Shown here one piece after another: positions 1 through 64,000 of a DNA stretch of 64,000 nt. The notes under the pieces are model-generated. The model had not been told where the DNA came from. It searched no databases and was given only the letters and a program-made list of their open reading frames with translations. Origin of the DNA: Escherichia phage BF15. The number at the start of each line of letters is the position of its first letter. Positions within the stretch are counted from its first letter, which is position 1. Location of the stretch: sequence record MW822007.1; one strand, given 5' to 3'. A program made the position numbers and the translations under genes.

Positions 1-12
1 GTAAACAACTTT

Positions 13-696
13 TTATCGTTTTGTTGGAAGAGATAGAGGATCGCACTCTTCCTCTGACGGAGCATCTTCAAGACCCATAGCATATCGCAAAGCATACTTC
101 ATCATCAGGATGTCTTTCGCACAGTCATGAATAGAATCATGTGCAACGAATCCATCTAAAGTTCCTTTTGGAAGAGGACACGTGGTCATATCACGAACAA
201 GGAGAAGTGCTTCAATTCTGGTACGAATATCACGCTGATTCCAGAATTTACACGGTTCTAACTTAAATGTGTCAAGTTCATTCTCAGAAACGCCATTAAG
301 ACGTTGAATATCGCGAATGAGATCGACTAAAATTGGAAAATCAAACGACATTCCACGGCACCAGCCTTGAGATTTCCAAGGATCGATGTTATGTGCATTG
401 ATGTAATCATTAAATTTTACAATACCATCGATAGTGCTTACATCTTCATCTGACGGTGCAATATTTTTTCGAGCTTCAGGAGACTGATTTTTCCACCATT
501 CGATAGTGCTTTTAGTAAAAAGACGATGTCCTTTTTGACTTTTTAAATCAAATTTGATTTTAATGCCGCGCGAAACTAATTCATCAAACGTTTCAACTAC
601 TTCTGGATTAGGGTCAAAGGCAATAACAGCCAAATCAATAACAGCTGCCTTTTCACCGCTTCCCATTGTTTCAAAATCTATAATAAAATCAAACAT
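13..696 (-). CDS. dexA: exonuclease A (DexA), 3'-5' DNA exonuclease
   Basis: 227 aa ORF; sequence matches T4 DexA as recalled; sits left of dda as in T4. Confidence 0.85.
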   Translation of the reverse strand: MFDFIIDFETMGSGEKAAVIDLAVIAFDPNPEVVETFDELVSRGIKIKFDLKSQKGHRLFTKSTIEWWKNQSPEARKNIAPSDEDVSTIDGIVKFNDYINAHNIDPWKSQGWCRGMSFDFPILVDLIRDIQRLNGVSENELDTFKLEPCKFWNQRDIRTRIEALLLVRDMTTCPLPKGTLDGFVAHDSIHDCAKDILMMKYALRYAMGLEDAPSEEECDPLSLPTKR

Positions 697-971
697 TAAA
701 TTTTCCTTGCTAAATCGCGAATTTGACCTACAGTATAATCTTGGATATAAACTTTATTAATGGGCTCATCAATAAATTTTGCCATAGATTCAATATCTTT
801 TTGTATCTCTTCAAGACTGTATACTATCTTTGAAGCTTTTTCGCGAATAGTAGCATTATCAGGTCCTGGATTTTCCTCAATGACAGCTTTAACATTTGTC
901 ATAAGAGATTTAAACTGATGTAAACTTAATTCAATCATTAATAATCGCCTTATAAAGATGGCTAATTTCAC
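696..971 (-). CDS. hypothetical protein (dexA.1 position)
   Basis: 91 aa ORF, co-directional and abutting dexA; no family recognised. Confidence 0.45.
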   Translation of the reverse strand: MKLAIFIRRLLMIELSLHQFKSLMTNVKAVIEENPGPDNATIREKASKIVYSLEEIQKDIESMAKFIDEPINKVYIQDYTVGQIRDLARKI

Positions 972-1191
972 CTAAAACATAATCACTGATTGTAACAGTT
1001 TTCACTTCACCACAAAAGAATTCTAACGCAATTAAATCTCGTTCAATTTCTTCCAATTGAAGCATTAACTTGCCTGATTCAATTTTCACGTTTTTGCGAT
1101 TTTTACTATAAGCTATTTCATAAATTTCGCTCACTTTATCTTGAAGTAGATAAAACTGGTCTTTAGTTATTTCCACGAATAGCTTCCTCAA
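931..1191 (-). CDS. hypothetical protein (dexA.2 position)
   Basis: 86 aa ORF between dda and dexA; overlaps neighbour by 41 nt in another frame; start may be internal. Confidence 0.4.
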   Translation of the reverse strand: MRKLFVEITKDQFYLLQDKVSEIYEIAYSKNRKNVKIESGKLMLQLEEIERDLIALEFFCGEVKTVTISDYVLGEISHLYKAIIND

Positions 1192-1197
1192 ATTTAA

Positions 1198-2517
1198 TCA
1201 TACATAAAACACATCATAACGACCACGAGTGACACCAACATAAAGAAGCTGCTGTGCTAGTTCAGCATCTGCGTAATGAATACAAGGTGTATAGATGAAA
1301 GCACGATCTACAGACATGCCCTGCGCTTTGTGGAATGTTGATGCGGGAAGTGCTTTCACTTTACTAAACTGTGATTTAGCATCCCAAAAATCGCTCCACG
1401 GAGCCTTTCCGCCTTTATTCCAATTTTTATAAGTTTCTGCAGTTTTACCTAAAAATAAGTTAAACTTATACAGCTCTTCATCAGATGAAATTATTTTAAT
1501 CTTTTCACGATAATATTCATCATCGCCGTAAGTTTCTACTGTTAAATCCCAATGACGAATTAGATATTCTCCAGAAACACCACGAGCTTTAACAAACGTC
1601 GATGTATACTCTGCTTCTATAATACGAACTAATTGTCCGTTATTAAAAATAATTTCTGACACAGGCTTTCCATCAATTTTATATGTTTTAATTAACGGTT
1701 CCTGCATTACAATAATTTCACCGACAATAAAATCTTTATCAGTTTCAAAAATCTTTTTACGAATAATGCTATTTAACTTATCAACAGATTTATTCGTAAA
1801 TGCCATTACACGATTTTCAAACAAATCATCTAGTGATCTGACGATTGAAAAATAATTTACCATAAAATCACGTAAAGCGGTATCACCAGTAAATCCACGT
1901 ACTCCATGCCCGTCAACAATTTTATCATAAATCCACTTACCGTTACGAACATCAGTAGCTACATCAATAATAGGAGCATTACTGCGTTTAACTTCAGTGA
2001 GTTCACACTGATAAAAGTCTTTGTGCGTAAAGAATGGACTGATATAAGCAGTGTTTTCTCCTGGGTCAACAGGTCTAATTTGCTTATTATCGCCTATTCC
2101 AATTATAGTACACCACGGCGGGATAGTTGAAAGCAGAATTTTAAATAGCTTTCTATCATACATTGACACTTCGTCGCAGATTAATACTCTGCATTTAGCC
2201 AAATCCGGTACTTCTTTTTGCTCAAAAAGAACGTTTTCTTCGTATGTTACTGGGTTAATTTTAAGAATACTGTGAATAGTACTCGCTTCTTTCCCTGACA
2301 GTTTTGAAAGAATCTTTTTAGCTGCATGAGTAGGAGCTGCTAAAATAATGCCAGTTTCGCCCGTAGATATTAAGGCTTCAATAATGAACTTAGTAAGAGT
2401 AGTCTTACCAGTACCAGCAGGTCCATTAATAGTTACATGATGTTTCTTTTCTTTAATAGCCCTCATAACGATGTTAAAGGCATTTTTCTGACCTTCGGTC
2501 AAATCATCAAATGTCAT
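1198..2517 (-). CDS. dda: Dda DNA helicase (SF1B)
   Basis: 439 aa; Walker A GPAGTGKT; near-identical to T4 Dda as recalled. Confidence 0.95.
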   Translation of the reverse strand: MTFDDLTEGQKNAFNIVMRAIKEKKHHVTINGPAGTGKTTLTKFIIEALISTGETGIILAAPTHAAKKILSKLSGKEASTIHSILKINPVTYEENVLFEQKEVPDLAKCRVLICDEVSMYDRKLFKILLSTIPPWCTIIGIGDNKQIRPVDPGENTAYISPFFTHKDFYQCELTEVKRSNAPIIDVATDVRNGKWIYDKIVDGHGVRGFTGDTALRDFMVNYFSIVRSLDDLFENRVMAFTNKSVDKLNSIIRKKIFETDKDFIVGEIIVMQEPLIKTYKIDGKPVSEIIFNNGQLVRIIEAEYTSTFVKARGVSGEYLIRHWDLTVETYGDDEYYREKIKIISSDEELYKFNLFLGKTAETYKNWNKGGKAPWSDFWDAKSQFSKVKALPASTFHKAQGMSVDRAFIYTPCIHYADAELAQQLLYVGVTRGRYDVFYV

Positions 2518-2825
2518 CGTAAATTCCCTGCAATTGGTATACTAACAATACGCCCAGTATCTAAAATTCGCCGATATAATCTTTGTGTGTCTACATCAGG
2601 CTTAACGTGTTTAACTTCTATTTTATTAAACCAAAACTTACGTGGAGTCTCAACTAATCTCGGAATTCCCATACCTAAAGCTAGTTGATACTGCTCTTTA
2701 AGAGTTGTAAATACTTTATCAGCAATCTCCCTTTCAAAAAATACAGCAGGGCGATGTTCATCAAGAGGAACAGGCACCGCAAATCCATCTTTATCTCTAT
2801 ACACTATCGCATATACATAAAACAT
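2514..2825 (-). CDS. hypothetical protein (dda.1 position)
   Basis: 103 aa ORF; stop overlaps dda start. Confidence 0.5.
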   Translation of the reverse strand: MFYVYAIVYRDKDGFAVPVPLDEHRPAVFFEREIADKVFTTLKEQYQLALGMGIPRLVETPRKFWFNKIEVKHVKPDVDTQRLYRRILDTGRIVSIPIAGNLR

Positions 2826-2826
2826 A

Positions 2827-3573
2827 TTATCCTCGGATAAGTTTAAAAATTGAACAATTTAGCGGGTATCCTCTTTTCAGTTTAAGTTTATCAATAAAAG
2901 ACAAGTTTTGATACCGCTCTATACCTTGAATAATTTTATCACACATATCATATTGCATTTCTGCTTCTGACAACTTTTTCACAGTTTTCCAATCCGAGCC
3001 TTTAAGAAGAACGTTCAATTTAACAACTTCAGCGCCTTCTGCTATACGAGAACCATCAATACGAGCTTTGAGTGCTATAATCGTTAGCTTAACGTCAGAA
3101 GTTTGTTTTGATTTAGAAAGCTGAGAAATGTGCTCAATTCGGTTTTCACGTTTTTTCTGTATAGCTTTAATTTGATTATAAGTCTTTTTGATTTTAGCCC
3201 ATTTCTTTTCATCTAAATTTAGTTTATGAACTTTTTTCGCAGATGAACGACCAATTCGCAAAGCAAATAAATCACGCTTTTCAATCAACTCTTCTAAAGT
3301 ATAATCAGAACGAAACGTATTATACTTTTTCTTTACTGCAATAACATTCCCTTTAATGTATCCAACGTTATTATCAAAACGTTCTAACGATAATTTCTCT
3401 CCTTCAATACGATTATCAAAAGGTTCTCCTGAGTAAGCGCAAACTTTCTGATCTAAAATGTTCTTAATGTAATTGAAGTCTAAGTTAAAATCTTTAGAAC
3501 GTCTTTTAGCTGATGCCTGAGTATGCTCTAAACGACGTGTAATTTTACGAATTTGATTTTTAGACAGTTTCAT
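2827..3573 (-). CDS. srd: Srd-like protein
   Basis: 248 aa; position and size match T4 srd; ATG at 3573 preceded by early promoter. Confidence 0.65.
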   Translation of the reverse strand: MKLSKNQIRKITRRLEHTQASAKRRSKDFNLDFNYIKNILDQKVCAYSGEPFDNRIEGEKLSLERFDNNVGYIKGNVIAVKKKYNTFRSDYTLEELIEKRDLFALRIGRSSAKKVHKLNLDEKKWAKIKKTYNQIKAIQKKRENRIEHISQLSKSKQTSDVKLTIIALKARIDGSRIAEGAEVVKLNVLLKGSDWKTVKKLSEAEMQYDMCDKIIQGIERYQNLSFIDKLKLKRGYPLNCSIFKLIRG

Positions 3574-3602
3574 ATTTTTCTCACGGACGGTTAACTACTT
3601 AT

Positions 3603-3632
3603 ACTATAACATTTTTACTTTAACTTGTAAAC
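3603..3632 (-). promoter_or_regulatory. T4-type early promoter (upstream of srd)
   Basis: minus strand GTTTAC-N18-TATAGT. Confidence 0.6.
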
Positions 3633-3688
3633 AACTTTATGAAAAATGCTTTAAAACTTTCATGGTATAATGAATCTAAGTCCTTCCA

Positions 3689-4291
3689 TTATAGATTAAA
3701 TCCTTCAAAATCAAGAGTATAGATAGTGTATGTTGAATACTTTTTATACTCGTATCTATCCGCAATTCTAAATACACTTCCAGCTGGTATCATTACTTCT
3801 TGTTCATCTGAAACTAATTCCATATTACGATAGCGATGGCTATCCGGAAACTTAAAACTTGGACTATATTCTTTACAACGTAGAGCTTTTATAGCATACT
3901 CCTGGAAATTAAATACCATAGGAGCTTTGAATTCAAAAATAACTTGTGTATTGTATTCTAATCCAGAAGCAAAATGTAGAGCTATATTTTTATCATATGA
4001 AGCTGATACTACTTTATCAAATGTAATAATATCAATTCCTTGATTTAACACTTGTTTAGTCTCAACTGGAACACCTCTCCAAAGAGGTTTATCGTTTGGA
4101 ACCAAACGAGATTTGATTATTTCATTTAACCAAGAATGATCGTCTGGCTTATTAGTAATACAATGAATTAAAAGTTCAATTTCGGATAAATTAAATCCTT
4201 CAGAAAGTAATTCTTCACGAATAGAAGCACGCACCGATGCATCCATTGATTTGATTTTAAAATCTTTTAATTGCATTGCTGAATATTTCAT
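3689..4291 (-). CDS. modA: ModA ADP-ribosyltransferase
   Basis: 200 aa, size and position as T4 ModA; paralog of the adjacent ORF. Confidence 0.75.
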   Translation of the reverse strand: MKYSAMQLKDFKIKSMDASVRASIREELLSEGFNLSEIELLIHCITNKPDDHSWLNEIIKSRLVPNDKPLWRGVPVETKQVLNQGIDIITFDKVVSASYDKNIALHFASGLEYNTQVIFEFKAPMVFNFQEYAIKALRCKEYSPSFKFPDSHRYRNMELVSDEQEVMIPAGSVFRIADRYEYKKYSTYTIYTLDFEGFNL

Positions 4292-4911
4292 TCAACTACC
4301 TCAATATCATACACTTTAAATGTTCCAAATGAATCGTGTAATTTTTCTTTTGAAATAGAAGTTATTTTATACTTTCCAATTGGAATCATCCATTCTTGTT
4401 CACGCACAATCATCATTAAGTTATCAGTACGTTCTGAATCTAATCCATCAGTATCTTCATATGTATACTTAAACTCAGTGTTAGGAGAAGAAAGTATAAT
4501 ATCGCTGATATGGTCAGAGTAATTAAAAGCTTTATCAGTTTTTAAGCGAAATATTATTTCAGTGGAATATTCAACATAAGAAAAACCACATGCTGTGTGC
4601 AAACTAGTAGTAAATGAATCTACTCTGTTCGTTGAAAACACTTCTCCAACTTGTAAATCTTTAATGAGTTCTTTTGTCGATTTTGATATACCACGATATA
4701 ACTGATAAGGTGATTCAGTTAAATGCTTTTTAATGATTTTATTCAACTGCCGATGAAGAGCTTCATTCTTTTTGGCTTCCATACATTGCCAAAGAACTGA
4801 CTGTTCAAAGTCAGTAAATTTTTCACAGACCTTTTTATACATATCATATTGAAAATCAACGCTTTCAGCTTTTATAGATAACTGTTCAACATCTGCAAGA
4901 TTAATAATCAT
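4288..4911 (-). CDS. modB: ModB ADP-ribosyltransferase
   Basis: ORF-track start 4923 moved to ATG at 4911 (GGAGG 4-5 nt upstream), giving 207 aa as in T4 ModB. Confidence 0.75.
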   Translation of the reverse strand: MIINLADVEQLSIKAESVDFQYDMYKKVCEKFTDFEQSVLWQCMEAKKNEALHRQLNKIIKKHLTESPYQLYRGISKSTKELIKDLQVGEVFSTNRVDSFTTSLHTACGFSYVEYSTEIIFRLKTDKAFNYSDHISDIILSSPNTEFKYTYEDTDGLDSERTDNLMMIVREQEWMIPIGKYKITSISKEKLHDSFGTFKVYDIEVVE

Positions 4912-4937
4912 GATAGCCTCCATATACTTCAGAAGCT

Positions 4938-4967
4938 ATCATATCATTGTTAGGAAGGAAAGTAAAC
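4938..4967 (-). promoter_or_regulatory. T4-type early promoter (upstream of modB)
   Basis: minus strand GTTTAC-N18-TATGAT. Confidence 0.55.
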
Positions 4968-4978
4968 AACTTTTTGAA

Positions 4979-5161
4979 TTATTTTGCCCAGGGAGCCCAG
5001 GGCGGAGGGTCAAGATGGTATGAAGCTAGTTCTTCTAGAAGAGCATCTGGGGCTTCAATTCCATAATTCTGTAATACTATACGGTACTCTTTCTTATAAT
5101 CACTAGAATCATTCTGGATATTCGTAGAATGATTATCTTCTAACATCTCAAATAAATCCAT
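4979..5161 (-). CDS. hypothetical protein
   Basis: 60 aa ORF; Pro/Trp-rich C-terminus; no family recognised. Confidence 0.4.
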   Translation of the reverse strand: MDLFEMLEDNHSTNIQNDSSDYKKEYRIVLQNYGIEAPDALLEELASYHLDPPPWAPWAK

Positions 5162-5169
5162 ATTAATTC

Positions 5170-5640
5170 CTAGCGATAAAAACCAAAATAACGATTAGTT
5201 TCAATAATCTTTCTTTCTTCTTCGGACATTCTCCAGTGTAGTCCAACATCAAAATGAGCCCAGACCATCTTAACAAATGCATTTATATCTTTAATATCTT
5301 CAATAATGAATGTTTTACTTTTAGAAGGTTGACTCGCTAATTTAACTTTATCGTCTTCAAATAGGTAAAAAAGACCATATTCATGAGCTCTTTTATAGCC
5401 TTTGATAGTTAAAGCCTCAGAAGAAGAAAATGGTGAATCAGTATGCTGCAAAATATCTTCAGTATGCTTTATAATTAGAATAACATTTTCTGGATATTTT
5501 CTTTCTTTTATATCTTTAATTAAAAGGCCCGGATTTTCTGCTAAAGGAATAATTAATGAGCAATTTTTGTCAAGCGTATTTACTGATTTACCTTCTTTAG
5601 ACATAAATTCTATTGAATAATGTTTTGCTACTTCAATCAT
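5170..5640 (-). CDS. hypothetical protein
   Basis: 156 aa ORF in modB-soc variable block. Confidence 0.45.
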
Positions 5641-5785
5641 GCGATTTCCTCTTGCCTACTAATGGGCCGTCAGGAATTTTGTTTTCCTGGATATATTTCT
5701 CATTTTCTTCCATCATTTTACTGCCAATTTTAAGAAGCAAATCCAGTGCTTCATTTGCTTTAGCCTTGGCCTCTTCTAACGTCAT
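5633..5785 (-). CDS. hypothetical small protein
   Basis: 50 aa ORF ([12 protein letters not shown]...) read by hand; below ORF-track size cut-off; stop overlaps downstream start. Confidence 0.3.
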
Positions 5786-5793
5786 ATCTCTGT

Positions 5794-5997
5794 TCACGAT
5801 TTATCCCCATAGATGTCTCTCATCAATTTAAGCGCTGAGCGTTCTAATTTCTTTTCTTTCTCAGCACTAATCATTGATTTCATCCATTCTTCTGATTCAT
5901 TCTGTATTTCTTTATTTGCCTGTTCAACCCAACCATCATCAATGTACATTGAGTTTGGTCTACTGAACCATTCAAACATTTTCTTCAGAACTTTCAT
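5794..5997 (-). CDS. hypothetical protein
   Basis: 67 aa ORF. Confidence 0.4.
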
Positions 5998-6469
5998 TTA
6001 TTTTACCTAAAACAACAGTAGGAGCATCATCAAATTTATGAATTTTTAGCAAATTTGGATTTAAACTATTCCATAAAGAGGTAATAAAATATGATAGCGC
6101 ATTTTCTTCCGTAATTATAAATTTATTTCCCTTATCTATTTTCCAGTCATATATTGAATCATATGAATATAATGTCAACGGTTTATTGTTATAATATGCT
6201 TCAGCAACATCAATATAGTTAGATTTAGTAAATGCTTGAATTGACATAAATGGAGAATTTCGTACAGTTTCAATAATTCCGATCTTTTTAAGTTTTATTT
6301 CAACATCTTCTGGAACTGGCATTGAAATAAAATCTTCTACTAGATACATGCTATTATCATATCTTTTATCAATCATTACTGCTACTGTAATTGGAACATC
6401 TTTAGCAAACGACATGCTATTACTGCTAATATACATTTCAAACAAAATCGCTTCCATAATTTTCCTCAA
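5972..6469 (-). CDS. hypothetical protein
   Basis: 165 aa ORF. Confidence 0.45.
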
Positions 6470-6807
6470 TCACAAGATGTAGATGAACAACTAGAATCAC
6501 AAGAACTTCCACACGAATCGCCCGTCCATACATGAACAGGAACATTAGTGTCATATGAATCAGAACTAGACTGTGTATTCTGTGTATTAGATGATGTAGT
6601 AGGTGTTGACCAGCGCCAAGGATTTTTATAATATTCTTGGGCTTCTTCATAAGTCATAGTAACTGCTTCTACTGTTCCATCTCCCATATAAACATATTCA
6701 ACTACAGTTAAAGGAAGGTAGTCGTTTGAAATAGGAACTACACCTTCTCCAGGAGCTGTAGAGAAAAAATCTGTAAAGAAATTTTTAAACCAATTAAAGA
6801 TAAACAT
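6466..6807 (-). CDS. hypothetical protein with Ser/Thr-rich linker and Cys/Ser-rich C-terminus
   Basis: 113 aa; hydrophobic N-terminus; C-terminus [17 protein letters not shown]. Confidence 0.45.
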
Positions 6808-7013
6808 TACAAAAAGCCTCTCTTGAATTCAACTTGCTTCTCGCCATAATCATATCGAATCTCTGCATTAAATTCGACAGAACCATCTGCGTACATCATA
6901 AATGAATGCACAATAACTTCTGTAGACCATGGCTGTAGTTCATATTTCTTCATTACATGCCGTGAAATGATAATATCTAAATCTTCATTTGGTTTAATCC
7001 AGCGATTTAACAT
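6807..7013 (-). CDS. hypothetical protein
   Basis: 68 aa; ATG at 7013 with GAGGAG SD and early promoter upstream. Confidence 0.45.
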   Translation of the reverse strand: MLNRWIKPNEDLDIIISRHVMKKYELQPWSTEVIVHSFMMYADGSVEFNAEIRYDYGEKQVEFKRGFL

Positions 7014-7039
7014 AGTGCTCTCCTCTATAAGATAATTCT

Positions 7040-7069
7040 ATTATACCATACTCATTTTGGAAAGTAAAC
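7040..7069 (-). promoter_or_regulatory. T4-type early promoter
   Basis: minus strand GTTTAC-N18-TATAAT; next to soc terminator. Confidence 0.6.
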
Positions 7070-7077
7070 CGGTAAAA

Positions 7078-7103
7078 TGAAAAAAGGACTCCCGAAGGAG
7101 TCC
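7078..7103 (-). terminator. intrinsic terminator after soc
   Basis: minus-strand hairpin GGACUCC-UUCG-GGAGUCC followed by U run. Confidence 0.65.
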
Positions 7104-7111
7104 TTGAATTA

Positions 7112-7357
7112 TTAACCGCCAGTTACTTTCCACAAATCTTCGTTTGCAGCAATCCATTCAGTACGCTGATTTTCTTCATATACAGTAGTATATGCTGCTT
7201 TTTCTGAAGGGAACGTCTGGTAATGAGCACCAGAAATTTTGTGAACGTCAGAATAAAGAGGGAAAGCTACTGAAATTTCCTTTCCTTCAATTTTCTTATT
7301 TCCATCTAATTTCTGCTCAAATGTTTTGATATTAACATAACCGCGAGTACTAGCCAT
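7112..7357 (-). CDS. soc: small outer capsid protein Soc
   Basis: 81 aa, matches T4 Soc as recalled; late promoter upstream, terminator downstream. Confidence 0.95.
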   Translation of the reverse strand: MASTRGYVNIKTFEQKLDGNKKIEGKEISVAFPLYSDVHKISGAHYQTFPSEKAAYTTVYEENQRTEWIAANEDLWKVTGG

Positions 7358-7387
7358 GTAATTCTCCTTTTATTTAAATTACATGAT

Positions 7388-7395
7388 TATTTATA
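7388..7395 (-). promoter_or_regulatory. late promoter box for soc
   Basis: minus strand TATAAATA about 30 nt upstream of soc ATG. Confidence 0.6.
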
Positions 7396-7425
7396 ATAAA
7401 TTCTCGCGGCTTTTAAGACGAGCTG

Positions 7426-7944
7426 TTAATAACCTCGGTCTTGACGAGCGAAATTTTCAGCATTTTTCAGATAATAAAGTTTAAAGATTTCTTCAGCCGT
7501 AAGACCGAGGCCTTGGAACATGTTCAGAACGAAATGAAGAATATCAATCATTTCGAATTTAATTTCCAACTGGTCTTGTGGAGACAAATCAGTAATCAGA
7601 GTTTCACGTCGTTCACCATGTTGAGCTTTCCAAGGCTTCCATACAGCAGATGCATCTTTTTCACCATTGCTCATACCACCAAGAGAAGTCAGAAGTTCGC
7701 GGAATTCATCATCAATATAATCTTTCTGATTACGCAGCCAATCAACAACTTCACCTGCAGTAGCCAAATCATCAGGATGACGGTTATATTCAGGTTTATC
7801 TTTAGCTAAACGAATCTGCAGAGATTTCTGCATGTCAAGCATTACCTGCAGCGGGTCTTTTTCATCACCGAGAATATCCCAATATTCATTTTGAGCTTTA
7901 TCAGCGCCTTCAATCAGTTGACTACATTCGTTAAAGTAAGCCAT
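7426..7944 (-). CDS. 56: dCTPase/dUTPase gp56
   Basis: matches T4 gp56; start moved from 7959 to ATG 7944 (MAYFNEC...) with SD. Confidence 0.9.
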   Translation of the reverse strand: MAYFNECSQLIEGADKAQNEYWDILGDEKDPLQVMLDMQKSLQIRLAKDKPEYNRHPDDLATAGEVVDWLRNQKDYIDDEFRELLTSLGGMSNGEKDASAVWKPWKAQHGERRETLITDLSPQDQLEIKFEMIDILHFVLNMFQGLGLTAEEIFKLYYLKNAENFARQDRGY

Positions 7945-8004
7945 TATTTTTCCTTTCAATTCATCAATAAGTTAAATAATTATATCATTTGAGTATGTAA
8001 GCAA

Positions 8005-9344
<1,340 letters not shown>

Positions 9345-9369
9345 TATATCATCCTCAGCAATTTATTTT

Positions 9370-9399
9370 ATAATACCATAACAAGCTGAGAAAGTAAAC
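9370..9399 (-). promoter_or_regulatory. T4-type early promoter for nuclease-dam operon
   Basis: minus strand GTTTAC-N18-TATTAT, 26 nt upstream of ATG 9344. Confidence 0.55.
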
Positions 9400-9434
9400 A
9401 AATTTATGATAAATATTAATTTAAAGGAGGACAT

Positions 9435-9635
9435 ATGGTACAAAAATTAATGGCACTTGTAGATGCCATAAAAGGTAATAAAAAACGTATAGCTTTTACT
9501 ATTTCTGCTATGATAGGAATTTTACTTTGGAATTTTGTTTTATCGCCAGTTGCTATTGCTCATGGCGTTAGTATTCCAGTAATTACTCTTGATACATTCG
9601 TAGATTTAGCATTTGCTTTAGTTGGGTTAATTTAA
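9435..9635 (+). CDS. small hydrophobic membrane protein
   Basis: 66 aa, two predicted TM helices; ATG preceded by AGGAGG 4 nt upstream; only plus-strand gene candidate in the window. Confidence 0.4.
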   Translation: MVQKLMALVDAIKGNKKRIAFTISAMIGILLWNFVLSPVAIAHGVSIPVITLDTFVDLAFALVGLI

Positions 9636-10660
9636 ATCTTAGCATATTTAGATAGCCGCATTTTAGCCATCAACCCTTGGGCAATATTATTTTTCATATA
9701 TTCCATAATTTGTTCAGGGGTTGCACCTTCCTTTCTAATCATATCATTAACATCTTTTGATTTCCAGGGAGATTTATCCCAAAACATAACCCTTTCTCCT
9801 GCATCAACTAATTTAGTCATTCGTTTAATAGTATCAGGGTGACGAGGTTCATTATCTAAAACCCATACACGTCTATCTTTAAATGGAACAATTTCTAGGT
9901 CTAATTGACCACCTGTAATAGCTATACCATTTTCAATAAAAAGTGAATCTATAGGTCCTTCTAGAACATATACATCACCATCTTTAACTCGTTCAACTCC
10001 ATAGATTTTTGTTGCCTCAGGATAAGCTTTGATGGTGATATATTTTTGAGGAGCATCTTTCTTTAATGCACGTCCTTGAAAAGACTCGGCTTTTCCATTA
10101 GCATTATAAATTGGAATAACAAGACGAGACTCAGGTATTTCCTTTTTGTATGTTCCTGGTGCTATGCTATTAACTAATTTAGGCCATTCGGTTGTAAACC
10201 AAAGATATTTCCATTTATCCTTTGGAATACAGCGAGCTTTTACATATTTTATAATTGGATGGTCTTCCGCCAGTTTATCTAATCTAACACATGACGGAAG
10301 AGATTTAATTATTTTCGTCTCAGGTTGTTTAGGAAGTTCTTTAGGTTTTTCTACTGGACGACTTTTACCTTTTTCTTTTCTTATTTCAAAGATATACTCA
10401 CGATATAAATCGGGTTCAAACTCCTTTAAATATATTCCGATTGGCGCATGATAGTTACAGTTATAACAATGAATATTTCCTTCATTATTATCACCATAAT
10501 ACCATCCACGGGCTTTATTTTGGTCGGTTTTTGAATCTCCACAAACAGGACATCTAAACCGTAATTTAAAAGTTGAACTATTATTTACTTGTGTGAATTT
10601 AGGTAAATGAGCTAATGCACGATACGCAAACTCATTATCAATCCAAGGTATTGATGACAT
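9632..10660 (-). CDS. 61: DNA primase gp61
   Basis: 342 aa; zinc ribbon CPVCGDS...CYNC; matches T4 gp61. Confidence 0.95.
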   Translation of the reverse strand: MSSIPWIDNEFAYRALAHLPKFTQVNNSSTFKLRFRCPVCGDSKTDQNKARGWYYGDNNEGNIHCYNCNYHAPIGIYLKEFEPDLYREYIFEIRKEKGKSRPVEKPKELPKQPETKIIKSLPSCVRLDKLAEDHPIIKYVKARCIPKDKWKYLWFTTEWPKLVNSIAPGTYKKEIPESRLVIPIYNANGKAESFQGRALKKDAPQKYITIKAYPEATKIYGVERVKDGDVYVLEGPIDSLFIENGIAITGGQLDLEIVPFKDRRVWVLDNEPRHPDTIKRMTKLVDAGERVMFWDKSPWKSKDVNDMIRKEGATPEQIMEYMKNNIAQGLMAKMRLSKYAKI

Positions 10661-10662
10661 TT

Positions 10663-10827
10663 TTACTCTTCTTTTTCTTTAGATTCCTCTTTTTTCTTTT
10701 TAGGAATCTGTTCAGGACCTTTATTTACTACAGCGCCTGATGTTGTTCCAGTAGAGATATTTTCAGGATTACCACCTGAATCTCCAGCGACCATATCTTC
10801 TTTGATAAATTCTTTAAATGTTTTCAT
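10663..10827 (-). CDS. hypothetical small protein (61.1 position)
   Basis: 54 aa ORF (MKTFKEFIKEDMVAGDSGG...) translated codon by codon; Lys/Glu-rich tail. Confidence 0.4.
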   Translation of the reverse strand: MKTFKEFIKEDMVAGDSGGNPENISTGTTSGAVVNKGPEQIPKKKKEESKEKEE

Positions 10828-10828
10828 A

Positions 10829-11185
10829 TTAAACTCTATTCATAAAAGCATTAAAAATTTGGTCATCAATCGACGGAATAGCAACCTTTTCTGCATCATT
10901 TAGCAAATCATTAATTTCATCAGATAGCATAACACATGTACCTTTATTTCCTGTAATTGTTACTGCACAATTACGAACGTTTTCTTTATTAAATTTTAGG
11001 TTAATATTTTCGTAATGAAAATCCTTTAATGCTGAATATATTTTTAAAATGAAATTGTCTTTTACTACAATAAACCCAACCTCACTATTAAAACGTGGTT
11101 CATGGAAACTGTAATAAACCTTTTCATCTATGAAATCATATGAAATTTTTTCCATTTTTAAATATGAAAATTCAGAACTATACAT
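10829..11185 (-). CDS. hypothetical protein (61.2 position)
   Basis: 118 aa ORF. Confidence 0.45.
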   Translation of the reverse strand: MYSSEFSYLKMEKISYDFIDEKVYYSFHEPRFNSEVGFIVVKDNFILKIYSALKDFHYENINLKFNKENVRNCAVTITGNKGTCVMLSDEINDLLNDAEKVAIPSIDDQIFNAFMNRV

Positions 11186-11193
11186 ATTAACCT

Positions 11194-11493
11194 CTAATTA
11201 CTCTCACCTACCACTTCAGCGATGATATTTTTATTATTAAAGTTTTTATCGCAATACAGAACATAATTATACTGCATTACACCACCAGACTTAAGCTGTT
11301 TTTGCACTTCAGCTTTCATTTCAGGACGATCACGCTTAACGATATTCATAATATCTGCTTCAATTTGAGTTTCAACCTCAGTCTGATCTGCAGTCATAGA
11401 CCATTCGCACAAATCTTTATCATAACCTGCCATAGCAGGCTGAGCAGCACAAGAAGCTAAAGCAAAAACTGTAGCAAAGATAAATTTTTTCAT
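11194..11493 (-). CDS. sp: Spackle periplasmic protein (superinfection exclusion)
   Basis: 99 aa with signal peptide; matches T4 Sp as recalled. Confidence 0.85.
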   Translation of the reverse strand: MKKFIFATVFALASCAAQPAMAGYDKDLCEWSMTADQTEVETQIEADIMNIVKRDRPEMKAEVQKQLKSGGVMQYNYVLYCDKNFNNKNIIAEVVGESN

Positions 11494-11521
11494 GATAATC
11501 TCCTCAGTAGTTTATGTTTAT

Positions 11522-11551
11522 ATAGTATCTCAATTTCCAATAAAAGTAAAC
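11522..11551 (-). promoter_or_regulatory. T4-type early promoter (upstream of sp)
   Basis: minus strand GTTTAC-N18-TACTAT. Confidence 0.5.
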
Positions 11552-11553
11552 AG

Positions 11554-11853
11554 TTATTTTAAAACTTTTGCATAATCACATGTTACAAACTGTTTCTCTA
11601 ACTTGACGATCTTACGAAAATACCTTTTACACTGACGAATCTGCCTCTTCGTAGGACGTACAGCAAACTTAATAAATTCCACTCGACCAAATGGAGGACT
11701 TTCTTCTGCTGGAATATCTAACACCAATTCCCACGTATCTGCAATAAGTGCTTTGAATTGCGTATTTTTCCTGACGTTATACGGAGTAGGTTTAAATAAA
11801 ACAATATGCATATTATCCTCGGCAATCCACTTCACATACTTTCTTGTCATCAA
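11554..11853 (-). CDS. hypothetical protein (61.4 position)
   Basis: 99 aa ORF. Confidence 0.45.
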   Translation of the reverse strand: MMTRKYVKWIAEDNMHIVLFKPTPYNVRKNTQFKALIADTWELVLDIPAEESPPFGRVEFIKFAVRPTKRQIRQCKRYFRKIVKLEKQFVTCDYAKVLK

Positions 11854-11995
11854 TGAAAGCTTTAACTAATGCTTTATTAACTTCAGCATATTGAGTAGTA
11901 GCCCATTGAACGTCATCTTTCATCATTGTGATTTCTTTAGTAAACATGCTTTCATTCTTAAACCACCCCATAAAAACTACCTTTACCAATTCCAT
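11813..11995 (-). CDS. dmd: Dmd, antitoxin against RnlA/LsoA
   Basis: 60 aa, size and position of T4 Dmd; early promoter at 12025-12054. Confidence 0.8.
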   Translation of the reverse strand: MELVKVVFMGWFKNESMFTKEITMMKDDVQWATTQYAEVNKALVKAFIDDKKVCEVDCRG

Positions 11996-12024
11996 AACAA
12001 TCTCCTCATTTAACCAACAAGACT

Positions 12025-12054
12025 ACTATACCATAGTCTTGTCAGCTTGTAAAC
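12025..12054 (-). promoter_or_regulatory. T4-type early promoter (upstream of dmd)
   Basis: minus strand GTTTAC-N18-TATAGT inside inverted repeat CAAGACT...AGTCTTG. Confidence 0.6.
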
Positions 12055-13481
12055 TAAAATTTTAATTCATTTGCCAAAGCATCTAACTGTGCTCGAGCTG
12101 ATTCGTTTCTTTGATAGCGATTCTGTTCAGCCTGAATCTGTTGTGAACCTGCTACTTCACTCACTTCAGTTGGAGTAGAATCTTGTTCAATTTCTACCCA
12201 TTTTTGATTTCCTTTTTGAACACCCATCAAAAACTTATTCCACTTATTCTTATCACCATATCGTGATTTGATTTGCTTAATGAGTTGTTGTTCAGCAGCT
12301 GCTAGCTCCTCGGTTTCAATGACCGCAAGCATAAAATCGGCTGTTGCTGGAAGACCGGCAGATTCTGCAATATCGCTCATGTTAACATCAGAAGAGTCCC
12401 AAGCTTGTTTACCAACCTGTGCTGCAGTCCAAAGAACAGTTTCGGTTTCAACAGCAAGAGCGCGCAATTCCTCTGCAATAGCTTTAACAGTTGTATAACT
12501 ATTTTCTGAATAAACTCTAATGCGGCAAGATTTACAAATACCTAGATAGTCGACAATAATGATTGTTGGAACAAAATTCTTCTTGAGCTTCAATTCATTC
12601 AAGAGAGACCTGAATGTGTTAGCATCTGCCCCACCAGTAGGATACTGTTTAACGATTAAACGACCAAGAGTAGATTTCTCACGCCATTTTTCCATTTTTC
12701 CTTTATATTCAGCGTAAGAAATATGCCCATCATCAATGTCATCAAGAGAAACATCAAGCATATTAGCATCAATACGCTTAGCACAGACTTCTTCTGCCAT
12801 TTCCATGGAAATGTAAAGAACATTATGTCCGAGCTGCAAATAATCTGCTGCCAATGAACACAATCCTAATGACTTACCAACGTTAACGCCAGCCATTAAA
12901 ACGTTCAGTGTTCCAGTCTCAGCTCCGCCTTTAGTAATTTTGTTTAGAATTCTGAGTTTAAATGGAACCTTACGAGCTTTATTCATATAAGATAGCCAAC
13001 GCGCTTCATAGTCATCCATCCAATCATGACCAACGTAGCTATCAAATGAAATTGATAATGCTTGGCGCATGATGTCAGGAATAGCACCTACATCTGGCAT
13101 TTTCTTATTTCGTTTTTCCGGAGGAAGCTCAGCATTAGTTTGAATTTCGATTATTTTAGACGTAGCATTAAACATCGCCCTTTGCTGAACATATTTTTCT
13201 GTTTCTTTTACTAACCAGCTGTGGTCTTCCGGAGAATCAGCCAGTTTTGAAATAAGTGTTTTTACACCAGAATATTCTGTTTCAGTAAATGAACTATTTT
13301 CTAATGCAACATTTAACGCATTAATAGATGGAACGCTATGGTACTCATTAACATGAGATTTAATTAATTTGAATGTATTTTTAGCTGGACCACTTTCAAA
13401 ATATTCTGAATCCATATATGGCCAAACTTTTGAAAAATAAGCTTGATCAAATATAAGATGAGAAAGAATAATTTCTACCAC
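12054..13481 (-). CDS. 41: replicative DNA helicase gp41
   Basis: 475 aa; DnaB-family motifs; matches T4 gp41. Confidence 0.95.
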   Translation of the reverse strand: MVEIILSHLIFDQAYFSKVWPYMDSEYFESGPAKNTFKLIKSHVNEYHSVPSINALNVALENSSFTETEYSGVKTLISKLADSPEDHSWLVKETEKYVQQRAMFNATSKIIEIQTNAELPPEKRNKKMPDVGAIPDIMRQALSISFDSYVGHDWMDDYEARWLSYMNKARKVPFKLRILNKITKGGAETGTLNVLMAGVNVGKSLGLCSLAADYLQLGHNVLYISMEMAEEVCAKRIDANMLDVSLDDIDDGHISYAEYKGKMEKWREKSTLGRLIVKQYPTGGADANTFRSLLNELKLKKNFVPTIIIVDYLGICKSCRIRVYSENSYTTVKAIAEELRALAVETETVLWTAAQVGKQAWDSSDVNMSDIAESAGLPATADFMLAVIETEELAAAEQQLIKQIKSRYGDKNKWNKFLMGVQKGNQKWVEIEQDSTPTEVSEVAGSQQIQAEQNRYQRNESARAQLDALANELKF

Positions 13482-13490
13482 ACTTACTCC

Positions 13491-13853
13491 TTAAAAGAAT
13501 TTAAACTTTTTCTTTGACCTTTTATTAAATGCATCTTGTAGTTGCATTGTAATACATTTTTCTACATGAGGAGCTAACTCAGCTTTTCTTTCTTGGTCAA
13601 GAACAGCAAAGTCCATTACGACTTTTCCATCAACCCAATCTAATTTTGTCACATACACAATGTGCGTAGAACCGTCTTCTAGTTTAATGACAATCTCCTG
13701 GATAACATTTTCCATGGCAGATTTAATTATCTTAAGAGATTCATTAAAAAGACGTTCTTTTCTTTCTTCTTCCCCCTCCGAAGAGGGGGATTCGTCGATA
13801 ATTTCTAGATCTAAATCTAAATCATCTTTATTCATTAAATTCTTCCATATCAC
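13491..13853 (-). CDS. 40: gp40 head assembly protein
   Basis: 120 aa between 41 and uvsX as in T4. Confidence 0.6.
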   Translation of the reverse strand: MIWKNLMNKDDLDLDLEIIDESPSSEGEEERKERLFNESLKIIKSAMENVIQEIVIKLEDGSTHIVYVTKLDWVDGKVVMDFAVLDQERKAELAPHVEKCITMQLQDAFNKRSKKKFKFF

Positions 13854-15009
13854 TTAACTGATCTAGGTCAGTTTCTAAATCAGCTGCTGATTTACTTTTA
13901 CTTTCTGGAGATTTAAATTTTTCAACCTTTGAGTTAATCAATTCATCAACTTCAGCTTCAACAATTTCATTACTATCAATAGCACCTAATTGATAAGCAC
14001 GTTTAATAGCATCTCGGAATGGCTGATGCTTAAATAAAGGACCCCAGAATGTAGTGCAGTTGGTATCTTTTGCACGCCAAGATTTTTCTTCGCGAATCAT
14101 CTCGCCAGTTTCTTCGTCAAGAAATTCACGAGCATACCAGCCATTTTTAGGTTTTACAACAAATCCTAATTCTAGAGCCATATCTAACAATCCAGAATAA
14201 GGATCGATACCACCGTCAAATTTAACATCAATAAAGAATTTACTTTTTTCTTTAACGGTACGAGATTTTTCTACATTTAGAACAAATTGATACCCCTGAA
14301 GATCAGAACCATCTTTAATCTGACGCTTACCGATAATGAATACTGTATCAGCCGAATACATTACGCCTGTACCACCTGTCATCACGGTTTTACTAAACAT
14401 TTCAATTGTTTCAATTGTATGGTTAACCGCAACACATGGAATATTTTTAATGCTAAAGTAAGGAGTAACAATACGGAATAATGACTTCAGTGATTTAGCA
14501 CGAGTCATATCTGCCACAGATTTTTCATTCAAGGCATCTTCCGTTTCTTTCTTAGAAGCCATATTACCGATTGAGTCGATGAATACAATAACTTTTTCAC
14601 CGCGCTCGATAGCTTCAAGCTGATTCACCATATCAATTTTCAGTTGTTCAACTGACTGGATTGGTGTATGAATTACTCGTTCCGGGTCAACTCCCATGGA
14701 TCGCAAATAAGCTGGAGTAATACCAAATTCGCTATCATAAAATAGACAAACCGCGTCAGGATATTTGTTCAAATACGCCGCAACCATAGTCAAAGACATA
14801 TTTGATTTAAAGTGTTTAGAAGGACCTGCGAAAATAGTTAAACCAGACTGCATACCGCCATCAATCGCACCAGAAATAGCAATATTAAGCATTGGGATTT
14901 TTGTACGGATTACATCCTTTTCATTAAAGAATTTAGATGTAGTCAGTTCAGCAGTCATTTTAGAAGTGGAAGCTTTAATCAAACGGGATTTTAAATCTGC
15001 AATAGACAT
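13828..15009 (-). CDS. uvsX: UvsX recombinase (RecA-like)
   Basis: 393 aa; strong match to T4 UvsX with a diverged N-terminus. Confidence 0.95.
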   Translation of the reverse strand: MSIADLKSRLIKASTSKMTAELTTSKFFNEKDVIRTKIPMLNIAISGAIDGGMQSGLTIFAGPSKHFKSNMSLTMVAAYLNKYPDAVCLFYDSEFGITPAYLRSMGVDPERVIHTPIQSVEQLKIDMVNQLEAIERGEKVIVFIDSIGNMASKKETEDALNEKSVADMTRAKSLKSLFRIVTPYFSIKNIPCVAVNHTIETIEMFSKTVMTGGTGVMYSADTVFIIGKRQIKDGSDLQGYQFVLNVEKSRTVKEKSKFFIDVKFDGGIDPYSGLLDMALELGFVVKPKNGWYAREFLDEETGEMIREEKSWRAKDTNCTTFWGPLFKHQPFRDAIKRAYQLGAIDSNEIVEAEVDELINSKVEKFKSPESKSKSAADLETDLDQLSDMEEFNE

Positions 15010-15086
15010 TCATTTTTTCCATAGGCATCATTATATTTTCCTCACTGGTTAAAGATAGAGTAATTATAACACAATAAATTTAGGCA

Positions 15087-15929
15087 TTAATTAACTGCTA
15101 TTGGATGAATAGCATTAAACTTATGAAATGCTTCTGATTTTTCTTTACGCGAAACACACATGCGAAGAACCTTTAATGGCTCGTCTTCTTCACCCAACGA
15201 TTTTCTCTTTTCAATATTCGATGTTTTCCAATGAGCTTGCTCTGGAAACTCTCTATTGATTTGCTCAAGCGCTCTATTATGTTTAGAATTACTACGAATT
15301 GAACTACACCCACCGGGAGCGTGTGATTTTCCAGATACAACTAGATATTTGAACAAGGCCAAATGCGGATAACCTTGATTAATTAAATTGAGAAATGCAT
15401 ACATATCTTCGCATAAATCAATTTTTCCATACCCAATTTGTTCTGTCGTAAGTTTTCCGAGGTCATACCATGTATTCGTGAATCCGTATGAATTTTCACG
15501 ATAATTACCCCAAGATGAAGTAATTTTAAAAATAGGTAGACGAGCATGGCCATGATAATACCCACAATCCATGGCATCTTCAACGTATTGAATTAATTCA
15601 TAGAACTGTTCACGAGTTAATTGATTAATTTTATCTACGCGCCGTTTATCGTCTCTCTTTCGTATTGAACTCATACGAATAGTAGTATCATCGTCAATCA
15701 TCCAGATTCGTTGACCTGCATACATATCAGTAATTGCTTTACGAGTACCGGCAATTCCATTAACATCATCAGGAATAGTTACAATTTTAGCTCTAGACCC
15801 ATAGGCATCATAATAAGCTTTTTCTTCATGTTCACGCACTACAATATGGGGTTCATAATCAGTCGGAAACATATCAAGGGCAGAAACTGCCCCGACACGT
15901 TGATAACTTGGAATTACAAATTGAATCAT
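15087..15929 (-). CDS. glycosyltransferase at the beta-gt locus (possibly T2/T6-type beta-alpha glucosyltransferase)
   Basis: 280 aa; DxD-like motif IDDD; unlike T4 beta-gt (351 aa) as recalled. Confidence 0.5.
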   Translation of the reverse strand: MIQFVIPSYQRVGAVSALDMFPTDYEPHIVVREHEEKAYYDAYGSRAKIVTIPDDVNGIAGTRKAITDMYAGQRIWMIDDDTTIRMSSIRKRDDKRRVDKINQLTREQFYELIQYVEDAMDCGYYHGHARLPIFKITSSWGNYRENSYGFTNTWYDLGKLTTEQIGYGKIDLCEDMYAFLNLINQGYPHLALFKYLVVSGKSHAPGGCSSIRSNSKHNRALEQINREFPEQAHWKTSNIEKRKSLGEEDEPLKVLRMCVSRKEKSEAFHKFNAIHPIAVN

Positions 15930-16567
15930 TTAAGTGCCTTACATTTGTCAAAATGGTATCTTGTCATATTTGGCCCACGTCCTTTTAGTCCGCAATGCGG
16001 ACATATTTTTTCTATCAAATTATGAGGTTTTCCTTTACGATTTTTAGACATCGTTTCTTTAATTATTTTAGCTTTTTCTGCGCCAAAAATTTCTTCATAA
16101 GTTTTACCAGAATTTTCCTTTGCTCGATTTATAATTCCATATGCCTGCTCATTTTTACCATACATTGGATTACCTTCGCCTTTCATTCTTTTAGAATGAT
16201 CAGGACGCTTGATTCCACGAAAGGCATTTCCGCACTTATATCTTTCTTCTGGAGATAGTTTTTTACCGTACATTCCATTTAATTTGCCTGGAAAACTTCC
16301 TCCCCATGCTTCATTCTTTAAATTATATGAATCCGGACAATTAGCAGCATCTAAACAAGTTAAAATAATTTCTTCAACCTGTCTAAACATTGGTCCTTCA
16401 TATAATATTTCTTTATTAAAGGATTTTATTCCATATTTCTTTTTAGCATGTTGCCAAACTACACCCGAACCATCATAATTCGGGTTGTGACCATCATGAC
16501 TTCCTATATACCACTTTTTAGTTTTAGGATGTTTATACTTATAAACATGTGGCACATTTACTTCCAT
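15926..16567 (-). CDS. GIY-YIG homing endonuclease (Seg-like)
   Basis: 213 aa; N-terminal KWYIGSHDG...YDGSG GIY-YIG motifs; basic C-terminal region with a Cys pair (CPHCG). Confidence 0.7.
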   Translation of the reverse strand: MEVNVPHVYKYKHPKTKKWYIGSHDGHNPNYDGSGVVWQHAKKKYGIKSFNKEILYEGPMFRQVEEIILTCLDAANCPDSYNLKNEAWGGSFPGKLNGMYGKKLSPEERYKCGNAFRGIKRPDHSKRMKGEGNPMYGKNEQAYGIINRAKENSGKTYEEIFGAEKAKIIKETMSKNRKGKPHNLIEKICPHCGLKGRGPNMTRYHFDKCKALK

Positions 16568-17298
16568 TTTCCAGTATAATCCTTTTTAGCAATATGAGTC
16601 TCACCGGTGTTCCACCAATGGTCAACTAAATAAAACTGATTTTCGTACACATGAAGACTTCCAACGTTCCATATAATAGAACCTGCTTTATATTGCCGCG
16701 ATGGGTCGCCTGCATTCAAATCAGATACTAATTTATCTAGTACGTATTTTTGCCAAGCATAATCATTACGATAGCCTGCCCAGCAATCATTGCTTCTCAT
16801 GCTAACAACCGCATTGACTTTCTTATCACGAATCAGGTACTGTACTGTATTCGTACACATGAAATCTGACATACCATCTTTATTGTAGTCAAACTGCATA
16901 GATGGACGAGTATAAATCATGATACCGCGCCGAGAATCAGGATTTTGACCAAGTTCAGCTAAACACATATCATACTGGGCATAGTTATCTTCTGACCAGA
17001 TGGCCCAACCATAATTTGAGTTAATTTCGCCTTTAGAAGATGCTACCTGCTGCCAAATCTTGGGTGTTTCACCTGGAATATCTTTAACAAACAGACTTTG
17101 AGACTTATACCATTCAAGTTCACGCTGAATGTATTCATCATTAAGAGCGCCAAAAATAAAAGGTTCATCTGCTACAAATGATGCACCAATAATTTCAATA
17201 GTTTTAACACCGGTTTTATCAATTACGAAATCTTTTTCCTTTAATGCAAGACCCAAATCAAGACGGATTTCTTCAACTGTCATATAATCGTTAATCAT
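16558..17298 (-). CDS. 42: dCMP hydroxymethylase gp42
   Basis: 246 aa; matches T4 gp42 as recalled. Confidence 0.95.
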   Translation of the reverse strand: MINDYMTVEEIRLDLGLALKEKDFVIDKTGVKTIEIIGASFVADEPFIFGALNDEYIQRELEWYKSQSLFVKDIPGETPKIWQQVASSKGEINSNYGWAIWSEDNYAQYDMCLAELGQNPDSRRGIMIYTRPSMQFDYNKDGMSDFMCTNTVQYLIRDKKVNAVVSMRSNDCWAGYRNDYAWQKYVLDKLVSDLNAGDPSRQYKAGSIIWNVGSLHVYENQFYLVDHWWNTGETHIAKKDYTGKWK

Positions 17299-17305
17299 TT
17301 AAACC

Positions 17306-17455
17306 TCAATTGATGCATTCATATTTAACTTGTAACAGTAATAAACCCCAACCTATAATAAGTGTCGGAATCATACAAGGAACTGCTACGCTATAGTATA
17401 TACTTATTATAATCATCAAGATTAAAAGCAATACTGCTAAAATTTTGCTTTTCAT
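17306..17455 (-). CDS. hypothetical small membrane protein
   Basis: 49 aa hydrophobic ORF (MKSKILAVLLLILMII...) translated by hand; ATG overlaps imm stop (ATGA). Confidence 0.35.
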   Translation of the reverse strand: MKSKILAVLLLILMIIISIYYSVAVPCMIPTLIIGWGLLLLQVKYECIN

Positions 17456-17703
17456 TCCTTCTCTCTGATGATAATTACTTGATTTTGCTGTACAGATTTT
17501 TTAGTTTCACCTGCAATTGACCAAATAAATGTAATAAACCAACCAATGATTGACCAGTTAAACAGTAAAGATGTGAAAAAGATTCCTACTGTCGATTTTG
17601 ACCCACGCATCAAGGCGATGAACCATGGAAGCATGTATATAATAATAGCCAACACGCCTGAAACTAAAACCATAAAAATTGAACCTGCTACTAAAGTTTC
17701 CAT
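17452..17703 (-). CDS. imm: Imm superinfection immunity membrane protein
   Basis: 83 aa, two TM segments; size and position as T4 Imm. Confidence 0.8.
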   Translation of the reverse strand: METLVAGSIFMVLVSGVLAIIIYMLPWFIALMRGSKSTVGIFFTSLLFNWSIIGWFITFIWSIAGETKKSVQQNQVIIIREKE

Positions 17704-17710
17704 GTTTTCC

Positions 17711-18091
17711 TCACTTAGTCAAATTTTTTACACATGAATTATAAGAATTTACTACATACTCCATCGGAGCATTTTTACCGGTACGCCATTGGTAATTATT
17801 AGCCCAATTAGCCCAAATTTCGGCGCAGTAGTTTTCAATTTTTTCTTCACGTGTAATCACATCTGAATTACGATATGCTTGAGCAGATTCATCTGGACGA
17901 ATAGCTTCGTCAAAATTCGCCTGCATTTGTTCTACTGTCTGTTTTGGAGCTTCTTTATAACACTTAACATTAGGATTATAAAATTTGCTTGAACAGTTTA
18001 CAATTTTTCCTACATCAGATTGATTTACTACCGGTCCTTGAGCTACACAACCAGTAAGACCCAATGCAATAACCAAAATAGCGATTTTCAT
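17711..18091 (-). CDS. predicted lipoprotein
   Basis: ORF-track ORF trimmed to ATG 18091 (GGAG SD); lipobox LTGC; upstream part of track ORF is promoter read-through. Confidence 0.55.
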   Translation of the reverse strand: MKIAILVIALGLTGCVAQGPVVNQSDVGKIVNCSSKFYNPNVKCYKEAPKQTVEQMQANFDEAIRPDESAQAYRNSDVITREEKIENYCAEIWANWANNYQWRTGKNAPMEYVVNSYNSCVKNLTK

Positions 18092-18125
18092 TTCATTCTC
18101 CAAATCCGTATCAGTTGATAGTTGT

Positions 18126-18155
18126 ATAGTACCATGGAAAAACAGGGATGTAAAC
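18126..18155 (-). promoter_or_regulatory. T4-type early promoter (lipoprotein gene)
   Basis: minus strand GTTTAC-N18-TACTAT; member of a conserved promoter-leader repeat family. Confidence 0.6.
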
Positions 18156-18238
18156 CATTTTGTGAAAAAATTTTTAATGAATTCCAGAGGTCGAGAATCA
18201 TCTGTTTTTCCTAAGTATAGATTTATATTACTTGTATG

Positions 18239-18259
18239 AAAAAGGGACCCGGAGGTCCC
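18239..18259 (-). terminator. intrinsic terminator after gene 43
   Basis: hairpin GGGACC-UCCG-GGUCCC plus U run. Confidence 0.6.
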
Positions 18260-18272
18260 TAGATTTATTCTA

Positions 18273-20969
18273 TCAGCCAAACAGGAAGTCTAACGAAGCT
18301 TTTTCTTCATAGTCCATACCCGCTGATTCACACATACCCGCAAGCGGTTTAACAAACGATTTTTGGAACAAAGTTGAGTAGTCAATCCAAGACAGTACAT
18401 CAGAACGAATTTCTTTTGGAAGTTCCGTACCCGACGGCCAAGCAATGCACTTGTCACCAAATGGATTTCCCTCACGTAATGGAAGAACCATTACCTTATT
18501 TCCATCCAAAATTGGAGCTACACCTAAACCGTTAACAGCTCGACGATAAGTTAGCACCCCACGAATGTGGAACGGGCATTTAAATCCTGGCCAACCTTTA
18601 TCATCATATTTCGCTATATCATTCGCAGTTTTTACTTCAGCAATAACTTTATAGTCAAGTTGACGATATTCTTTCTCAAAGTTCTTATAGTATTCTTGGA
18701 CAGACTCTTCACCTTCCTGAAGAATACGACGAATACTTTCTTCGAGAGCTTCTTGTACTGCTTTTGGTGTTGAACTCTGCTGAGTTTCCATACCCATGAT
18801 TTTTAGATGCGGTTCAGCAAATCGTTTATCTTCCATATCATAAACGTTCAGAGCATAACGTTTTTTCGCTTTCCAAAATCCACCAACACCCTTTGAACCA
18901 AGCGGAGGACAAGAAATAGCTTCACGGTCCATATGCATCAGATGCTCGCGGTTATTCATATAATCACATAACTCACGATATGCAACATCAATCATAGGTT
19001 CCATCTTTTTCTTACCGAACTGATTCATGAATTCAACTAAATCATTTTGTTCTTTAAAGCGGTCAAGACCTACTTTTTCAATAACTTTATCTACGCAAAC
19101 ATATACAGAATCAGTATCACCTGCTGCGATGAAATCTTCACCATCAGTTCCACACACTTTATTCAGGTATTCATTAATTTTACGAGCAATCCACTGAATA
19201 CCAACTTGACCAAAAATTGTGATAGCAGTAGCATTTCGCAAATCATAGTAACGGAAATGAATATTACCAAGAGCACCATAAAGACTGTTAATAAGAATTT
19301 TACGGTTCAGCTGATTTGTGTTAGCAAGTGTAGCTGCTTTTTCACATTCTTCGATCAGACTATTAAGAACAGATTCGGTGTAATTCGATAATTCATTTAA
19401 GAAATCATCATTGAACTTAACATATCGTTCAACTTCTGGTTTAGTTGAACAAGACCCTGCGCCTTTCATAATAATCTTTTTAATAGCTTCGGCATTCATT
19501 TCTTCGGCGAACATTTTCTTTTTCCAATCTTTGCGTTGGAAAAATACTTTAGCGATTTCCTTTGGAATGATACCTTCTTGATGCTTATCATACATCCATC
19601 CATTCGGAGAACATGAATACTCATCACTTGGCTTAGGAGCTGTTCCTGCGATATATTCATGAATTGGATGAACTTTGAACTGTCCGCGAATAGTCTCAGG
19701 ACTAATGTTAACCTGACGAATAATGCTAGGATACAGAGACGTCAAGTCAAAACTCATAATGTATCGACGTGCAATCGGTTTAGGTTCAAATACAAATGCA
19801 CCTGGAAAACTTTGTTTAACGTGCGAACCTTGTTGAGGAATAACCTTATGTTCACCTTTCAACGAGTTAAAAATAATAGCATCCCAAGTTTTAATAGGAC
19901 TCATTACGCCAGAAAAAGGCATTTTAGCATAATAAGACATACTTAAAACTAGATCGATAAACCCACGAATTTTATCAATTGCTTGAACTGATTCTACGTC
20001 AATGATGTTATAACTAATGTATCGTTGATGATTAGTTTCACGAAGTTTATTAATAGGACCGTCGTACGGCAATTTACCTTTTTTGGTTTCGTGCTGAGCA
20101 ACTGATTCCAAAGAGAATGATGGCAAATTAGTAAATGCGAATTTCTTGTACAAATCTAAATAATCAAGAATAGATACGCCGTCAATAGAATAAATTTCTT
20201 TGCTACCATACATATTTTGAATTAGTTTAGATTTTACTCGACCGATTGGAGAGAAGCGTTTCATACTGCGTTCACCGAGAACCATTTTAACGCGATTCAT
20301 GATATACGGAACGTCAAATCCCTCAATATTCCAACCGGTAAAAATAGCAGGTCGTTTCTGTTCCCAGAGATTAATATATTCCATGAGCATATCACGCTCA
20401 TTATCGAATGGCATATAAATTACTCGGTCAAGAATTTCTTGAGGAACTTCATCACCACCTTCACAGTCAAGTTTAGCAGCTAACTTTGCATCCCATTTTG
20501 ATACTGAACCGTACATTGAATTCAACAAATCAAAGACGTAAAAACGGTCGTCAATTGAATCATAATGAGTGATAGCATCAATTTCATATTCTGCTTTCAT
20601 TGGGTCAGGAAATTTATCACCAGTAACCTCAATGTCGCAGTTAGCTACACGAACAAATTTTCGGTCATAAACAATTTCTGAACCATACGTATCACTGATA
20701 TAAGCGAGTTTAAAATCGTTCATACCAAGAGCTTCGAGACCGATGTCTTCCATTCGTTTCATCCAATCTCTGGCATCTTTCATTGATGGAAATTTTTGAG
20801 GAGCACAATTTTTACCATAAATGTCTTTGTATTTTGACTCTTCCTTACAATGCCTAAACATAGTCGGAAGATATTCTACTTCACGAGTACGTTCCTTTCC
20901 GTTTTCATCAATATAACGTTCAACAATGTTATTTCCGACTGTTTCAATAGAGATATAAAATTCTTTCAT
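18273..20969 (-). CDS. 43: DNA polymerase gp43 (family B)
   Basis: 898 aa; matches T4 gp43; operator hairpin upstream. Confidence 0.97.
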   Translation of the reverse strand: MKEFYISIETVGNNIVERYIDENGKERTREVEYLPTMFRHCKEESKYKDIYGKNCAPQKFPSMKDARDWMKRMEDIGLEALGMNDFKLAYISDTYGSEIVYDRKFVRVANCDIEVTGDKFPDPMKAEYEIDAITHYDSIDDRFYVFDLLNSMYGSVSKWDAKLAAKLDCEGGDEVPQEILDRVIYMPFDNERDMLMEYINLWEQKRPAIFTGWNIEGFDVPYIMNRVKMVLGERSMKRFSPIGRVKSKLIQNMYGSKEIYSIDGVSILDYLDLYKKFAFTNLPSFSLESVAQHETKKGKLPYDGPINKLRETNHQRYISYNIIDVESVQAIDKIRGFIDLVLSMSYYAKMPFSGVMSPIKTWDAIIFNSLKGEHKVIPQQGSHVKQSFPGAFVFEPKPIARRYIMSFDLTSLYPSIIRQVNISPETIRGQFKVHPIHEYIAGTAPKPSDEYSCSPNGWMYDKHQEGIIPKEIAKVFFQRKDWKKKMFAEEMNAEAIKKIIMKGAGSCSTKPEVERYVKFNDDFLNELSNYTESVLNSLIEECEKAATLANTNQLNRKILINSLYGALGNIHFRYYDLRNATAITIFGQVGIQWIARKINEYLNKVCGTDGEDFIAAGDTDSVYVCVDKVIEKVGLDRFKEQNDLVEFMNQFGKKKMEPMIDVAYRELCDYMNNREHLMHMDREAISCPPLGSKGVGGFWKAKKRYALNVYDMEDKRFAEPHLKIMGMETQQSSTPKAVQEALEESIRRILQEGEESVQEYYKNFEKEYRQLDYKVIAEVKTANDIAKYDDKGWPGFKCPFHIRGVLTYRRAVNGLGVAPILDGNKVMVLPLREGNPFGDKCIAWPSGTELPKEIRSDVLSWIDYSTLFQKSFVKPLAGMCESAGMDYEEKASLDFLFG

Positions 20970-21008
20970 AGATATTCCTTAGTTTATAGCCCGAGTTATT
21001 AGGCTCTT
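20970..21008 (-). promoter_or_regulatory. gene 43 translational operator
   Basis: minus-strand RNA GAGCC-UAAUAACUC-GGGCU hairpin then AAGGA SD and ATG; matches the T4 gp43 operator as recalled. Confidence 0.7.
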
Positions 21009-21024
21009 GATATATTATACTCCA

Positions 21025-21043
21025 AATAAGGGGCCGAAGCCCC
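21025..21043 (-). terminator. stem-loop/terminator between regA and 43
   Basis: GGGGC-UUCG-GCCCC hairpin plus U-rich tail. Confidence 0.55.
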
Positions 21044-21046
21044 TGC

Positions 21047-21415
21047 TTAATTACCAATCGTATATTTAGGAACGAGTTTCCATTCATGTTTTTGCTTAAA
21101 AGAAATAACTCGGAAGTTATTAGTTAAATCTTTCATAAAAGTTCTTTGACCGGGAGCGATTTCAATCAGTCCCCAATCTTCTAACAGCCATGCGATTGAA
21201 TCACGACGAACTTCATCTTCTTCTGTCATTTCAACTTGGCGACCATCCATACGAAGCATTTCTTTAAAATGAACAATATAGTATAGTCCTTTTTTCTGAA
21301 GAATGTGGCAGGACTGATACAGAACTTTATCTTTATTATTAGCAATTCCCATACGAGTCAAAGTTTCTTTTACTTTCAGAAAATCTTCAGGTTTTTTAAG
21401 AGTAATTTCAATCAT
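21047..21415 (-). CDS. regA: RegA translational repressor
   Basis: 122 aa; matches T4 RegA. Confidence 0.9.
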   Translation of the reverse strand: MIEITLKKPEDFLKVKETLTRMGIANNKDKVLYQSCHILQKKGLYYIVHFKEMLRMDGRQVEMTEEDEVRRDSIAWLLEDWGLIEIAPGQRTFMKDLTNNFRVISFKQKHEWKLVPKYTIGN

Positions 21416-21416
21416 T

Positions 21417-21980
21417 TTACCATTCCAATGCTAGTTTTTTGAGTTGTTTCTGTTCTTTTACGTTCTTAGTCACTTCTTTCAAAAAATCATCCGTGACTAA
21501 ACCTTTTAGTTCTTTTAATACTAAAGGAAGTTTTCCATTTTTAGTAAGAATTGATTTATAGTTAATTGCATCATTTGTATTAACTTGATACCGCTTAGCA
21601 AGTAACTTAATAATCAATACTTCGGTAGAATCTTCAACCAGTTTTGCCCATTTACCATATCTTTTACCCCGAGGAACAGCAGCCATCAGATAATTAAAAT
21701 GGGCTTCATCGCTTAAACCTGATCCAATTAAATTCATAGCATATACAGCTGGCATGCATTCAGGAAATTGTGATAATGCATTCTCAACCATGTATTTTGA
21801 ATAATCTTTTTGAGCAATAGAGCATTTAGTTTTATTATTAATAGCTCCAATTATTTCAAAAAATTCATTTTCAGCTTTTTCCTTAAAAGAATCAGCAGCA
21901 GATTGGACAGCTGTCCAATCTTTTGAATACCAAGCAACTTGATGCTCGTTTAATTGAATATCATCTTCAAATAAGCTCAT
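21417..21980 (-). CDS. 62: clamp loader subunit gp62
   Basis: 187 aa; position and size as T4 gp62. Confidence 0.9.
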
Positions 21981-21981
21981 A

Positions 21982-22941
21982 TCACTTCCACTGCATTTCG
22001 CATGCTAATTGAATGAAAAGATATGCTAAATGTAATTCCGTATTAGCCGCAATTCCATGATACTGGTTATTTTCACCAACAATTTCATACATACGAATAA
22101 TACTTTGCGGAGTTACGCGTGTATAAATTTCTTCGGCAAGTTTACCTACGAACCACGAATAATCAGCTGCATATTTTGGTGCTAAAGCTCTGAGCTGTTT
22201 AACATCTTTATTTTTGAGAGATTCAAGAACATCATCAATAGCACCACGATCGTTAGTAACCAGTGATAAAATACCAGCATCCAAAACACCTTTAGATGAA
22301 TAACTATCGAGCTCGCCAATAGTTTTACGAAAATCAGGAAAATTCTTTTTAACCAAAGCTGCTACAACTTTCATATCAGCTATAGCAATTCCTTCACGCT
22401 TGCAGATTTCAGTCAATCGACGAATCATCTGCTTCATCATTTCAATTTTATCTTCATCGGTCGGTTGACCGAATGTAATAACTCGGCAGCGTGACTGAAG
22501 AGGTTTAATAATACCATCAATATTGTTAGCAGTAATAATAATGCTACAGTTTGAACTGTAAGCTTCCATAAAGGAACGAAGATGCCGCTGAGACTCTGCT
22601 AACCCTGAACGGTCAAATTCATCAATAACGATTACTTTTTGACGACCATCAAATGAAGCTGCACTAGCAAAATTAGTCAAAGGACCACGAACGAAATCAA
22701 TTTTACAATCTGACCCATTCACAAACATCATATCAGCATTTACGTCATGACACAATGCTTTTGCTACAGTTGTTTTGCCTGTTCCTGGAGAAGGAGAATG
22801 AAGAATAATATGTGGAATCTTACCTTTACTTGTAATAGATTTAAAGGTTTCTTTATCAAAGGCAGGAAGAATACATTCATCGATAGTAGATGGACGATAT
22901 TTCTGTTCAAGAATGTGTTCTTTTTCATTTACAGTAATCAT
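21982..22941 (-). CDS. 44: clamp loader ATPase gp44
   Basis: Walker A GTGKTT; ORF-track start 22956 is a TTG, moved to ATG 22941 (MITVNEKEH...). Confidence 0.95.
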
Positions 22942-22973
22942 AATTTCCTCATTCAAGTTTTAGTGTAAATTAT

Positions 22974-22988
22974 AAAGGGCCGAAGCCC
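22974..22988 (-). terminator. stem-loop between genes 45 and 44
   Basis: GGGC-UUCG-GCCC hairpin in 45-44 intergenic region. Confidence 0.5.
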
Positions 22989-22992
22989 TCTA

Positions 22993-23679
22993 TTAAAAGT
23001 CGTGGGTAGAATCAGCTTCAAGAGCTACTACATAATTCGCATGTTCACCTTCAAATTTAGCAGCGCCTTGTTTACCTTTTGCCCAGAGCAGAAGTTTATA
23101 ATTTCCTGGTTGCATTTTCATATTTGCCATATTGATAATGAAATTAAATGTATTTTCACCATCATAATCACCAAGAGTCAAAGAATATTTAACACGAGTC
23201 AAAGCAGAATCTTCTACTTTATTAAAACCGTTAATTACGATTTTACCTTCTTTTACCGTGATAGCAATTGTATCAATCTGCAGACCACGAGATACACGCA
23301 ACAGTTGTTGAAGGTCTTCAGCTTTAATTTCAGTAACAACAGATGCTACTGGGAATGGAATTGGTTTATTAGGAGCAACTACTGTACTCGGATCGGCTGC
23401 TGGCCAAAAAATTGTTGAACGGGCATCAGCAATTTTAATATTTCCATCTTCTGACTGGGAAATTTCTGCATCATCATTAACTAGAGACAGAATACCGAGA
23501 AAACCGTTCAAATCGTAAATTGCTACATCAAAATCAATAGTGTCAGAAATATTTGCTTCCGCATAAGTTGTACCATTAACTGCGCGAGTCATAATAAATT
23601 GACCGGATTTAAGCATAATACCAGAGTTAATAGTAGCGAAATTTTTGAGCAGAGCAGTAGTATCTTTAGACAGTTTCAT
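22993..23679 (-). CDS. 45: sliding clamp gp45
   Basis: 228 aa; matches T4 gp45. Confidence 0.95.
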   Translation of the reverse strand: MKLSKDTTALLKNFATINSGIMLKSGQFIMTRAVNGTTYAEANISDTIDFDVAIYDLNGFLGILSLVNDDAEISQSEDGNIKIADARSTIFWPAADPSTVVAPNKPIPFPVASVVTEIKAEDLQQLLRVSRGLQIDTIAITVKEGKIVINGFNKVEDSALTRVKYSLTLGDYDGENTFNFIINMANMKMQPGNYKLLLWAKGKQGAAKFEGEHANYVVALEADSTHDF

Positions 23680-23734
23680 GTAATTTCCTTCAATTCAAAT
23701 GAGATTTAATTTTATAACTAATTTAATAAAGCAA

Positions 23735-24124
23735 TTAACGATTAAAATCGGCAGCAATTGTTTCCGCAACAATTTGAGCCGCAACAATTAGACGTTCATC
23801 TGCATTACCACAATAATCATCTTCAAGGCGTTCACCACATGAAGTCATAATAAATTTAGCACCAGCATTTAAAGATTCTGTCGTATGTTTGCGCATTAGT
23901 TCAATCCATTTATTACTTACTTCACGATCGATAGCTTCATAATACGCATGACGAGCAGGCGCAGATTTAATTTTGTTCTGAATAACTTCCATTGCGTTAT
24001 CAGAAAGAGACAAAACCCATGCTCGACGAATTTTATTTTGGTTTTGCGGATTTGATTCAGAACGCACGTGTTTTGGCTGAATATCTTTTACATCAACAGT
24101 ATAATTCACAGTAATTTTAGTCAT
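23735..24124 (-). CDS. rpbA: RNA polymerase-binding protein RpbA
   Basis: 129 aa; size and position as T4 RpbA. Confidence 0.75.
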
Positions 24125-24133
24125 AATACACCT

Positions 24134-24322
24134 TTAGTCATAATAATCAGTAACAGTCCAAGCTTCATTTCTGTTGGACATTATTTTCGTATATTCTGCT
24201 TTAAATGCATTCTTAAGCATAGATTCAGTAACTATATGCTCTTCATTAGAAAAATTATTTCTCAGAATATATCGTTTTATTTCAGGAATAGTTAATAGAT
24301 GCTGTCCAGTTGAATATTCCAT
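24134..24322 (-). CDS. hypothetical protein (45.2 position)
   Basis: 62 aa ORF. Confidence 0.45.
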   Translation of the reverse strand: MEYSTGQHLLTIPEIKRYILRNNFSNEEHIVTESMLKNAFKAEYTKIMSNRNEAWTVTDYYD

Positions 24323-24377
24323 GTTTTTCCTCCATAGAGATTATACTCTAATAAATTAAAGCATAATCTCTTATAAA

Positions 24378-26060
24378 TTAAACCATTACAGTAAATCGAC
24401 CAACTTTCTTCATTTGAAGATGCTGACCATATTCTTGTGGGTCATGGTCTTTATGCGAAATTATAAAAACATTAGTGTTTTTCATTGAATTTATAATATT
24501 AGCTACACCTTTAATACCTTCGGCATCAAATGACCCATCAAACACTTCATCAAGAATTAATGTACTAATACTAACACCAGATACGATAGAAGCAATATCA
24601 CGCCAAGTAAATAAAAGAGCAATATCAATGCGTGCTTTTTCACCTTCACTAAATGAAGCATAACTAAAATCTTCACGACCACGGGATTTAATTGTCTCAT
24701 TAAATTCTTCATCTAATGTAAACACATAATCCGCTTCCATTATTTTAAGATAATGGTTAATCTGCTTATTAAATAATGGAATGTACTTTTTAATAATAGC
24801 ACCTTTAATACCAGAATCTTTGAGCATATCAGTCAAAATTCCTCTATGGTATTTTTCCATTACTAAATTAGTTTTTGTCTTAACAATTTTATCAAGTTCT
24901 TCTTGAAGCAGTGCTATTTCATCAGCATGGTCAATAAACTCAGATGATGCTTTTTCTATAGCCGCTTTAACTTTTTTAGCTTTATCTACCGTCGTGATTA
25001 GAGATTGCTTTTTATTGCGAATATCATTTGCCAACGTCTGCTGGGTTTTAATATTATCTCGGTATTCATCAACAAGAACTTTTAAATTGTCACGGTGTGT
25101 TGAAAGCTGTTCAAAGGAATGCGTGCATTCAGAAACTTTATCTTTAATTTTAGAAACAACTTTATCACCTGAACTTAATTGTGACAAACAGGTTGGACAT
25201 AATCCACCTTCGTGATACATATTAATGACTTTATTATACGAGTCAATTTTTGATTTAATCAAAACTGCTTCTTGACCGATTTTATTAAATGCATCAGTCG
25301 GGTCTTCATCTAAAACAATATTAACTAATCTTTCATTAGCTTCTTCTATTTCCGATTTTAGCGTTCTAGCTTCCTTTGCCAAATCGTCATACATATTCTG
25401 CAGACGAGTAAGGTTTTCACCAGACAATTTTTTCTGGCGTTCAACGTTATCATTATATATTTTAATTTGTTGGATAATACTATCTTTTTTAACATCAAGC
25501 ACTTGGTTTTGTGAATTTAATTCACGTATTAGTGCTTTATTAAGCTTATCCATTTCAGCTAATGTTCCTACTTCGAGCAGGTCTTCGACAAGTTTTCTTC
25601 TTGCAGGAGTGGATAGGCCCATGAAAGGGGTATATCCAGCCGTGCCGAGTACGACGATCTGTTTGAAACTGGCGTATGACATTCCGATAAGCTGTTCAAA
25701 TTCTGCTTGGAAATCTTTACTGCTGGCAGATTCATTAAGACGTGTACCGTTAACGGTGATTTCGAAAACATTTGGTTTTTGTCCTCTTTTGATATAGTAC
25801 TTTTTCTCATCATATTCCATCCACAGTTCAACTAAAAGCTCTTTCTTATTTGTACTGTTTATTAATTGACCTTTCTTTACATCACGAAATGGCTTGCCAA
25901 AAAGCCCAAATGTGATGGCTTCTAACATAGTAGACTTACCACCGCCATTTCGTCCAGTAATAAGAGTTTTTTGAACCTTATCTAGTTGAATGTCAATAGG
26001 ATTTCCACCTACTGACATTATATTTTGATACCTAACTCGGTTTAGTTTAAAATTCTTCAC
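24378..26060 (-). CDS. 46: recombination endonuclease subunit gp46 (Rad50/SbcC-like)
   Basis: 560 aa; Walker A GRNGGGKST; coiled coil with CPTC zinc hook. Confidence 0.95.
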   Translation of the reverse strand: MKNFKLNRVRYQNIMSVGGNPIDIQLDKVQKTLITGRNGGGKSTMLEAITFGLFGKPFRDVKKGQLINSTNKKELLVELWMEYDEKKYYIKRGQKPNVFEITVNGTRLNESASSKDFQAEFEQLIGMSYASFKQIVVLGTAGYTPFMGLSTPARRKLVEDLLEVGTLAEMDKLNKALIRELNSQNQVLDVKKDSIIQQIKIYNDNVERQKKLSGENLTRLQNMYDDLAKEARTLKSEIEEANERLVNIVLDEDPTDAFNKIGQEAVLIKSKIDSYNKVINMYHEGGLCPTCLSQLSSGDKVVSKIKDKVSECTHSFEQLSTHRDNLKVLVDEYRDNIKTQQTLANDIRNKKQSLITTVDKAKKVKAAIEKASSEFIDHADEIALLQEELDKIVKTKTNLVMEKYHRGILTDMLKDSGIKGAIIKKYIPLFNKQINHYLKIMEADYVFTLDEEFNETIKSRGREDFSYASFSEGEKARIDIALLFTWRDIASIVSGVSISTLILDEVFDGSFDAEGIKGVANIINSMKNTNVFIISHKDHDPQEYGQHLQMKKVGRFTVMV

Positions 26061-26320
26061 AAAAGATTCCTTTTAATGTATCTTTTAGACCATTCTATCA
26101 TATCATCATAATCTAAAAAGTATTCATCAAATTCAACCATGCAAACAACACCTTGTGCTGCTTTTGATGTGATATAAATTATTCCAACATATCTAGAATC
26201 TTCTTCGGTGTAATCAATATTTGCTATGAATTCATCGTTAATGTCAAATGTCGAAAACTTCACAATATGCATCCTTAATACAAGATACAGCCATATCTTG
26301 TAATGATTTAGGTGTGTCAT
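26057..26320 (-). CDS. hypothetical protein (46.1 position)
   Basis: 87 aa ORF; start uncertain; overlaps next ORF in a different frame. Confidence 0.35.
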   Translation of the reverse strand: MTHLNHYKIWLYLVLRMHIVKFSTFDINDEFIANIDYTEEDSRYVGIIYITSKAAQGVVCMVEFDEYFLDYDDMIEWSKRYIKRNLL

Positions 26321-26507
26321 TATCTAAAATGTTGAAGTTAAAAGATACAGCCCAGTCAGTGCAGACCGTAACCTTTTTAATACAATTATCTTCAACCTCT
26401 AGTGGTTCAAACCAATATTCAATAATTTCTTTATGCCCAATATCATCTTTTACTTCGCATTCAAAATGCTGACTCATCATAACATTTTTAAATTCATCAA
26501 AAGTCAT
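26244..26507 (-). CDS. hypothetical protein (46.2 position)
   Basis: 87 aa ORF immediately downstream of gene 47. Confidence 0.4.
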   Translation of the reverse strand: MTFDEFKNVMMSQHFECEVKDDIGHKEIIEYWFEPLEVEDNCIKKVTVCTDWAVSFNFNILDNDTPKSLQDMAVSCIKDAYCEVFDI

Positions 26508-27523
26508 TGTGTTGCCTCTACATATAACTGATTTGCATATTGAATAAGTGCTTCGCGATCAGAATCAGTGATGTCTGGAATTGCATTAATGTATTCTTCC
26601 ATCAACGTCTGAAGAGATTGAACTTCAACTTCTTCACTATCATCTGACTCGACAGAGTTATCAATCTTTGACACAACTCGTAATGAATGCACAACTTTTT
26701 CTAGTTCAGATTCGAACTTCGTTAGATTTTTGTCTACCTCAGTTACTATAACACGTACTGACAGATTTGTAAAATCTTTATAGTCAATTTTTCCCTTAAA
26801 TGGATATTGAATTCGACGATGCCAGGTAGTGTTGTTTGGAATAAATTCCATTCGTTCTGTTTCTGTATCAAACATCCAGAACCCACGAGGGTCATTCTCG
26901 TCACCCGCAGTTAGTGTCCATGGTGTCCCAATATATTTGACGTTAGCAGCCTCAGAGATAGTATGGAAGTGACCAGACCACACTTCTTTGTAAGTCTTAA
27001 GGAAATCAGGTTCAAGACCGTGAGATTTCATTCCTTTATAAAAATAAAATCCATTCAGTTCCCAGTGACCAACACAAAAGGAAGCAGATGAAGTTTTAAT
27101 ATGTTCAAGAATTTCACCGGTATTTTCTTCACACATCCAAGGAATTAAATCAATCAAACATCCGTCAAAATCTACTGTAGTAGGCTTATCATATACTTTA
27201 ACATTAGGATATTTAGCCAAAAGCTCAGTAGAAGCATTTGGAGTTAAAGTATTTTTAAAGTGCATATCATGGTTTCCTACAACAGTATGTAGGGTAATAC
27301 CAGCATCATCAAGCATTTGAACTATTTCACGGGCGAACTCCATAGTTTTATGTGTGATTGCTTTTCGCACATCAAAAATATCGCCGTATTGAATCCATGT
27401 AGTAATTCCGTTTTTCTTGGAATATTCTATCGCCTGCTTAATTCCATCCAACTGGATCGATTGAATCCACTCATCATCGGCTTTAACGCCTAAATGCCAA
27501 TCACCTAAATTTAAAATTTTCAT
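26504..27523 (-). CDS. 47: recombination endonuclease subunit gp47 (Mre11/SbcD-like)
   Basis: 339 aa; phosphoesterase motifs DWHLG, GNHD. Confidence 0.95.
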   Translation of the reverse strand: MKILNLGDWHLGVKADDEWIQSIQLDGIKQAIEYSKKNGITTWIQYGDIFDVRKAITHKTMEFAREIVQMLDDAGITLHTVVGNHDMHFKNTLTPNASTELLAKYPNVKVYDKPTTVDFDGCLIDLIPWMCEENTGEILEHIKTSSASFCVGHWELNGFYFYKGMKSHGLEPDFLKTYKEVWSGHFHTISEAANVKYIGTPWTLTAGDENDPRGFWMFDTETERMEFIPNNTTWHRRIQYPFKGKIDYKDFTNLSVRVIVTEVDKNLTKFESELEKVVHSLRVVSKIDNSVESDDSEEVEVQSLQTLMEEYINAIPDITDSDREALIQYANQLYVEATQ

Positions 27524-27660
27524 ATATCAAGAACCGTCATTGAAATGCAAAATAAAATTATTGAAATAAATCCATCTGGAGTGCTAAAGAACCCAATCCA
27601 ACATGCTCTAGCAAATAGATAAAATGCAAGAAAAAGTATCACATATCCAAGAAATATCAT
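27520..27660 (-). CDS. hypothetical small membrane protein (47.1 position)
   Basis: 46 aa hydrophobic ORF translated by hand; TGA overlaps gene 47 ATG. Confidence 0.3.
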   Translation of the reverse strand: MIFLGYVILFLAFYLFARACWIGFFSTPDGFISIILFCISMTVLDI

Positions 27661-27680
27661 TATATCAAACTCCGTATAAA

Positions 27681-27698
27681 GCTAAAGGGCCGAAGCCC
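27681..27698 (-). terminator. stem-loop/terminator after alpha-gt
   Basis: GGGC-UUCG-GCCC hairpin just after alpha-gt stop, then U run. Confidence 0.55.
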
Positions 27699-27699
27699 T

Positions 27700-28902
27700 T
27701 TATTTTGTAATAATGTCAAACTGTTCTTTAAAGCAGAAGCTTGAATCTTGATGCTGATACAAAAATTCATAAGCTTTTTCACGTTCACGGTCATAAAGAG
27801 CTCGGTCAGATGACAGTTCTTTAATACGCTCAAATGTTGATTCCATGTCATTTTCATCAAACCAAACGATACCGCTATCGTGTGAAATTAATGGAGTATT
27901 ATCAACACGGAATTTTAAATTTTCGCCAGTAGATTTCCAAAATACTGGAATTGTTCCACATGCACCAAGCTCGAGATGAGTGTATTCTAAAGAACGTTGT
28001 AGATATTTTTTATCTAATTTACTCAGCTGATAACCAAATCCGGATTTACTCATGCGTTCAAGCATTTCGCTATTTACATAACGGTCGAGAATTTGCGTTG
28101 GCAAATTAGGAGCAATTTTAATTTGGTCTACTTGATGAAGACGATAATACTCGTATGGAATTCCTTTTTCTTTAATAGGAATGAACGCTGGAGAACGTTC
28201 CAGACCTTCCATAATAGTACTTAGTCCTGCAGGTTTAAGATGTTTTTCGTGAAAATCAAACATCTGATAAAAACCTTTCCATGTAGTAGTACGACCAATC
28301 CAACGATTGATATTCATGTTAATTTCAGAAACATCTTTCCAGTAGGTTGATCGAACCTTCGCAATATCCATAGGAGGCTGAAAGTTATATACGGTCGGTG
28401 CTTCTTCAATATCATCAAACAGAGAAACAGTTTCCGGATACCATTCTTTCATTAAAACTTTATTAAAATCACCATTATCAGAATGGCTAAAAATAACATC
28501 AGCTCGACGAACAGTTTCTTCTAATCCCAAATTTCGACGCAAAGAAAGAGAAGAATGGTCATGCTGATAAACTACAACACGAACCGAAGGTTTAATGTTA
28601 TCAATAATTTTTTTATAGTTATTAATTGTGTCTTCTTCAACTGAAGTAGCAGGAACTGAATTGATAATTAGAATATCACAATCATTTACCAGCTTAAGCG
28701 TTTTATCGTATTCTTTTGCCAATAAAACCGGAATTGAAAATGATTTATAATCATGCGCGCAATTACGGGTAAATGATTTATCTTTAGCATAAACCAAAGT
28801 TACTTCATGACCATTTTTAATAAACCAATCACGCTGCTCAAGAGAAAATTTAGTTACGCCGCAACCTTCAAGACCTCGAGCCATAAAAATACATACTTTC
28901 AT
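27700..28902 (-). CDS. agt: alpha-glucosyltransferase
   Basis: 400 aa; N-terminus ...CIFMARGLEGCGVTKFSLEQRDWF matches T4 alpha-gt as recalled. Confidence 0.9.
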   Translation of the reverse strand: MKVCIFMARGLEGCGVTKFSLEQRDWFIKNGHEVTLVYAKDKSFTRNCAHDYKSFSIPVLLAKEYDKTLKLVNDCDILIINSVPATSVEEDTINNYKKIIDNIKPSVRVVVYQHDHSSLSLRRNLGLEETVRRADVIFSHSDNGDFNKVLMKEWYPETVSLFDDIEEAPTVYNFQPPMDIAKVRSTYWKDVSEINMNINRWIGRTTTWKGFYQMFDFHEKHLKPAGLSTIMEGLERSPAFIPIKEKGIPYEYYRLHQVDQIKIAPNLPTQILDRYVNSEMLERMSKSGFGYQLSKLDKKYLQRSLEYTHLELGACGTIPVFWKSTGENLKFRVDNTPLISHDSGIVWFDENDMESTFERIKELSSDRALYDREREKAYEFLYQHQDSSFCFKEQFDIITK

Positions 28903-28952
28903 TTAATATCCTCATTGTTTTGGTTTATTTTACCAAAAATTTATAAAGCAAT

Positions 28953-28972
28953 ATAGGAGCCGAAGCTCCTAT
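28953..28972 (-). terminator. stem-loop upstream of alpha-gt
   Basis: AUAGGAGC-UUCG-GCUCCUAU hairpin. Confidence 0.45.
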
Positions 28973-29142
28973 CCGCATAATACACCGTACAGAGGCTCAT
29001 TAGAGCTTCTAAATTTTATGCGCTTATATGTTATAGTTCCTTCTGCTTTAGCTTTATCATGAGACTCTTTAAAGCGTCTCATCATTTCTACTTTAGAGGA
29101 ACGAATTTTATTATAATCTATTTCAGAAGTCTGGGTGTTCAT
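28969..29142 (-). CDS. hypothetical small protein
   Basis: 57 aa ORF (MNTQTSEIDYNK...) translated by hand; below track cut-off. Confidence 0.3.
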   Translation of the reverse strand: MNTQTSEIDYNKIRSSKVEMMRRFKESHDKAKAEGTITYKRIKFRSSNEPLYGVLCG

Positions 29143-29145
29143 CTT

Positions 29146-29352
29146 TCACAGTTGCCACCATTTTTTGACTTGGTAAGAATCAACCCACACTTTCATATTA
29201 GGGTCTGCTCTTACAATAGGAGGATTAACTTCTTTAATTGAACTATCATGGTATTCTTTTTCAGAAATTTTCACACAAAGATGACCGTTCAAAGATTCAG
29301 TAAATCCTGCATTAATTTTAAGACGCTTGAATTTTACGTGTGTAAGCATCAA
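29146..29352 (-). CDS. hypothetical protein
   Basis: 68 aa ORF. Confidence 0.4.
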   Translation of the reverse strand: MMLTHVKFKRLKINAGFTESLNGHLCVKISEKEYHDSSIKEVNPPIVRADPNMKVWVDSYQVKKWWQL

Positions 29353-29635
29353 TCATATCCTCAATCTGTGATCTAGTAGTCTTCCAAAGAATACTAATGA
29401 GTTCATCGTTATATGGCTGTTTTAGAATATCCCGACTTTTCTTGATAGCATATTCGTATTGAGCAAAATTATTGTTTTCAGCTGCAATCTGAGCATGTTT
29501 ATAAAGACGGTTCAGTTCGCGTTTATTTTTAGACAATAACTTATTTGCTTTTCTTTCTGCTTCAAGACGGTTCTTTTCTTCAATAGAAGAAATAAGCTTT
29601 TCCACTTCATCATTAATTTCGGGTTTATCAGTCAT
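29318..29635 (-). CDS. hypothetical protein
   Basis: 105 aa ORF, predicted helical. Confidence 0.45.
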   Translation of the reverse strand: MTDKPEINDEVEKLISSIEEKNRLEAERKANKLLSKNKRELNRLYKHAQIAAENNNFAQYEYAIKKSRDILKQPYNDELISILWKTTRSQIEDMIDAYTRKIQAS

Positions 29636-29636
29636 A

Positions 29637-29855
29637 TTATTTCTCTAATATAAAATAAAAATCATCATCTGTTAAATGATACCGATAGTTTAATTCTACA
29701 CCATTAGATTTAAAAGCGGTATCATACGGATTTTCTGGATCAATATCAATGTCAAGAGCTAAAACTTCCCTGAGATACATTTTAAGTAAATAGGGAATAG
29801 CTTCAACTTCAGGTATTTCTTCCAAGAATCCGGAGAGGTTAATCGTTAGCCTCAT
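29637..29855 (-). CDS. hypothetical protein
   Basis: 72 aa ORF. Confidence 0.45.
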
Positions 29856-30396
29856 ATAAAAAATCCAAACTAGGAGAATCGTCTACAACACTTTTCTTTT
29901 CAGCCCCTGGTGTTCTATAGGTTGATTCTTCGTAATGCGTCATTTTATCGTAGATGTCTTGAATAAAAGTTTCATCTACTAACGCAACCATATCGTCGTC
30001 ACGGCTGTCATAGACATTGTGAACGAAGTAACTGTATTTCTTTGCAACTTCCTTACGTTCTTTTTTAATACGTTGGACGAATGCATTAAAACAAGCTTGA
30101 GTTATATATGCATGTGGGTTTTTATATTTCGTTTCGTCAAAATTATGAAGCCCCTTAATAGAAGCTTCTATACCATCTGCAATCATTTCTTGTTTCCAAG
30201 ACTGGGTGTATCCTGAAAAGTTGAAACGTTTAGATAAGCCTTCTGCAATAAGCATAATGGCTAATCCGATGGTATCATTCTGACGAACTACTTTATTTGG
30301 GTCTTTATTATTTGCTAATTCTGTTTTCCAATCAATAATAGCTTGTAAAAGCTCTTTATTGTTTACGTAATTATATTTAGGCTTAGTTTCTGACAT
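29839..30396 (-). CDS. 55: late-transcription sigma factor gp55
   Basis: matches T4 gp55; start moved to ATG 30396 ([10 protein letters not shown]...) with GAGGTG SD, 185 aa. Confidence 0.9.
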
Positions 30397-30474
30397 TTTC
30401 ACCTCTTAGCTCAATTCATAGATCTATTATATCATAATATTTGAAGATCTATCTTAAAGCATAGAGGATATCAG

Positions 30475-30744
30475 TTATCTAAGTAAACAGTATGCTTGGA
30501 ACACTTTCTCCATCATCTTTTTAAATTCATGAATATCTATGTAATGACTAGTTAAATCAGCATGATATAAAAAGTCTAAAAACTTTTCATGTGTGCTAAC
30601 ATATTCGCTTTCATTTAATTCAGAAACATGGCTTTCCCAATATCCAACACCAGTCTTATTTGGGAAAAATGAAATTTTCATATCTTGGTCAACATAGAAA
30701 ATTCCATAATTTTCAATAGTAATAGAAATATTAATAAATTTCAT
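30475..30744 (-). CDS. hypothetical protein (55.x)
   Basis: 89 aa ORF. Confidence 0.4.
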   Translation of the reverse strand: MKFINISITIENYGIFYVDQDMKISFFPNKTGVGYWESHVSELNESEYVSTHEKFLDFLYHADLTSHYIDIHEFKKMMEKVFQAYCLLR

Positions 30745-30956
30745 ACATTCATCAACTTAGCCGCTTCAAGAGCTGCATCTAGTGAATCAAATTGATCGAC
30801 ATATTCAATTAATTCGCCATAATTAGCATATAACCACCATTGGCTAAATTCATACTCAAGGATGAATCCGTTTCCTTCAATTTGAGTTAAACCAATGCCA
30901 TTTGTATTTACTTCATATCCGGCAAGACGTAAATCGTTAATAAGAGCTTCATTCAT
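30741..30956 (-). CDS. hypothetical protein (55.x)
   Basis: 71 aa ORF. Confidence 0.4.
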   Translation of the reverse strand: MNEALINDLRLAGYEVNTNGIGLTQIEGNGFILEYEFSQWWLYANYGELIEYVDQFDSLDAALEAAKLMNV

Positions 30957-30958
30957 AA

Positions 30959-31285
30959 TTATGCCTTAGTAATTTTCAGGTCAGCAAATTTTTTCTTGCG
31001 CTGATTTTTCATACGACGAATAGTTTTATCAGAAATTTCATGCTTTTGATAAGCTTTAGATTCTACGCCAAAAGCTTTAACATCAAATTCTGACAAGATA
31101 TATTGAACTAACAATTCACGGACAGTATTGCGTCCAATTTTCTGATCATTCTGTTTCATCGTCTGATGAAGCTCTTTTTCCCATTTATCCAAAATTTGAG
31201 GAGTTACAATATCGCCTTTTTCTAGCAGAGAAACTACTTTATCATATGCGTAAGAATTGATGGCGTTTTTAATTTGAATAGTCAT
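30959..31285 (-). CDS. hypothetical protein (55.x)
   Basis: 108 aa ORF. Confidence 0.45.
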   Translation of the reverse strand: MTIQIKNAINSYAYDKVVSLLEKGDIVTPQILDKWEKELHQTMKQNDQKIGRNTVRELLVQYILSEFDVKAFGVESKAYQKHEISDKTIRRMKNQRKKKFADLKITKA

Positions 31286-31320
31286 ACATTATCCTCAATT
31301 GCGTTAAAATTTTATTATCC

Positions 31321-31337
31321 AAAAAGGGCCGAAGCCC
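31321..31337 (-). terminator. stem-loop/terminator
   Basis: GGGC-UUCG-GCCC hairpin plus U run. Confidence 0.5.
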
Positions 31338-31538
31338 TTAGCTAAACTTTTTGGCACCCTTCCAGCCTTCGTACATCATTGCGGCTGATATTAATATTGC
31401 TCCTGAGCAACTTGAATATTTGTGATTCCAAAACCAGTTTAGAAAAACTTCGTCATCAATACCTTGTGCTATCATATTTTCAAAGAACTGACGACGAGCT
31501 TCAGCAATTCGTTGCGATAATTTAGATTCAGGATTCAT
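31338..31538 (-). CDS. hypothetical protein
   Basis: 66 aa ORF; ATG at 31538. Confidence 0.4.
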   Translation of the reverse strand: MNPESKLSQRIAEARRQFFENMIAQGIDDEVFLNWFWNHKYSSCSGAILISAAMMYEGWKGAKKFS

Positions 31539-31670
31539 TTAAATTTTCCAATTACCGTTTTCATCAATGAATTTAATCCAGTCATTTACTGACCACTTGG
31601 TCGTATCGCCTTTTGGAGCAACATTTAAAGTGTATAGCCCTTGCTTAAAAAGCATTCGTTTGATATTCAT
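31539..31670 (-). CDS. hypothetical small protein
   Basis: track ORF trimmed to internal ATG 31670 with GAGGA SD, 43 aa. Confidence 0.35.
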   Translation of the reverse strand: MNIKRMLFKQGLYTLNVAPKGDTTKWSVNDWIKFIDENGNWKI

Positions 31671-31677
31671 ATTTTCC

Positions 31678-31971
31678 TCAGCTATAACGATAACACTCGT
31701 TTGATTTACGTTTAGCAACTCGTTGAGAAGTATTATAATCAAAATCATCGTCAATGTAAACTGATTTTTTCAACTTTCTTACTTCACCACGTAATTGGCG
31801 ATTTAGCTCATCTTTAACTTCTGAATCAATACCTTTCATTCTACGCCATTTATCTGAGCGAAAAATGTTTTCAACCATATCTTTATGACTTACCCCATCA
31901 GGAGCTTTACGCTTTCCGAAATAGTCATAATCACGAACTTTCAAGTCTTTACGACGATACGTTTTACCCAT
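31678..31971 (-). CDS. hypothetical basic protein
   Basis: track ORF trimmed to ATG 31971 (MGKTYRRKD...); Arg/Lys-rich. Confidence 0.4.
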   Translation of the reverse strand: MGKTYRRKDLKVRDYDYFGKRKAPDGVSHKDMVENIFRSDKWRRMKGIDSEVKDELNRQLRGEVRKLKKSVYIDDDFDYNTSQRVAKRKSNECYRYS

Positions 31972-32170
31972 GGAGTTTAATTTCCTTAGCAACTGAACTA
32001 AATACAGCACGATCACAAATCATACGTTTGTTCCATTTAATCACAGTATAATGAACATCTAAATCATCGACTGCTGTAACAATAACGATATGTCCGTTAA
32101 CACGATAATACTGATCAATTTTAATCTCTTTATCAACCATATCAATTCCTCAAAGGTAATTCATATGTTA

Positions 32171-32200
32171 ATAATACCACAGTTTGAACTTGTTGTAAAC
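32171..32200 (-). promoter_or_regulatory. T4-type early promoter
   Basis: minus strand GTTTAC-N18-TATTAT; next to terminator 32274-32293. Confidence 0.5.
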
Positions 32201-32273
32201 AACTTTATGAAAATTATTTTAGGGAATGATAAGAAGTGAATGATAGTTAGAATGGTAATATACAGAATGTGAG

Positions 32274-32293
32274 AAAGAAAGGCCCAGAGGGCC
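32274..32293 (-). terminator. intrinsic terminator after nrdH
   Basis: GGCCC-UCUG-GGCC hairpin plus U run. Confidence 0.55.
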
Positions 32294-32297
32294 TGTC

Positions 32298-32606
32298 TTA
32301 GTCTTCTATGATATCTCTATCATATCCAAGTGAAATGAGAGTTTCTTTGAAGTGTTTAATGTTCTTTTGTCTAGAATCATTAATGAAAATGACTGGATAA
32401 CGAATGTTAAGAGATGTGAATCCAGCGCGTTTAGCAAGAGATACAATCAGTGGACGATCATACTCAATCTTACCATTATTTGTAAGAACTTTATAGAAAG
32501 TAAAAGGAGCATTGAGCTCCTTTAGAAGTTTTGTAACTGATTGACATCCAGGACAACGACCTACTTCATCTGGAATTCCATAGACTTCAATCTTGTTTTG
32601 TTTCAC
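32298..32606 (-). CDS. nrdH: glutaredoxin-like protein NrdH
   Basis: 102 aa; CPGC redox motif; adjacent to nrdG/nrdD. Confidence 0.65.
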   Translation of the reverse strand: MKQNKIEVYGIPDEVGRCPGCQSVTKLLKELNAPFTFYKVLTNNGKIEYDRPLIVSLAKRAGFTSLNIRYPVIFINDSRQKNIKHFKETLISLGYDRDIIED

Positions 32607-32608
32607 AA

Positions 32609-32821
32609 CTATTCCTTACTAAGAGCAGCATTCAGCTTGTTAGTAATTTTATCCAGACGCTCATTGAACTCACTAGAAGATAAGCCCTTTTCTGGAGAAA
32701 TCAAACTAATCACGAAAAATATAGCAATAAAAGGAATAAGGAAAATAGCTCCAACTGCCATAAACAGAAAGAATGTTACAGTTGTAAGAAAATCAGCTAA
32801 ACCTTTACGAAATTTATACAT
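32609..32821 (-). CDS. hypothetical membrane protein
   Basis: 70 aa with one TM segment. Confidence 0.4.
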   Translation of the reverse strand: MYKFRKGLADFLTTVTFFLFMAVGAIFLIPFIAIFFVISLISPEKGLSSSEFNERLDKITNKLNAALSKE

Positions 32822-32945
32822 TTACATTTACCTTTACCTTTAATTGATTAACCAAGCATTGATAAGCACTAAACTATACTGCGAATAAAATTCTGGACCA
32901 AAATGAAAAATCATATCATTTATAGTATCCATAATATAATTCAAT

Positions 32946-33416
32946 TTAATCATGTTTCCACACCCCATCGATATTTGACCAAAGTCGCTGATTATCTGAT
33001 CCTCGCCACAGCTTTTTAGTCGGAAGATTTTTCTCATACTTCCCATCAATAATAACATCAACATATTTAAGCATTTCTAGTTGTTTAATATCTTCAAACT
33101 TATATCCTGTCCACAACCAAATGCTTTTATTGGGATAAAGATTTTTTACTGTTTGAACAATGCAATGAATCACGTCTCTGTTATCAGGATAAAGAGGGTC
33201 ACCTCCGGTTATAGTTAATCCTTCTATATAATCATTATTCAAACATTCAATCAATTGTTCTAGTGTTTCACCAGTGAATGGAATACCATTTCTAGCATTC
33301 CATGTTGATTTATTATAACACCCTTCGCATTTATGCAAACAACCTGTAACGAAAAGAACGGTCCTGCATCCAGGACCATTCACAAAGCAGCACGGGTATA
33401 TTCTGTCATAATTCAT
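32946..33416 (-). CDS. nrdG: anaerobic RNR activating protein NrdG (radical SAM)
   Basis: 156 aa; Cys cluster CLHKCEGC. Confidence 0.9.
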   Translation of the reverse strand: MNYDRIYPCCFVNGPGCRTVLFVTGCLHKCEGCYNKSTWNARNGIPFTGETLEQLIECLNNDYIEGLTITGGDPLYPDNRDVIHCIVQTVKNLYPNKSIWLWTGYKFEDIKQLEMLKYVDVIIDGKYEKNLPTKKLWRGSDNQRLWSNIDGVWKHD

Positions 33417-34092
33417 TTATATATTTCCAATTATAGCCTTCAACACTTTTACGTTCGCCATTTAAACATTTTAAAATATTTCCTTTGCTAGAAATATTAA
33501 AATATTTTGCTGCGTCTGGTATATAATTAAATGTTTTTAAAAGAACACCATCTTTATATGCGCCAAATAAATTAAGAGTATATTTTTCTCGAAGACGTTG
33601 ATGTTTCCTTTTCATAACCTCAGGATTTGCATACGCCAACCTCAATGAATTTCTATGTTTTTCTTTTACTTCAGGTTTTTGCATTGCTAACTTAGTTAGC
33701 CTGGAAATTTTATTTCTAACTTCGTCAGTTTTCATTGCATTTGACAAATTTAATAAAGTTTTATTTCTAACTTCAGGTTTTTGCATTGCTAACTTAGTTA
33801 GTTCTCTATGTCTTTTTCTAAAATCGTCATCCTTCCATATATTTTTCGATAATTTTGACATAGAGCGGTGAAATAATTCCTTTTCACTGGAATACAATTT
33901 AAGAATTTCATCCAATTCATCTGTATTAAATCTATCGGTATTCGAGTTTATCATTCTATGAAAGGCATAACACATTTTACTATTACTTGTTTTAGCTAAA
34001 TAGTAATGAGCTAACGCGTGGTCATAATATGACAAATTAACAATATTCCATTTATCTGTTTTATATTCAGGAAATATAGATTTGGGAAGCAC
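33406..34092 (-). CDS. Mob-like homing endonuclease remnant (NUMOD3 repeats, NUMOD1-like HTH)
   Basis: 228 aa; repeated LTKLAMQKPEV motifs; C-terminal HTH; catalytic motif not evident. Confidence 0.5.
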   Translation of the reverse strand: MLPKSIFPEYKTDKWNIVNLSYYDHALAHYYLAKTSNSKMCYAFHRMINSNTDRFNTDELDEILKLYSSEKELFHRSMSKLSKNIWKDDDFRKRHRELTKLAMQKPEVRNKTLLNLSNAMKTDEVRNKISRLTKLAMQKPEVKEKHRNSLRLAYANPEVMKRKHQRLREKYTLNLFGAYKDGVLLKTFNYIPDAAKYFNISSKGNILKCLNGERKSVEGYNWKYINEL

Positions 34093-34242
34093 GTGATGTG
34101 CTTCCGTTTTTCCTTTTATTTTAGGATTATTATAATTTTTTTGTTATCAAATCAACATATGACAATAGTAAATCATTATTTTCTTCAAATATTAAAGATA
34201 ATTTATCATTAACAAAATCGCAAGGATAAAATCTATCATAAT

Positions 34243-36060
34243 TCATTGGTGTTTAACCCTATGCATGATTTCTTTATTTTTACCGAGATTAAATCCGCGT
34301 TCGTTCGGATTTCCCAAATAACCACATGTTCTTCTTATGGTATTCATCTTTTTAGGATCAGTTTCTCCACAAATAGAACAAACAAATCCGTTTTCAGTAG
34401 GAGTCATTTCATGGGTACTTCCGCATGTAAAACATTTATCTACTGGCATATTAACACCAAAATAATCTAAATGTTGTGCAGCATAATCCCACACGGCCTC
34501 AAGACCTTTCAAGTTATTTTTCATATCAGGAAGTTCAACATAAGAAATGTGACCACCTGTCGCAATGAAATGATACGGCGCTTCACGAGAAATCTTTTCA
34601 AACGGAGTAATATTTTCTTCTACTGAAACATGGAAACTGTTAGTGTACCAACCTTTATCGGTAACATCTTTTACGCTTCCATATTTTTCCGTATCGAGTT
34701 TACAGAAGCGATAACAAAGGTTTTCAGCAGGAGTCGAATATAAACTAAAAGCAAATCCAGTTCTTTCAGTCCACTGTTTAAGATGAGCATTCATTTTAGT
34801 TAAAATTTCCTGTCCAATATCACGACCGACAAGAATATTCAATTCGTGAATACCAATGTATCCTAAAGACACTGAACTTCTACCGTTTTTAAATAACTCA
34901 ATTATGTCGTCATCAGGTTTAAGACGAACCCCGAATGCACCTTCTTGGTAAAGAATAGGAGCAACAGTCGCTTTAACTCCTTTTAAGGAACTAATTCTAC
35001 ACATCAAAGCTTCAAAACATAAATCCATTCGTTCATTAAATAGCTCAACAAATTTCTGTTCATTGAACTGTGTTCCAATATAAGAATCTAACGCGATGCG
35101 AGGAAGATTCAGTGTTACAACACCAAGATTATTACGTCCATCAAGAATTTCATTACCAGTCGAATCTTTCCATACGCTCAAGAAACTGCGGCAACCCATT
35201 GGAGAAACAGGAACAGATGAACCAGTGATAGCTTTATTGTTCTTAGCCGAAATGATGTCAGGATACATCCTTTTGCTTGCACACTCTAGAGCAAGCTGCT
35301 TAATATCATAGTTCGGATCGTCTTTATAAAGATTAACACCCTCTTCAACGAACATAACAAGCTTAGGGAAAATAGGAGTTATTCCATCACGACCAAGACC
35401 TTTAATACGATTTTTCAGAATTGCTTTCTGAATCATTCGTTCAGTCCAGTCAGTTCCCGTACCAAATGTAATTGTTACAAAAGGTGTTTGCCCGTTTGAA
35501 CTAAAGAGAGTATTTACTTCATATTCATAAGCTTGGAATGCATCGTATACGTCTTTTTCTGTTTTAGATTGAGCATAATTCAACGCATCAGCGATTTGCC
35601 ATTTTTCTGCATCCTCAATATGTTTTGCATAGGTGCGTTTAACATAAGGAGAAAGTACTTTATCTACATTCGCAAAAGTCGTTCCGCCGTATTGGTGAGA
35701 AGCAACCTGTGCAGTAATTTGTGCCATAATTGCAGTAGCAACGCCAATTGATTTAGGAGTTTCAATCTGCGCATTACCGAGCTTAAATCCGTTCTCAAGC
35801 ATTCCTTTTAAATCTACTAAACAGCAATTAGTAAATGGAAGAGCAGGGGAATAATCAATATCATGGAAATGAATAATTCCGCTTTCATGCGCTTTCATAA
35901 TAAAAGACGGGACCATATTTTTGGCAATGTGTTTAGACACAATACCAGCCATAAGGTCCCGTTGAGTTGGAAAAACACGAGAATCTTTATTAGCATTCTC
36001 GTTTAAAAGGTCTTTATCAGTTTTATGAATCAATCCTTCAATTTCTTTTTCAATTGTCAT
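34243..36060 (-). CDS. nrdD: anaerobic ribonucleoside-triphosphate reductase NrdD
   Basis: 605 aa contiguous ORF; C-terminal glycyl radical motif RTCGYLG; no intron. Confidence 0.95.
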   Translation of the reverse strand: MTIEKEIEGLIHKTDKDLLNENANKDSRVFPTQRDLMAGIVSKHIAKNMVPSFIMKAHESGIIHFHDIDYSPALPFTNCCLVDLKGMLENGFKLGNAQIETPKSIGVATAIMAQITAQVASHQYGGTTFANVDKVLSPYVKRTYAKHIEDAEKWQIADALNYAQSKTEKDVYDAFQAYEYEVNTLFSSNGQTPFVTITFGTGTDWTERMIQKAILKNRIKGLGRDGITPIFPKLVMFVEEGVNLYKDDPNYDIKQLALECASKRMYPDIISAKNNKAITGSSVPVSPMGCRSFLSVWKDSTGNEILDGRNNLGVVTLNLPRIALDSYIGTQFNEQKFVELFNERMDLCFEALMCRISSLKGVKATVAPILYQEGAFGVRLKPDDDIIELFKNGRSSVSLGYIGIHELNILVGRDIGQEILTKMNAHLKQWTERTGFAFSLYSTPAENLCYRFCKLDTEKYGSVKDVTDKGWYTNSFHVSVEENITPFEKISREAPYHFIATGGHISYVELPDMKNNLKGLEAVWDYAAQHLDYFGVNMPVDKCFTCGSTHEMTPTENGFVCSICGETDPKKMNTIRRTCGYLGNPNERGFNLGKNKEIMHRVKHQ

Positions 36061-36530
36061 TTTAAACTCTTTCTAAGCTGCTTCTTAAATGAAGCTATTA
36101 ATTGTGTTTTGGTGTCAGATTCATTATATTCAAATCCTCTTTGAAGCATCTCAGCCATCATTTCCTCTTTTCCTAAACGAGAAAATTCCTTTGATTTATC
36201 TCCAACGAAGTTAGGGTGAATATTATTTTGGGTGTAATCGGATTTTAAATAAGTAAGTAAATTTTCTAACCATTCAAGATAATCAACACCTTGTCCCTTT
36301 AAGCCAGAACGATTAAATTTGTGCTTCATTTGACCTTCTGCGGCATTGCATAGATTACAAAGCAATCCACGTACCTTTCCTGCTTTTGGTCCATTTAATT
36401 CATGATCATGGTCGAGGTGATTAGCTTGAACATCAGGATTTAGTTCTCGTTGGCAAATTAAGCATTTACCGTTTTGTGCATCATAAAATTTTTGTTTTTC
36501 TTCTTTATATAATTTGCCAGTCAATAACAT
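36057..36530 (-). CDS. 49: endonuclease VII (gp49)
   Basis: 157 aa; matches T4 Endo VII as recalled. Confidence 0.9.
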   Translation of the reverse strand: MLLTGKLYKEEKQKFYDAQNGKCLICQRELNPDVQANHLDHDHELNGPKAGKVRGLLCNLCNAAEGQMKHKFNRSGLKGQGVDYLEWLENLLTYLKSDYTQNNIHPNFVGDKSKEFSRLGKEEMMAEMLQRGFEYNESDTKTQLIASFKKQLRKSLK

Positions 36531-36571
36531 AATAAACCCTTACCTTAAATAGATAAGGGTATTTATTATTT

Positions 36572-37057
36572 TCAAGTATTGTAAAACATTTGATGCAATC
36601 GCTTATATTGCCGAATCATTTGGTCAGAAAAAGAAATTTGAGTTTCAAGCCATTCAATGTATTCTGCGGCAGCTTGCATCAGGTTACCTTCATAGCCATC
36701 GTTATTTTCTTGCGCAGCTAATTTAGCTAATGCGTATGAAATACGTTCACCTTGAAAATCGGCTTTAGGCTTCTGAACAACTTGATTAGTTCGCTCTACA
36801 ACTTCTTCAATTTCGCCATTTTCGACTGATTCAGTATTCCACAAACACCAATACGTAATTGGCTTATCGTAGATGTTAATAATCTTTCCGTCGGAAAGTT
36901 CAATTTCAATAATTCCAGTATCAGGCTCTATATCATCTTCACATTCTTTTGCAAGTTCACGAACTTTAAAGACAGTACCTGCACTAAGTTCCGGCCAGTA
37001 ATTACATAGCCCTGTATCAGCACGATTAATTCTAAACCACTTATCTACTGTAATCAT
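36572..37057 (-). CDS. pin: Pin-like protein (inhibitor of host Lon protease)
   Basis: 161 aa; size and position as T4 pin. Confidence 0.5.
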   Translation of the reverse strand: MITVDKWFRINRADTGLCNYWPELSAGTVFKVRELAKECEDDIEPDTGIIEIELSDGKIINIYDKPITYWCLWNTESVENGEIEEVVERTNQVVQKPKADFQGERISYALAKLAAQENNDGYEGNLMQAAAEYIEWLETQISFSDQMIRQYKRLHQMFYNT

Positions 37058-37179
37058 GTCCCATCTCCATATTAATTAAGTCATTTATCGTTGGTTCATT
37101 ATATACTGTTTCTTCATCAGTGTAAACCGGTTCTTCCGGCTCTGGCTCTACAGTTTCCCATCTAGCCGCCCACCAGGGT

Positions 37180-37374
37180 TTAACCCCGAAGCTTATTAAG
37201 TTCTTCATAATCAATCCAGGATTCTAATCCTGATGGCAAATCAGATTCAATTTCCCAAAGAAGTTCTTCAATTTTATGAAGACGATCTAATTCTTCAACA
37301 GGAATAGTAACCATTGATGGAGCTCTTGCTGCACTAATATCGTATATCATATTTACCCCAGTTTGACCATGCAA
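37180..37374 (-). CDS. hypothetical protein
   Basis: 64 aa ORF. Confidence 0.35.
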   Translation of the reverse strand: MHGQTGVNMIYDISAARAPSMVTIPVEELDRLHKIEELLWEIESDLPSGLESWIDYEELNKLRG

Positions 37375-37568
37375 TCACCGTATTTCCACTTAGAAATAGA
37401 CTTTTCACCATTAGAATAATAAACTTCGAGTTTAGCACGATTATTTTTAATTTGAATAACCTTGGCTGTCATCAAAGTTCCATACCCATAGTAAACTGCA
37501 ACTTCATCACCTACATATATCGCGCTTCCACGATAATCATGGATATAATCAGTTCCTTCGAGCATCAT
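37353..37568 (-). CDS. hypothetical protein
   Basis: 71 aa ORF. Confidence 0.4.
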   Translation of the reverse strand: MMLEGTDYIHDYRGSAIYVGDEVAVYYGYGTLMTAKVIQIKNNRAKLEVYYSNGEKSISKWKYGDCMVKLG

Positions 37569-37828
37569 TTAAAGTATTCCCGCAATTGGTCAAAGCCGCC
37601 AATATGACTTCCATCAGGAGCAAATACCTGAGGCATTGTCAAGCCGATTTGAGTATCACGACCTAGTTTAGTCAGAAGCTCAGCAATTTTCTCATCATCA
37701 AAAACACCTTTTTCCGGCATAATGTTGATAAATTCAAACGGCTGTTTCTTCACGGTCAAAAGACGTTTTGCATTATCACAATACACGCATTTATGAATGT
37801 TGCTATCATAACCATATACTTTAAACAT
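37565..37828 (-). CDS. nrdC: thioredoxin/glutaredoxin NrdC
   Basis: 87 aa; CVYC active site; matches T4 NrdC. Confidence 0.85.
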   Translation of the reverse strand: MFKVYGYDSNIHKCVYCDNAKRLLTVKKQPFEFINIMPEKGVFDDEKIAELLTKLGRDTQIGLTMPQVFAPDGSHIGGFDQLREYFK

Positions 37829-37829
37829 A

Positions 37830-38072
37830 TTATTCCTTAATTCCTAGTACTTGTTTAAAAGTCTCGTCGTAATCAAGACTTTGGCCCGTTTGTTCTTTAT
37901 GTTTGTATATAATATCACTTACTTCTGATAGCATATTTTTATATGAACGAGTTAAAGCAGATTTAAGCACGCTGTATCTATCAGGAAATTTACCGTGTTC
38001 ATTATAATAAGCTATTGCTAATTCACGGACTGTCTTTTCAGCAGCCTCCATATATTCTTTACGCTTGGTCAT
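37830..38072 (-). CDS. hypothetical protein
   Basis: track ORF trimmed to internal ATG ([13 protein letters not shown]...), about 80 aa. Confidence 0.4.
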
Positions 38073-38376
38073 TTTCTTCTCGGTCAAATCGGTGTTTACA
38101 ATGGCGACATTTATAACGAAGATTACTAGTCTGCCAATGGACCAATTGCACCTGTTCAGTTCCACATTCAGGGCAATTAGGAACGTTTTTAGAAGCGCGT
38201 TCGCGGCGTTCAACCATAACCATAATGGCATCCCAAGCAGGAGGTTTAAAGTCTAAATCGTCACAACCATGAATCTTTCCACGCATTTCCAAATCGTCTT
38301 CTTCACCAGCCATAATAATTTTAATTAGACTAGAATTACTTGAAGCTGCAATGTCTTCTAATAGACGCTTTTTCAT
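38059..38376 (-). CDS. hypothetical zinc-ribbon protein
   Basis: 105 aa; CPEC...CRHC pairs. Confidence 0.45.
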
Positions 38377-39299
38377 TTCAATACCTCAATAGCATTACGT
38401 AAACCATTTGCTTTTGCATTAAGAGCTTTTAACAATTTGGTGTGTTCTGCAATTTGGGCTTCAACTTCAATCAAACGAGCATTGAGATATTCGCGTTCTT
38501 CTTTCATAGTATCATTCCCATGATTGGATTTTGGCGTAGGTTTAAATTCACTAGGGTCCTTTAATTTAATAACAAATTTAGTTTCAAACAGTGAAAGACC
38601 ATAATTCTTATTATCATCAAAGGATTTGACTACATCCATATCAGATAATAACACGCGCAAATTATAAGCCAAAGAACTAATAGTTTCATTGTGTTTATTA
38701 GCTTCGCGTGGTTTCATATACGGAAGATTTTTATATATTTCATGCGGAGCACAAATGATAATTGACAATTCAAATTGTCCATTCTGGGACGATGGAGTGA
38801 ATTTAGCCGTAACCCAGTCTTTTACATTCACATTAATAGTACGGTTATCACCATGACAAAACAGTCTACGAGAATGCTTAAAAAGCATATTCACGTTATT
38901 ATTGAATTCGTGTGAAAATTCACTAGCAAATTTTTCTTTACTATCTTTAGAAAACCATTCTTCTAAATAAGTTCTTTTCACGTCGTTAATAATATTAAAT
39001 GTAACAACATTAGCATTTGATACATTAGTCTCAATGTAGCTTGGATACATAAATTTTTTAACATTATTAACAGCTATCACAGAAGATAGTAATCGGGAAC
39101 GTTTGAACCACTCGAGCAAAGAACCAAGAGAATGTGAATACGCATTTTGTGTATCTTTACAAATATGGTTTTCCCATCCAATATAGTCTAAAAAATCACG
39201 AAGAATATTATTGATTACTGCTCTGTGTCCTATCTGATAATTACGATGTTTAGTAATAAGACTGTCAAAATAATCAATATAATGTTTACGTGTTTTCAT
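38373..39299 (-). CDS. hypothetical protein, paralog family member A (C-terminal coiled coil)
   Basis: 308 aa; starts MKTR like member C; heptad-like C-terminus. Confidence 0.5.
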   Translation of the reverse strand: MKTRKHYIDYFDSLITKHRNYQIGHRAVINNILRDFLDYIGWENHICKDTQNAYSHSLGSLLEWFKRSRLLSSVIAVNNVKKFMYPSYIETNVSNANVVTFNIINDVKRTYLEEWFSKDSKEKFASEFSHEFNNNVNMLFKHSRRLFCHGDNRTINVNVKDWVTAKFTPSSQNGQFELSIIICAPHEIYKNLPYMKPREANKHNETISSLAYNLRVLLSDMDVVKSFDDNKNYGLSLFETKFVIKLKDPSEFKPTPKSNHGNDTMKEEREYLNARLIEVEAQIAEHTKLLKALNAKANGLRNAIEVLK

Positions 39300-39351
39300 G
39301 TTCTTCTCACTTGGTTAATGATTTATACTCCGAGCCATCCTTGGCTTTAAA

Positions 39352-40383
39352 TTACTTAATTAACTGTAAAGCTTGTTCCAGACGATCAAGACGATTAACA
39401 GATTCTTCCCAAATCTTTTTAGCCTGCTCATATTCTTTCTGCGCTTTATTAGAAATTTCTAGAACTTCCTTATAAGATTTTTCTAATGCAATAACTTCTG
39501 GACGAATTTCTATCGGTTCAGGTGAATCATCAAGACATTCCATTAGTTCCTCAAGGGTAGTTTCTTCTTTAGGAGTATTCACAATTTCATCACATTTTTG
39601 TTGATAAATTTCTTTATCAGTAGGTGAGTACGCGCACTTTACTTCACGAAGACTAATTACAATTTTATATCCTTCCCAACCGCATATATTCTTAAAAGGA
39701 TATGTATGAATATTTTCTACTGTTTCCATACAAAGTAATGCGGTCTCTAATTGACGAGTTATAGTGCTAGCAATTGAGAAAAATTTATTAATATTCTTTT
39801 GGTTAGTTTCTGGTGTAAAAAATCCATAATTCACAAAAATAGCTACTTTATTTTTATCAAGTTCATATTCTTTTATGATAATCATATCAGAAGCCAAAGG
39901 ATGAATTTGACGATAATCGCCATAACATAATTTAGAAGCTGATTTTAGAATTTGCTTCTTAAAAAGTCTGAAATTACTAATCCAACGACGAGTAAAAATA
40001 TTCTCAGGGTCTTCTTTGACATTAAGATGATAAGAATTAACATCACCGAACCAATTATATCCTACTACATCTTTGGTTCGTTTAATTTCTTTCCCAAAAT
40101 TACCAAGAATATCCCGATTAACCAAATATGAAAGAAGACGAGACTCTTTAAAGGTTTTCTTGATAACATCTTTATCTACACGGCTAGAAATTTTACGAAT
40201 TTCATGAATAAATTTAGTAGAAGAAACAATACTTGCATCAACACTATTGAGCCATTGATTGATAATAGAAAGAACACTATTTTGGCCAAACATCGGTATA
40301 GCTTTATCATCAATAACGCTATTGAATGATTTGATATATTCGTTACGAGTCATATTAATCTCCTCAGTAGAAAGTAAGAACAT
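39352..40383 (-). CDS. hypothetical protein, paralog family member B
   Basis: 343 aa; shares ...FRLFKKQILKSASKL-type block with C and D; coiled-coil tail. Confidence 0.5.
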   Translation of the reverse strand: MFLLSTEEINMTRNEYIKSFNSVIDDKAIPMFGQNSVLSIINQWLNSVDASIVSSTKFIHEIRKISSRVDKDVIKKTFKESRLLSYLVNRDILGNFGKEIKRTKDVVGYNWFGDVNSYHLNVKEDPENIFTRRWISNFRLFKKQILKSASKLCYGDYRQIHPLASDMIIIKEYELDKNKVAIFVNYGFFTPETNQKNINKFFSIASTITRQLETALLCMETVENIHTYPFKNICGWEGYKIVISLREVKCAYSPTDKEIYQQKCDEIVNTPKEETTLEELMECLDDSPEPIEIRPEVIALEKSYKEVLEISNKAQKEYEQAKKIWEESVNRLDRLEQALQLIK

Positions 40384-40410
40384 TATACCACATCCTTGTG
40401 ACGAAGTAAA

Positions 40411-41439
40411 CTAGTTTAGTGCATTTAGTGCATTGTTCAGTTTAGAACGTTGCTTTGTCAGATTTTGAACCCTTGACTGAGCTTGTTCTAACGCCTTTTC
40501 AGCTTCTAGCACTTCATTGGTCGCTTTAACGAGTTCATCATCTACTGCCTTAAGGGACTTCTCAATCGCATCCGCGTGCCATTTTTCAACAGGTTTAAGA
40601 CTCGGATTTTCAATAGGAAGAAAATTCACTTTATTGAATTTCCATGCATCCTTATTACCTGAACTATACATCCAAAATTTAGGATCGTTTGATAAGTAAT
40701 TGGATAAATTTAAATTTAAGTTATCTTGTACTTCTTGCTTTTTCTCTTGTGTAACTTCGTCCTTTCTCAAAAAATCATATTTAAATGAAACGATCATATC
40801 AAGTTCATATGATGTTGTATCTAACTTAAATCGTTCAAAACGAGGTAAAATCTTAGATTGAACAGCAGCAACAACATCCATATACTTAAATGCTTCTGTT
40901 AGCTGTGACTTAAGACATTCACAAATTGAAAGAGAATTTTTTGTATTAGGTTTAAAGCTAATTCGTGCAGTTCTATTATTTTCTTTTAACGGTCTTACTT
41001 CCATCTGAAGAGTATAACCATCAAATTTCAGATTCTTTAAGTTAATATCAGAACCTTTTAATCGACTAGCAGTAGACAAAATTTGCTTTAATTGTCTACG
41101 GAACAGAGCAATAAATCTCCATTCAATACGATAATGATTTGGATTGAAAAATCCAGATGATAAATCGACCTTACTTTGACCAACGCCTTGAACAAATAGA
41201 GGATTTTTATAATCAATAGTTTTACAGAAATCGGTGAGCTGTTCACGAGCAGTCATTTGAGTAATATACCCTGCTTTACTAAAATTACGCACCCATTCAC
41301 TGCTATTCGTATACTTAAAGTGATGAATAACACGATTAACTTTATCGGGGTCTAAATTATTTTCACACAAAAATGTCATAACATCACGAGTATAGCTGGC
41401 ATTACGAACCATATCTTCAATTTGAGAACGAGTTTTCAT
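40411..41439 (-). CDS. hypothetical protein, paralog family member C
   Basis: 342 aa; block ...FRRQLKQILSTASRL; coiled-coil tail. Confidence 0.5.
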   Translation of the reverse strand: MKTRSQIEDMVRNASYTRDVMTFLCENNLDPDKVNRVIHHFKYTNSSEWVRNFSKAGYITQMTAREQLTDFCKTIDYKNPLFVQGVGQSKVDLSSGFFNPNHYRIEWRFIALFRRQLKQILSTASRLKGSDINLKNLKFDGYTLQMEVRPLKENNRTARISFKPNTKNSLSICECLKSQLTEAFKYMDVVAAVQSKILPRFERFKLDTTSYELDMIVSFKYDFLRKDEVTQEKKQEVQDNLNLNLSNYLSNDPKFWMYSSGNKDAWKFNKVNFLPIENPSLKPVEKWHADAIEKSLKAVDDELVKATNEVLEAEKALEQAQSRVQNLTKQRSKLNNALNALN

Positions 41440-41447
41440 GGTGTTCC

Positions 41448-42353
41448 TTAAGATTTAAGTAAATCAACAATTTTAATTAATTTTTCACGTTCAGATTTAG
41501 CTTTACTACTCAGTCCAGATAGTCTGAAAATTTCATCGTCATATTGTTGAATAGAAATATTCAGCTCTTCAATCTGTTTATTAAAATAATCAATTTGTTC
41601 AGAATGTTTTTCGTTACTACGAACTGGCACAGGTTTTGTAGGCAATTTAGTTGAACTGGATTCATCCGGGCGATAAATTAAAATACAATTTGAACCAATT
41701 GGGCATTTAGCACCAGACACATATTCTAGTGTTCCAGCTTCTTTTAAAACTTCAAAAGCTAAACAGAGATGATGACCCATATTGACATAATCTGTAGAGT
41801 GAGCTCTGACGTAATAATCATCTCCACGAGTACTAAATTTAAAGCATTTAAGGTCTTCTGTATTATTGGTCTTAAAAATCATTTGTTTATCTAGACCTTT
41901 AGCTAATCGAGCGCCCAATGCTAATAATCGTCGTTGATTTTCCCACAAATCCGCAATCATTTGATCGAATGATAATTTCGGCATTAGTCGACCATAAAGG
42001 TCATATCCTTTATTATAATTACGAAGGATTTCACTCGCATTAATACGAGACAATGCTCCAATTTTATTAAGGGCTTTCATAATGCGATTAGATAAACTCA
42101 TTCCAGATCCGCTTGTTCGCTGTAAATGTTTTTCTAATCCAAAGCCAATATCAACTTTAAACTTATCTAAAATTTCGGCATGAACATCTCTGTCAATAAC
42201 ATTCAAATCCAAAGTTGGGTTAAATCTATGAAAAAATTTATCTGGCTCTCCACGACGAAATACAGTCCATTCATTCATCATTTTTTTATTAACTAAAGAT
42301 TTAATTACTGCATTGACATTATTAATTACTACTGACATATTTTCCTCACTCAA
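41448..42353 (-). CDS. hypothetical protein, paralog family member D
   Basis: 301 aa; block ...QRRLLALGARLAKG; coiled-coil tail. Confidence 0.5.
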   Translation of the reverse strand: MSEENMSVVINNVNAVIKSLVNKKMMNEWTVFRRGEPDKFFHRFNPTLDLNVIDRDVHAEILDKFKVDIGFGLEKHLQRTSGSGMSLSNRIMKALNKIGALSRINASEILRNYNKGYDLYGRLMPKLSFDQMIADLWENQRRLLALGARLAKGLDKQMIFKTNNTEDLKCFKFSTRGDDYYVRAHSTDYVNMGHHLCLAFEVLKEAGTLEYVSGAKCPIGSNCILIYRPDESSSTKLPTKPVPVRSNEKHSEQIDYFNKQIEELNISIQQYDDEIFRLSGLSSKAKSEREKLIKIVDLLKS

Positions 42354-42747
42354 TTTTACTAATTACGTGGAATAAGATTGAACAGACTATATAAGTACCA
42401 CATATAGATTGAACTAATGCCATTCCAAAGAACCAAACAATATTATCAAACCATGTCTGTTTTACGTCGAAAGGACGTAAACTTACAGTAATATTATCAC
42501 CTTTTTCTATTGAAGAATACATCTCTGGGGAAATATATTCACTAAATCTATAACCGTCTTTGAGTTCATATACGGCAATAAACGATAAACTAGACCCCTT
42601 TCCTTGTGTTCCTGTAATAGTATTAACTACAGTAACATCATAATCTTTATAATGCATATAATCATTAATTGCGTAATAACCATATGCAACTACTACACAT
42701 AAACAACATATCAATAAATTCAATCTTTTAATTATCAACCGTTTCAT
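42346..42747 (-). CDS. hypothetical membrane protein
   Basis: 133 aa; N- and C-terminal TM segments. Confidence 0.45.
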   Translation of the reverse strand: MKRLIIKRLNLLICCLCVVVAYGYYAINDYMHYKDYDVTVVNTITGTQGKGSSLSFIAVYELKDGYRFSEYISPEMYSSIEKGDNITVSLRPFDVKQTWFDNIVWFFGMALVQSICGTYIVCSILFHVISKIE

Positions 42748-42802
42748 AATAATCTCAATTAAAAGGGCTTAGAACCATTATACCATCCTTGGTATAAAGC
42801 GG

Positions 42803-43330
42803 TTATGCGAGTACCGTCTTTAACCGTTCTTCAAACTTCCGAAGAGTATTTTGGCGTTCAGCTCTTTGCTTTTTGTAAGTTTCAATACGCTCTGAAATGA
42901 GAGTGTATCGTTCATTTACTGATTCTTTCATAAAATCAGGAATTTCACGAGAAGCTTTAATCTCGTCAAATTTATCAATAACAGCTTGCTCTTCAGCAAT
43001 TAAGTTATCATACATCAAAATATCTTTCTTGATGAACTCAATATCTTCTTGAGTTACACGAGATAATTTAGATGCTTTATCCTTTTTGTACTGTTCATTA
43101 GTATCACGAGACCAGTGTAATGTACGATTTTTATTCGTATTTTTGTAAATTTCTACAATACCAATCTCATCGATAATAACGATCCAATTCCAACGAGATT
43201 TGTAAATTTGCCCTCCGTCAACCGTGATTTCACCTCCGATTGAGATGTCATTAAAGAACTTGCTTTGCGCTTCAGATTTAAATTTACCATCATTGTAATT
43301 TACCAAGTTGAAAATATCTTTAGCGTTCAT
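42803..43330 (-). CDS. hypothetical protein
   Basis: track ORF trimmed to ATG 43330 (MNAKDIF...) with GGAGG SD; track N-terminus is promoter read-through. Confidence 0.45.
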   Translation of the reverse strand: MNAKDIFNLVNYNDGKFKSEAQSKFFNDISIGGEITVDGGQIYKSRWNWIVIIDEIGIVEIYKNTNKNRTLHWSRDTNEQYKKDKASKLSRVTQEDIEFIKKDILMYDNLIAEEQAVIDKFDEIKASREIPDFMKESVNERYTLISERIETYKKQRAERQNTLRKFEERLKTVLA

Positions 43331-43358
43331 TTTGTGTTCCTCCGTAGTTGATAGTTGT

Positions 43359-43388
43359 ATAGTACCACAGAGGAACGGTCTTGTAAAC
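43359..43388 (-). promoter_or_regulatory. T4-type early promoter
   Basis: minus strand GTTTAC-N18-TACTAT; conserved promoter-leader repeat. Confidence 0.55.
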
Positions 43389-43390
43389 AA

Positions 43391-43705
43391 CTAAAAGAAA
43401 CTTCTTTCACAATTTTTTCCACTGAACCAAGCGCTCACTGCTTTCTTAGTCTCAGGAGCAGTATTATCCATAAACCATTCAAAAGCAGCCTTTTTATGAT
43501 TCTGGAGGGCTTCTCGGGCTTTAATCTGCTCACGGTCTATTAACACTAACATATGAGCCTTTCTTGTCACCATGGGCTTCTTATGATTTTTTGAATACTC
43601 CCAATCATTTGTCCATCGCATCGTTGTTGCGAATTGAAGTACAGCTTCTTTAATTTTAGTTTCGTAAATTTCACGAGCCTTTGAGTATAACATCACTACC
43701 TCCAT
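43391..43705 (-). CDS. hypothetical protein
   Basis: 104 aa ORF; 3' end runs into promoter region. Confidence 0.4.
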   Translation of the reverse strand: MEVVMLYSKAREIYETKIKEAVLQFATTMRWTNDWEYSKNHKKPMVTRKAHMLVLIDREQIKAREALQNHKKAAFEWFMDNTAPETKKAVSAWFSGKNCERSFF

Positions 43706-43775
43706 TTACCAGTTTAATTCTAGTCATCTTTTTGATGGCAGTCCATATAATCTATTTCTGAACTGCCTTTTTGTC

Positions 43776-44495
43776 TTAGGATTCTTCTAAATGTCTTTTC
43801 TGAAAAGTTGATACCATACTACGATACGGTTCATTTGGATATCCGTGTTTTATAGCTTCCTTTGTAAATTTTCTCCATCCACATTTAGTTTCTTTCCAAA
43901 GCTCGAATAATTCATCTTCATACTGCCATATAGTTAAATGAGAACGCTTTGCAGCTTTAATTCCATTAATATGCTTTTCTTTTACTGCAGGATTGCTTAG
44001 TTTCTTTTTAATAATATTACTAACTTTTCTAACAAAAACCGGGTCCTTATATCGTTGCGAAGTTTTTATTGAAGTGTTTAATTTAGCTTCCGGCGTGGAT
44101 GTGACCTCTTTCATCTTTTTCTTCATATGCTGTATATGATTAGGATTTTTCCATAAATTTATAGAATGCTTTTTGCATTTTATCCTAGTTTCATCTGCAA
44201 CCTTTCCTCCTTCACCCCCGTATGACAGGTTAACACAGTTTTTTCCATATTTCAATTTACCTGCCATGATATATAATATTTCAGCTTGTACCATTTTATC
44301 ATAATTATCAAAAACTTCTAAAACCGTTTTTGACAATATGTGGTCATTTGACACTTTTACACGTTCTATATAATTTCCACTACCAACATACGAATCATTG
44401 ATATTATTAGTTATATGTCGACCATAATAATATTTCTTAACGCCAGTCTTTAAATTTAATATTTCAGTTTTATAGATAGTAAAATATTTTTTCAT
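43776..44495 (-). CDS. GIY-YIG homing endonuclease (Seg-like)
   Basis: 239 aa; YYYGRH...YVGSG motifs; NUMOD-like basic repeats. Confidence 0.65.
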   Translation of the reverse strand: MKKYFTIYKTEILNLKTGVKKYYYGRHITNNINDSYVGSGNYIERVKVSNDHILSKTVLEVFDNYDKMVQAEILYIMAGKLKYGKNCVNLSYGGEGGKVADETRIKCKKHSINLWKNPNHIQHMKKKMKEVTSTPEAKLNTSIKTSQRYKDPVFVRKVSNIIKKKLSNPAVKEKHINGIKAAKRSHLTIWQYEDELFELWKETKCGWRKFTKEAIKHGYPNEPYRSMVSTFQKRHLEES

Positions 44496-45460
44496 TTTAA
44501 CAATACCGTTTCAGCGATTTCTTCCCAATAGTTTTTGTCGGTCATAATAAAGTCAGCAAGATAAAGAGCAGTACGCAGTGAAACATTACGTAAACGGTTA
44601 ACATTGACTTTCATCCATGATAATGCTTTATAAGTTTCTTCATCAGAAAGACCGCGTTTTTGCATCATGTCAGTTGAAAGAATAACATCTTCAACCCTGA
44701 CCATAATTTCTTCATTAGTGTGAACACCCAAATCTAAATAAACTGAGCGGGACACTAATGCTTGTAAATGTGGAGCAAGTTTAGTACCACGGTCTAATTC
44801 GCGGTCAATATCAACGTTTGTGATAAAAACAATCGTTCCTTTAAATTCAAACTCACGGTCAATGCCTTTTTCTTCTAAGTAAGAAGATGCAGTGCTCCAG
44901 CAGACTTTACGGGTCTCTCCAGTGTCCAGAGCAGCTTTCAGAAGATTAAGAATGTCCATATCAGAGAAAACATCCACATCATCAATCAAAAGGACAGAAT
45001 TCTCTTCACGATTATTCCAAAGCTGCTCATAAAGACCGATACCAGAGATTTTACCATTAATGCTTTTATATTCAATGTATCCAATATCATTTGCTTTATT
45101 TAAAGCTTTATCTAAAGAATACGTTTTACCAATACCCGCCGCACCAGAGATAATTAATGAACGAATATTTCCATTAATAATACCATTCGTCATCATTCCC
45201 ATAACATTAAATCTTTTATTAATGCGGGTTTTCATATCTTCATATGATTCTTTAACTTCTTCAACTTTTACACCATCATATGAAATATCTGATTTGTAAA
45301 CCCAAACACCGCGACGTTTACCGTCAATTTCAACAAAAACTTTACCATCTCCTTGTGCATCTACCGGAGCATTATCTGGGAACCATTCGCCTAAGAGCTC
45401 AAAAGTTCCAGAGATTTCTTTACCGAAGTAGATACCCTTATTGATAGTTACAGTTTTCAT
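44492..45460 (-). CDS. P-loop ATPase (AAA-like)
   Basis: track ORF trimmed to ATG 45460 (MKTVTINKG...) with GGAG SD; Walker A GAAGIGKT, Walker B LLIDDVD. Confidence 0.55.
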   Translation of the reverse strand: MKTVTINKGIYFGKEISGTFELLGEWFPDNAPVDAQGDGKVFVEIDGKRRGVWVYKSDISYDGVKVEEVKESYEDMKTRINKRFNVMGMMTNGIINGNIRSLIISGAAGIGKTYSLDKALNKANDIGYIEYKSINGKISGIGLYEQLWNNREENSVLLIDDVDVFSDMDILNLLKAALDTGETRKVCWSTASSYLEEKGIDREFEFKGTIVFITNVDIDRELDRGTKLAPHLQALVSRSVYLDLGVHTNEEIMVRVEDVILSTDMMQKRGLSDEETYKALSWMKVNVNRLRNVSLRTALYLADFIMTDKNYWEEIAETVLLK

Positions 45461-45497
45461 TTTATTCTCCAAATCCGTATCAGTAGTTGATAGTTGT

Positions 45498-45527
45498 ATA
45501 GTACCATAAAGCTTTATGCTTGTAAAC
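45498..45527 (-). promoter_or_regulatory. T4-type early promoter (ATPase gene)
   Basis: minus strand GTTTAC-N18-TACTAT; leader near-identical to copy at 18092-18155. Confidence 0.6.
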
Positions 45528-45552
45528 CGTTCTGTGAAAAAATTTTTGAAAT

Positions 45553-45576
45553 AAAAAAGGGAGCCCGAAGGCTCCC
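45553..45576 (-). terminator. intrinsic terminator after nucleotidyltransferase-like gene
   Basis: GGGAGCC-UUCG-GGCUCCC hairpin plus U run. Confidence 0.65.
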
Positions 45577-45578
45577 TA

Positions 45579-46592
45579 TCATTTATAATAACTTCGGTGG
45601 TTTTCAAGATAAACCCTCTCAAGGAAGTCATCCCAGAAACTCATGTCTACTTTTTGCTGCATACCGTTCTTAGAAGCTTTAATGGATGCTGCTTCTACTT
45701 GATCGACAACATCTTCCAAAAACTCTTGAACAGTTTTAAATGGATGTTTACCCAACTTCACGTCGAGAATAAATGGAGCGTCTTGAAGTGGATAAATCAA
45801 GTCGCCAGTTTTGTAAATTTCCAATAGTTGAAGTCCACCACGACAAGCATGACTCAGAGCTTTCCAGTCAATACCTTCGTTGGCTTCGGCCTTACGAGCG
45901 CGTTCACCGTATTCAGCATCAAGTTTATTCAAAGACTGCTTAAGCTCAATAAGAGAAAGCGTTGTCTGATATTTACGACCCAACACAGTATAGAACGTTT
46001 GCGGGCCTGTTTTCTCATGATTATGGAACACCCATTCACAGAATTCGTTTTCTGGAAGACGATGCTTAATATCTTCAACTTTAGTGCGACGCTGCTTAAT
46101 GGAACCATCTTCTTGGTAATCAACCCACTGGTCAGGGATTTGATTAACTACTTTCAATACATCACGCAATGCAGCCAAACGAGAACCCTTGACACCGTAT
46201 TTAGAAGCTTGCTTGCGGACATATCCTAAATAGGATTTCATGTTAGTCGTATAGAACCGAGAACGATTGTCTTGGATAAATTTCCATACATCAGGTAAAT
46301 CAGATTTAACCACTAGTTCAGGTGGAGTGTGAAGCATATCCAATGCTACAGTTTCACCATCTGCTGCTAATTTAAAGAAATACTTAAGACTGTATAGTTC
46401 ATGGTCAATATCATCTTTAGTGTTTTTAGATGATGTGTTGTTAGTGTTTTTACTCATATGCTCTTTAACATTTCCGATAAGAATATCGCGAGCAGGAGGA
46501 ACAAAGATTTCTTTAAAATCCACATCAGATTCTGGAGTAGAAGTTCCATAAAGATGACTACCAAAATAGCTTTTCATTACTGTTTTCATCAT
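45579..46592 (-). CDS. putative nucleotidyltransferase-fold protein
   Basis: 337 aa; N-terminal GS-x10-DVD motif typical of Pol-beta-type nucleotidyltransferases. Confidence 0.5.
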   Translation of the reverse strand: MMKTVMKSYFGSHLYGTSTPESDVDFKEIFVPPARDILIGNVKEHMSKNTNNTSSKNTKDDIDHELYSLKYFFKLAADGETVALDMLHTPPELVVKSDLPDVWKFIQDNRSRFYTTNMKSYLGYVRKQASKYGVKGSRLAALRDVLKVVNQIPDQWVDYQEDGSIKQRRTKVEDIKHRLPENEFCEWVFHNHEKTGPQTFYTVLGRKYQTTLSLIELKQSLNKLDAEYGERARKAEANEGIDWKALSHACRGGLQLLEIYKTGDLIYPLQDAPFILDVKLGKHPFKTVQEFLEDVVDQVEAASIKASKNGMQQKVDMSFWDDFLERVYLENHRSYYK

Positions 46593-47050
46593 TCAGCCTT
46601 ATATTCAATAACAGGACATACTTTAGCTTTACGAGCTTTTAAAAATTCGACGATAATAGACTTCTTGGGTTGAATAGGAGGTAAACCTTTATACGCCCTA
46701 TCAATATTTTCTACATGTAAAGCATAATCCTTTTTCCATTTATAATCTTTATATTTTTCATGCAGTTGTGCAGGAATAACAAATGAACCAATAATAAGTA
46801 AAACAAGCAAAATGGCAAGTATAAATGCTGATGGAATAAGAGTCCATAAACTACTAAAAATAAGCCAACGTTGTAAACTTTCTGCGCAGATAATAGTTAG
46901 ACCTGCGAGTATAGTACATCCGAAAAAAGAAACGAAAAATGTAGGAATAACAATAGACCAAAAATACGCGCATAGTGTCTTAGGTCGTTTCCATTCATCA
47001 TTAAACATTTTGAATAATTTATAGTGCCAAGAGCTTTCATTAATAATCAT
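46589..47050 (-). CDS. hypothetical membrane protein
   Basis: 153 aa; at least two TM segments. Confidence 0.45.
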   Translation of the reverse strand: MIINESSWHYKLFKMFNDEWKRPKTLCAYFWSIVIPTFFVSFFGCTILAGLTIICAESLQRWLIFSSLWTLIPSAFILAILLVLLIIGSFVIPAQLHEKYKDYKWKKDYALHVENIDRAYKGLPPIQPKKSIIVEFLKARKAKVCPVIEYKAE

Positions 47051-47052
47051 AA

Positions 47053-47574
47053 TTATCCTTTCATTGAAGGTGTAACGGTTGTTAAATACTTAATCATAGC
47101 TTCAGCTTCTGATTTTGATAATGAAATTTCTCCATTGTTTTGACGAATAGAAATAAAATCCGGATGACGGTCACCGCCCGCTTTCAAAACACACATATAG
47201 GTATCAGTTTCATCTTCAATATTTGAAATAATTGAAGCAGTTCCGCATGAATGCGGTTTTTGATAAATCAATACGGCTTTTCTTCCACCGTTTGACTGTT
47301 CATAAACTTTTAACACATCAAACAAATCACTTCTTTTATCAATAGCTAAGATGTTGTTTTCATCTTCAATGTTAAATCCTTCGGATACTTCATAAAGCGT
47401 CACCCATAAATCACCTATATCGATAGTAGCATTTTCCTTTCCATGACTTTCAAGAGTATGACAAATTTTCTTGATTTCGTCATAACTCATTTTAATAATA
47501 TCATCTCCTTGAATAAGGAAGATGTCATTTTTAAATTCAACACGAATTAAACCACTTTCACTTGAAATAAACAT
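47053..47574 (-). CDS. hypothetical protein (paralog pair, member 1)
   Basis: 173 aa; C-terminus similar to neighbour. Confidence 0.45.
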   Translation of the reverse strand: MFISSESGLIRVEFKNDIFLIQGDDIIKMSYDEIKKICHTLESHGKENATIDIGDLWVTLYEVSEGFNIEDENNILAIDKRSDLFDVLKVYEQSNGGRKAVLIYQKPHSCGTASIISNIEDETDTYMCVLKAGGDRHPDFISIRQNNGEISLSKSEAEAMIKYLTTVTPSMKG

Positions 47575-47580
47575 ATTTCC

Positions 47581-48138
47581 TCACTTTGAAATCATAGTTG
47601 GAATGACAGAATCAAGATAAGTCTTTAGCGCAATAGCTTCGTCTTTGGTAAATGTGACAATATGTGATCGAAAATCGTCAATTTGGCGAATAGTTAAGAC
47701 ATCTCCCTCTTCATAACATTTTGATACATTTAAAAGAGTTTCATCATTCTGATTGCAAGCGTTAGTAATAATAGCATTGCAATTTTTGAGCCATTTTAAA
47801 CTATGTTTTCTTTCATTAGAATAATAAAAATATTTAATCTTAGCTATAAAACTATCCCAATGGATAACTGATAAACACATTGACTCACTGTTAATATTAA
47901 ATCCTGGGCATGAAGAATAAAAATGAATTTTGTGCTCATCATTGATGCTTACTATTTTATCAGTATAAGGATATTCAATTTGGGTTAAATGAATGATTTC
48001 ACTAGGCGTAAAATATAGCATATCGTCTTCTTGCGTCAAACGATACATGTTATTTACTTTTTCTATAGCCAATTCACCAAAAAGCGGACTAACTTCTAAT
48101 ACTAATCGTTTCATATTGATTCTCTTCGACTCACTCAC
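47581..48138 (-). CDS. hypothetical protein (paralog pair, member 2)
   Basis: 185 aa; C-terminus ...EAIALKTYLDSVIPTM resembles neighbour. Confidence 0.45.
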   Translation of the reverse strand: MSESKRINMKRLVLEVSPLFGELAIEKVNNMYRLTQEDDMLYFTPSEIIHLTQIEYPYTDKIVSINDEHKIHFYSSCPGFNINSESMCLSVIHWDSFIAKIKYFYYSNERKHSLKWLKNCNAIITNACNQNDETLLNVSKCYEEGDVLTIRQIDDFRSHIVTFTKDEAIALKTYLDSVIPTMISK

Positions 48139-48273
48139 AATTACATACTCCTTTGAATAATATCAATAATGTTGTTCACCAGATTATAAGTAAACATTGG
48201 GTAATTATATTGAATCATCACATACACAACAAACAAAACTTTCATTCTCTTCTCCTTGGCAGTTGACAAGATT

Positions 48274-48303
48274 ACTATACCATAACCTTGCCAACTTGTA
48301 AAC
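48274..48303 (-). promoter_or_regulatory. T4-type early promoter
   Basis: minus strand GTTTAC-N18-TATAGT flanked by inverted repeat TTGGCA...TGCCAA. Confidence 0.5.
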
Positions 48304-48468
48304 CATTAAATGACGTTTTCAATAAAATTCTGAAGCTTTGTGTGAGCATCAACCATGATTTTCATTTCTTCCTTTGCGAAAGCTGTACCTCTTTCCCGAG
48401 AAGAACACTCATAGTCAGAAACTGCATTAGCATATTCTTCAATTAGCTTCATTAAAAACATCTGCTTT

Positions 48469-48663
48469 TCAGTTTTCATTATTCCACCTAATCATTTCAA
48501 GATATTGAACTAACTTAGCTTTGGATTTATCCAAATCCTTTTTAGCTGCTGCTATACCTTCGTATGAATATCCTTCACAGTGCTCAACTGCTAATTGATA
48601 TGAATCTATTTCAACATCACGTGCTAATTTAATGATTTTTTCAAACTGTTCTTGTGTCAGCAT
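48469..48663 (-). CDS. hypothetical protein
   Basis: 64 aa ORF. Confidence 0.35.
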   Translation of the reverse strand: MLTQEQFEKIIKLARDVEIDSYQLAVEHCEGYSYEGIAAAKKDLDKSKAKLVQYLEMIRWNNEN

Positions 48664-48665
48664 AC

Positions 48666-48905
48666 TTAAACTCTCGTATTGTGATCGATAATTTCATCAA
48701 GAAACATATCTAAAGCTTCTACGGCATTATCAACTTTAGCTTCAAATTCTTCAATACCTTTATTTGCAATACCTGACGAAAACCAACCAAAGTCACTAAG
48801 TTCCCCATCTGCTTTGCGAATTAAAGCTACCAATTCTTTAATTTTATCTGCTTGTTCTATACTAATCATTATTCCACCACATATGAAAGAGAGAATATTG
48901 CGCAC
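48666..48905 (-). CDS. hypothetical protein
   Basis: 79 aa ORF. Confidence 0.35.
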
Positions 48906-49057
48906 GCCATATGAGTTGCAGCTTCATCACACATATCATAACGTTTCTTAAGAAGTTCTACAAGTTCTTCACTAGTAACTTCATCCATGTCGACGAAAAA
49001 ATCACCATTAATGATGACGTAGATATTTCCTTCTTGATTAAGCGCTTCAATTTTCAT
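48869..49057 (-). CDS. hypothetical protein
   Basis: track ORF trimmed to ATG 49057 with GAGGAG SD. Confidence 0.35.
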
Positions 49058-49085
49058 GATGTTCTCCTCTTTATCCGATGGTTGT

Positions 49086-49115
49086 ATAGTATCACAGCTC
49101 AAATGGAAAGTAAAC
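49086..49115 (-). promoter_or_regulatory. T4-type early promoter
   Basis: minus strand GTTTAC-N18-TACTAT; next to terminator 49125-49148. Confidence 0.55.
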
Positions 49116-49124
49116 CGGTAAAAT

Positions 49125-49148
49125 GAAAAAAGTCTCCCGAAGGAGACT
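49125..49148 (-). terminator. intrinsic terminator after rI.-1
   Basis: AGUCUCC-UUCG-GGAGACU hairpin plus U run. Confidence 0.65.
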
Positions 49149-49152
49149 AATG

Positions 49153-49539
49153 TTATTCGAGGGAAAGAAGATATTTACTTTGATAAAACATTCCAGTAAT
49201 ATCATCTATCGTGCTTTGAATGGCTGGAGGCATTTCTTTGTAAATGCTGTTAGATTGGTCTAGTATACGATCAATCATTTTAATTGTGTCGGTAGGAAGT
49301 TTACTAGCATCTGGAATTGAAGGTGTGTATTTTCTACCAGAATACCCCAAATACTGCTCACCAAATTTATCAATCAAATCTGGCAACTCAGAGAAAATAA
49401 AATCGTATGCCTTGTGTCTAGCATAACTTTTAGTTTCAAAATGCGCAGAATGAAAATAAGCTTGTGCAGCCATTAATAAACCTAAGTATTCATCTGCCTT
49501 TGAAGGTTTTCCACTTTGTGAAAAGTCGCTGAATTTCAT
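49153..49539 (-). CDS. hypothetical protein (rI.-1 position)
   Basis: 128 aa; terminator hairpin immediately downstream. Confidence 0.5.
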
Positions 49540-49829
49540 TCAGTCTCCAATTTAATGTTCATAATTCTAGCGTATGATTGTGCCATCTCCGCGCCTCGTT
49601 CTATACATTCAAAATCGGAAGAGCACGGGTCATTTTTATAGGTCGTTCGCATAAAACTATAGAACTGTTCAGATGATTCTACGCTTTTATTTTCAAAAAG
49701 CATATAAACATGTCTAATACCAGATTCCATAAATTTATCAAAATGAGGATCGACATTCGCTTCAATCGGCGGAGATAAAACAAACGTTAATCCTAGCATG
49801 GCAAATAGTGCCGTTGCTTTTAAGGCCAT
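49536..49829 (-). CDS. rI: lysis inhibition regulator RI
   Basis: 97 aa; signal-anchor plus periplasmic domain; matches T4 RI as recalled. Confidence 0.9.
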   Translation of the reverse strand: MALKATALFAMLGLTFVLSPPIEANVDPHFDKFMESGIRHVYMLFENKSVESSEQFYSFMRTTYKNDPCSSDFECIERGAEMAQSYARIMNIKLETE

Positions 49830-49841
49830 AAAGGCCTCCTA

Positions 49842-50054
49842 TCATTTTTGTCCTGTATTTACTTTATGCCGATGCACGGCCTTAACTTTATCAAGGTATT
49901 TTTCAAAATTTCGCAATCTAGTATAGTCTGCCGGAGATTGGTTGAGTGATACTTCTCGACGCAAAGCTGAAATGATATTTCCAACTTCCCTACGAATTTC
50001 ATCTAATTGAAGCACAGTAAGATTGCGAAGTTGCTTTTCAGTTAATTGTAGCAT
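49842..50054 (-). CDS. hypothetical protein (rI.1 position)
   Basis: 70 aa ORF. Confidence 0.45.
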
Positions 50055-50096
50055 ATATACCCCTTTAGTTAGATAAACCTATTTATAACTTTTGCA

Positions 50097-50678
50097 CTAA
50101 CCGAGCTTTTTAGTTAATTCATTCCAATGTTTTCTACACAAAGAAACATAAATTTCATCACCAATACAGATTTGATTACCTTCTTTAACTGGTGTTCCAT
50201 CTTCCATTAATCGAGCTGTCATAATCGCTTTTTTACCGCAATGACAAACTGCTTTTAGTTCAATAAGTTTATCTGCAATCGCCAAAAGTTCTTTAGAACC
50301 TTCAAATAATTTTCCGGCGAAATCAGTCCTTAATCCATAAGCCATAACAGGAACATTATATGTATCAACAATTCGACTTAATTGATGCACCTGTTCAGTT
50401 TTTAAAAATTGGGCTTCATCTACAAATACGCAATGAATATCTTTTTGTGCTTCAGCCCATTTATAGAACTCGAAAATATCCATATCATCTGTAATAATAT
50501 TCGCTTCCTGCTTAATTCCAATGCGAGAAACGACTTCACAGACAGAATCGCGAGTATCAATAGCAGGCTTAAGAACTAATACACTCATTCCACGTTCTTT
50601 ATAATTATGTGCAGCAGTCAAAAGAGAAGCAGATTTTCCAGCATTCATTGCCGCATAAGTAAAAATTAAACTCGCCAT
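50097..50678 (-). CDS. tk: thymidine kinase
   Basis: 193 aa; P-loop NAGKS; C-terminal zinc-binding Cys pairs. Confidence 0.9.
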   Translation of the reverse strand: MASLIFTYAAMNAGKSASLLTAAHNYKERGMSVLVLKPAIDTRDSVCEVVSRIGIKQEANIITDDMDIFEFYKWAEAQKDIHCVFVDEAQFLKTEQVHQLSRIVDTYNVPVMAYGLRTDFAGKLFEGSKELLAIADKLIELKAVCHCGKKAIMTARLMEDGTPVKEGNQICIGDEIYVSLCRKHWNELTKKLG

Positions 50679-50679
50679 T

Positions 50680-50868
50680 TTAATCCTTAGTTAAATTTTC
50701 TAAATATGTTTTTAAATCATTTTCAGCTTTATCGATAGATTTTACTAATTCGTAATATGTTTCGGCATCTCCATATTCAGAAGATATTTCAAAAGACAAA
50801 TCCTTTTCTAAACTAATAATTTCACCAACTAAAAATAATATTTCGTTCTTTTGTTCGCGAGTAATCAT
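50680..50868 (-). CDS. hypothetical protein (tk.x, small acidic paralog)
   Basis: 62 aa; resembles next ORF. Confidence 0.4.
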   Translation of the reverse strand: MITREQKNEILFLVGEIISLEKDLSFEISSEYGDAETYYELVKSIDKAENDLKTYLENLTKD

Positions 50869-51056
50869 AAGGAATTTATATAATTAATAAGTTCTTGTTC
50901 TTTATTATCGAATTCTTTAGAAAGTTCTTCGTACTCGTTTGCACTAAAAGGACCGCATTCATTACAAACTTTTTCCAATTCACTATTTTTATCCATAACT
51001 TCGTGGATAAGAGAAAAGAGTTTGTCTTTTTGTTCTTTACTTAAACTCATAACCAT
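50865..51056 (-). CDS. hypothetical protein (tk.x, small acidic paralog)
   Basis: 63 aa. Confidence 0.4.
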   Translation of the reverse strand: MVMSLSKEQKDKLFSLIHEVMDKNSELEKVCNECGPFSANEYEELSKEFDNKEQELINYINSL

Positions 51057-51274
51057 GTCACCTTTAAGCAGTATTCTTCTACATGCTGTTTACGACCTTT
51101 CTTATCAATAAAGGTATATTCAACGAATGTTCCAATGTAGTCTTTATCGACATCATGTGGACTATTAATTGGACATTTAGTACGGCAAATGCGTTCCCAT
51201 TGACGAATAATTACTGCCTTATTCTTTGGGTCATACGGATGTGGATAATGTATATTCATAATAATGGTTCCCAA
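51047..51274 (-). CDS. hypothetical protein (tk.x)
   Basis: 75 aa ORF. Confidence 0.4.
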   Translation of the reverse strand: MGTIIMNIHYPHPYDPKNKAVIIRQWERICRTKCPINSPHDVDKDYIGTFVEYTFIDKKGRKQHVEEYCLKVTWL

Positions 51275-51723
51275 TCAACAATCACAATTTCTAATTTAGA
51301 GGAATATGTATCTAAAATCCCCTCAATAATATCCCAGTTCCCTTTACCTATGCCTGCACCAATCCTAGGCATATAGATTGTAGGTTTAATTAGTTTATTT
51401 TCACCAAACTCATTTAATTCTAACATACAATTCATTAAAGCGGAATACTCAAAATTTGGCCCTGGTTGAAATTGAGTATAAAGATTAAAGCAGCAAGCTT
51501 TATGAGTCCTAAAGTATTTTTCATAGACTGAATAAGAACCAAGTTTAGTTACATCACCCCATTCAGTCTGTAATTTATCAGCTTCCAAAATTTTAGGGAA
51601 AGCTTTGGTTAATTGACCTGCGACTCCAGCTTTCATCATGTGAAAACAATTACATCCATGCGCAATATTTTTACCTTCAGCGAAAAGGGCGACAATATCG
51701 CCCTTGATATATTTTACAATCAT
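51256..51723 (-). CDS. putative macro-domain protein (ADP-ribose binding/hydrolase fold)
   Basis: 155 aa; GDIV-x9-IAHGCNC and MKAGVAG blocks resemble macro-domain GDIT...VNAAN and GGGVAGA motifs; later PRIGAGIGKG glycine loop. Confidence 0.5.
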   Translation of the reverse strand: MIVKYIKGDIVALFAEGKNIAHGCNCFHMMKAGVAGQLTKAFPKILEADKLQTEWGDVTKLGSYSVYEKYFRTHKACCFNLYTQFQPGPNFEYSALMNCMLELNEFGENKLIKPTIYMPRIGAGIGKGNWDIIEGILDTYSSKLEIVIVDWEPLL

Positions 51724-52067
51724 CTAGTACTCAATCCTCTATTATAAGAATCTACCAAACGGTCAACCATTGAATGACAAGCGGCTTTATCTTTCTCCTC
51801 CGCAACTGAACATTCTAAGGTATTCCACTTTTTAGCATATCGTTTTAATAATGTATCGTTTTTGTATCTGCTTGATTTATCTCTTTCTCCGTCTTTATAT
51901 GCATATATTAATTTCTGTGCAAATTCAGCTTGGCATGCTTTATTTTTCCCACAATAATCTGCCGCAGTGCGGTTTACATATTCTCTAATTTCAGTATATG
52001 ATGTATCTGCTGACGCAGAAGCAGAAAATGAAATTAATCCTATACATAAAACCAAAATTTTAGTCAT
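51720..52067 (-). CDS. secreted hypothetical protein (vs position)
   Basis: 115 aa with signal peptide. Confidence 0.4.
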   Translation of the reverse strand: MTKILVLCIGLISFSASASADTSYTEIREYVNRTAADYCGKNKACQAEFAQKLIYAYKDGERDKSSRYKNDTLLKRYAKKWNTLECSVAEEKDKAACHSMVDRLVDSYNRGLSTR

Positions 52068-52605
52068 TTACTATTTCCAAAAGTTTATTATTTTTAAGGT
52101 AATTAGCCTTTTCTAGGACTTCAGAAGCATATTTAGAACCAGCTTTAACATTCCATCCCGAATTATAAGAGGATATTGCTTTTCTTATATCACCCTTATG
52201 TATATTTAACCAATAAGAAAGTTCAATGTACGCCCAGGAAGCTGAATTGGATCGTTTATTCAACATTCTTTTTATTTCAGCATCGGTCATATTATAACCA
52301 AGTTCCTTAACTCTTGCTCGCATAGTAGGCAAATAATTTTGGAACATTCCGTAGGCGTGATGCTTTGGTTTAGATTTTAAATTAACTCCGCCAGAGCTTT
52401 CTTGCCATAAAATAGCAGCCATTATATGACCTAATCCGCTCTTGTGGATATTTTTGTGTGTTTTATATTTTCCATCCTTAGAAAACTGTTCCCCGAATTG
52501 ATACGCGTAACGCATGTTATCGAGTTGGACATTACTGAAAGTATGCTCGGAGCTATGTGCCATCATTGAAATGGCCAATAGACCAGCGAGTAGTGCTTTT
52601 CTCAT
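52060..52605 (-). CDS. lytic transglycosylase-like protein (SLT domain)
   Basis: 181 aa; signal peptide; WQESSGG catalytic-Glu motif. Confidence 0.6.
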   Translation of the reverse strand: MRKALLAGLLAISMMAHSSEHTFSNVQLDNMRYAYQFGEQFSKDGKYKTHKNIHKSGLGHIMAAILWQESSGGVNLKSKPKHHAYGMFQNYLPTMRARVKELGYNMTDAEIKRMLNKRSNSASWAYIELSYWLNIHKGDIRKAISSYNSGWNVKAGSKYASEVLEKANYLKNNKLLEIVND

Positions 52606-52612
52606 GCTTACC

Positions 52613-53074
52613 TCATTGAGTTTTAATTACTGCTTTAGAAGCCTTTCCTGGTAAACGACGACTGTTAATAATTGCCATCCTGCATTGAAGCGACGGGTCT
52701 TTGAACTTCGCATTAGGTTTACAAACTGTAAATCCAAGCCAAAGATTTCCATCTGTGATTTCTAAACGTCCAGGACGATATTCAACCCCATCAATAAAAT
52801 CCTCGTCAATGTCAGGACGCGGAGGCATACTCAGGAATTCATTAACTTCTAAAACATGGTCTTTTATTTTATGGAATAATTCAAAAACGTATGTCTCATC
52901 AATCTCCCGTTGAATTGCGCGATCAAGAAGATGTTGAGAATATTTTAGATGAAACGATGAGACCCCTGCTGCTTTTGATGCCTCACGAATCTCATTGTTA
53001 ATTTGACGAAACTCCGACTCAAAGTGACGACGAAGCTTATTTCGACGGATAAAAACTTCTGTGTTGATAGTCAT
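52613..53074 (-). CDS. regB: RegB endoribonuclease
   Basis: 153 aa; matches T4 RegB; early promoter at 53102-53131. Confidence 0.9.
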   Translation of the reverse strand: MTINTEVFIRRNKLRRHFESEFRQINNEIREASKAAGVSSFHLKYSQHLLDRAIQREIDETYVFELFHKIKDHVLEVNEFLSMPPRPDIDEDFIDGVEYRPGRLEITDGNLWLGFTVCKPNAKFKDPSLQCRMAIINSRRLPGKASKAVIKTQ

Positions 53075-53101
53075 GTTATTCTCCTCTTAACTGATAGAAA
53101 A

Positions 53102-53131
53102 ATTATACCACAGTCAAGAGGAAAAGTAAAC
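53102..53131 (-). promoter_or_regulatory. T4-type early promoter (regB)
   Basis: minus strand GTTTAC-N18-TATAAT, 28 nt upstream of regB ATG. Confidence 0.65.
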
Positions 53132-53133
53132 AG

Positions 53134-53454
53134 TTATTCTTTAAATCTAATCAATTTATTCATAGACTTTGAAACTTCTGCACGAACCTCATGTAGATTT
53201 TTGAGCTGTTCAAGACGCTGCGTATAGTAAGCAATTTCATCTTCTTCGAGACAGTCCTGTGAATCTTCTTTAAGATAACGTGCATAGTCCTGAAAAGCGT
53301 TACGAACTACTTCCTGGAAGTCATCAAGACTTTGAATTTTCTTAGGAGCAGCAGATACACGACGAGGGGCAGTATAATACTCATAACCAAACCCTGCGCT
53401 TAATTGAGCCATTAGTATTTTTCCTCTGGTTGGAACACTGCACGACAAGCCCAC
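53134..53454 (-). CDS. hypothetical protein (vs.3 position)
   Basis: 106 aa ORF. Confidence 0.4.
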
Positions 53455-53714
53455 ATACTGGCTTCTTTGAGTTTCGTTTTAGCAATAGTTAACTGATCGA
53501 GGCTTTCGGCGTAATTCTTCGCGAGTTCATCATCTTCACAGCTATCAAATGCTTCCCAAAATTCATCGTATAAAGCATCAAAGATAAGTCCTAAACGAAC
53601 TTCAGCGTCTTTAATAGCATTTACTTTACCGATTTTTTCGTCGGTATGTGGCTTATAACCTTTAATATCTTCAATCATATTTGACTTCCTCACCAGTACA
53701 TAAATCGTATTCAA
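53412..53714 (-). CDS. hypothetical protein (vs.4 position)
   Basis: 100 aa ORF, second gene right of regB; start may be internal. Confidence 0.4.
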
Positions 53715-53892
53715 CTAAACGAATAGGTTCATGAATGCCATATCCCTGAACAGAAATTTCTGTAGTAGGATAAATTCCATTAATATCACCCATGTTCCAT
53801 GCTTCGTTAAATTGCTGTTCGCCTGAATTACTAAACCATTCGGCGAAAGCATTTAGCACATCTTCAGAACCTTCAATAATTATCTTTGCCAT
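53671..53892 (-). CDS. hypothetical protein (vs.5 position)
   Basis: 73 aa ORF. Confidence 0.4.
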   Translation of the reverse strand: MAKIIIEGSEDVLNAFAEWFSNSGEQQFNEAWNMGDINGIYPTTEISVQGYGIHEPIRLVEYDLCTGEEVKYD

Positions 53893-54254
53893 TACAAACT
53901 CTCGGTAAAGGTACGAGCGATAACGTCGCGCTGCTGTTCCGGAGTCAGAGAGTTAAAGCGAACTGCATAACCGGATACACGGATGGTCAGCTGCGGATAT
54001 TTTTCCGGATGCTTAACTGCATCTTCCAGAGTTTCACGACGCAGCACGTTTACGTTCAGGTGTTGACCACCTTCAATTTTAACTGTAGGCTGTTGCTCAA
54101 TTTCAATTTCACGGGCATGCAAACCGTAGAAAATTTCTGGGTCTACAAAAGAGTCCTCTTTAAAGGTTTTAGAGACAATAATTCGTGCTTGAATACCATC
54201 TTCAAAATAAATAGTACCTTTATGTGTGCCTTCAAGAATTTGATATGCTTTCAT
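53892..54254 (-). CDS. GrcA/YfiD-like autonomous glycyl radical cofactor
   Basis: 120 aa; C-terminal ~60 aa ([60 protein letters not shown]) match E. coli GrcA as recalled; 3' half visibly GC-rich. Confidence 0.8.
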
Positions 54255-54261
54255 ATAAACC

Positions 54262-54642
54262 TCAATTAGAAAATAAATTTATCCAAGATTGTTCTTTAAT
54301 TAAAAATGGCTCAGAATCATATGCCATTAAACTCTGTGTGATTAGTCCTTTAAAAGGCCCATCAATAAATTCCATGGTAAAATATGGAATTTTATTCATT
54401 AGCCGTGCATTAGGAGCAGTACATAAAACTCTGCATCCTTTGAATACACCTTTTTGTAATTTGTATTGCTTGGGATAAAATTCGCTCAAAATGTTGTTAT
54501 TTGCCAAAATTTCAAAATGATTTACCAATTTATTTTTAATAGTTTTTGGCGAAAAATAGAGATATTCGAAAAGCTGAGTGTCTGTCATCATTGCATTCCG
54601 ATTACGAAAAACTGTGGACGAGTAATACCACCAATACAACAT
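54262..54642 (-). CDS. hypothetical protein (vs.7 position)
   Basis: 126 aa ORF. Confidence 0.4.
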
Positions 54643-55127
54643 TTAATATTACAGCAGCAGTGTACAGTGTCAATATGGACACTATAAATCTTATCCATAT
54701 CAGGAGATTTGACAGGCTCGTCAATTATATACAAAATTCGCGAAAGCGATAAACCTCTGAACTTGCTTCCTTTATTACCAATAAAACTGCGTACAGAATC
54801 AGTAAATAAACGAAAACGTATATCATCATTAGAATAACGCGAAAATTCCTTTTTAATGTTATTTGCAGAAATTTTAGCGTAAGCTGAAGTATTAGAAAGA
54901 ACAATAACTGTTCCGCCATCATACAACCAATTAGCAGCAAAGTTAGTCACAGCAATTGATTTACCGGATTGACGCCCACCATCTAGTCGAAGTGTGCAAT
55001 ACTGTTTAAGTAAGTCTTCAAATGGCGGGATATATTCGTTTTTACAAATTTCTTCTACTCTAGCATCAGAATGGTGTGTAAAAGCATTCATCAGGGATAG
55101 ATAAGGTCCAGTTAAAAATGTTCTCAT
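54588..55127 (-). CDS. small P-loop NTPase-like protein
   Basis: 179 aa; Walker A GGRQSGKS, Walker B-like ILYIIDEP; ATG at 55127. Confidence 0.45.
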   Translation of the reverse strand: MRTFLTGPYLSLMNAFTHHSDARVEEICKNEYIPPFEDLLKQYCTLRLDGGRQSGKSIAVTNFAANWLYDGGTVIVLSNTSAYAKISANNIKKEFSRYSNDDIRFRLFTDSVRSFIGNKGSKFRGLSLSRILYIIDEPVKSPDMDKIYSVHIDTVHCCCNIKCCIGGITRPQFFVIGMQ

Positions 55128-55208
55128 TTAGTTTCTCTTTTAGGTTGGGCCATTCCGTGGCGCATGAATTGTCCATTTCTGTATTTACCCCTCCAAGTAA
55201 TTATGAAT

Positions 55209-55238
55209 ATACTATCACAATTCTAGGAGAAAGTAAAC
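55209..55238 (-). promoter_or_regulatory. T4-type early promoter (P-loop gene)
   Basis: minus strand GTTTAC with TAGTAT-like -10. Confidence 0.45.
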
Positions 55239-55240
55239 TG

Positions 55241-55543
55241 TTATTTACCTTTAATTACTTTAGCTGCTTCGATAGCCGCTTGCTGAAGGTCATCCATAGA
55301 CATACCGAATTTAGAAGCAAAGTTATCAATTTTCTTTTCGACAGCATTCAAAGGCTTGGCCTGTTTACCTTCATTAGCGCCAGGAAGAGCGAGAATACGC
55401 TCTTTGTCAATATAAAGGCTTACAAGTTTCTTACGGTCTTTATCGGACAAATCATGAAATGAATGGGCCTTTTTATTTATAGCGGCTTCTAATTTACCTG
55501 CACTCACTCGCGCTTCAGTAATAAATTCTTGATATGTTTTCAT
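55241..55543 (-). CDS. ipII: internal protein IPII
   Basis: 100 aa; capsid-targeting leader MKTYQEFITEA; size as T4 IPII. Confidence 0.75.
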   Translation of the reverse strand: MKTYQEFITEARVSAGKLEAAINKKAHSFHDLSDKDRKKLVSLYIDKERILALPGANEGKQAKPLNAVEKKIDNFASKFGMSMDDLQQAAIEAAKVIKGK

Positions 55544-55584
55544 ATGTTTCCTTTAAATGTAAATAGGTCTGAGTATTATCTTTA

Positions 55585-56163
55585 TTAGGAATTACGGGCT
55601 GCATTAGCAACGGCGTAAGCGTACTGGACATTAGCGTCTTTAAACGTACCTTTAGAGGTATCTATTTCTGCCTTAAAGCCGCCTTTAGCCATAACATCGG
55701 CAAATTCTTTACGGAAAGCCATTGCATCAAGACCTTTCCATGATGATTTATGCTTGGCAAATTCAAGACCAGCGTAGTTGACAGCCTTAGCTAATTTATT
55801 ATCAATAACCCATTTACCGGCTTTAGGCACAAACTTCGGGCCTTTTTGTTTAGAGAACAGTTTTAAATTCCAGCGACGAAGGTCACTGTCGGCTTTAACA
55901 AAAGCTGCGTCTAAGTTACTAGCAACAACATCTTCAATATGAGCAAATTTAAGTCCGTCAACTTCAATATTTAGATCGTTACGCCAGCGAAGTCCTTCCC
56001 AAGCGAAGGCTTTAAAGTCGGAAGCCTTTGTAGCTAAGTACCGTTCAATAGGAGCTGTTTTAGGGTCAAAGCCGTTTCCCGATCGGTAGGTCCACTCATC
56101 TTTATTAATGCCTTTGGCCTTTACTATAGAAGCTTCGGCAATAAATTCTTGATAGGTTTTCAT
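55585..56163 (-). CDS. ipIII: internal protein IPIII
   Basis: 192 aa; leader MKTYQEFIAEA; size as T4 IPIII. Confidence 0.75.
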   Translation of the reverse strand: MKTYQEFIAEASIVKAKGINKDEWTYRSGNGFDPKTAPIERYLATKASDFKAFAWEGLRWRNDLNIEVDGLKFAHIEDVVASNLDAAFVKADSDLRRWNLKLFSKQKGPKFVPKAGKWVIDNKLAKAVNYAGLEFAKHKSSWKGLDAMAFRKEFADVMAKGGFKAEIDTSKGTFKDANVQYAYAVANAARNS

Positions 56164-56224
56164 GTGTTTCCTTGTTTGTTTTGATAGAGTAATTATACCA
56201 TATTAATACTTAAGCGTAAACCGT

Positions 56225-56485
56225 TTAAGCTTTACCGCCAGAAATAATTCCGAAGTTGTTAAAATCATATCCAATATCGTCAACATCTACTTTAGGACTT
56301 GCTACAACATAAGCAATTTCACTACGTTTTGCACAGGTGTTGATTTCTTTACCATCGCCACCTAAGAAAGAATACCCATTACGTTTTAATGAGCCAAAGT
56401 CTTCCGCATCACCAATGAAAGCTTTAACTTTAAATTTAGAACCTTTGGCATCTGCTTCAACGATAAATTCTTGATACATTTTCAT
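56225..56485 (-). CDS. additional internal-protein-like ORF
   Basis: 86 aa; leader MKMYQEFIVEA; own early promoter at 56623-56652. Confidence 0.55.
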   Translation of the reverse strand: MKMYQEFIVEADAKGSKFKVKAFIGDAEDFGSLKRNGYSFLGGDGKEINTCAKRSEIAYVVASPKVDVDDIGYDFNNFGIISGGKA

Positions 56486-56622
56486 TTTTCCTTAGTAAAT
56501 TGATTTACCAAAGTATTTGTACCAAGTCGGACGTTGATCAATTTTTTCATCTAAGCGTGCTTGATTTATCGCAATGGACGCTTCGGACGGGTCATAATTT
56601 CCTCCAAGTAGTTGATGAATGT

Positions 56623-56652
56623 ATAGTATCAAAACCCTTGGAGGAAGTAAAC
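56623..56652 (-). promoter_or_regulatory. T4-type early promoter (extra ip-like gene)
   Basis: minus strand GTTTAC-N18-TACTAT. Confidence 0.55.
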
Positions 56653-56654
56653 AA

Positions 56655-57895
<1,241 letters not shown>

Positions 57896-57914
<19 letters not shown>

Positions 57915-58384
57915 TCAGTGATAAAGCTATTTAAATTTTGGGTATATTTCTTTTCATCATAAATCTTTTGCTGTCTGCGTAAACGCCATGGCATTTCAAT
58001 GAACATACGCCATATTCCTGATAATACTGCTGCTGTAAAAATATTAACAAGTATAGTTAAAAGAATCCAATCTCCTATTCTGTCCATTGGATTTTTTATA
58101 AAAAAGTAAAATACGAATGATGATATAGGAAGACTAATGATATACCACAGAAGAACCTTTTTATCTGTGAACCAATCAGCGTTCGTTAACTTAGCGCGAC
58201 CATTATGAATACACACGAATTTATCGTCTGTTATAGTAGATGGCTTAACTGGTTGATATCCCATTCTAAACTCCCTAATCAACAAATTTTTCATATCTTC
58301 GGAACAGCCATTCCAGTCAACTCTATCAACTGAAATGCCATCGTCCCCATCATCTAAATCATACCAACGAGTTTTTAAAATCAT
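57896..58384 (-). CDS. hypothetical membrane protein (e.x)
   Basis: 162 aa; TM segments. Confidence 0.4.
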
Positions 58385-58743
58385 TTGATTTTCCTACAAT
58401 CACTCACAAACTCTTCCATTGATTCTTTTTCAATATAAGACATGTAGTTGTTATATTCTTTTAATTGTATTTTGTAATCCTTTTTTCTTTGCCAATTTAT
58501 TTTAAAATTATCATAATGAAAAAATAGCATGGTACCAAAGAATGAAAATAATGAAATCGCTATAGTATAACGAAGTTCGCTCCAAACCTCTGTTATAATT
58601 GCTGAACTATCGACGTTTAAAATAAAACAGTCAATCATTAGTCCAATAAGACTACCCGCAAGAGCTGCAAATACTGATACGGCAAGAATTAATAGTGCCT
58701 CAGGAAACGAATATTTGACTTTATTTAGTTTTGGCTTTTGCAT
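58381..58743 (-). CDS. hypothetical membrane protein (e.x)
   Basis: 120 aa; TM segments. Confidence 0.4.
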   Translation of the reverse strand: MQKPKLNKVKYSFPEALLILAVSVFAALAGSLIGLMIDCFILNVDSSAIITEVWSELRYTIAISLFSFFGTMLFFHYDNFKINWQRKKDYKIQLKEYNNYMSYIEKESMEEFVSDCRKIK

Positions 58744-59138
58744 CGTGATTCCTTAACAAATTTCATAATTTCGTTAAATTCATACATATCTAGTTTAAGC
58801 TGGTGTTCCTTTTTAATCTTTTTACACTGAGCTTTCCATTCACGTACGCGTTTACGATAATGTCTTCCTTGATACCAGTATCCTACCCAATTTACAGGTA
58901 CCAATAAAAATGGAACTACTAATGGAAGAATTAACGTTGCTCCAAATATTACGCCAGATTCAATATCTGTCATAACGTCTATAACCATTCCAGCAATCAG
59001 TAGAATTACAAATGATACAGCTACCACAGGACCCATTAATACATCGGTAGAAATTATCTGGCGCTTTAGTTCATACTTCAAAGGTTTACTTGGAAGGTAT
59101 AGTGATGGCTTTGACATATTCTCTACATTCCTTAACAA
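58725..59138 (-). CDS. hypothetical membrane protein (e.x)
   Basis: 137 aa; TM segments. Confidence 0.4.
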   Translation of the reverse strand: MLRNVENMSKPSLYLPSKPLKYELKRQIISTDVLMGPVVAVSFVILLIAGMVIDVMTDIESGVIFGATLILPLVVPFLLVPVNWVGYWYQGRHYRKRVREWKAQCKKIKKEHQLKLDMYEFNEIMKFVKESRCKSQN

Positions 59139-59694
59139 ATTTTTCTAGTAATAAATCGCTTTCAAAATTAGGATTTTTCACGAATTTATCAAAAAGATCA
59201 TCAATAATAGTCAAAATATTCTTTTTACTAAGAATACGCTTATTTTCATATTCCGTTTCAGAGTCAACTATAAGAGTAAAGAAATATTTCTTTCCCTGAA
59301 ATTTTACCGTAGTATCAATATAAAATAAATTTGACTTTTGTAAATTACGTTTAAACCATGCGTCACTTAAACTATAAATGCCAAGATAATCATAATCGTC
59401 GTTTAAATAACAAACTGTCCATTCAGGAGAAATGAAATCAGTAAATTCAACATCAAAATCACATGTCAATGAATGAATTGATTCAATACTGTTAATAAGT
59501 ATTCCAGGACGTATTAAAGACTTTTTACCTCTATAAAATCTTCCAGAAAGACTTTCGTCAGTTTCATACGAAGACCCCCAATAGTAATTACGTCCTTCTG
59601 CCATACGTTTAAGAGCATTCAGTAATTGGTCTGGAACATCAACCTGTCTTTGGAACTCTTCAAACATTGAATTGAAATCATTTTGCATTCTCAT
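59086..59694 (-). CDS. hypothetical protein (e.x)
   Basis: 202 aa ORF; start uncertain. Confidence 0.45.
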   Translation of the reverse strand: MRMQNDFNSMFEEFQRQVDVPDQLLNALKRMAEGRNYYWGSSYETDESLSGRFYRGKKSLIRPGILINSIESIHSLTCDFDVEFTDFISPEWTVCYLNDDYDYLGIYSLSDAWFKRNLQKSNLFYIDTTVKFQGKKYFFTLIVDSETEYENKRILSKKNILTIIDDLFDKFVKNPNFESDLLLEKFVKECREYVKAITIPSK

Positions 59695-59711
59695 TCCTAT
59701 TTACTCCAAGT

Positions 59712-59729
59712 AATAGGGGCCGAAGCCCC
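59712..59729 (-). terminator. stem-loop/terminator
   Basis: GGGGC-UUCG-GCCCC hairpin. Confidence 0.5.
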
Positions 59730-59735
59730 TTATCA

Positions 59736-60329
59736 TTATTTCAGAGAATTGATGTATTCCTGAACATCGGCAGAGGTAGTTTCAACCCCGGAAATATTAC
59801 CGTTAAAGGTTTCAACTCGAGCAAGAGTATCTTCAATATCAACCTTAGTTAGCGCTGCGATTTCAACTACATCATCAGCAGTACTAATTCCAAGGGCATT
59901 TGCCGCACGAGTTTCACGGATATATTCCAATTTAACTGCAAGTTCTTGGCGAGCATCATCTAACTCAACTACTTTCTTGGCGATTTCAATTCGCATTTCA
60001 GCATAACCATCAGCTTTAGTAGTCAACTGCTCAGCTGTTCGACGATATAGTAAACCGAGTTTAGCATGCATTGTTACATCTTGACCTTCGGAAAGAAGTC
60101 TGCGAATTTCACGCTCTTTTGATTCGGCTTGTCGATTCTTTTCGATAACAAGTTCACGAATACGTTTTTCTTCATTAATAGATTTAACAGAAGCAGTTTT
60201 TAGGTCTTTAATTTTATCAAGTAATTTTGCTGCTGCAGCAGTATACTGTTCTTCAACAGATAAATTTTTAGCCATAGCAGAACCAAGTTTAGTGCGAATA
60301 AACTCAACAATTTTCTTCAGTGTGTTCAT
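59736..60329 (-). CDS. hypothetical alpha-helical protein
   Basis: 197 aa; long predicted helices; terminator downstream. Confidence 0.45.
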
Positions 60330-60385
60330 AGTATTTCCTTAGGTTGATACAATTAGATAATATCACGTTTTAATAAATTGTAAAC

Positions 60386-60721
60386 TTATTCTTCGTCTAG
60401 CTCATCGATAAAGACGTCAATGGCCTCGATAACGGCATCATTGATAGCCAATAAAGTAAAATCATCGTCAGTGTCTTTAGAAGATTCTAAAGCATTGATA
60501 TATGCTTTGTTAGCAAGTTCCCAAGCCTTTTTAAAATAAGGAGCTTCATCATCAGGGCCAACGAAACGTACACCTTCAAAGATACGGTTAGCATAATCCA
60601 ATACCCACTGTACAGGCATGCTTTGAGAACGTTCGTTAAACTCTTTAAATTCCTTAGATTCAAAAAGCTCTTCGGGATAATAATTTCGATTACAAAAAGC
60701 TTTACTAAAGTTACGTTTCAT
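60386..60721 (-). CDS. hypothetical protein (e.x)
   Basis: 111 aa acidic ORF. Confidence 0.4.
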   Translation of the reverse strand: MKRNFSKAFCNRNYYPEELFESKEFKEFNERSQSMPVQWVLDYANRIFEGVRFVGPDDEAPYFKKAWELANKAYINALESSKDTDDDFTLLAINDAVIEAIDVFIDELDEE

Positions 60722-60776
60722 AATGTTCTCCTCAAATTATGGGCTCATAATATCTCAATCATGAGCCCATGTAAAC

Positions 60777-61052
60777 TTATTTCATATTATTGAAATATTC
60801 TTCTGCGATTTCGTCGTTATCGTGGTAAACTTTAGAAGACAGTTTAACATAACCTTCAGCAGTGAACATGTTAATCACAACCTTTACAGTATACCACTGA
60901 CCATCTTCATTACCCATTACTGCGTAAGTTTCAAACATCGGATGGTCAGGACCGATAACTTTAATATCATTCACCGTACGACCGAAATCTTCTGAAACAC
61001 ATTTCAGAAAGAAGTTGAACAGTTCGCCGTAATTATCCATTTCGTTCTCCAA
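60777..61052 (-). CDS. hypothetical protein (e.x)
   Basis: track start is TTG; internal ATG at 61040; early promoter upstream. Confidence 0.4.
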   Translation of the reverse strand: MENEMDNYGELFNFFLKCVSEDFGRTVNDIKVIGPDHPMFETYAVMGNEDGQWYTVKVVINMFTAEGYVKLSSKVYHDNDEIAEEYFNNMK

Positions 61053-61083
61053 GTTGTTTTCTGTATCAGTAGTTGATATTGAT

Positions 61084-61113
61084 ATAGTACCATGGAAGAA
61101 CAGGGATGTAAAC
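61084..61113 (-). promoter_or_regulatory. T4-type early promoter
   Basis: minus strand GTTTAC-N18-TACTAT; conserved promoter-leader repeat. Confidence 0.55.
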
Positions 61114-61247
61114 CATTTTGTGAAAAAATTTTTTTAAAAGTTTTAGGGAATTCTAGGGCAGGGAGGGGCAATTAAAGGATAGGATAATATATTATAAAGG
61201 GTAGAAACTAAATGATGCCTAGAGAGGTCCAAAAAGGCCTAGATACT

Positions 61248-61274
61248 AAAAAGCCCCAACCTTTCGGCTGGGGC
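61248..61274 (-). terminator. terminator at end of tRNA/stable-RNA operon
   Basis: GCCCC...GGGGC hairpin plus U run just downstream of stable-RNA region. Confidence 0.55.
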
Positions 61275-61590
61275 TAAGCCTTGCGGCAACCTTGTCGGGG
61301 TTCCACCTGCTAAGGCAAGTGTTTGTACGAAACGCCGGGATTCGAACCCGGTTATTGAGCAGTTGACGCTACTCAATATTTTTAAAAGGCCATATCTCGA
61401 CCATATCCGAACGTTCCGTCAAAAACGCTACTCGGCTTATGGCAAAGATATTTCCTCGAATCGATAATTCGGTGCGCCGTTTCTGCTGTGATATAAGGGG
61501 GCATTAACAAAACATAAAGATTTATTAATGCCAGTCCTTAAACAGGGAACATCAGTCCGACGACTTGCCGGTAGCGACCCGGCTTCTTGT
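61275..61590 (-). ncRNA. stable RNA region downstream of tRNA-Arg (T4 species 1/2 RNA-like)
   Basis: no ORF; tRNA-like T-arm GGGTTCGAATCCCGG and hairpins; position as T4 rnaC/rnaD; boundaries approximate. Confidence 0.45.
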
Positions 61591-61591
61591 T

Positions 61592-61668
<77 letters not shown>

Positions 61669-61671
61669 TAA

Positions 61672-62337
61672 TTAAAATTTCATTTTTCGACCTTTAAACC
61701 ATCCTTCTGGAATTGGATCAGTTTTCTTAATACGTTTAGAAACTTTTTCATCTAATGAATGAATCCACATCATACCAAATTGGGAATTCTTTTCACCTTG
61801 TTGGTGTTTATTTCTGGCGTGAGATTCTTTCATTTTATTAATAGTTTCAGGAGTATGAGTCTTACCCAAGAAAGATTTAGTATTTAAAAATTTCTCTCTA
61901 TACTTAGGATTATCCCAAAGCTGTTTAAACCTTTCTGAACCCATTTTACGATATTTTTCTTTAAGGTCTGGGTCGTTCTCAAATCTGGTTTTAAAAGCGG
62001 CAGCTCCTTTTAAGGAAGCTTCTTTCTTTTTATCCAAATATTCTTTAGTGTTTAAATGGTCCCAACCACCTTCACCACCTAATTTCAAATTATAAACATC
62101 AGGGCGCTTTAAAAACTCTTCAGTCACAATATTCTTTTCTGACTCAAACATAGAGGTTTTATCGTCAAAGAACTCTAATATTTCTTTAGAAAAATTTTCT
62201 ATACCATACTTATCTTGGGCTCTTTTTAATAATTTACCAGAACCCATATATCCATCATCTAAATTTTCGGTAGAATGAGCGCCTATATAGATTTTATTAT
62301 TAATTTTATTTGTTATTTTATAAATGTAATGGAACAT
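61672..62337 (-). CDS. segB: GIY-YIG homing endonuclease SegB
   Basis: 221 aa; KIYIGAHS...YMGSG; inside tRNA cluster as T4 segB. Confidence 0.75.
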   Translation of the reverse strand: MFHYIYKITNKINNKIYIGAHSTENLDDGYMGSGKLLKRAQDKYGIENFSKEILEFFDDKTSMFESEKNIVTEEFLKRPDVYNLKLGGEGGWDHLNTKEYLDKKKEASLKGAAAFKTRFENDPDLKEKYRKMGSERFKQLWDNPKYREKFLNTKSFLGKTHTPETINKMKESHARNKHQQGEKNSQFGMMWIHSLDEKVSKRIKKTDPIPEGWFKGRKMKF

Positions 62338-62378
62338 AAATATCTCCTATTTCTAAGAGTATTTATGTTCTCAAAATA

Positions 62379-62450
62379 TGGCCCTGGGTGGAATTGAACC
62401 ACCATCTGGCGATTATGAGTCGCTTGCTTGAACCTTCCAGCTACAGGGCC
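62379..62450 (-). tRNA. tRNA-Ile (anticodon CAU; could be Met)
   Basis: anticodon loop CUCAUAA; T-arm GGTGGTTCAATTCCACC. Confidence 0.75.
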
Positions 62451-62456
62451 TTGATA

Positions 62457-62529
62457 TGCTGATTGACGGAATCGAACCGCCGACGTCCTCATTACAAGTG
62501 AGTTGCTCTACCTACTGAGCTAAATCAGC
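62457..62529 (-). tRNA. tRNA-Thr (anticodon UGU)
   Basis: D-arm GCTCAGTAGGTAGAGC; anticodon loop CUUGUAA. Confidence 0.8.
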
Positions 62530-62536
62530 GAAATTA

Positions 62537-62623
62537 CGGAGGCGATAGGATTTGAACCTATGAGTCGCCGGAGCGACTGCCGGTTTTCAAGACCGGTGCA
62601 TTAAACCACTCTGCCACGCCTCC
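62537..62623 (-). tRNA. tRNA-Ser (anticodon UGA)
   Basis: long variable arm; anticodon loop CUUGAAA. Confidence 0.8.
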
Positions 62624-62625
62624 AG

Positions 62626-62699
62626 TCTCCATACAAGGATTTGAACCTTGGACCTCCTGATCCCAAATCAGGCGCTCTACCAAACTGAGCTACACGGAG
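62626..62699 (-). tRNA. tRNA-Pro (anticodon UGG)
   Basis: anticodon loop UUUGGGA; 2 nt from tRNA-Ser (Pro-Ser dimer as in T4). Confidence 0.8.
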
Positions 62700-62711
62700 T
62701 AAATTAAATTT

Positions 62712-62783
<72 letters not shown>

Positions 62784-62789
62784 AAACTT

Positions 62790-62876
62790 TGGTACGAGAA
62801 GTGGGACTCGAACCCACAAGGAAATCATTCCGCAGCATTTTAAGTGCTGTGCCTTTACCAATTTGACCATTCTCGC
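62790..62876 (-). tRNA. tRNA-Leu (anticodon UAA), CCA encoded
   Basis: long variable arm; anticodon loop CUUAAAA. Confidence 0.8.
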
Positions 62877-62877
62877 G

Positions 62878-62950
62878 CTGGGAATAAAGGACTCGAACCT
62901 TTGCATCCTGGAATCAAAATCCAGTGCCTTACCAACTTGGCTAATTCCCA
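62878..62950 (-). tRNA. tRNA-Gln (anticodon UUG)
   Basis: anticodon loop UUUUGAU; T-loop TTCGAGT. Confidence 0.8.
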
Positions 62951-63047
62951 ATTATTAACAAAGGCTCTCAAACAAGAACCCTTGATGATAGAGGGTATTA
63001 ATCAGTGCGGTATGAGTTAATAATAACAAATAATTCTTAAAGCATAT

Positions 63048-63335
63048 TTACCATTTATGATGATACATATTTACGATGCATTCAAGATCCAAAGGATTCT
63101 TGAAAATATCATATTCAAGAGGACCTTTTTCTGTTTCAATAAAGAAATCAAAATTTACTGTGTTAAATTTACGGTCTTCCTTCGCTAATTTAACTTGAGA
63201 AGATGAACGGTCAATGTAAACTTTTTCAACTTCAAAACATGTTAAAATGCCATAATCATTAATCAAGGCTTTAGCCGCATCTTGATCATATTTATATCCA
63301 TTTTCAACGGACGATACTTTAGCATAAAGAATCAT
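63048..63335 (-). CDS. hypothetical protein (tRNA-adjacent)
   Basis: 95 aa ORF. Confidence 0.4.
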   Translation of the reverse strand: MILYAKVSSVENGYKYDQDAAKALINDYGILTCFEVEKVYIDRSSSQVKLAKEDRKFNTVNFDFFIETEKGPLEYDIFKNPLDLECIVNMYHHKW

Positions 63336-63337
63336 TA

Positions 63338-63721
63338 TCAGCCTTCATCAACAATAGTATGAGTATGGGCATTTACAATTTGCCACCAGTCAAAACGATT
63401 AGAACCATACATCGGTTTATTTTCATTTTCTTTGATAATATCACGAAGTTCATCTTCAGTAGCGGCTTTCGCGATTAAATCAGAATATCCACCACGAGGA
63501 TAATAATTATCACCCGCAAAAAGTAAAAAGTTCGGTTTAATATTATTGAACTCTTCAAGAGTAATAACTGTTCCTGATGGTAGTTGAACAATCTCTACAT
63601 ATTTATATCCTAATTTTTGAGCAGCATCTACTGCTTCAAGCAAAGTATCATGAGCCCATCCTATTTGACAATTCGGCTTTTTAGATGGATTAGCCTGATA
63701 ATCTGCGTACACTTTATACAT
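63338..63721 (-). CDS. hypothetical protein
   Basis: track ORF trimmed to ATG 63721 (MYKVYADYQ...). Confidence 0.4.
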   Translation of the reverse strand: MYKVYADYQANPSKKPNCQIGWAHDTLLEAVDAAQKLGYKYVEIVQLPSGTVITLEEFNNIKPNFLLFAGDNYYPRGGYSDLIAKAATEDELRDIIKENENKPMYGSNRFDWWQIVNAHTHTIVDEG

Positions 63722-63722
63722 T

Positions 63723-63908
63723 CTATTCACCTTTAGAAATTTTATCCATAACGATAGCAATTAAACCAATTAAAAATGCTACTACAAGTGAAAAAACATT
63801 TTCTGCTGTAGTCAATAATCCGCATATAAATCCAACAAACATTGAAAAACTAAAAGCGGAAGCAGAAATTGCAATAGCAACATTTCGAATTAATTCACAA
63901 CGTTTCAT
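63723..63908 (-). CDS. hypothetical small membrane protein
   Basis: 61 aa hydrophobic; early promoter at 63937-63966. Confidence 0.35.
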   Translation of the reverse strand: MKRCELIRNVAIAISASAFSFSMFVGFICGLLTTAENVFSLVVAFLIGLIAIVMDKISKGE

Positions 63909-63936
63909 TTTATTCTCCTCAGTAGTTGATAGGGTA

Positions 63937-63966
63937 ATAGTATCACTACCCTATCTAAAAGTAAAC
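63937..63966 (-). promoter_or_regulatory. T4-type early promoter
   Basis: minus strand GTTTAC-N18-TACTAT. Confidence 0.5.
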
Positions 63967-64000
63967 TGTTTTTATAAACTATTTTATTCCGCGTGATGCA

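Follow-up and report, generated by a model that had tools for sequence, protein, structure and literature searches.

The late genes of T4-type phages are transcribed from promoters in which a TATAAATA element lies ~6 nt upstream of the transcript start. T4 late genes with such a minimal element (soc, e and 49) share one layout, namely an ATAAATA core, 13-30 nt, a Shine-Dalgarno (SD) sequence and ATG, and the small gene described here has the same layout. It differs from genes of this type in having G as the first base of the element and in facing the opposite way to all its neighbours. The closest described relatives of its product are the proteins of PHROG 2024 (the RB32 ORF030w/VR7 ORF033w type), which have the same size, position and orientation by gene 61; the ORF analysed here is an ordinary member, and no difference from that family was found.

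The window, the whole stretch of DNA analysed in this work, comprises 64,000 nt of one strand from Escherichia phage BF15 (MW822007.1), a T4-like phage of the genus Tequatrovirus. The first-pass annotation described coding in it as nearly exclusive to the minus strand, and this held: minus-strand ORFs of 60 aa or more take up 92% of its length, with a single SD-led exception on the plus strand. That ORF is the only one on the plus strand of at least 25 aa that combines an SD-like motif with <35% overlap by minus-strand ORFs, and it lies at 9345-9631, one of only ten places where the cover of minus-strand ORFs is interrupted for 150 nt or more. The 1.1-kb stretch around it has matches in 503 phage records and shares 99% identity with Escherichia phage vB_EcoM_IME537. 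The relevant features are as follows.

7112-7357, minus strand: soc
7426-7959, minus strand: gene 56, dCTPase
8005-8784, minus strand: dam
8784-9344, minus strand: 186-aa nuclease-like ORF, adjoining dam
9408-9415, plus strand: late-promoter-like element GATAAATA, with the core ATAAATA at 9409-9415; 7 of 8 bases match the T4 late promoter TATAAATA
9425-9430, plus strand: Shine-Dalgarno sequence AGGAGG, followed by the spacer ACAT (4 nt) and the ATG at 9435
9435-9635, plus strand: 66-aa ORF, with ATG start at 9435 and TAA stop at 9633-9635
9440-9469, minus strand: terminator-like hairpin ATGGCA-N8-TGCCAT followed by TAATTTTTGT, within codons 2-12 of the 66-aa ORF
9632-9635: TTAA tail-to-tail overlap of the 66-aa ORF and gene 61, 4 nt shared
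9632-10660, minus strand: gene 61, primase, whose stop is the complement of 9632-9634
12054-13481, minus strand: gene 41, helicase

Several details that had been noted from the letters alone were confirmed here: the AGGAGG stands 4 nt before the ATG of the 66-aa ORF (9425-9430, spacer ACAT), the promoter-like GATAAATA, placed at about 20 nt upstream, ends 19 nt before the ATG, and the stop codons of the ORF and gene 61 do overlap tail to tail, sharing the 4 nt at 9632-9635. The same TTAA overlap is present in T4, in the Mosigvirus p000v and in PEi20, and is missing in VR7, Bp7 and Metamorpho, where another gene or a second copy intervenes.

On the strength of its conservation, the lone plus-strand ORF at 9435-9635 is a genuine gene. 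The 66-aa protein matched 703 phage records by tblastn, at least 689 of which have it complete, with identities of 80-100% in Tequatrovirus and ~50% in Mosigvirus and Gaprivervirus; in the latter two genera the copies lie under or beside a 'DNA primase' in almost all of the records listed. Searching with the VR7 homologue, together with inspection of the loci, extended the family to Dhakavirus (Bp7), Kanagawavirus (PEi20) and Jiaodavirus (Metamorpho), where the homologue is again the one ORF on the opposite strand between the genes of the gene 56 side and those of the gene 61 side. The gene first proposed from one window is thus found across six genera of the Tevenvirinae. The slot between gene 56 and gene 61 is occupied in the window, T4, IME537, VR7, p000v, Bp7, PEi20 and Metamorpho, and by this comparison the gene has long resided where the gene 56 early unit borders on that of gene 61. 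Protein identity across the six genera is only 18-50%, while frame, length, SD and promoter core are all kept. Despite saturation of synonymous sites between genera, the frame and a length of 65-66 aa are retained, and intact members measure 61-69 aa. Pairwise dN/dS values are mostly 0.10-0.26, rising to 0.39-0.59 in two Gaprivervirus pairs, and variable sites within genera are distributed over codon positions 1, 2 and 3 as 25, 6 and 36 (p = 5e-4).

The family has already been catalogued, with no assigned function, and the 66-aa gene is an ordinary member of it. The protein matches phrog_2024 with E = 5.5e-30, residues 2-66 aligning with profile positions 1-65 of 65, and all 30 of 30 diverse homologues match the same PHROG. 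A wide-profile search returned 117 clusters at 90% identity, all of 56-73 aa and from T4-like phages; those located on long contigs belong to T4-like genomes of 160-175 kb. With a narrow profile, an exhaustive HMM search of 1.84 billion representatives gave only 6 clusters. A protein 100% identical to that of the window is listed as 'hypothetical' in phages OES_C-1/2/3. In VR7, an unannotated second paralogue of the Bp7 type (MGTLFYQIWKLTSKKDKK…) lies in tandem directly downstream of ORF033w (positions 2701-2970 of locus L003, plus strand). This copy has its own SD-like AGGTGG and extends ~70 nt antisense into gene 61, and its counterpart has decayed in TH40 and DCP80.

The gene is also present in T4. 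The T4 reference (NC_000866) has an unannotated interval of 309 bp at 17626-17934 (4127-4435 in locus L001), between the end of dam at 17625 and the start of gene 61 at 17935, and most of this interval is taken up by the intact 66-aa ORF at 17738-17938 on the plus strand, complete with SD and GATAAATA. The 186-aa gene is reduced there to its last ~20 codons (4140-4202 in locus L001, minus strand). The deletion stopped 1-2 nt short of GATAAATA, where homology between T4 and the window begins again, and thereby left the promoter-like element in place. A sigma-70-like promoter at 9325-9352 (9 of 12 matches) was considered as well and dropped, since this DNA is deleted in T4. Annotation of the ORF is missing also in PEi20, HY01, SH7 and ATK47. 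Because the T4 reference lacks the ORF, omics studies and genetic screens that are based on it cannot report on the gene, and a T4 RNA-seq/proteomics study that we examined is an example of such reliance. No discussion of the 66-aa ORF was found in the literature on T4 translation and small proteins, late and antisense start sites, unannotated ORFs, CRISPRi-ART and HIDEN-SEQ.

The expression signals were compared by stacking the upstream regions of 12 loci from 6 genera on their start codons. In all 12 loci, and thus in all 6 genera, an xATAAATA element is followed by AGGAGG, AGGAG or GGAGG and then by ATG, with 13-22 nt between the end of the element and the ATG. Outside these signals, the upstream sequences of several of the loci show no relationship to each other, and Tequatrovirus alone contributes three different upstream neighbours. 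The base x varies by lineage, being G or A in Tequatrovirus, A in Mosigvirus, C in Gaprivervirus, Kanagawavirus and Jiaodavirus, and T in Bp7, which for that reason has a perfect TATAAATA; the first base therefore differs from the consensus T in five of the six genera. The T at -13 is poorly conserved in the late promoters of T4-like phages (Nolan et al. 2006, PMC1524935). Within the window, ATAAATA is 3.3-fold depleted, with 13 copies on both strands against 43 +/- 6.6 expected from shuffled sequences, and 8 of the 13 sit 8-30 nt 5' of a start codon. A clear SD follows five of the copies, those before the 66-aa ORF, soc (start codon at 7357), the lysozyme gene e (57421, two tandem motifs) and the GIY-YIG segB-like gene (62337), and a weaker SD-like sequence follows the copy before gene 49 (36530). 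From the conserved core, the depletion of the motif and the layout seen in soc, e and 49, we infer, with good support, that transcription of the 66-aa gene is probably late and gp55-dependent.

Two CATAAATA motifs face each other, at 62336-62342 on the plus strand and 62366-62360 on the minus strand. The minus-strand copy precedes the segB-like GIY-YIG ORF; the plus-strand copy has no ORF downstream and aims at a tRNA-looking sequence.

The stop codon of the ORF is followed at once, in Bp7 and Metamorpho, by a strong intrinsic terminator on the plus strand, a hairpin with a T-run, and in these phages promoter, SD, ORF and terminator thus make up a self-contained cassette. In the window, no plus-strand intrinsic terminator was found for ~4 kb past the ORF.

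That the ORF encodes a hydrophobic membrane protein and converges on the primase gene, as had been proposed, was borne out. The number of its membrane helices was not. Two had been predicted, and TM prediction does not bear out the second. Only one insertion-competent 19-mer is seen in the hydropathy analysis (residues 19-37, summed Hessa-scale energy ~+0.4 kcal/mol), and the corresponding robust TM helix, at ~19-41, is preceded by five Lys/Arg residues and followed by none. For the last 19 residues the insertion energy is +6 kcal/mol in the window protein and +4 to +14 kcal/mol across the family. Each family member likewise has one low-energy TM segment, with 3-6 Lys/Arg residues before it and 0-1 after it. 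Because there is a single low-energy segment with basic residues on one side of it only, the protein likely crosses the inner membrane once, N-in/C-out, with a periplasmic tail of ~25 residues, a topology that is drawn from hydropathy and the positive-inside rule. The second hydrophobic segment (…LAFALVGLI), which holds conserved acidic and proline residues, is probably a short periplasmic or interfacial helix rather than a TM one. A two-TM hairpin is less likely, and a helical hairpin within an oligomer is conceivable for the Tequatrovirus form (mean KD hydropathy of 1.9 over the last 19 residues). AF2 models agree with this arrangement and contain helices at 2-12, 16-42 and 52-63, with pLDDT of 75 from 7 sequences and 80 from 30 sequences.

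Conservation along the protein is uneven. In an alignment of 30 sequences W32, N33 and P38 are invariant, A40, G44, P48 and G64 are conserved in at least 90%, and position 53 is always Asp or Glu, giving the pattern W32-N33-x4-P38-x-A40-x3-G44-x3-P48-x4-D53. Conservation peaks at positions 32-53, where the outer half of the TM helix leads into the juxtamembrane loop; the parts that vary most are the cytoplasmic N-terminus and the inner half of the helix. The position of this peak suggests that the functional surface faces the periplasmic side.

Taken as a whole, the 66-aa ORF is probably an autonomous late transcription unit for a small protein that spans the inner membrane once. RNA polymerase programmed by gp55 would start, late in infection, a few bases downstream of the (G)ATAAATA element, and as the resulting short leader carries a consensus SD, efficient translation of the 66 codons would be expected. 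The protein would insert with its basic N-terminus (+5) in the cytoplasm, one TM helix (~19-41) and a periplasmic tail of ~25 residues, and its constrained residues (W32, N33, P38, A40, G44, P48 and the acidic residue 53) could serve a partner or an activity at the periplasmic face of the inner membrane. Our best guess for its role is late envelope modulation, be it in lysis timing, lysis inhibition, or late exclusion or protection.

Searches for a more specific function gave little. The 66-aa protein had no matches in Pfam, NCBIfam or PADLOC, and a Pfam scan of 30 family members gave just scattered single matches with E >= 0.015. A sequence search of the PDB with the family profile returned only noise (YejA, with E = 0.08), while Foldseek with the AF2 models retrieved only family members from BFVD and nothing from the PDB. 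Members of the clusters are named 'hypothetical protein', except for one labelled 'DNA packaging ATPase' and one labelled 'Holin'. Among well-studied phage proteins, Imm, Sp, the RI antiholin and holin T are likewise small, and the 66-aa protein shares with them a predicted location at the inner membrane or in the periplasm; holin T is also single-pass and N-in/C-out, as is predicted for the 66-aa protein. On the other hand, no sequence or fold similarity to any of the four was detected. Other differences are the early expression of Imm and Sp and the large domain of T in the periplasm. As a category, lysis or envelope function may still be the most plausible for the protein, although our confidence in it is low.

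Within this category, one possibility is a lysis protein of the holin, pinholin or antiholin type, which would form membrane lesions or regulate them. The 66-aa protein is small, embedded in the membrane, apparently late and made from a strong SD-led message, and it has at least the one TM helix (~19-41) that such a protein needs. One UniRef/BFVD entry, from phage OE5505, is the one labelled 'Holin', one of the 30 family members matches a holin PHROG (E = 8e-4), and, were the C-terminal helix inserted, a pore could be lined by the conserved acidic residues. Nevertheless, we regard this possibility as unlikely. Only one robust TM helix is predicted. Holins have a highly charged, usually basic, cytoplasmic C-terminal tail, whereas the C-terminus of the 66-aa protein is hydrophobic and contains no Lys or Arg after the TM helix. 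The gene does not belong to a lysis cassette, having primase, dam, dCTPase and soc as neighbours and lying ~48 kb away from lysozyme e, and no Pfam holin family matched. The 'Holin' label was assigned automatically and stands alone among hundreds of entries named 'hypothetical protein'. Moreover, T4-like phages already encode a full lysis system, which includes holin T, the antiholins RI and RIII, endolysin E and spanins. The sequence MVQKLM, considered as a 'dual start' holin signature, was dropped, as it is not conserved outside Tequatrovirus.

A different kind of explanation would place the function in the RNA: the late plus-strand transcript would extend antisense into gene 61 and silence the primase mRNA late in infection, or insulate the two early units, and the ORF would be just a translated leader. 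The convergent, overlapping arrangement with gene 61 and the ~4 kb of the window without a plus-strand intrinsic terminator agree with it, and so does the hairpin at 9440-9469. Two terminator-like sites were found, against 0.3 expected in shuffled sequences; this one is annotated as a terminator in Yersinia phage fPS-90, and the gene 61 transcript probably ends there. With the predicted terminator of gene 61 inside the ORF, the 3' UTR of gene 61 and the small mRNA would be complementary over ~195 nt. In Tequatrovirus the stem is kept while the loop changes (D10N), which indicates a dual constraint, coding and structural. However, the stem is absent in Mosigvirus and Gaprivervirus, so that any antisense interplay would be genus-specific. 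For the same reason, the minus-strand terminator was ruled out as the cause of the conservation of the ORF. Selection acts at the protein level, and in Bp7 and Metamorpho the unit ends in strong terminators and another gene precedes gene 61. A purely RNA-based function is thus distinctly doubtful. A scan of positions 9000-10000 against Rfam matched no family. The mutual antisense of ~195 nt in Tequatrovirus is probably a by-product of tight packing rather than a conserved function. An antisense side effect in this genus, alongside the function of the protein, is possible, and in the window phage the transcript, with no plus-strand terminator for ~4 kb, may have such an additional role. A comparison can also be made with type I toxins (Hok/Ldr/TisB), which are likewise hydrophobic peptides of <70 aa, and here too the mRNA would pair with another RNA, in Tequatrovirus the gene 61 3' UTR. 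Unlike those systems, the 66-aa gene has no dedicated antisense sRNA, and the overlap with the gene 61 3' UTR is not conserved in other genera; a Pfam match to Ldr was seen in one of 30 family members, with E = 0.1.

It is very improbable that the ORF is no gene, but a chance reading frame in the 3' UTR and terminator region of gene 61 that is conserved by constraint on the other strand. The ORF is indeed short, AT-rich and absent from the T4 reference annotation, and it overlaps the minus-strand terminator-like hairpin. Yet this hairpin spans just codons 2-12 and is not conserved beyond Tequatrovirus, and no Rfam family matched the region. Variation in the ORF is periodic by codon, with pairwise dN/dS mostly well under 1, and frame, length, SD and promoter core persist in six genera whose proteins are only 18-50% identical.

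Extremely unlikely, finally, is the functional link suggested in the first-pass annotation, by which the small protein would provide immunity to, or be a membrane partner of, the product of the adjacent 186-aa PD-(D/E)XK nuclease-like gene. The two are neighbours in the window, and the 186-aa protein gives weak type II restriction-enzyme matches. The distribution of the nuclease gene, however, contradicts the link: full-length copies were found in ~154 records, whereas the small ORF is complete in at least 689. T4 retains ~20 codons of the nuclease gene but has ORF, SD and GATAAATA intact, and in five further genera (Mosig-, Gapriver-, Dhaka-, Kanagawa- and Jiaodavirus) the ORF occupies the slot and the nuclease gene is absent. 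The nuclease gene is at least 99% identical in most of its carriers, whereas the small ORF has diverged along with the phages. The two genes would not be co-transcribed, as they lie on opposite strands and diverge, and the near identity of most 186-aa copies is what would be expected of a recent mobile insertion. Mosigvirus and Gaprivervirus carry the small ORF also without dam, and judged by these distributions the 66-aa gene is independent of both dam and the 186-aa nuclease-like gene.

The 186-aa ORF itself belongs to phrog_8706 and has a D-x13-E-x-K motif and weak matches to PADLOC REase_II (9e-5) and Pfam DpnII (0.0045); no relative was found in a PDB sequence search. The ~154 phage records with this gene include T2. 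The pairing of a GATC methylase with a neighbouring DpnII-like nuclease in a T-even phage merits an analysis of its own.

An autonomous late unit encoding a small inner-membrane protein is, therefore, the reading that we prefer for the 66-aa gene. Apart from its omission from the T4 annotation, it is an ordinary conserved hypothetical gene. Still, T4 is among the best-annotated viruses, and a gap in its reference is mostly filled by an intact and conserved ORF. It would be cheap to annotate this ORF, and its conserved position and promoter make the gene easy to test. A bolder proposal is that T4 and its relatives have an overlooked late membrane protein which acts in lysis or lysis inhibition, or in late envelope protection or exclusion, and which in Tequatrovirus is accompanied by an antisense RNA against the primase mRNA; in this combined form it is tentative and rather unlikely to hold in full. 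More generally, a late membrane protein with a conserved face on its periplasmic side would be a reasonable candidate for an unassigned envelope step in the T-even phages.

Follow-up and report, generated by a model that had tools for sequence, protein, structure and literature searches.

A T2/T6-type beta-glucosyl-HMC-alpha-glucosyltransferase gene very probably occupies the beta-gt position in Escherichia phage BF15

A 280-aa ORF located at the position of T4 beta-gt in Escherichia phage BF15 very probably encodes a T2/T6-type beta-glucosyl-HMC-alpha-glucosyltransferase (ba-gt, also termed g-gt or TAGT), a GT-A enzyme with a DxD motif that would give gentiobiosyl hmC by the pathway proposed below. 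The analysis covered a single stretch of 64,000 nucleotides (MW822007.1), referred to as the window, out of a genome of about 168 kb. The assignment is based on orthology, synteny, fold, motif residues, the presence of pathway partners and the absence of a beta-gt in the window; the chemistry of the enzyme, the roles of individual catalytic residues and the extent of the modification are the parts of the explanation that we infer. This gene has been described before, as have its product and distribution, and nothing is new in this copy. The T2 and T6 genes were reportedly cloned decades ago (in a paper from 1993), and the link between the ba-gt gene and its function rests on later deletion studies and on the annotations of sequence records.

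The ba-gt protein matched the Pfam family PF20691 (TET-associated glycosyltransferase, TAGT) over profile positions 2–205 of 205 with 39.1 bits, compared to a gathering cutoff of 27.5 bits, and this was the sole Pfam family reported for the ORF. Besides, PHROG 842 ('beta-glucosyl-HMC-alpha-glucosyltransferase', the name under which many RefSeq records annotate ba-gt) matched the protein at E = 1.5e-87, and no matching model was found in NCBIfam. A tblastn search of 50,697 phage records showed that 688 contained a match to ba-gt, which in 684 of them covered at least 80% of the protein. The proteins of Escherichia phage vB_Eco_Geo (Geo) and of Yersinia phage PST were each 99.3% identical to it. 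The protein also showed high similarity to the TB37 protein (96.8% identity), to the T2 orthologue (LC348380, annotated b-gt; 96.1% over 280 aa, 11 differences) and to the T6 orthologue (MH550421, ggt; 95.4% over the full length, 12 differences), and a second tier of homologues with about 64% identity was present in T4-like phages of Klebsiella, Enterobacter and Cronobacter. The first-pass annotation had suggested a T2/T6-type transferase, and this is supported by the 95–96% full-length identity together with PHROG 842, PF20691 and the predicted GT-A fold.

The homologue set comprised 11 sequences from the first protein-database search and 51 after the profile search, and an alignment of 49 sequences was used. 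An AlphaFold2 model of ba-gt based on this alignment (mean pLDDT 92, pTM 0.90) showed alternating strands and helices, in which strand 74–78 is followed at once by D79–D81. The fold prediction, which had been proposed as a check, thus gave a GT-A fold with the DxD motif at the classical position after the fourth strand, and in the model the protein has the features that characterize PF20691. The residues R11, R63, D79, D80 and D81 were invariant across all 49 TAGT homologues and others were nearly so (R212 in 47/49, D175 in 43/49 and G206–G207 in 43/49); the window ba-gt keeps all of these invariant and near-invariant residues. A PDB sequence search found no solved structure for any TAGT member, and the roles of the ba-gt residues are therefore modelled. 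Judged from GT-A enzymology and the model, D79–D81 most probably bind the UDP pyrophosphate together with a divalent metal, and the catalytic base is likely E174/D175. The idea that ba-gt might be a pseudogene was ruled out by the full-length ORF and by the retention of all family-invariant residues.

Some of the T2 and T6 reference records were found to carry apparent lesions in the gene. All three T2 records (LC348380, MH751506, and AP018813) have R11H at ba-gt codon 11. The T6 record MH550421 contains a stop at codon 10 (2528–2530 of the compared segment), and its CDS is annotated from M20 with a length of 261 aa. The T6 record AP018814 (gene at 1635–2474 of the compared segment) shows an in-frame loss of one Asp from the invariant DDD, giving 279 aa. 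The lesions in these two independent T6 records are odd, T6 being the textbook phage for gentiobiosyl DNA, and they may represent stock mutations or sequencing errors.

In the ORF listing, ba-gt starts with ATG and extends over 15087..15929 on the minus strand. The 280-aa length and the IDDD motif described in the first-pass annotation were both recovered, the motif corresponding to residues 78–81 within WMIDDDTTI of the translation. Directly downstream of ba-gt lies uvsX (393 aa, 13828..15009), and upstream follow, in order, a 213-aa ORF (15926..16567), gene 42 (16558..17298), imm and gene 43, with the start codon of ba-gt overlapping the stop codon of the upstream ORF (ATGA). The corresponding order in T4 (NC_000866) is 41, 40, uvsX, segA, beta-gt (1056 nt), 42, imm, imm.1, 43; the T4 record also gives 351 aa for beta-gt, the length stated in the first-pass annotation. 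The claim that the ORF occupies the beta-gt locus between uvsX and gene 42 holds in that the slot is syntenic with T4 beta-gt, but gene 42 is not the immediate neighbour of the ORF, as the 213-aa Seg-like ORF intervenes. The 1.8 kb surrounding ba-gt showed 98–99% DNA identity to many Tequatrovirus genomes, and the initial 25 kb of the window were about 96–97% identical to phages including HY03 and MLP2. Because of this DNA identity to HY03, MLP2 and other Tequatrovirus genomes, the window is regarded as typical of Tequatrovirus.

A promoter scan around ba-gt gave a background level of consensus matches (13 compared to 12.5 expected), and a scan for terminator-like sites found three in the region compared to 1.2 expected. 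Within codons 13–18, at the 5′ end of ba-gt (15893..15877, minus strand), lies a GC-rich hairpin (GGGGCAG-TTT-CTGCCCT) with a T-rich run after it. This intragenic hairpin is terminator-like and conserved in both T2 and Geo; it may be regulatory or due to chance. At the position of imm.1, between imm and gene 43, an ORF at 17711..18280 (minus strand) was found to have a Met inside it, after which comes a signal sequence of the lipoprotein type (MKIAILVIALGLTGC). The TTG listed as the start of this ORF is probably too far upstream, and its product is probably a small lipoprotein.

The 213-aa ORF (minus strand) was identified as a Seg-like GIY-YIG homing-endonuclease ORF, which stands outside the glucosylation pathway; it matched PHROG 314 at E = 1.8e-31 and T4 SegA with 32% identity (E = 5e-9), and scored below the cutoff for TIGR01453. 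It is placed exactly between gene 42 and ba-gt, overlapping the end of gene 42 by 10 nt and the start of ba-gt by ATGA. The ORF is absent from T2, T6 and Geo, where gene 42 and ba-gt overlap directly by ATGA. The 3′ end of gene 42 was diverged beside the insertion, as expected for a homing co-conversion tract.

Three genes encoding partners of ba-gt in the proposed pathway were found in the window. The DNA alpha-glucosyltransferase gene alpha-gt (400 aa, 27700..28902, minus strand) matched the T4 alpha-GT structures (PDB 1XV5/1Y6F) at E = 5e-257 and PHROG 2888 at E = 4e-222. The product of gene 42 (minus strand), a dCMP hydroxymethylase of 246 aa belonging to PF00303, showed 92% identity to T4 gp42 (E = 2e-176). 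An NTP pyrophosphohydrolase is encoded at 7426..7959 (minus strand; PHROG 173, E = 3e-46), and its position and family indicate that it is probably the gp56 dCTPase/dUTPase, the upstream pathway step keeping dCTP out of phage DNA. This gene adjoins a gene for a Dam-type DNA methyltransferase (8005..8784, minus strand; PHROG 56, E = 1.6e-69). Since alpha-gt, gene 42 and the NTP pyrophosphohydrolase gene are all encoded in the window, the alpha-glucosyl-hmC acceptor can be made. Within these 64 kb, ba-gt co-occurs with alpha-gt and the dCMP hydroxymethylase gene and without beta-gt. Such a combination of alpha-GT or beta-GT with TAGT is the majority arrangement, and alpha-GT and beta-GT are combined in just 6 of 753 glycosyltransferase-encoding phage genomes, so that the pairing known from T4 is a rarity (PMC13216743). 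In Tequatrovirus, alpha-GT with TAGT is the commonest combination.

According to the proposed mechanism, gp42 would generate hm-dCMP, the phage polymerase would put hm-dC in place of dC, and alpha-gt would use host UDP-glucose to glucosylate the hydroxymethyl group in alpha linkage. A second glucose would then be moved by ba-gt from UDP-glucose, with inversion, onto the 6-OH of the first glucose, and the product would be beta-1,6-glucosyl-alpha-glucosyl (gentiobiosyl) hmC. The beta-1,6 linkage and the alpha-glucosyl acceptor have been established for T2/T6 (PMC13216743; bioRxiv 10.64898/2026.02.25.707755; PMC11078745), and in the T6 ba-gt deletion mutant (delta-ba-gt) gentiobiosyl-hmC becomes alpha-glucosyl-hmC (PMC11078745). 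From the sequence, the phage DNA is predicted to contain gentiobiosyl-hmC and to lack beta-glucosyl-hmC, and in virion DNA bare hmC, alpha-glucosyl-hmC and gentiobiosyl-hmC would be expected to occur together.

Two other identities of the enzyme were considered. The one observation in favour of a highly diverged T4-type beta-glucosyltransferase kept at its locus is the shared slot between uvsX and gene 42, and we regard this explanation as extremely improbable. BLASTP of the ba-gt ORF against T4 beta-gt (NP_049658.1) gave chance fragments only (E > 4), a tblastn search of the complete 64-kb window with T4 beta-gt gave nothing better than E = 7, and a PDB sequence search with ba-gt at E <= 10 returned chance matches only (E > 1), with no beta-gt or alpha-gt chain. 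The lack of resemblance to T4 beta-gt, which the first-pass annotation had stated, was thus borne out. The predicted fold is GT-A, compared to GT-B for T4 beta-GT (PMC13216743), and neither sequence similarity to the T4 beta-gt family (PF09198, GT-B) nor its two-domain GT-B fold was found. BLASTP, the window tblastn and the GT-A model led to the rejection of a diverged T4 beta-gt. Homology to T4 beta-gt and a fold other than that of a glycosyltransferase had been named in advance as the two results that would speak against the annotation; no such homology was detected, and the predicted fold is that of a glycosyltransferase. A ba-gt acting as primary transferase on bare hmC, or with some other acceptor or sugar donor, is likewise very improbable. 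Activity on bare hmC is argued against by the classical alpha-gt mutants of T2 and T6, the DNA of which is said to be non-glucosylated despite an intact ba-gt. Another acceptor would fit the many distant TAGT homologues in phages without alpha-GT and beta-GT, which show that the family is not acceptor-restricted (PMC13216743), but a different acceptor or donor is very unlikely in an enzyme that is 95–99% identical to those of T2, T6 and Geo. Geo DNA gave glucose and gentiobiose adducts only (PMC13390438).

By analogy with related phages, the gentiobiosyl share of the phage DNA most likely falls within a range bounded by Geo (roughly 40%) and by TB37 and T6 (two-thirds or more). The best guess is a substantial gentiobiosyl fraction, because the protein is nearest to that of Geo and because the window, like Geo, has a Dam gene. 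LC-MS of natural Tequatroviruses with alpha-GT and TAGT showed about 40% alpha-gentiobiosyl-hmC in Geo DNA and a ratio of hmC, alpha-glucosyl and gentiobiosyl forms of about 1:2:2 in EL, BGP and Geo; TB37 and others contained about one-third hmC and about two-thirds (about 67%) gentiobiosyl-hmC (PMC13390438). The Dam-like gene sets the Geo/EL/BGP group (about 40% gentiobiosyl) apart from the TB37 group (about 67%) (Durham-collection paper).

It is unlikely that ba-gt belongs to the right family but is weakly active or weakly expressed, so that the DNA would be T2-like, consisting mostly of alpha-glucosyl-hmC with a few percent of gentiobiosyl-hmC. Weak activity has a precedent in T2, which has an orthologue and yet a gentiobiosyl share of about 5%, compared to about 72% in T6 (bioRxiv 10.64898/2026.02.25.707755; PMC11078745). 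However, the window ba-gt keeps R11 where all three T2 records have His, and it differs by only two residues from the protein of Geo, which reaches about 40% gentiobiosyl-hmC. The R11H substitution may be linked to the low gentiobiosylation of T2 as compared to T6. With respect to expression, the start of ba-gt overlaps the stop of the Seg-like ORF and not gene 42. The sequence upstream offers no more than a weak AAGG, and homing-endonuclease genes are usually poorly translated. Because its start overlaps a homing-endonuclease ORF instead of gene 42, expression of ba-gt could differ from that in T2, T6 and Geo. This arrangement is evidently tolerated, since a query including the Seg-like ORF was covered by at least 80% in at least 77 of 594 related phage records. 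A more general proposal, which we consider conceivable but rather doubtful, is that minor differences in allele and context at the ba-gt locus determine how far the DNA of T-even phages is gentiobiosylated. Candidate causes may be R11H in the T2 records and, in the window, the Seg-like insertion, which takes the place of the translational overlap between gene 42 and ba-gt. If this proposal is true, the present phage would show a distinctive gentiobiosyl level and thereby a distinctive defence-sensitivity profile.

The altered sensitivity to modification-dependent defence that the first-pass annotation had predicted for a gentiobiosylating phage is in line with experiments on T6 delta-ba-gt (PMC11078745; bioRxiv 10.64898/2026.02.25.707755). 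T6 DNA, which contains gentiobiosyl-hmC, is not degraded in vitro by the Brig1 glycosylase, and loss of ba-gt increases the sensitivity of T6 to this enzyme (PMC11078745). Gentiobiosyl-hmC withstands BapA, the deglucosylase of the Brig3 system, which is unable to free glucose from it (bioRxiv 10.64898/2026.02.25.707755). Besides, gentiobiosyl-modified cytosine is stated to be a target of GmrSD (PMC13216743), and BrxU cut the gentiobiosyl-containing genomic DNA of Geo and TB37 (PMC13390438). The assignment is of value for choosing or engineering therapeutic Tequatrovirus phages, and otherwise mainly for correct annotation.

Compared to known systems, the window ba-gt is most readily placed beside the proteins of T2 (BBC14657.1) and T6 (AXN58083.1), which are also 280 aa long, are encoded by a gene that follows gene 42 and precedes uvsX, and share with it the DDD motif and an alpha-gt partner. 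The T2 and T6 substitutions are reported to affect none of the family-invariant positions, residue 11 being R in the window protein and H in T2. The Geo glucosyltransferase (CAL1327742.1) differs from the window protein by H233R and N280D, and Geo, like the window, has a Dam-like methyltransferase. PF20691 as a family shares with the window ba-gt the GT-A fold and the invariant residues R11, R63 and DDD, but most of its members are just 20–30% identical and come from metagenomic phages, and some distant members are found in phages without alpha-GT and beta-GT, where they presumably act on other acceptors (PMC13216743). The location of the homing-endonuclease gene differs from T4, in which segA sits between uvsX and beta-gt, whereas the Seg-like ORF of the window is found between gene 42 and ba-gt. 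T4 beta-gt occupies the same genomic slot as the window ba-gt and, like ba-gt, uses UDP-glucose as donor, forms a beta linkage and has phage hmC DNA as substrate. It is nevertheless an unrelated GT-B protein of 351 aa, which acts on bare hmC and not on alpha-glucosyl-hmC.

Follow-up and report, generated by a model that had tools for sequence, protein, structure and literature searches.

Free-standing homing endonucleases shape the survival of markers when T-even phages co-infect, and the limits of genetic exchange are marked by them. In phage T4, the cuts of such endonucleases are known to fall hundreds of base pairs or more away from the gene that encodes them (PMC2988022), and MobE-like HNH enzymes have been reported as nicking enzymes (PMC2988022). 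The intron-encoded GIY-YIG enzyme I-TevI cuts near the thymidylate synthase (TS) motif R-S-x-D-V-x-x-G, where the td intron is inserted (cleavage distance from literature cited in PMC3161791). The motif QRSVDVFLG|LPFN holds the td intron and serves as the homing site of I-TevI and I-BmoI. The gene analyzed here, for which we propose the provisional name 'gene-42-associated Seg' (seg in the following), belongs to a common type of selfish element; it is itself unstudied and has a testable predicted target. In an incomplete search of the literature, no account of an endonuclease between gene 42 and the glucosyltransferase gene gt came up, and an earlier report may exist.

The window, i.e., the whole 64,000-nt stretch of Escherichia phage BF15 DNA that was analyzed (MW822007.1), carries seg as an ORF with an ATG start and a TGA stop, free-standing between intact gene 42 and gt ORFs and outside any intron or intein (Table 1). 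An initial annotation had described a 213-aa ORF with GIY-YIG motifs that overlaps both neighbors by a few nucleotides; the overlaps measure 10 nt with the stop of gene 42 and 4 nt (ATGA) with the start of gt, and the motifs K-W-Y20-I-G22-S-H-D-G and Y31-D-G-S-G are present, as is the basic C-terminal region with a CPHCG element that it had pointed out (pI 9.9; 28 Lys and Arg versus 12 Asp and Glu; C189-P-H-C192-G). Both neighbors had also been called essential; this holds for gene 42 of T-even phages, but the beta-alpha-glucosyltransferase of these phages is not generally regarded as essential. The gp42 of the window is 92% identical to T4 gp42, and its gt protein shares 95-96% identity with those of T2 and T6. 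Because the seg ORF matches PHROG 314 'homing endonuclease' (E=1.8e-31), has 69 database homologues (best E=1e-143) and belongs to a family with dN/dS of 0.10-0.45, it is no chance reading frame; identical proteins stand in public records under the labels 'hypothetical protein' or 'homing endonuclease'. Neither a dedicated promoter nor a terminator for seg scored above shuffled expectation, and no T4 late-promoter TATAAATA was found near the gene; read-through from gene 42 is therefore assumed. An intron-encoded endonuclease of the I-TevI type was excluded, because no Rfam family, and thus no group I intron, matched positions 14900-17800 at E<=1 and the flanking ORFs are uninterrupted.

Table 1. 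Features of the seg locus in the window (evidence in the last column).
Feature	Position	Strand	Evidence
Seg-type GIY-YIG homing endonuclease gene (seg), free-standing, 213 aa	15926..16567	-	ORF, PHROG 314, hhalign
N-terminal GIY-YIG catalytic domain, residues 1 to ~95	16283..16567	-	AF2, Foldseek, conservation
Linker with two NUMOD3-like repeats (NGMYGKKLSPEER, GEGNPMYGK), residues ~96-140	16148..16282	-	sub-threshold Pfam NUMOD3
C-terminal beta-beta-alpha CCHC zinc-finger-like module, residues 186-212	15932..16012	-	conservation, AF2
Gene 42, dCMP hydroxymethylase, 246 aa, predicted target gene	16558..17298	-	Pfam Thymidylat_synt E=1.6e-14
Gene 42 nt 502-741, its final 240 nt, block travelling with seg	16558..16797	-	divergence, linkage
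Recoded patch, gene 42 codons 168-176, RSNDCWAGY, predicted immunity variant	16771..16797	-	allele comparison
T2/T6-type beta-glucosyl-HMC-alpha-glucosyltransferase gene (gt), 280 aa, downstream neighbor	15087..15929	-	Pfam TAGT E=1e-9
uvsX-gt spacer, canonical segA position, empty here	15010..15086	.	77 nt, no ORF

Searches with the single protein against Pfam and NCBIfam gave only sub-threshold results, so family-level scans and profile and structure comparisons were needed. The window protein matched neither PF01541 (GIY-YIG) nor PF19835 (SegE_GIY-YIG) at E<=0.01, and it scored 25 bits against TIGR01453 (cut-off 56 bits) and 18.1 bits against Pfam NUMOD3 (cut-off 20.4); among 42 homologues, PF19835 was matched by 15, PF01541 by 7 and NUMOD3 by 30. 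The AF2 model of the seg protein has a pLDDT of 87.8 overall and of 85-98 over residues 1-95, and its best Foldseek match in the PDB was the catalytic domain of I-TevI (1MK0/1LN0; probability 1.00, target TM 0.63-0.68, rmsd 2.8-3.0), which the family profile also found (1LN0, E=0.0013). The modeled N-terminal domain thus matches the I-TevI catalytic domain as a compact GIY-YIG fold. Its characteristic residues Y9, Y20-I-G22, Y31-x-G-S-G, E65 and N82 are invariant or nearly so in the 42 homologues; those of catalytic type, Y9, Y20, E65 and N82, are invariant or at least 90% conserved and pair, in the profile alignment to 1LN0, with Y6, Y17, E75 and N90 of I-TevI. In I-BmoI, the tyrosines of the GIY and YIG motifs are Y6 and Y17, the metal-binding Glu is E74 and the conserved Asn is N87 (PMC3161791). 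The helix 1 segment of I-TevI that contains the conserved R27 and H31 falls within an insertion of ~10 residues relative to the seg family and to T4 SegA-G, and several T4 SegA-G proteins, likewise with no alignable Arg27 equivalent, have been reported as active endonucleases. At the other end of the protein, AF2 placed two strands (186-188 and 195-197) and a helix (199-212), the finger ligands C189, C192, H205 and C209 are invariant in the 42 homologues, and Foldseek gave weak matches to the RAD18 UBZ and CTCF fingers.

The seg protein shares with T4 SegA-G an N-terminal signature (Y-x-Y ... YIG-x-H ... Y-x-GSG ... KKYG ... E ... YN-x-K-x-GG), a length of ~210-220 aa, a free-standing position between conserved genes whose ends are overlapped, and variable presence among T-even phages; hhalign aligned the seg family with T4 SegA-G at 99.4% (E=6.6e-22, 109 columns). 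By sequence, SegC, SegB and SegD are the closest T4 proteins, the best match being SegC with 36% identity (BLASTP E=2e-12; SegB, 2e-10), and in gene arrangement SegF and SegG come closest. However, identity to T4 SegA-G is confined to the first ~110-145 residues of the seg protein, and its C-terminus, with two NUMOD3-like repeats and the invariant CCHC finger, aligns with none of them. The initial annotation had placed T4 segA between uvsX and beta-gt and had regarded the present insertion as distinct; segA is indeed located there in T4, whereas the corresponding interval of the window is the empty spacer and seg occupies the 42/gt locus. Comparison of the seg protein to SegA-G gave at most 36% identity, in the N-terminal domain only, and Salmonella phage Manna carries both a true segA at uvsX/gt, whose product has an N-terminus almost identical to that of T4 SegA, and a seg gene at gt/42. 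A SegA orthologue was excluded by 32% identity over 167 aa together with the different locus, and orthology to any T4 SegA-G by the low, N-terminal-only identity, the different locus and the co-occurrence with segA. On the best explanation, seg forms a lineage of its own, apart from T4 SegA-G, that has specialised in the 3' side of gene 42.

With I-TevI and I-BmoI, seg shares the GIY-YIG catalytic fold and, by prediction, a layout of nuclease, NUMOD3-type linker and DNA-binding module, and the predicted seg target is the gene 42 paralogue of the TS motif R-S-x-D-V-x-x-G. Unlike I-TevI, seg is not encoded within an intron and lacks the R27/H31 segment, it ends in a finger where I-TevI has a helix-turn-helix, and its predicted cut lies ~240 bp from the insertion point as opposed to ~25 bp for I-TevI. 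The C-terminal module (NUMOD3 plus CPHC...NMxRYHFxxC) resembles that of MobE-like HNH proteins, and RB43 MobE and the MobE-like protein of phage Barry are 30-38% identical to the seg protein over residues ~107-211; the nuclease domain of MobE-like proteins is, in contrast, HNH and unrelated to GIY-YIG. The same 42/gt niche is occupied by an HNH endonuclease gene in Klebsiella phage Metamorpho, which marks the junction as a target of mobile elements.

The seg gene is widespread, being present in about 78 records of sequenced Tequatroviruses and having relatives in Jiaodavirus and metagenomic phages, and carriers form a minority of the T2/T6-like phages. The empty site was found in about 400 Tequatrovirus records (including T2, T6, RB32 and RB3) and is precise: gene 42 and gt overlap by ATGA, and the allele is 632 bp shorter. 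The occupied allele is covered by 77 records. This presence/absence polymorphism, the modeled fold and the profile matches agree with the free-standing homing endonuclease gene that the initial annotation had predicted. The seg protein is 99-100% identical in 73 records that differ in their backgrounds, which points to recent spread. In 10 IMG/VR contigs and in the Jiaodavirus phages KPN6 and Roth04, gene 42 is immediately followed by a homologue with 58-70% identity, and this position is kept even where the downstream gene differs. Copies of the family do decay, as indicated by split ORFs in some records (REP3, 127+86 aa; PYps5T, 110+117 aa), a 55-aa C-terminal relic after gene 42 in L157-L159 and a deletion in phage GF.

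Divergence within gene 42 accompanies seg. Measured against the seg-less reference alleles of T2, T6, RB32 and FN, the last ~240-300 nt of gene 42 in seg+ Tequatrovirus genomes are 16-23% diverged compared to a background of 2-6%, and the corresponding block in Jiaodavirus is 19-36% diverged compared to 0-1%. The same co-conversion signature, a signature in populations and not the product of a cross, is therefore seen twice independently. All seven aligned seg+ Tequatrovirus alleles share every diagnostic state from gene 42 nt 502 to the stop, and although their seg genes are separated by only 0-5 nt, these genomes carry differing seg-less-like mosaics immediately upstream of nt 502. At an identity of at least 95%, the block occurs in 82 records and the seg protein in 77. 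The block is 83-85% identical to seg-less alleles and about 77% identical to the next genus, and among the sequences compared no donor was found closer than the seg+ phages themselves. Co-adaptation of gp42 or tight physical linkage may hold the block together instead of immunity, which would count against the homing mechanism proposed below, as do the sub-threshold Pfam scores of the window protein and the negative search for a dedicated promoter.

The edge of the linked block coincides with a recoded patch at codons 168-176, which read AGA AGC AAT GAT TGC TGG GCA GGC TAT (RSNDCWAGY) in seg+ alleles and CGC TCA AAT GAC GTG GTC TTC GGA TTC (RSNDVVFGF) in seg-less alleles, the Arg and Ser codons showing full synonymous recoding. 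Between the seg+ alleles of the two genera the patch is 88% identical, but within a genus seg+ and seg-less alleles share only 57%; alleles thus cluster in this patch according to whether seg is present and not according to genus. A patch of the form xW(A/S)G is carried by 12 of 12 seg+ contigs, and W-type patches without seg occur in ERS-1 and ~23 IMG/VR loci. Within this sample seg never occurs without a W-type patch while the patch does occur without seg, as an endonuclease-plus-immunity pair predicts; as the loci lack phylogenetic independence, the Fisher test of patch state against seg (p=4.7e-6) is descriptive only. Both genera also have a further seg-specific patch, SRH to ENQ (nt ~655-663); since Arg is retained at this place in distant seg+ loci (PRQ, DRQ, ERN), it was dropped as a hallmark across genera. 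The W of the codon 168-176 patch is retained in distant seg+ loci. This patch is paralogous to the td intron/I-TevI homing site, and RSNDVVFGF corresponds as exact paralogue to the TS motif QRSVDVFLG|LPFN.

With gene structure, fold, family membership, presence/absence polymorphism and a linked mosaic block in two genera established, we consider it likely that seg is an intact Seg-family homing endonuclease that cuts seg-less gene 42 and whose carrier is protected by the patch; nuclease activity, the position of the cut and the immunity role of the patch are inferred. In this mechanism, seg would share a transcript with gene 42, and its translation would be coupled to that of gene 42. During mixed infection, the C-terminal region (NUMOD3 repeats and CCHC finger) would bind the gene 42 allele of the seg-less phage, and the GIY-YIG domain would make a double-strand break there, the best guess for its site being at or near codons 168-176, ~240 bp upstream of the seg insertion point. 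Recombinational repair templated by the seg+ genome would then copy seg and, with it, the final 240 nt of gene 42, similar to the T4 Seg endonucleases, for which a cut hundreds of base pairs from the gene likewise goes along with co-conversion of the interval (PMC2988022). The recoded patch RSNDCWAGY would render the carrier uncleavable, and a T2 allele given the seg+ codons 168-176 (AGAAGCAATGATTGCTGGGCAGGCTAT, 27 nt) would be expected to become resistant, as the comparative data predict this 27-nt patch of gene 42 to be both target and immunity determinant.

A homing endonuclease could also have its target elsewhere, with the patch a hitch-hiking polymorphism of the donor lineage; the cut might then fall at the 42/gt junction or within the ~35 nt that end gene 42, in another part of the 240-nt block, or in gt. 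The 9-10 seg-specific differences in the final 45 nt of gene 42 fit such a target, as do the SRH-to-ENQ patch common to two genera and the W-type patches of many seg-less phages; common in distant phages that lack seg, the W-type patch may have been native to the lineage from which the gene came. However, ENQ is not kept in distant seg+ loci whereas W is, the Arg-Ser codons of the patch are fully recoded synonymously, and seven of seven aligned seg+ genomes retain the patch although their backgrounds change immediately upstream. In ERS-1, moreover, a recombination event separates the patch from the 3' end, which shows that this linkage is breakable, and we consider a target outside the patch possible but doubtful. 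Strong divergence is also seen in the 3'-terminal ~35 nt of gene 42, where the site could lie in place of codons 168-176.

It is improbable that seg is a decaying or already inactive remnant, passively carried and no longer homing: the split ORFs, the relic and the deletion noted above would fit decay, but in the window the gene has its full length and none of the conserved residues is missing, the protein is nearly invariant on diverged backgrounds, and dN/dS is well below 1. We likewise give little credence to an ancestral resident of the T-even 42/gt region that is vertically inherited and often lost, or to a gene kept for a benefit such as exclusion of competitors or exchange of the gt cassette. 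Between genera, seg (70%) is about as similar as the flanking gp42 (71%) and gt (64%), as ancestral residence would predict, and a beneficial role would be in line with a 2026 paper that reports SegB to aid immune evasion (PMC13096335). Against both stand the sharply bounded foreign block within an otherwise near-identical gene 42 in each genus, a block edge at which alleles of different genera cluster by the presence or absence of seg, and the HNH gene of Metamorpho, which occupies this junction too.

If the proposed cleavage of seg-less gene 42 and protection by the patch hold, seg would add to the natural GIY-YIG enzymes one that has a C-terminal finger module and a specificity of its own that is new, and gene 42 would offer a clean example of an essential enzyme whose active-site motif was recoded to escape a selfish nuclease. 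More speculatively, the segment recognised and cut by seg might be R168-S-N-D-V-V-F-G-F itself; if so, GIY-YIG enzymes would have homed repeatedly or ancestrally on the active-site motif of the TS fold, and RSNDCWAGY would be an immunity allele tolerated by the protein, a suggestion that we put forward only tentatively. The seg gene adjoins the genes that make and glucosylate hydroxymethylcytosine and thereby decide the fate of the phage against restriction and other defences; as seg flanks the gt cassette, with segA on its other side in some phages, cleavage may drive the exchange of DNA-modification genes among T-even phages.

The C-terminal finger module is also present in MobE-like HNH proteins and in one I-TevI-like GIY-YIG protein. 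One gene 42 with a VVYG patch is followed by the gene of an I-TevI-like GIY-YIG protein whose C-terminal region is related, which speaks against the proposed mechanism. The gene 42 of Metamorpho keeps a VVF-type patch.

The window derives from a T2/T6-like Tequatrovirus, and on its minus strand gene 43, imm.1, imm, 42.1, gene 42 (encoding dCMP hydroxymethylase), the seg ORF, gt and uvsX follow one another. The initial annotation had described GIY-YIG and CPHCG motifs and a basic C-terminal region in an ORF overlapping both of its neighbours, and all of these features were found: the ORF starts 10 nt ahead of the stop codon of gene 42 and ends in a TGA that overlaps the ATG of gt as ATGA, and the C-terminal half of the protein is basic, with a pI of 9.9. 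The ORF is indeed wedged between these two genes; their description as essential is loose for gt, as the glucosyltransferase is not usually regarded as such. The surroundings of the seg gene yielded neither a promoter or terminator of its own nor an RNA family match; its expression presumably depends on read-through from gene 42 and on translational coupling to that gene. A terminator-like hairpin lies on the coding strand within the 5' end of gt, where seg-less alleles have the same sequence, and another lies on the opposite strand within the part of seg that codes for the finger; the count of such hairpins (3, versus a shuffled expectation of 1.4 +/- 1.1) is not clearly higher.

Positions in the window of the seg ORF, its neighbours and other features mentioned in the text
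Feature	Coordinates	Strand	Remarks
uvsX	13828..15009	-	
gt, T2/T6-type beta-glucosyl-HMC-alpha-glucosyltransferase	15087..15929	-	280 aa
Terminator-like hairpin in gt	15877..15893	-	GGGGCAGTTTCTGCCCT
seg ORF	15926..16567	-	213 aa
Terminator-like hairpin in seg	15988..16002	+	
Gene 42	16558..17298	-	
Patch at upstream edge of gene 42 block	16771..16797	-	27 nt; from seg+ vs seg-less allele comparison
Third Seg-like ORF	43776..44495	-	239 aa
ORF overlapped by third Seg-like ORF	44492..45631		379 aa
tRNA-Arg	61592..61668		
segB orthologue	61672..62337	-	221 aa
tRNA-Met	62379..62450		

The seg protein was assigned by PHROGs to family 314, 'homing endonuclease' (E=1.8e-31), while the single sequence gave only sub-threshold matches to NUMOD3 and TIGR01453 in Pfam and NCBIfam. 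A large protein collection held 69 homologues, mostly metagenomic and 45-71% identical. In an alignment of 42 homologues, Y20, G22, G33, C189, C192, H205 and C209 are invariant and conservation is 90% or higher at Y9, Y31, S34, G35, E65 and N82, with Pfam matches to NUMOD3 in 30, SegE_GIY-YIG in 15 and GIY-YIG in 7 of the 42. At the sequence level, the family profile matched the catalytic domain of I-TevI (E=0.0013), pairing Y9/Y6, Y20/Y17, E65/E75 and N82/N90, and the same domain (1MK0) was the best PDB match of the AlphaFold2 model (mean pLDDT 87.8; prob 1.00, TM 0.68). The I-TevI Arg27/His31 segment has no aligned counterpart in the seg family, and likewise none in T4 SegA-G. The last 27 residues of the model form a beta-beta-alpha unit with four Cys/His ligands that resembles a zinc finger. 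Between family members dN/dS was 0.10-0.45, with dS close to saturation, indicating that the protein is under purifying selection.

The C-terminal module of NUMOD3-like repeats and finger is common to the seg protein, to MobE-like HNH proteins and to an I-TevI-like GIY-YIG protein whose gene follows gene 42 in a number of IMG/VR contigs, a case of the domain shuffling usual for such enzymes. The I-TevI-like ORF of these contigs (loci L029-L032, e.g. L030 2641..3315) lies 47 nt past a gene 42 homologue with a VVYG patch; it has an R-R-F-K-T-H helix-1 motif, which the Seg family lacks, and its C-terminus (NUMOD3 and a CPHCG...NMTRYHFDNC finger) is 33% identical to the C-terminal half of the seg protein. 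Another endonuclease gene, whose product carries a similar finger, lies 3 kb away (L030 5513..6157).

In a BLASTP comparison with the T4 proteins SegA-G and I-TevI, taken from the reference genome, the seg protein matched SegC (36% over 117 aa, 2e-12), SegB (36%, 2e-10), SegD (31%, 1e-9), SegA (32%, 4e-8), SegE (1e-6) and SegF (8e-4), with no significant match to SegG or I-TevI. Profile-profile comparison of the seg family with SegA-G (99.4% probability, E=6.6e-22) was limited to the first ~110 residues, whereas the C-terminal half aligned with none of the T4 Seg proteins. In T4, segA lies between uvsX and b-gt, a position occupied by a 77-nt spacer in the window. Salmonella phage Manna (PP987310, locus L179 1..198) carries at uvsX/gt a gene whose product has an N-terminus almost identical to that of T4 SegA, and also has the gene-42-associated seg at gt/42; gt is therefore bracketed by two GIY-YIG endonuclease genes in this phage. 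Because the similarity is N-terminal only, the locus differs and segA co-occurs in Manna, orthology to any named T4 Seg was ruled out, and the ORF is a Seg-family member that represents an insertion distinct from segA, as the initial annotation had supposed.

Other Seg-like genes are also present in the window. An orthologue of segB (PHROG 314, E=5.6e-49), 83% identical to T4 SegB over 203 aa, occupies the canonical position between tRNA-Arg and tRNA-Met within an 8-gene tRNA cluster. A third Seg-like ORF (PHROG 314, E=3.8e-30), only 22-34% identical to T4 SegA-F and overlapping the end of a 379-aa ORF by 4 nt, appears to be one more free-standing GIY-YIG gene of a non-T4 kind.

The occupied allele was covered in full by 77 of the 560 phage records matching a 2.4-kb region, and by tblastn 77 records encoded the seg protein with an identity of >=95%. 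In ~400 records, including T2, T6, RB32, RB3 and RB51, the match was in two pieces and 632 bp shorter (counted as the 90-95% identity band, with the two-piece pattern in every row sampled there); in T2, T6, RB32 and FN, nothing lies between gene 42 and gt, whose ends overlap as ATGA. The ORF is real, and this precise empty site, together with the PHROG 314 assignment and the I-TevI and Seg matches, supports the original reading of a free-standing homing endonuclease gene. The protein itself is uncharacterised, although the kind of enzyme is well known: public records hold the exact sequence under generic names ('hypothetical protein', 'homing endonuclease') or, wrongly, as 'SegD', and no paper describing it was found in a literature search of incomplete coverage, so that an earlier description is possible. 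Klebsiella phages KPN6 and Roth04 (Jiaodavirus) have a 70%-identical homologue between gene 42 and gt, and the site is empty in most Jiaodaviruses. All IMG/VR homologues at 54-65% identity lie 27-48 nt past a gene 42 homologue, even where the next gene is no glucosyltransferase, indicating that the association is with gene 42.

Divergence between the window and the seg-less phages T2, T6, RB32 and FN was measured in 100-nt windows. Over uvsX, gt and the 5' two thirds of gene 42, most of these diverged by 2-6%, apart from a few local peaks of 9-18% that are common to seg+ genomes; in the final ~300 nt of gene 42, which hardly differ between the window and other seg+ genomes, divergence from seg-less alleles climbed to 16-23%. 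By sequence comparison, Jiaodavirus shows the same pattern independently of Tequatrovirus, KPN6 and Mineola diverging by 19-36% over the final ~320 nt of gene 42, by 0-1% over its 5' two thirds and by 1-4% towards gt. Seven aligned seg+ Tequatrovirus alleles share all diagnostic states from gene 42 nt 502 to the stop and differ by just 0-5 nt over the 642-nt seg gene; directly upstream of nt 502 they carry differing mosaics of polymorphisms that are also present in seg-less phages. The matches to a 303-nt query including the block fell into two groups by identity (>=95% in 82 records, 80-90% in 416), and the 82 agree with the number of seg+ records. No seg gene without the block was present in the sample. 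Escherichia phage ERS-1 (PP337211, UNVERIFIED_ORG; L091 ~2480..2600) is seg-less, yet has the seg-type block including the CWAG patch and crosses over to T2-like sequence ~30 nt ahead of the gene 42 stop, and is therefore a natural recombinant or a seg-loss allele; its record shows apparent indel errors.

The 27-nt patch that marks the block's upstream edge is CGC TCA AAT GAC GTG GTC TTC GGA TTC (RSNDVVFGF) in seg-less alleles and AGA AGC AAT GAT TGC TGG GCA GGC TAT (RSNDCWAGY) in seg+ alleles, the Arg and Ser codons being fully recoded with the protein unchanged at both. Over alignment columns 499-540 the window is 88% identical to KPN6 (seg+, other genus) and 57% to T2 (seg-less, same genus), versus 72% and 93%, respectively, over nt 1-498; the patch therefore groups by seg status and the remaining gene by genus. 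Distant seg+ loci have DCWAG, DAWAG, DIWAG or DVWSG, and the Trp was present in 12/12 distinct seg+ contigs examined, versus 23 W-type and 52 VV(F/Y)-type patches at seg-less loci (Fisher's test, p=4.7e-6, with phylogenetically non-independent loci). The patch lies within the TS-family motif R-S-x-D-x-x-x-G, just ahead of hydroxymethylase Asp179 (numbering from sequence). The paralogous motif is the td intron site of I-TevI: in the T4 sequence, this I-TevI-encoding intron is inserted after codon 183, between QRSVDVFLG and LPFNIASY.

According to a review of T4 mobile elements (PMC2988022), the cleavage sites of free-standing endonucleases are hundreds to thousands of bp away from the genes encoding them, so that the interval from cut to gene must be co-converted, and the sequence data on the block and seg are consistent with this model. 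The seg enzyme would cut gene 42 of a seg-less phage some 240 bp away from where seg is inserted, the likeliest site being the patch or its close vicinity; with the seg+ genome as repair template, seg and the last 240 nt of gene 42 would be transferred together, and the carrier would be shielded by its recoded patch. Nuclease activity, cut position and the role of the patch are all three what we infer for the seg protein. The target may instead lie closer to the 42/gt junction, or the block may be held together through co-adaptation within gp42; W-type patches are common in distant seg-less phages and a related GIY-YIG protein follows gene 42 with a VVYG-type patch, both of which argue against the patch as target. 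What makes the seg gene moderately interesting is chiefly the sharp, testable prediction, drawn from comparing alleles, of a target within an essential active-site motif.

The seg ORF is split in REP3 and PYps5T, and in three loci (L157-L159) only a ~55-aa relic of its C-terminus (helix and finger) remains, directly past the stop of a W-type gene 42 (L157 ~2230..2400). Klebsiella phage vB_KpnM_GF (L095) is without the stretch matching KPN6 L010 2901..3529, i.e., the last ~100 nt of gene 42 and most of seg; this gap reflects either a true deletion or faulty assembly of a record labelled 'partial genome'. Klebsiella phage Metamorpho (Jiaodavirus, MT701588; L094 1699..2223) has an HNH endonuclease gene at the exact 42/gt junction, which is therefore a shared landing site of unrelated endonuclease families, and IMG/VR locus L137 has a 59%-identical relative of this gene after gene 42. 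The split ORFs, relics, deletion, ERS-1 allele and HNH gene fit the usual cycle of invasion, decay and loss at a contested site.

Follow-up and report, generated by a model that had tools for sequence, protein, structure and literature searches.

The early promoters (Pe) of bacteriophage T4 carry GTTTAC at −36 to −31 and an A-rich stretch at −40 to −44 (Nolan et al. 2006), and have been described as 'uber' promoters in which UP, −35, TGn and −10 elements are joined by additional conserved regions (Hinton 2010). Early translation-initiation regions of T4 contain a strong consensus for cleavage by RegB with ribosomal protein S1, GG↓AGRAYARAA, and the GGAG of regB itself is cut, as set out in a review of T4 post-transcriptional control (Uzan and Miller 2010). 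A composite of hairpin, A/T tract, early promoter, Shine–Dalgarno sequence (SD) and ATG was named PeSL and assigned a role in the insertion and deletion of cassettes, with mini-circles demonstrated experimentally in RB49/phi1 (Arbiol et al. 2010). The PeSL model was then extended to T4/PST with the consensus TTTACW-N17-TAYWAT, and its authors recall the same pattern at the internal-protein locus from Repoila et al. 1994 (Comeau, Arbiol and Krisch 2014). The idea that promoter and stem-loop cassettes act as shuffling sites in T4-type phages, which a first-pass annotation of the DNA studied here had cited as a proposal, is therefore in print, for T4/PST itself as well. The Pe class, GGAG leaders of the RegB type, UUCG hairpins and PeSL shuffling are all known already, and the phage described here fits that picture.

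We analyzed a window of 64,000 nucleotides from Escherichia phage BF15 (MW822007.1), which belongs to Tequatrovirus, the T4-like coliphages, and has many isolates ~95–97% identical to it. The window is equivalent to T4 coordinates ~8.2–73.6 kb and carries its genes on the minus strand. Around the promoter unit of imm.1, a 5-kb segment is 96–98% identical to hundreds of genomes of Tequatrovirus coliphages and Shigella phages, and the 40–64 kb part is matched by the same group in 7–12 mosaic pieces.

Predicted early promoters of the BF15 window

At each of six sites where the first-pass annotation had pointed to a recurring promoter and leader, the minus strand carries a perfect GTTTAC-N18-TACTAT (Table 1), and a repeat search recovers the same copies independently as families D1, D2, D5 and D12, which bears out the recurrence. 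Around this core the likeness to T4 Pe promoters is close. GTTTAC occupies −36 to −31 and the hexamer TTTACn stands 17 bp from the −10 in six of six copies and in all ~21 units of the wider set described below; the −10 is extended by TGn, as aTGgTACTAT or gTGaTACTAT in all six and as TaTGgTAttAT in the consensus of 20 units; and an A/T-rich UP region lies between −40 and −60, for example AAAAATTTTTTCACAAAA in the 18155, 45527 and 61113 units (imm.1, nrdC.10 and e.8), and is visible as A-rich columns upstream of GTTTAC in the 20-unit consensus, a.AaA.t.GTTTACtt..[spacer]..TaTGgTAttATa.a..tATcaacTa..gaggagaa. Start-site conservation, early-gene location and genomic positions are likewise shared with T4, and nothing substantive differs beyond small patchy changes in the spacer and UP tract.

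Sequences that precede orthologous genes in T4, RB32 and W143 can be aligned base for base with all six units. In T4 the genes behind them are, in order, imm.1, nrdC.8, nrdC.10, mobD.5, e.8 and trna.4, with the units at T4 positions ~27080, 53943, 55384, ~58.8 kb, 70696 and 73572, and the orientation of each BF15 unit is that of its downstream minus-strand early-gene orthologue. In Yersinia phage fPS-2 the orthologue of the imm.1 site is annotated as a 'predicted early promoter' and is preceded by a 'terminator' after gene 43. The T4 Pe signature, T4 orthology and the fPS-2 annotation uphold the reading of these sites as promoter plus leader, and the six units belong to the T4 early-promoter class, with promoter activity predicted from homology and consensus.

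The family is larger than the six sites first listed. GTTTAC-N18-TAYTAT with at most one mismatch has 22 matches in the window against 1.26 expected, a number reached in none of 100 shuffles, and 21 of the 22 lie on the minus, gene-bearing strand. A looser listing gives ~21 well-formed Pe-type units, each with a purine-rich SD and an ATG 25–43 nt past the −10. The first-pass annotation was correct for its six sites and fell short of the total, overlooking even TACTAT copies at 11522-11551 and 56623-56652; its unit length of ~60 bp does not hold, as the closest copies span 90–115 nt.

Table 1. Pe units and neighboring features of the BF15 window (window coordinates; the core is GTTTAC-N18-TACTAT).
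Feature	Strand	Span	Core	−35	−10	ATG	Further elements
imm.1 Pe unit	−	18089..18180	18126-18155	GTTTAC 18150-18155	TGn + TACTAT 18126-18131	18089-18091	UP-like 18156-18180; leader and GGAGAATGAAA before ATG
nrdC.8 Pe unit	−	43328..43413	43359-43388	43383-43388	43359-43364	43328-43330	
nrdC.10 full PeSL	−	45458..45577	45498-45527	45522-45527	45498-45503	45458-45460	UUCG hairpin-terminator 45558-45577, then UP tract; perfect RegB/S1 motif GGAGAATAAAA in leader, 45460-45470
mobD.5 PeSL	−	49055..49148	49086-49115	49110-49115	49086-49091	49055-49057	UUCG hairpin-terminator 49131-49148
e.8 Pe unit	−	61038..61138	61084-61113	61108-61113	61084-61089	61038-61040	
trna.4 Pe unit	−	63906..63991	63937-63966	63961-63966	63937-63942	63906-63908	GGAGAATAAAA in leader, 63908-63918
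mrh.2 PeSL	−	7011..7105		7064-7069	TATAAT		UUCG hairpin 7084-7105; absent from first-pass annotation
sp (spackle) Pe unit	−	11491..11576			TACTAT		
Pe unit with leader fused to truncated denV	−	56593..56677			TACTAT		
regB Pe unit	−	53072..53156					GGAGAATAACA, then ATG; T4 annotation
Two Pe units bracketing e.7-position ORF	−	60327..60801		60385 and 60776			
Internal-protein locus, Pe units at 55238 and 56221	−	55174..56246					
Pe units at 3632 (srd position) and 4967 (modB position)	−	3571..4992					
Pe unit at 9399	−	9342..9424					heads ORF 8784-9344
Pe unit at 12054	−	11993..12079			TATAGT		repeat family D7
Pe unit at 32200 (55.6 position)	−	32138..32225					
Pe unit at 40411 (nrdC.4 position)	−	40351..40436					
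Pe unit at 48303 (mobD.2 position)	−	48243..48328					GGAGAAGAGAA before ATG; repeat family D7
Gene 43, DNA polymerase	−	18273-20969					
imm.1	−	17711-18091					downstream of gene 43
imm, 42.1, gene 42, segD-like endonuclease	−						downstream of gene 43
Hairpin AGGGACC-UCCG-GGUCCCU + U run	−	18243..18260					terminator after gene 43; 88 nt upstream of imm.1 −35
GAAA-loop hairpin + U run	−	61254..61273					~140 nt upstream of e.8 −35

Hairpins and leaders

Hairpins capped by a C(UUCG)G tetraloop reportedly occur in intercistronic regions of T4. The mRNA strand of the BF15 window contains ten GC-rich UUCG-capped stems, and the opposite strand has none. The stems at 7084-7105, 45558-45577 and 49131-49148 have U tails and lie directly upstream of a Pe, 15–31 nt from its −35 (31 nt for 45558-45577 and 16 nt for 49131-49148), and the 7069, 45527 and 49115 units (mrh.2, nrdC.10 and mobD.5) are complete composites of the PeSL type. 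The other seven, in a departure from this arrangement, do not adjoin an early promoter, so hairpin and promoter are separable elements. The trna.4 unit is cut by the window end, and an upstream hairpin can be assessed at the other five listed copies. UUCG stem-loops had been placed beside several of the six: two have one (nrdC.10 and mobD.5), the hairpin upstream of imm.1 has a UCCG loop and that upstream of e.8 a GAAA loop, and the nrdC.8 unit has no adjoining hairpin. The BF15 units resemble PeSLs in their sigma-70-like early promoter, A/T tract, and SD and start codon at the 3′ end, and in the fit of TTTACW-N17-TAYWAT to six of six copies; individual examples also stand beside insertions, deletions and replacements between close relatives. 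They differ in that a hairpin stands against the promoter in just three of the ~21 units, while elsewhere it is 90–140 nt off or missing, and in that junctions show no excess at the units over other intergenic DNA among the five genomes compared.

The leader string given in the first-pass annotation as conserved matches exactly at 45464-45496 and nowhere else, and the likeness declines stepwise among the remaining copies: the 18155 leader lacks 3 nt (ACT), the 61113 leader differs in the middle, the 43388 and 63966 leaders have in common with it only ACAACTATCAACTAC.. followed by GGAG, and the 49115 leader only ACAACCATC. Folding of six leaders gave minimum free energies of 0 to −2.1 kcal/mol with z of 0.1 to 1.4, no better than shuffles. 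A scan of the whole window at the Rfam gathering thresholds returned eight tRNAs as its sole matches and nothing at the Pe units.

The SD region contains GGAG in 15 of the 20 leaders scored. GGAGRAYARAA with 0–1 mismatch and an intact GGAG occurs on the minus strand at 18091, 45460, 48245, 53074 (regB), 61040 and 63908, and all six matches lie directly 5′ of the ATG of a Pe unit. The leaders concerned (18155, 45527, 48303, 53131 of regB, 61113 and 63966) are, on this motif, likely counterparts of the T4 RegB/S1 sites; other BF15 Pe leaders differ in having GGAA or GGAT, or a GGAG in poorer context. The long motif has 13 matches window-wide against 11.3 expected and is not enriched, so its placement alone is informative. 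Because SD and motif matches stand before the ATG, we infer that the 3′ half of the quoted leader is the SD together with a putative RegB context.

Likeness among the units and gene-content junctions

We compared the units pairwise over 76 columns against a null in which each alignment column was shuffled among 20 units, keeping the consensus, in 2000 trials. The maximum pairwise identity under this null is 0.61 ± 0.02, with a largest value of 0.71. The e.8 and imm.1 units reach 0.83, e.8 and nrdC.10 as well as nrdC.10 and imm.1 reach 0.71, and mobD.5 and mrh.2 reach 0.66; the remaining pairs, including those with 63966 and most with 43388, fall within the null. The e.8 and imm.1 units, 43 kb apart, are 94% identical over 63 nt, and the mobD.5 and mrh.2 units have a perfect 29-nt repeat (D20) in common. 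A repeat family that goes beyond promoter consensus is thus found for imm.1, nrdC.10 and e.8 and for mrh.2 and mobD.5, but not for the other copies. Units whose −10 reads TACTAT tend to have an AACT-type leader (7/8 versus 1/13, Fisher p = 0.0005), which points to a cassette sub-lineage.

The 116-nt imm.1 cassette occurs in 644 places in 396 phage records, at 1–3 per genome. A pattern scan of IMG/VR gave 3 window matches and 15 loci. In IMG/VR contigs and ime09, the same promoter stands before e.8, imm.1, nrdC.10 and an extra ORF upstream of nrdC.10, and also before an extra lipoprotein-like ORF and a gene beside denB. Variants are shared across loci as well: in BF15 the imm.1 tract TGGTTTACATCCCTG equals the e.8 tract, while 5 of 15 positions differ from the imm.1 of T4, RB32 and W143. 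Variants at −42 to −37 are common to mrh.2 and mobD.5. These few short tracts are thin evidence, and suggest that patchy exchange may take place between paralogous promoter copies; matrices of gapless 70-nt identity between paralogues and orthologues lack the resolution to reveal concerted evolution, with the signal limited to short tracts.

Chained blastn alignments of the window with T4, RB32, W143, NIC06P2 and BCH953P4 place a gene-content junction in or beside up to five of the six listed units in at least one of the five relatives, and some junctions map to the nucleotide within promoter or leader. No junction falls at the 43388 and 49115 units among these five genomes. The spacer of the 63966 unit marks a switch from T4 ipI to an Ip7-type gene. 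The nrdC.10 unit has three different structures among relatives. In W143, a cassette of Pe, ORF and hairpin separates the UUCG hairpin from the UP tract; in NIC06P2, two ORFs and a second Pe are inserted within the leader, between CAACTATCAA and TTGGAGAATAAAATG; and BCH953P4 has a 275-nt insert at that same point of the leader. In NIC06P2 an additional ORF separates the imm.1 leader from imm.1, and in RB32 an IP-like ORF is inserted upstream of e.8 with the GAAA hairpin duplicated on both flanks, a duplication that the RB32 record annotates as a '34 bp imperfect direct repeat'.

Junctions are also found at units outside the original six. Between the 60385 and 60776 units, RB32, W143, NIC06P2 and BCH953P4 have a different ORF at the e.7 position, and the switches lie at 60348 and 60725-60777. 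Junctions at the 55238 and 56221 units fall in the −10 or leader (55184-55208 and 56173-56185). At the 9399 unit the junction with T4, RB32, W143 and NIC06P2 lies in the UP region (9408-9424), and the ORF behind this unit has no counterpart in T4. In W143 the sp unit is preceded, immediately upstream of its −35, by 329 additional nt, and further junctions are found at 11561-11588 and 56587.

Against a uniform null, Pe units appear strongly favored, with 10 of 56 unique ends in the 4% of sequence that they occupy (p = 6e-5). Whole-gene insertions and deletions must end between genes, so we replaced this null by an intergenic one, using a crude gene model with 124 genes; of its 47 gaps of 40 nt or longer, 17 hold a Pe. 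The five relatives give 30 intergenic ends, of which Pe gaps received 12 where 36% was expected (p = 0.40), and a breakpoint is present in 10 of the 17 gaps with a Pe and in 14 of the 30 without (Fisher p = 0.55); with three genomes the enrichment over the intergenic null was also non-significant. Some 85% of unique breakpoint ends fall outside Pe units, and many junctions belong to homing-endonuclease genes (segF, segD, mobB, the mobC position, I-TevII, the mobD position and a seg-like gene at 43779-44513). The claim that the repeat marks module boundaries therefore keeps its nucleotide-level examples and loses its statistical side: Pe units serve as junctions, and a preference for them over other intergenic DNA is not supported by the five-genome sample.

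Proposed mechanism, rival explanations and significance

We consider it very probable that an early transcription unit of the T4 type begins at each of these sites and that a subset also act as crossover points for ORF cassettes. The UP-like tract at about −60 to −38, GTTTAC, TGn and a TAYWAT −10 would together make a very strong sigma-70 promoter, which host RNA polymerase would use immediately after infection, with the A of ATCAAC, ~7 nt past the −10, as the predicted first transcribed nucleotide. The resulting 5′ leader of 22–37 nt would be unstructured and would present a GGAG SD in a GGAGRAYARAA-like context that the phage RegB endoribonuclease and S1 may recognize and presumably cleave; since the SD lies inside the RegB recognition site, the same short sequence would drive early-gene translation and allow its later inactivation. 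G+C-rich tetraloop hairpins with U runs upstream of several units would end the preceding transcript. In most copies the likeness would reflect a shared functional consensus, and in the imm.1, nrdC.10 and e.8 sub-lineage, along with loci in other genomes, 90–115 nt would be shared by descent or patchy exchange. Such patches of homology could provide the crossover points at which ORFs are inserted, deleted or swapped among Tequatrovirus, probably through recombination.

Functional constraint from RNA polymerase, the UP element, Alt, the ribosome and RegB might by itself account for the units, which would then have no special part in shuffling, an account that we find possible but doubtful. It sits well with most pairwise identities, which fit the consensus-only null, and with the breakpoint data, since indels end in intergenic DNA, more than a third of which consists of Pe units, Pe gaps show no excess over other gaps of at least 40 nt, and the ends outside Pe include many homing-endonuclease insertions. 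It does not sit well with the match of non-consensus spacer positions between e.8 and imm.1, with the variants that cross loci at imm.1/e.8 and mrh.2/mobD.5, with one promoter fused to different leaders and genes at junctions that coincide with the predicted start site or SD, or with the mini-circles of RB49/phi1. That repeated units bound ORF cassettes, and that Arbiol et al. speculate on a helper protein, could instead mean that a site-specific recombinase moves a dedicated integron-like or MITE-like mobile element, with the units as its ends or attachment sites. This is very improbable, given that the units have no terminal inverted repeats or target-site duplications, that crossovers are scattered over UP tract, spacer, leader, start codon and hairpin as in homology-driven exchange, and that no integrase-like gene lies beside them, the endonucleases of the region being free-standing homing enzymes located elsewhere. 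Small ORFs that bring their own promoter and terminator, such as the W143 cassette upstream of nrdC.10, do recall lambdoid morons and integron cassettes; however, moron junctions lie at random sites and those of the BF15 type in repeated regulatory sequence, and integron attC sites are cut by an integrase whereas no recombinase gene is associated with Pe units.

Two further readings concern what lies past the −10. Conservation does run beyond it into transcribed sequence, which speaks for a regulatory RNA with structure, such as a riboswitch, attenuator or sRNA, but we hold this to be extremely unlikely: the leaders fold like their shuffles, Rfam detects tRNAs alone, and the conserved part coincides with the SD/RegB motif and the start-site region. 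Three ORFs, moreover, stay open through the unit and read through the promoter, as ..HGTIQLSTDTDLENE-MKIAIL (ORF 17711-18280), ..YGTIQLSTTDTDLENK-MKTVTI and ..CGTIQLSTTEEHK-MNAKD, and if these stretches were genuinely coding, the longer proteins would share an N-terminal peptide GTIQLST... We give this next to no credence, because such an extension would cross −35, −10 and SD, the frame is open in just 3 of ~21 units, and the 'peptide' varies among orthologues by 3-nt indels and substitutions. In the relatives T4, RB32 and vB_SsoM_113 the annotated start is the ATG next to the SD, and the imm.1 product read from that ATG is a full-length match to the DUF5481 profile. The first-pass annotation was therefore right to call these N-termini spurious; mechanical ORF calls begin at whichever of ATG, GTG or TTG comes first behind a stop codon.

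Within the preferred reading of units as early promoters with occasional crossovers, the sub-lineage of 90–115 nt at imm.1, nrdC.10, e.8 and the ORF upstream of nrdC.10, and at denB-ndd in other isolates, invites a more specific and tentative idea: ongoing ectopic gene conversion among its members, and a preferred 'landing pad' for ORFs between a resident promoter and its SD. This idea derives from the derived variants that paralogues share in one genome and from the three structures of the nrdC.10 unit among six genomes, a limited set.

Together, these data re-confirm in BF15 the known regulation of T4, with Pe promoters predicted to be strong, leaders whose GGAG could be attacked by RegB, and terminators capped by tetraloops. 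Recognition of the units delimits the early transcription units of BF15 and fixes the true starts of imm.1, nrdC.8 and nrdC.10, to which ORF calling adds 20–63 residues through the promoter. The link between Pe units and junctions is no stronger here than for other intergenic DNA, so the PeSL shuffling model needs a test against a genome-wide null, and BF15 contributes a handful of cases in which cassette junctions are placed within promoters at nucleotide level. If the landing-pad reading is true, it would amount to promoter-targeted, recombinase-free gene capture, a process more specific than general homologous recombination.

Promoter repeats and UUCG hairpins

A search of the window for repeated sequence identified a perfect 29-nt direct repeat at 7058-7086 and 49104-49132 (TGGAAAGTAAACCGGTAAAATGAAAAAAG, plus-strand reading) that covers the -35 and UP region in two promoters separated by 42 kb, those of mrh.2 and mobD.5. 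The orthologues of these two promoters in the relatives T4, RB32 and W143 vary at positions -42 to -37, with variants common to both loci. GC-rich, UUCG-capped hairpins occur ten times on the mRNA (minus) strand of the window and never on the plus strand; seven of the ten adjoin no early promoter and sit between replication genes.

UUCG hairpins and internal-protein locus genes in the window
Feature	Position	Strand	N-terminus
UUCG hairpin	7084-7105	minus	
UUCG hairpin	13771-13790	minus	
UUCG hairpin	21029-21044	minus	
UUCG hairpin	22972-22993	minus	
UUCG hairpin	27683-27702	minus	
UUCG hairpin	28953-28972	minus	
UUCG hairpin	31324-31339	minus	
UUCG hairpin	45558-45577	minus	
UUCG hairpin	49131-49148	minus	
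UUCG hairpin	59715-59730	minus	
Internal-protein gene	55241-55543	minus	MKTYQEFI-type
Internal-protein gene	55585-56163	minus	MKTYQEFI-type
Internal-protein gene	56225-56485	minus	MKTYQEFI-type
Internal-protein gene	56655-56936	minus	MKTYQEFI-type

Gene content behind early promoters

From its sequence, the endonuclease V gene denV (56495-56652, minus strand) appears to be a pseudogene. The leader of Pe56652, an early promoter unit with its -35 at 56652 and a TACTAT -10, is fused, together with ATGAC, straight onto denV at about codon 105, and the ORF starting at that ATG encodes only nine residues (MTRPKRPLR, then stop). The fusion point carries a short ATTAT microhomology. The C-terminal 42 residues of denV are kept in a different frame with 74% identity to T4 denV, and W143 carries an intact denV downstream of the same promoter.

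In the Tequatrovirus NIC06P2, two additional small ORFs of 49 and 87 aa lie downstream of the nrdC.10 promoter, and the imm.1 promoter is followed by an ORF of 78 aa (MKIVMGCLAV...), of secreted or lipoprotein-like type, that is found too in several IMG/VR contigs. At 8784-9424 (minus strand) an early promoter heads a 186-aa ORF that is missing in T4 (junction 8871/9408), and the larger segment 7984-9424 that includes both is without counterpart in RB32, W143 and NIC06P2.

The internal-protein locus (55241-56951, minus strand) comprises four genes with a common N-terminal capsid-targeting sequence, which gives rise to repeat family D3. The conserved 5' ends of these genes are sites of junctions relative to the relatives.

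Homing endonucleases and gene-content junctions

Between nrdG and nrdD, a 228-aa ORF (33406-34092, minus strand) occupies the position of T4 mobC and has no counterpart in RB32, W143, NIC06P2 or BCH953P4. Its internal repeats of about 51 nt (families D9 and D15) encode KLAMQKPEV-type motifs, a 41-nt direct repeat (33377-33417 and 34207-34247, 78%) flanks it, and it shows a weak I-HmuI NUMOD-like match under the Pfam cutoff. Judged by sequence, this ORF is probably a free-standing homing endonuclease.

Close relatives differ in whether they carry the segD-like (15926-16567) and seg-like (43779-44513) homing-endonuclease genes. A large part of the region's gene-content junctions is explained by these two genes and by segF, mobB, I-TevII and mobD, homing-endonuclease genes that are T4-specific.
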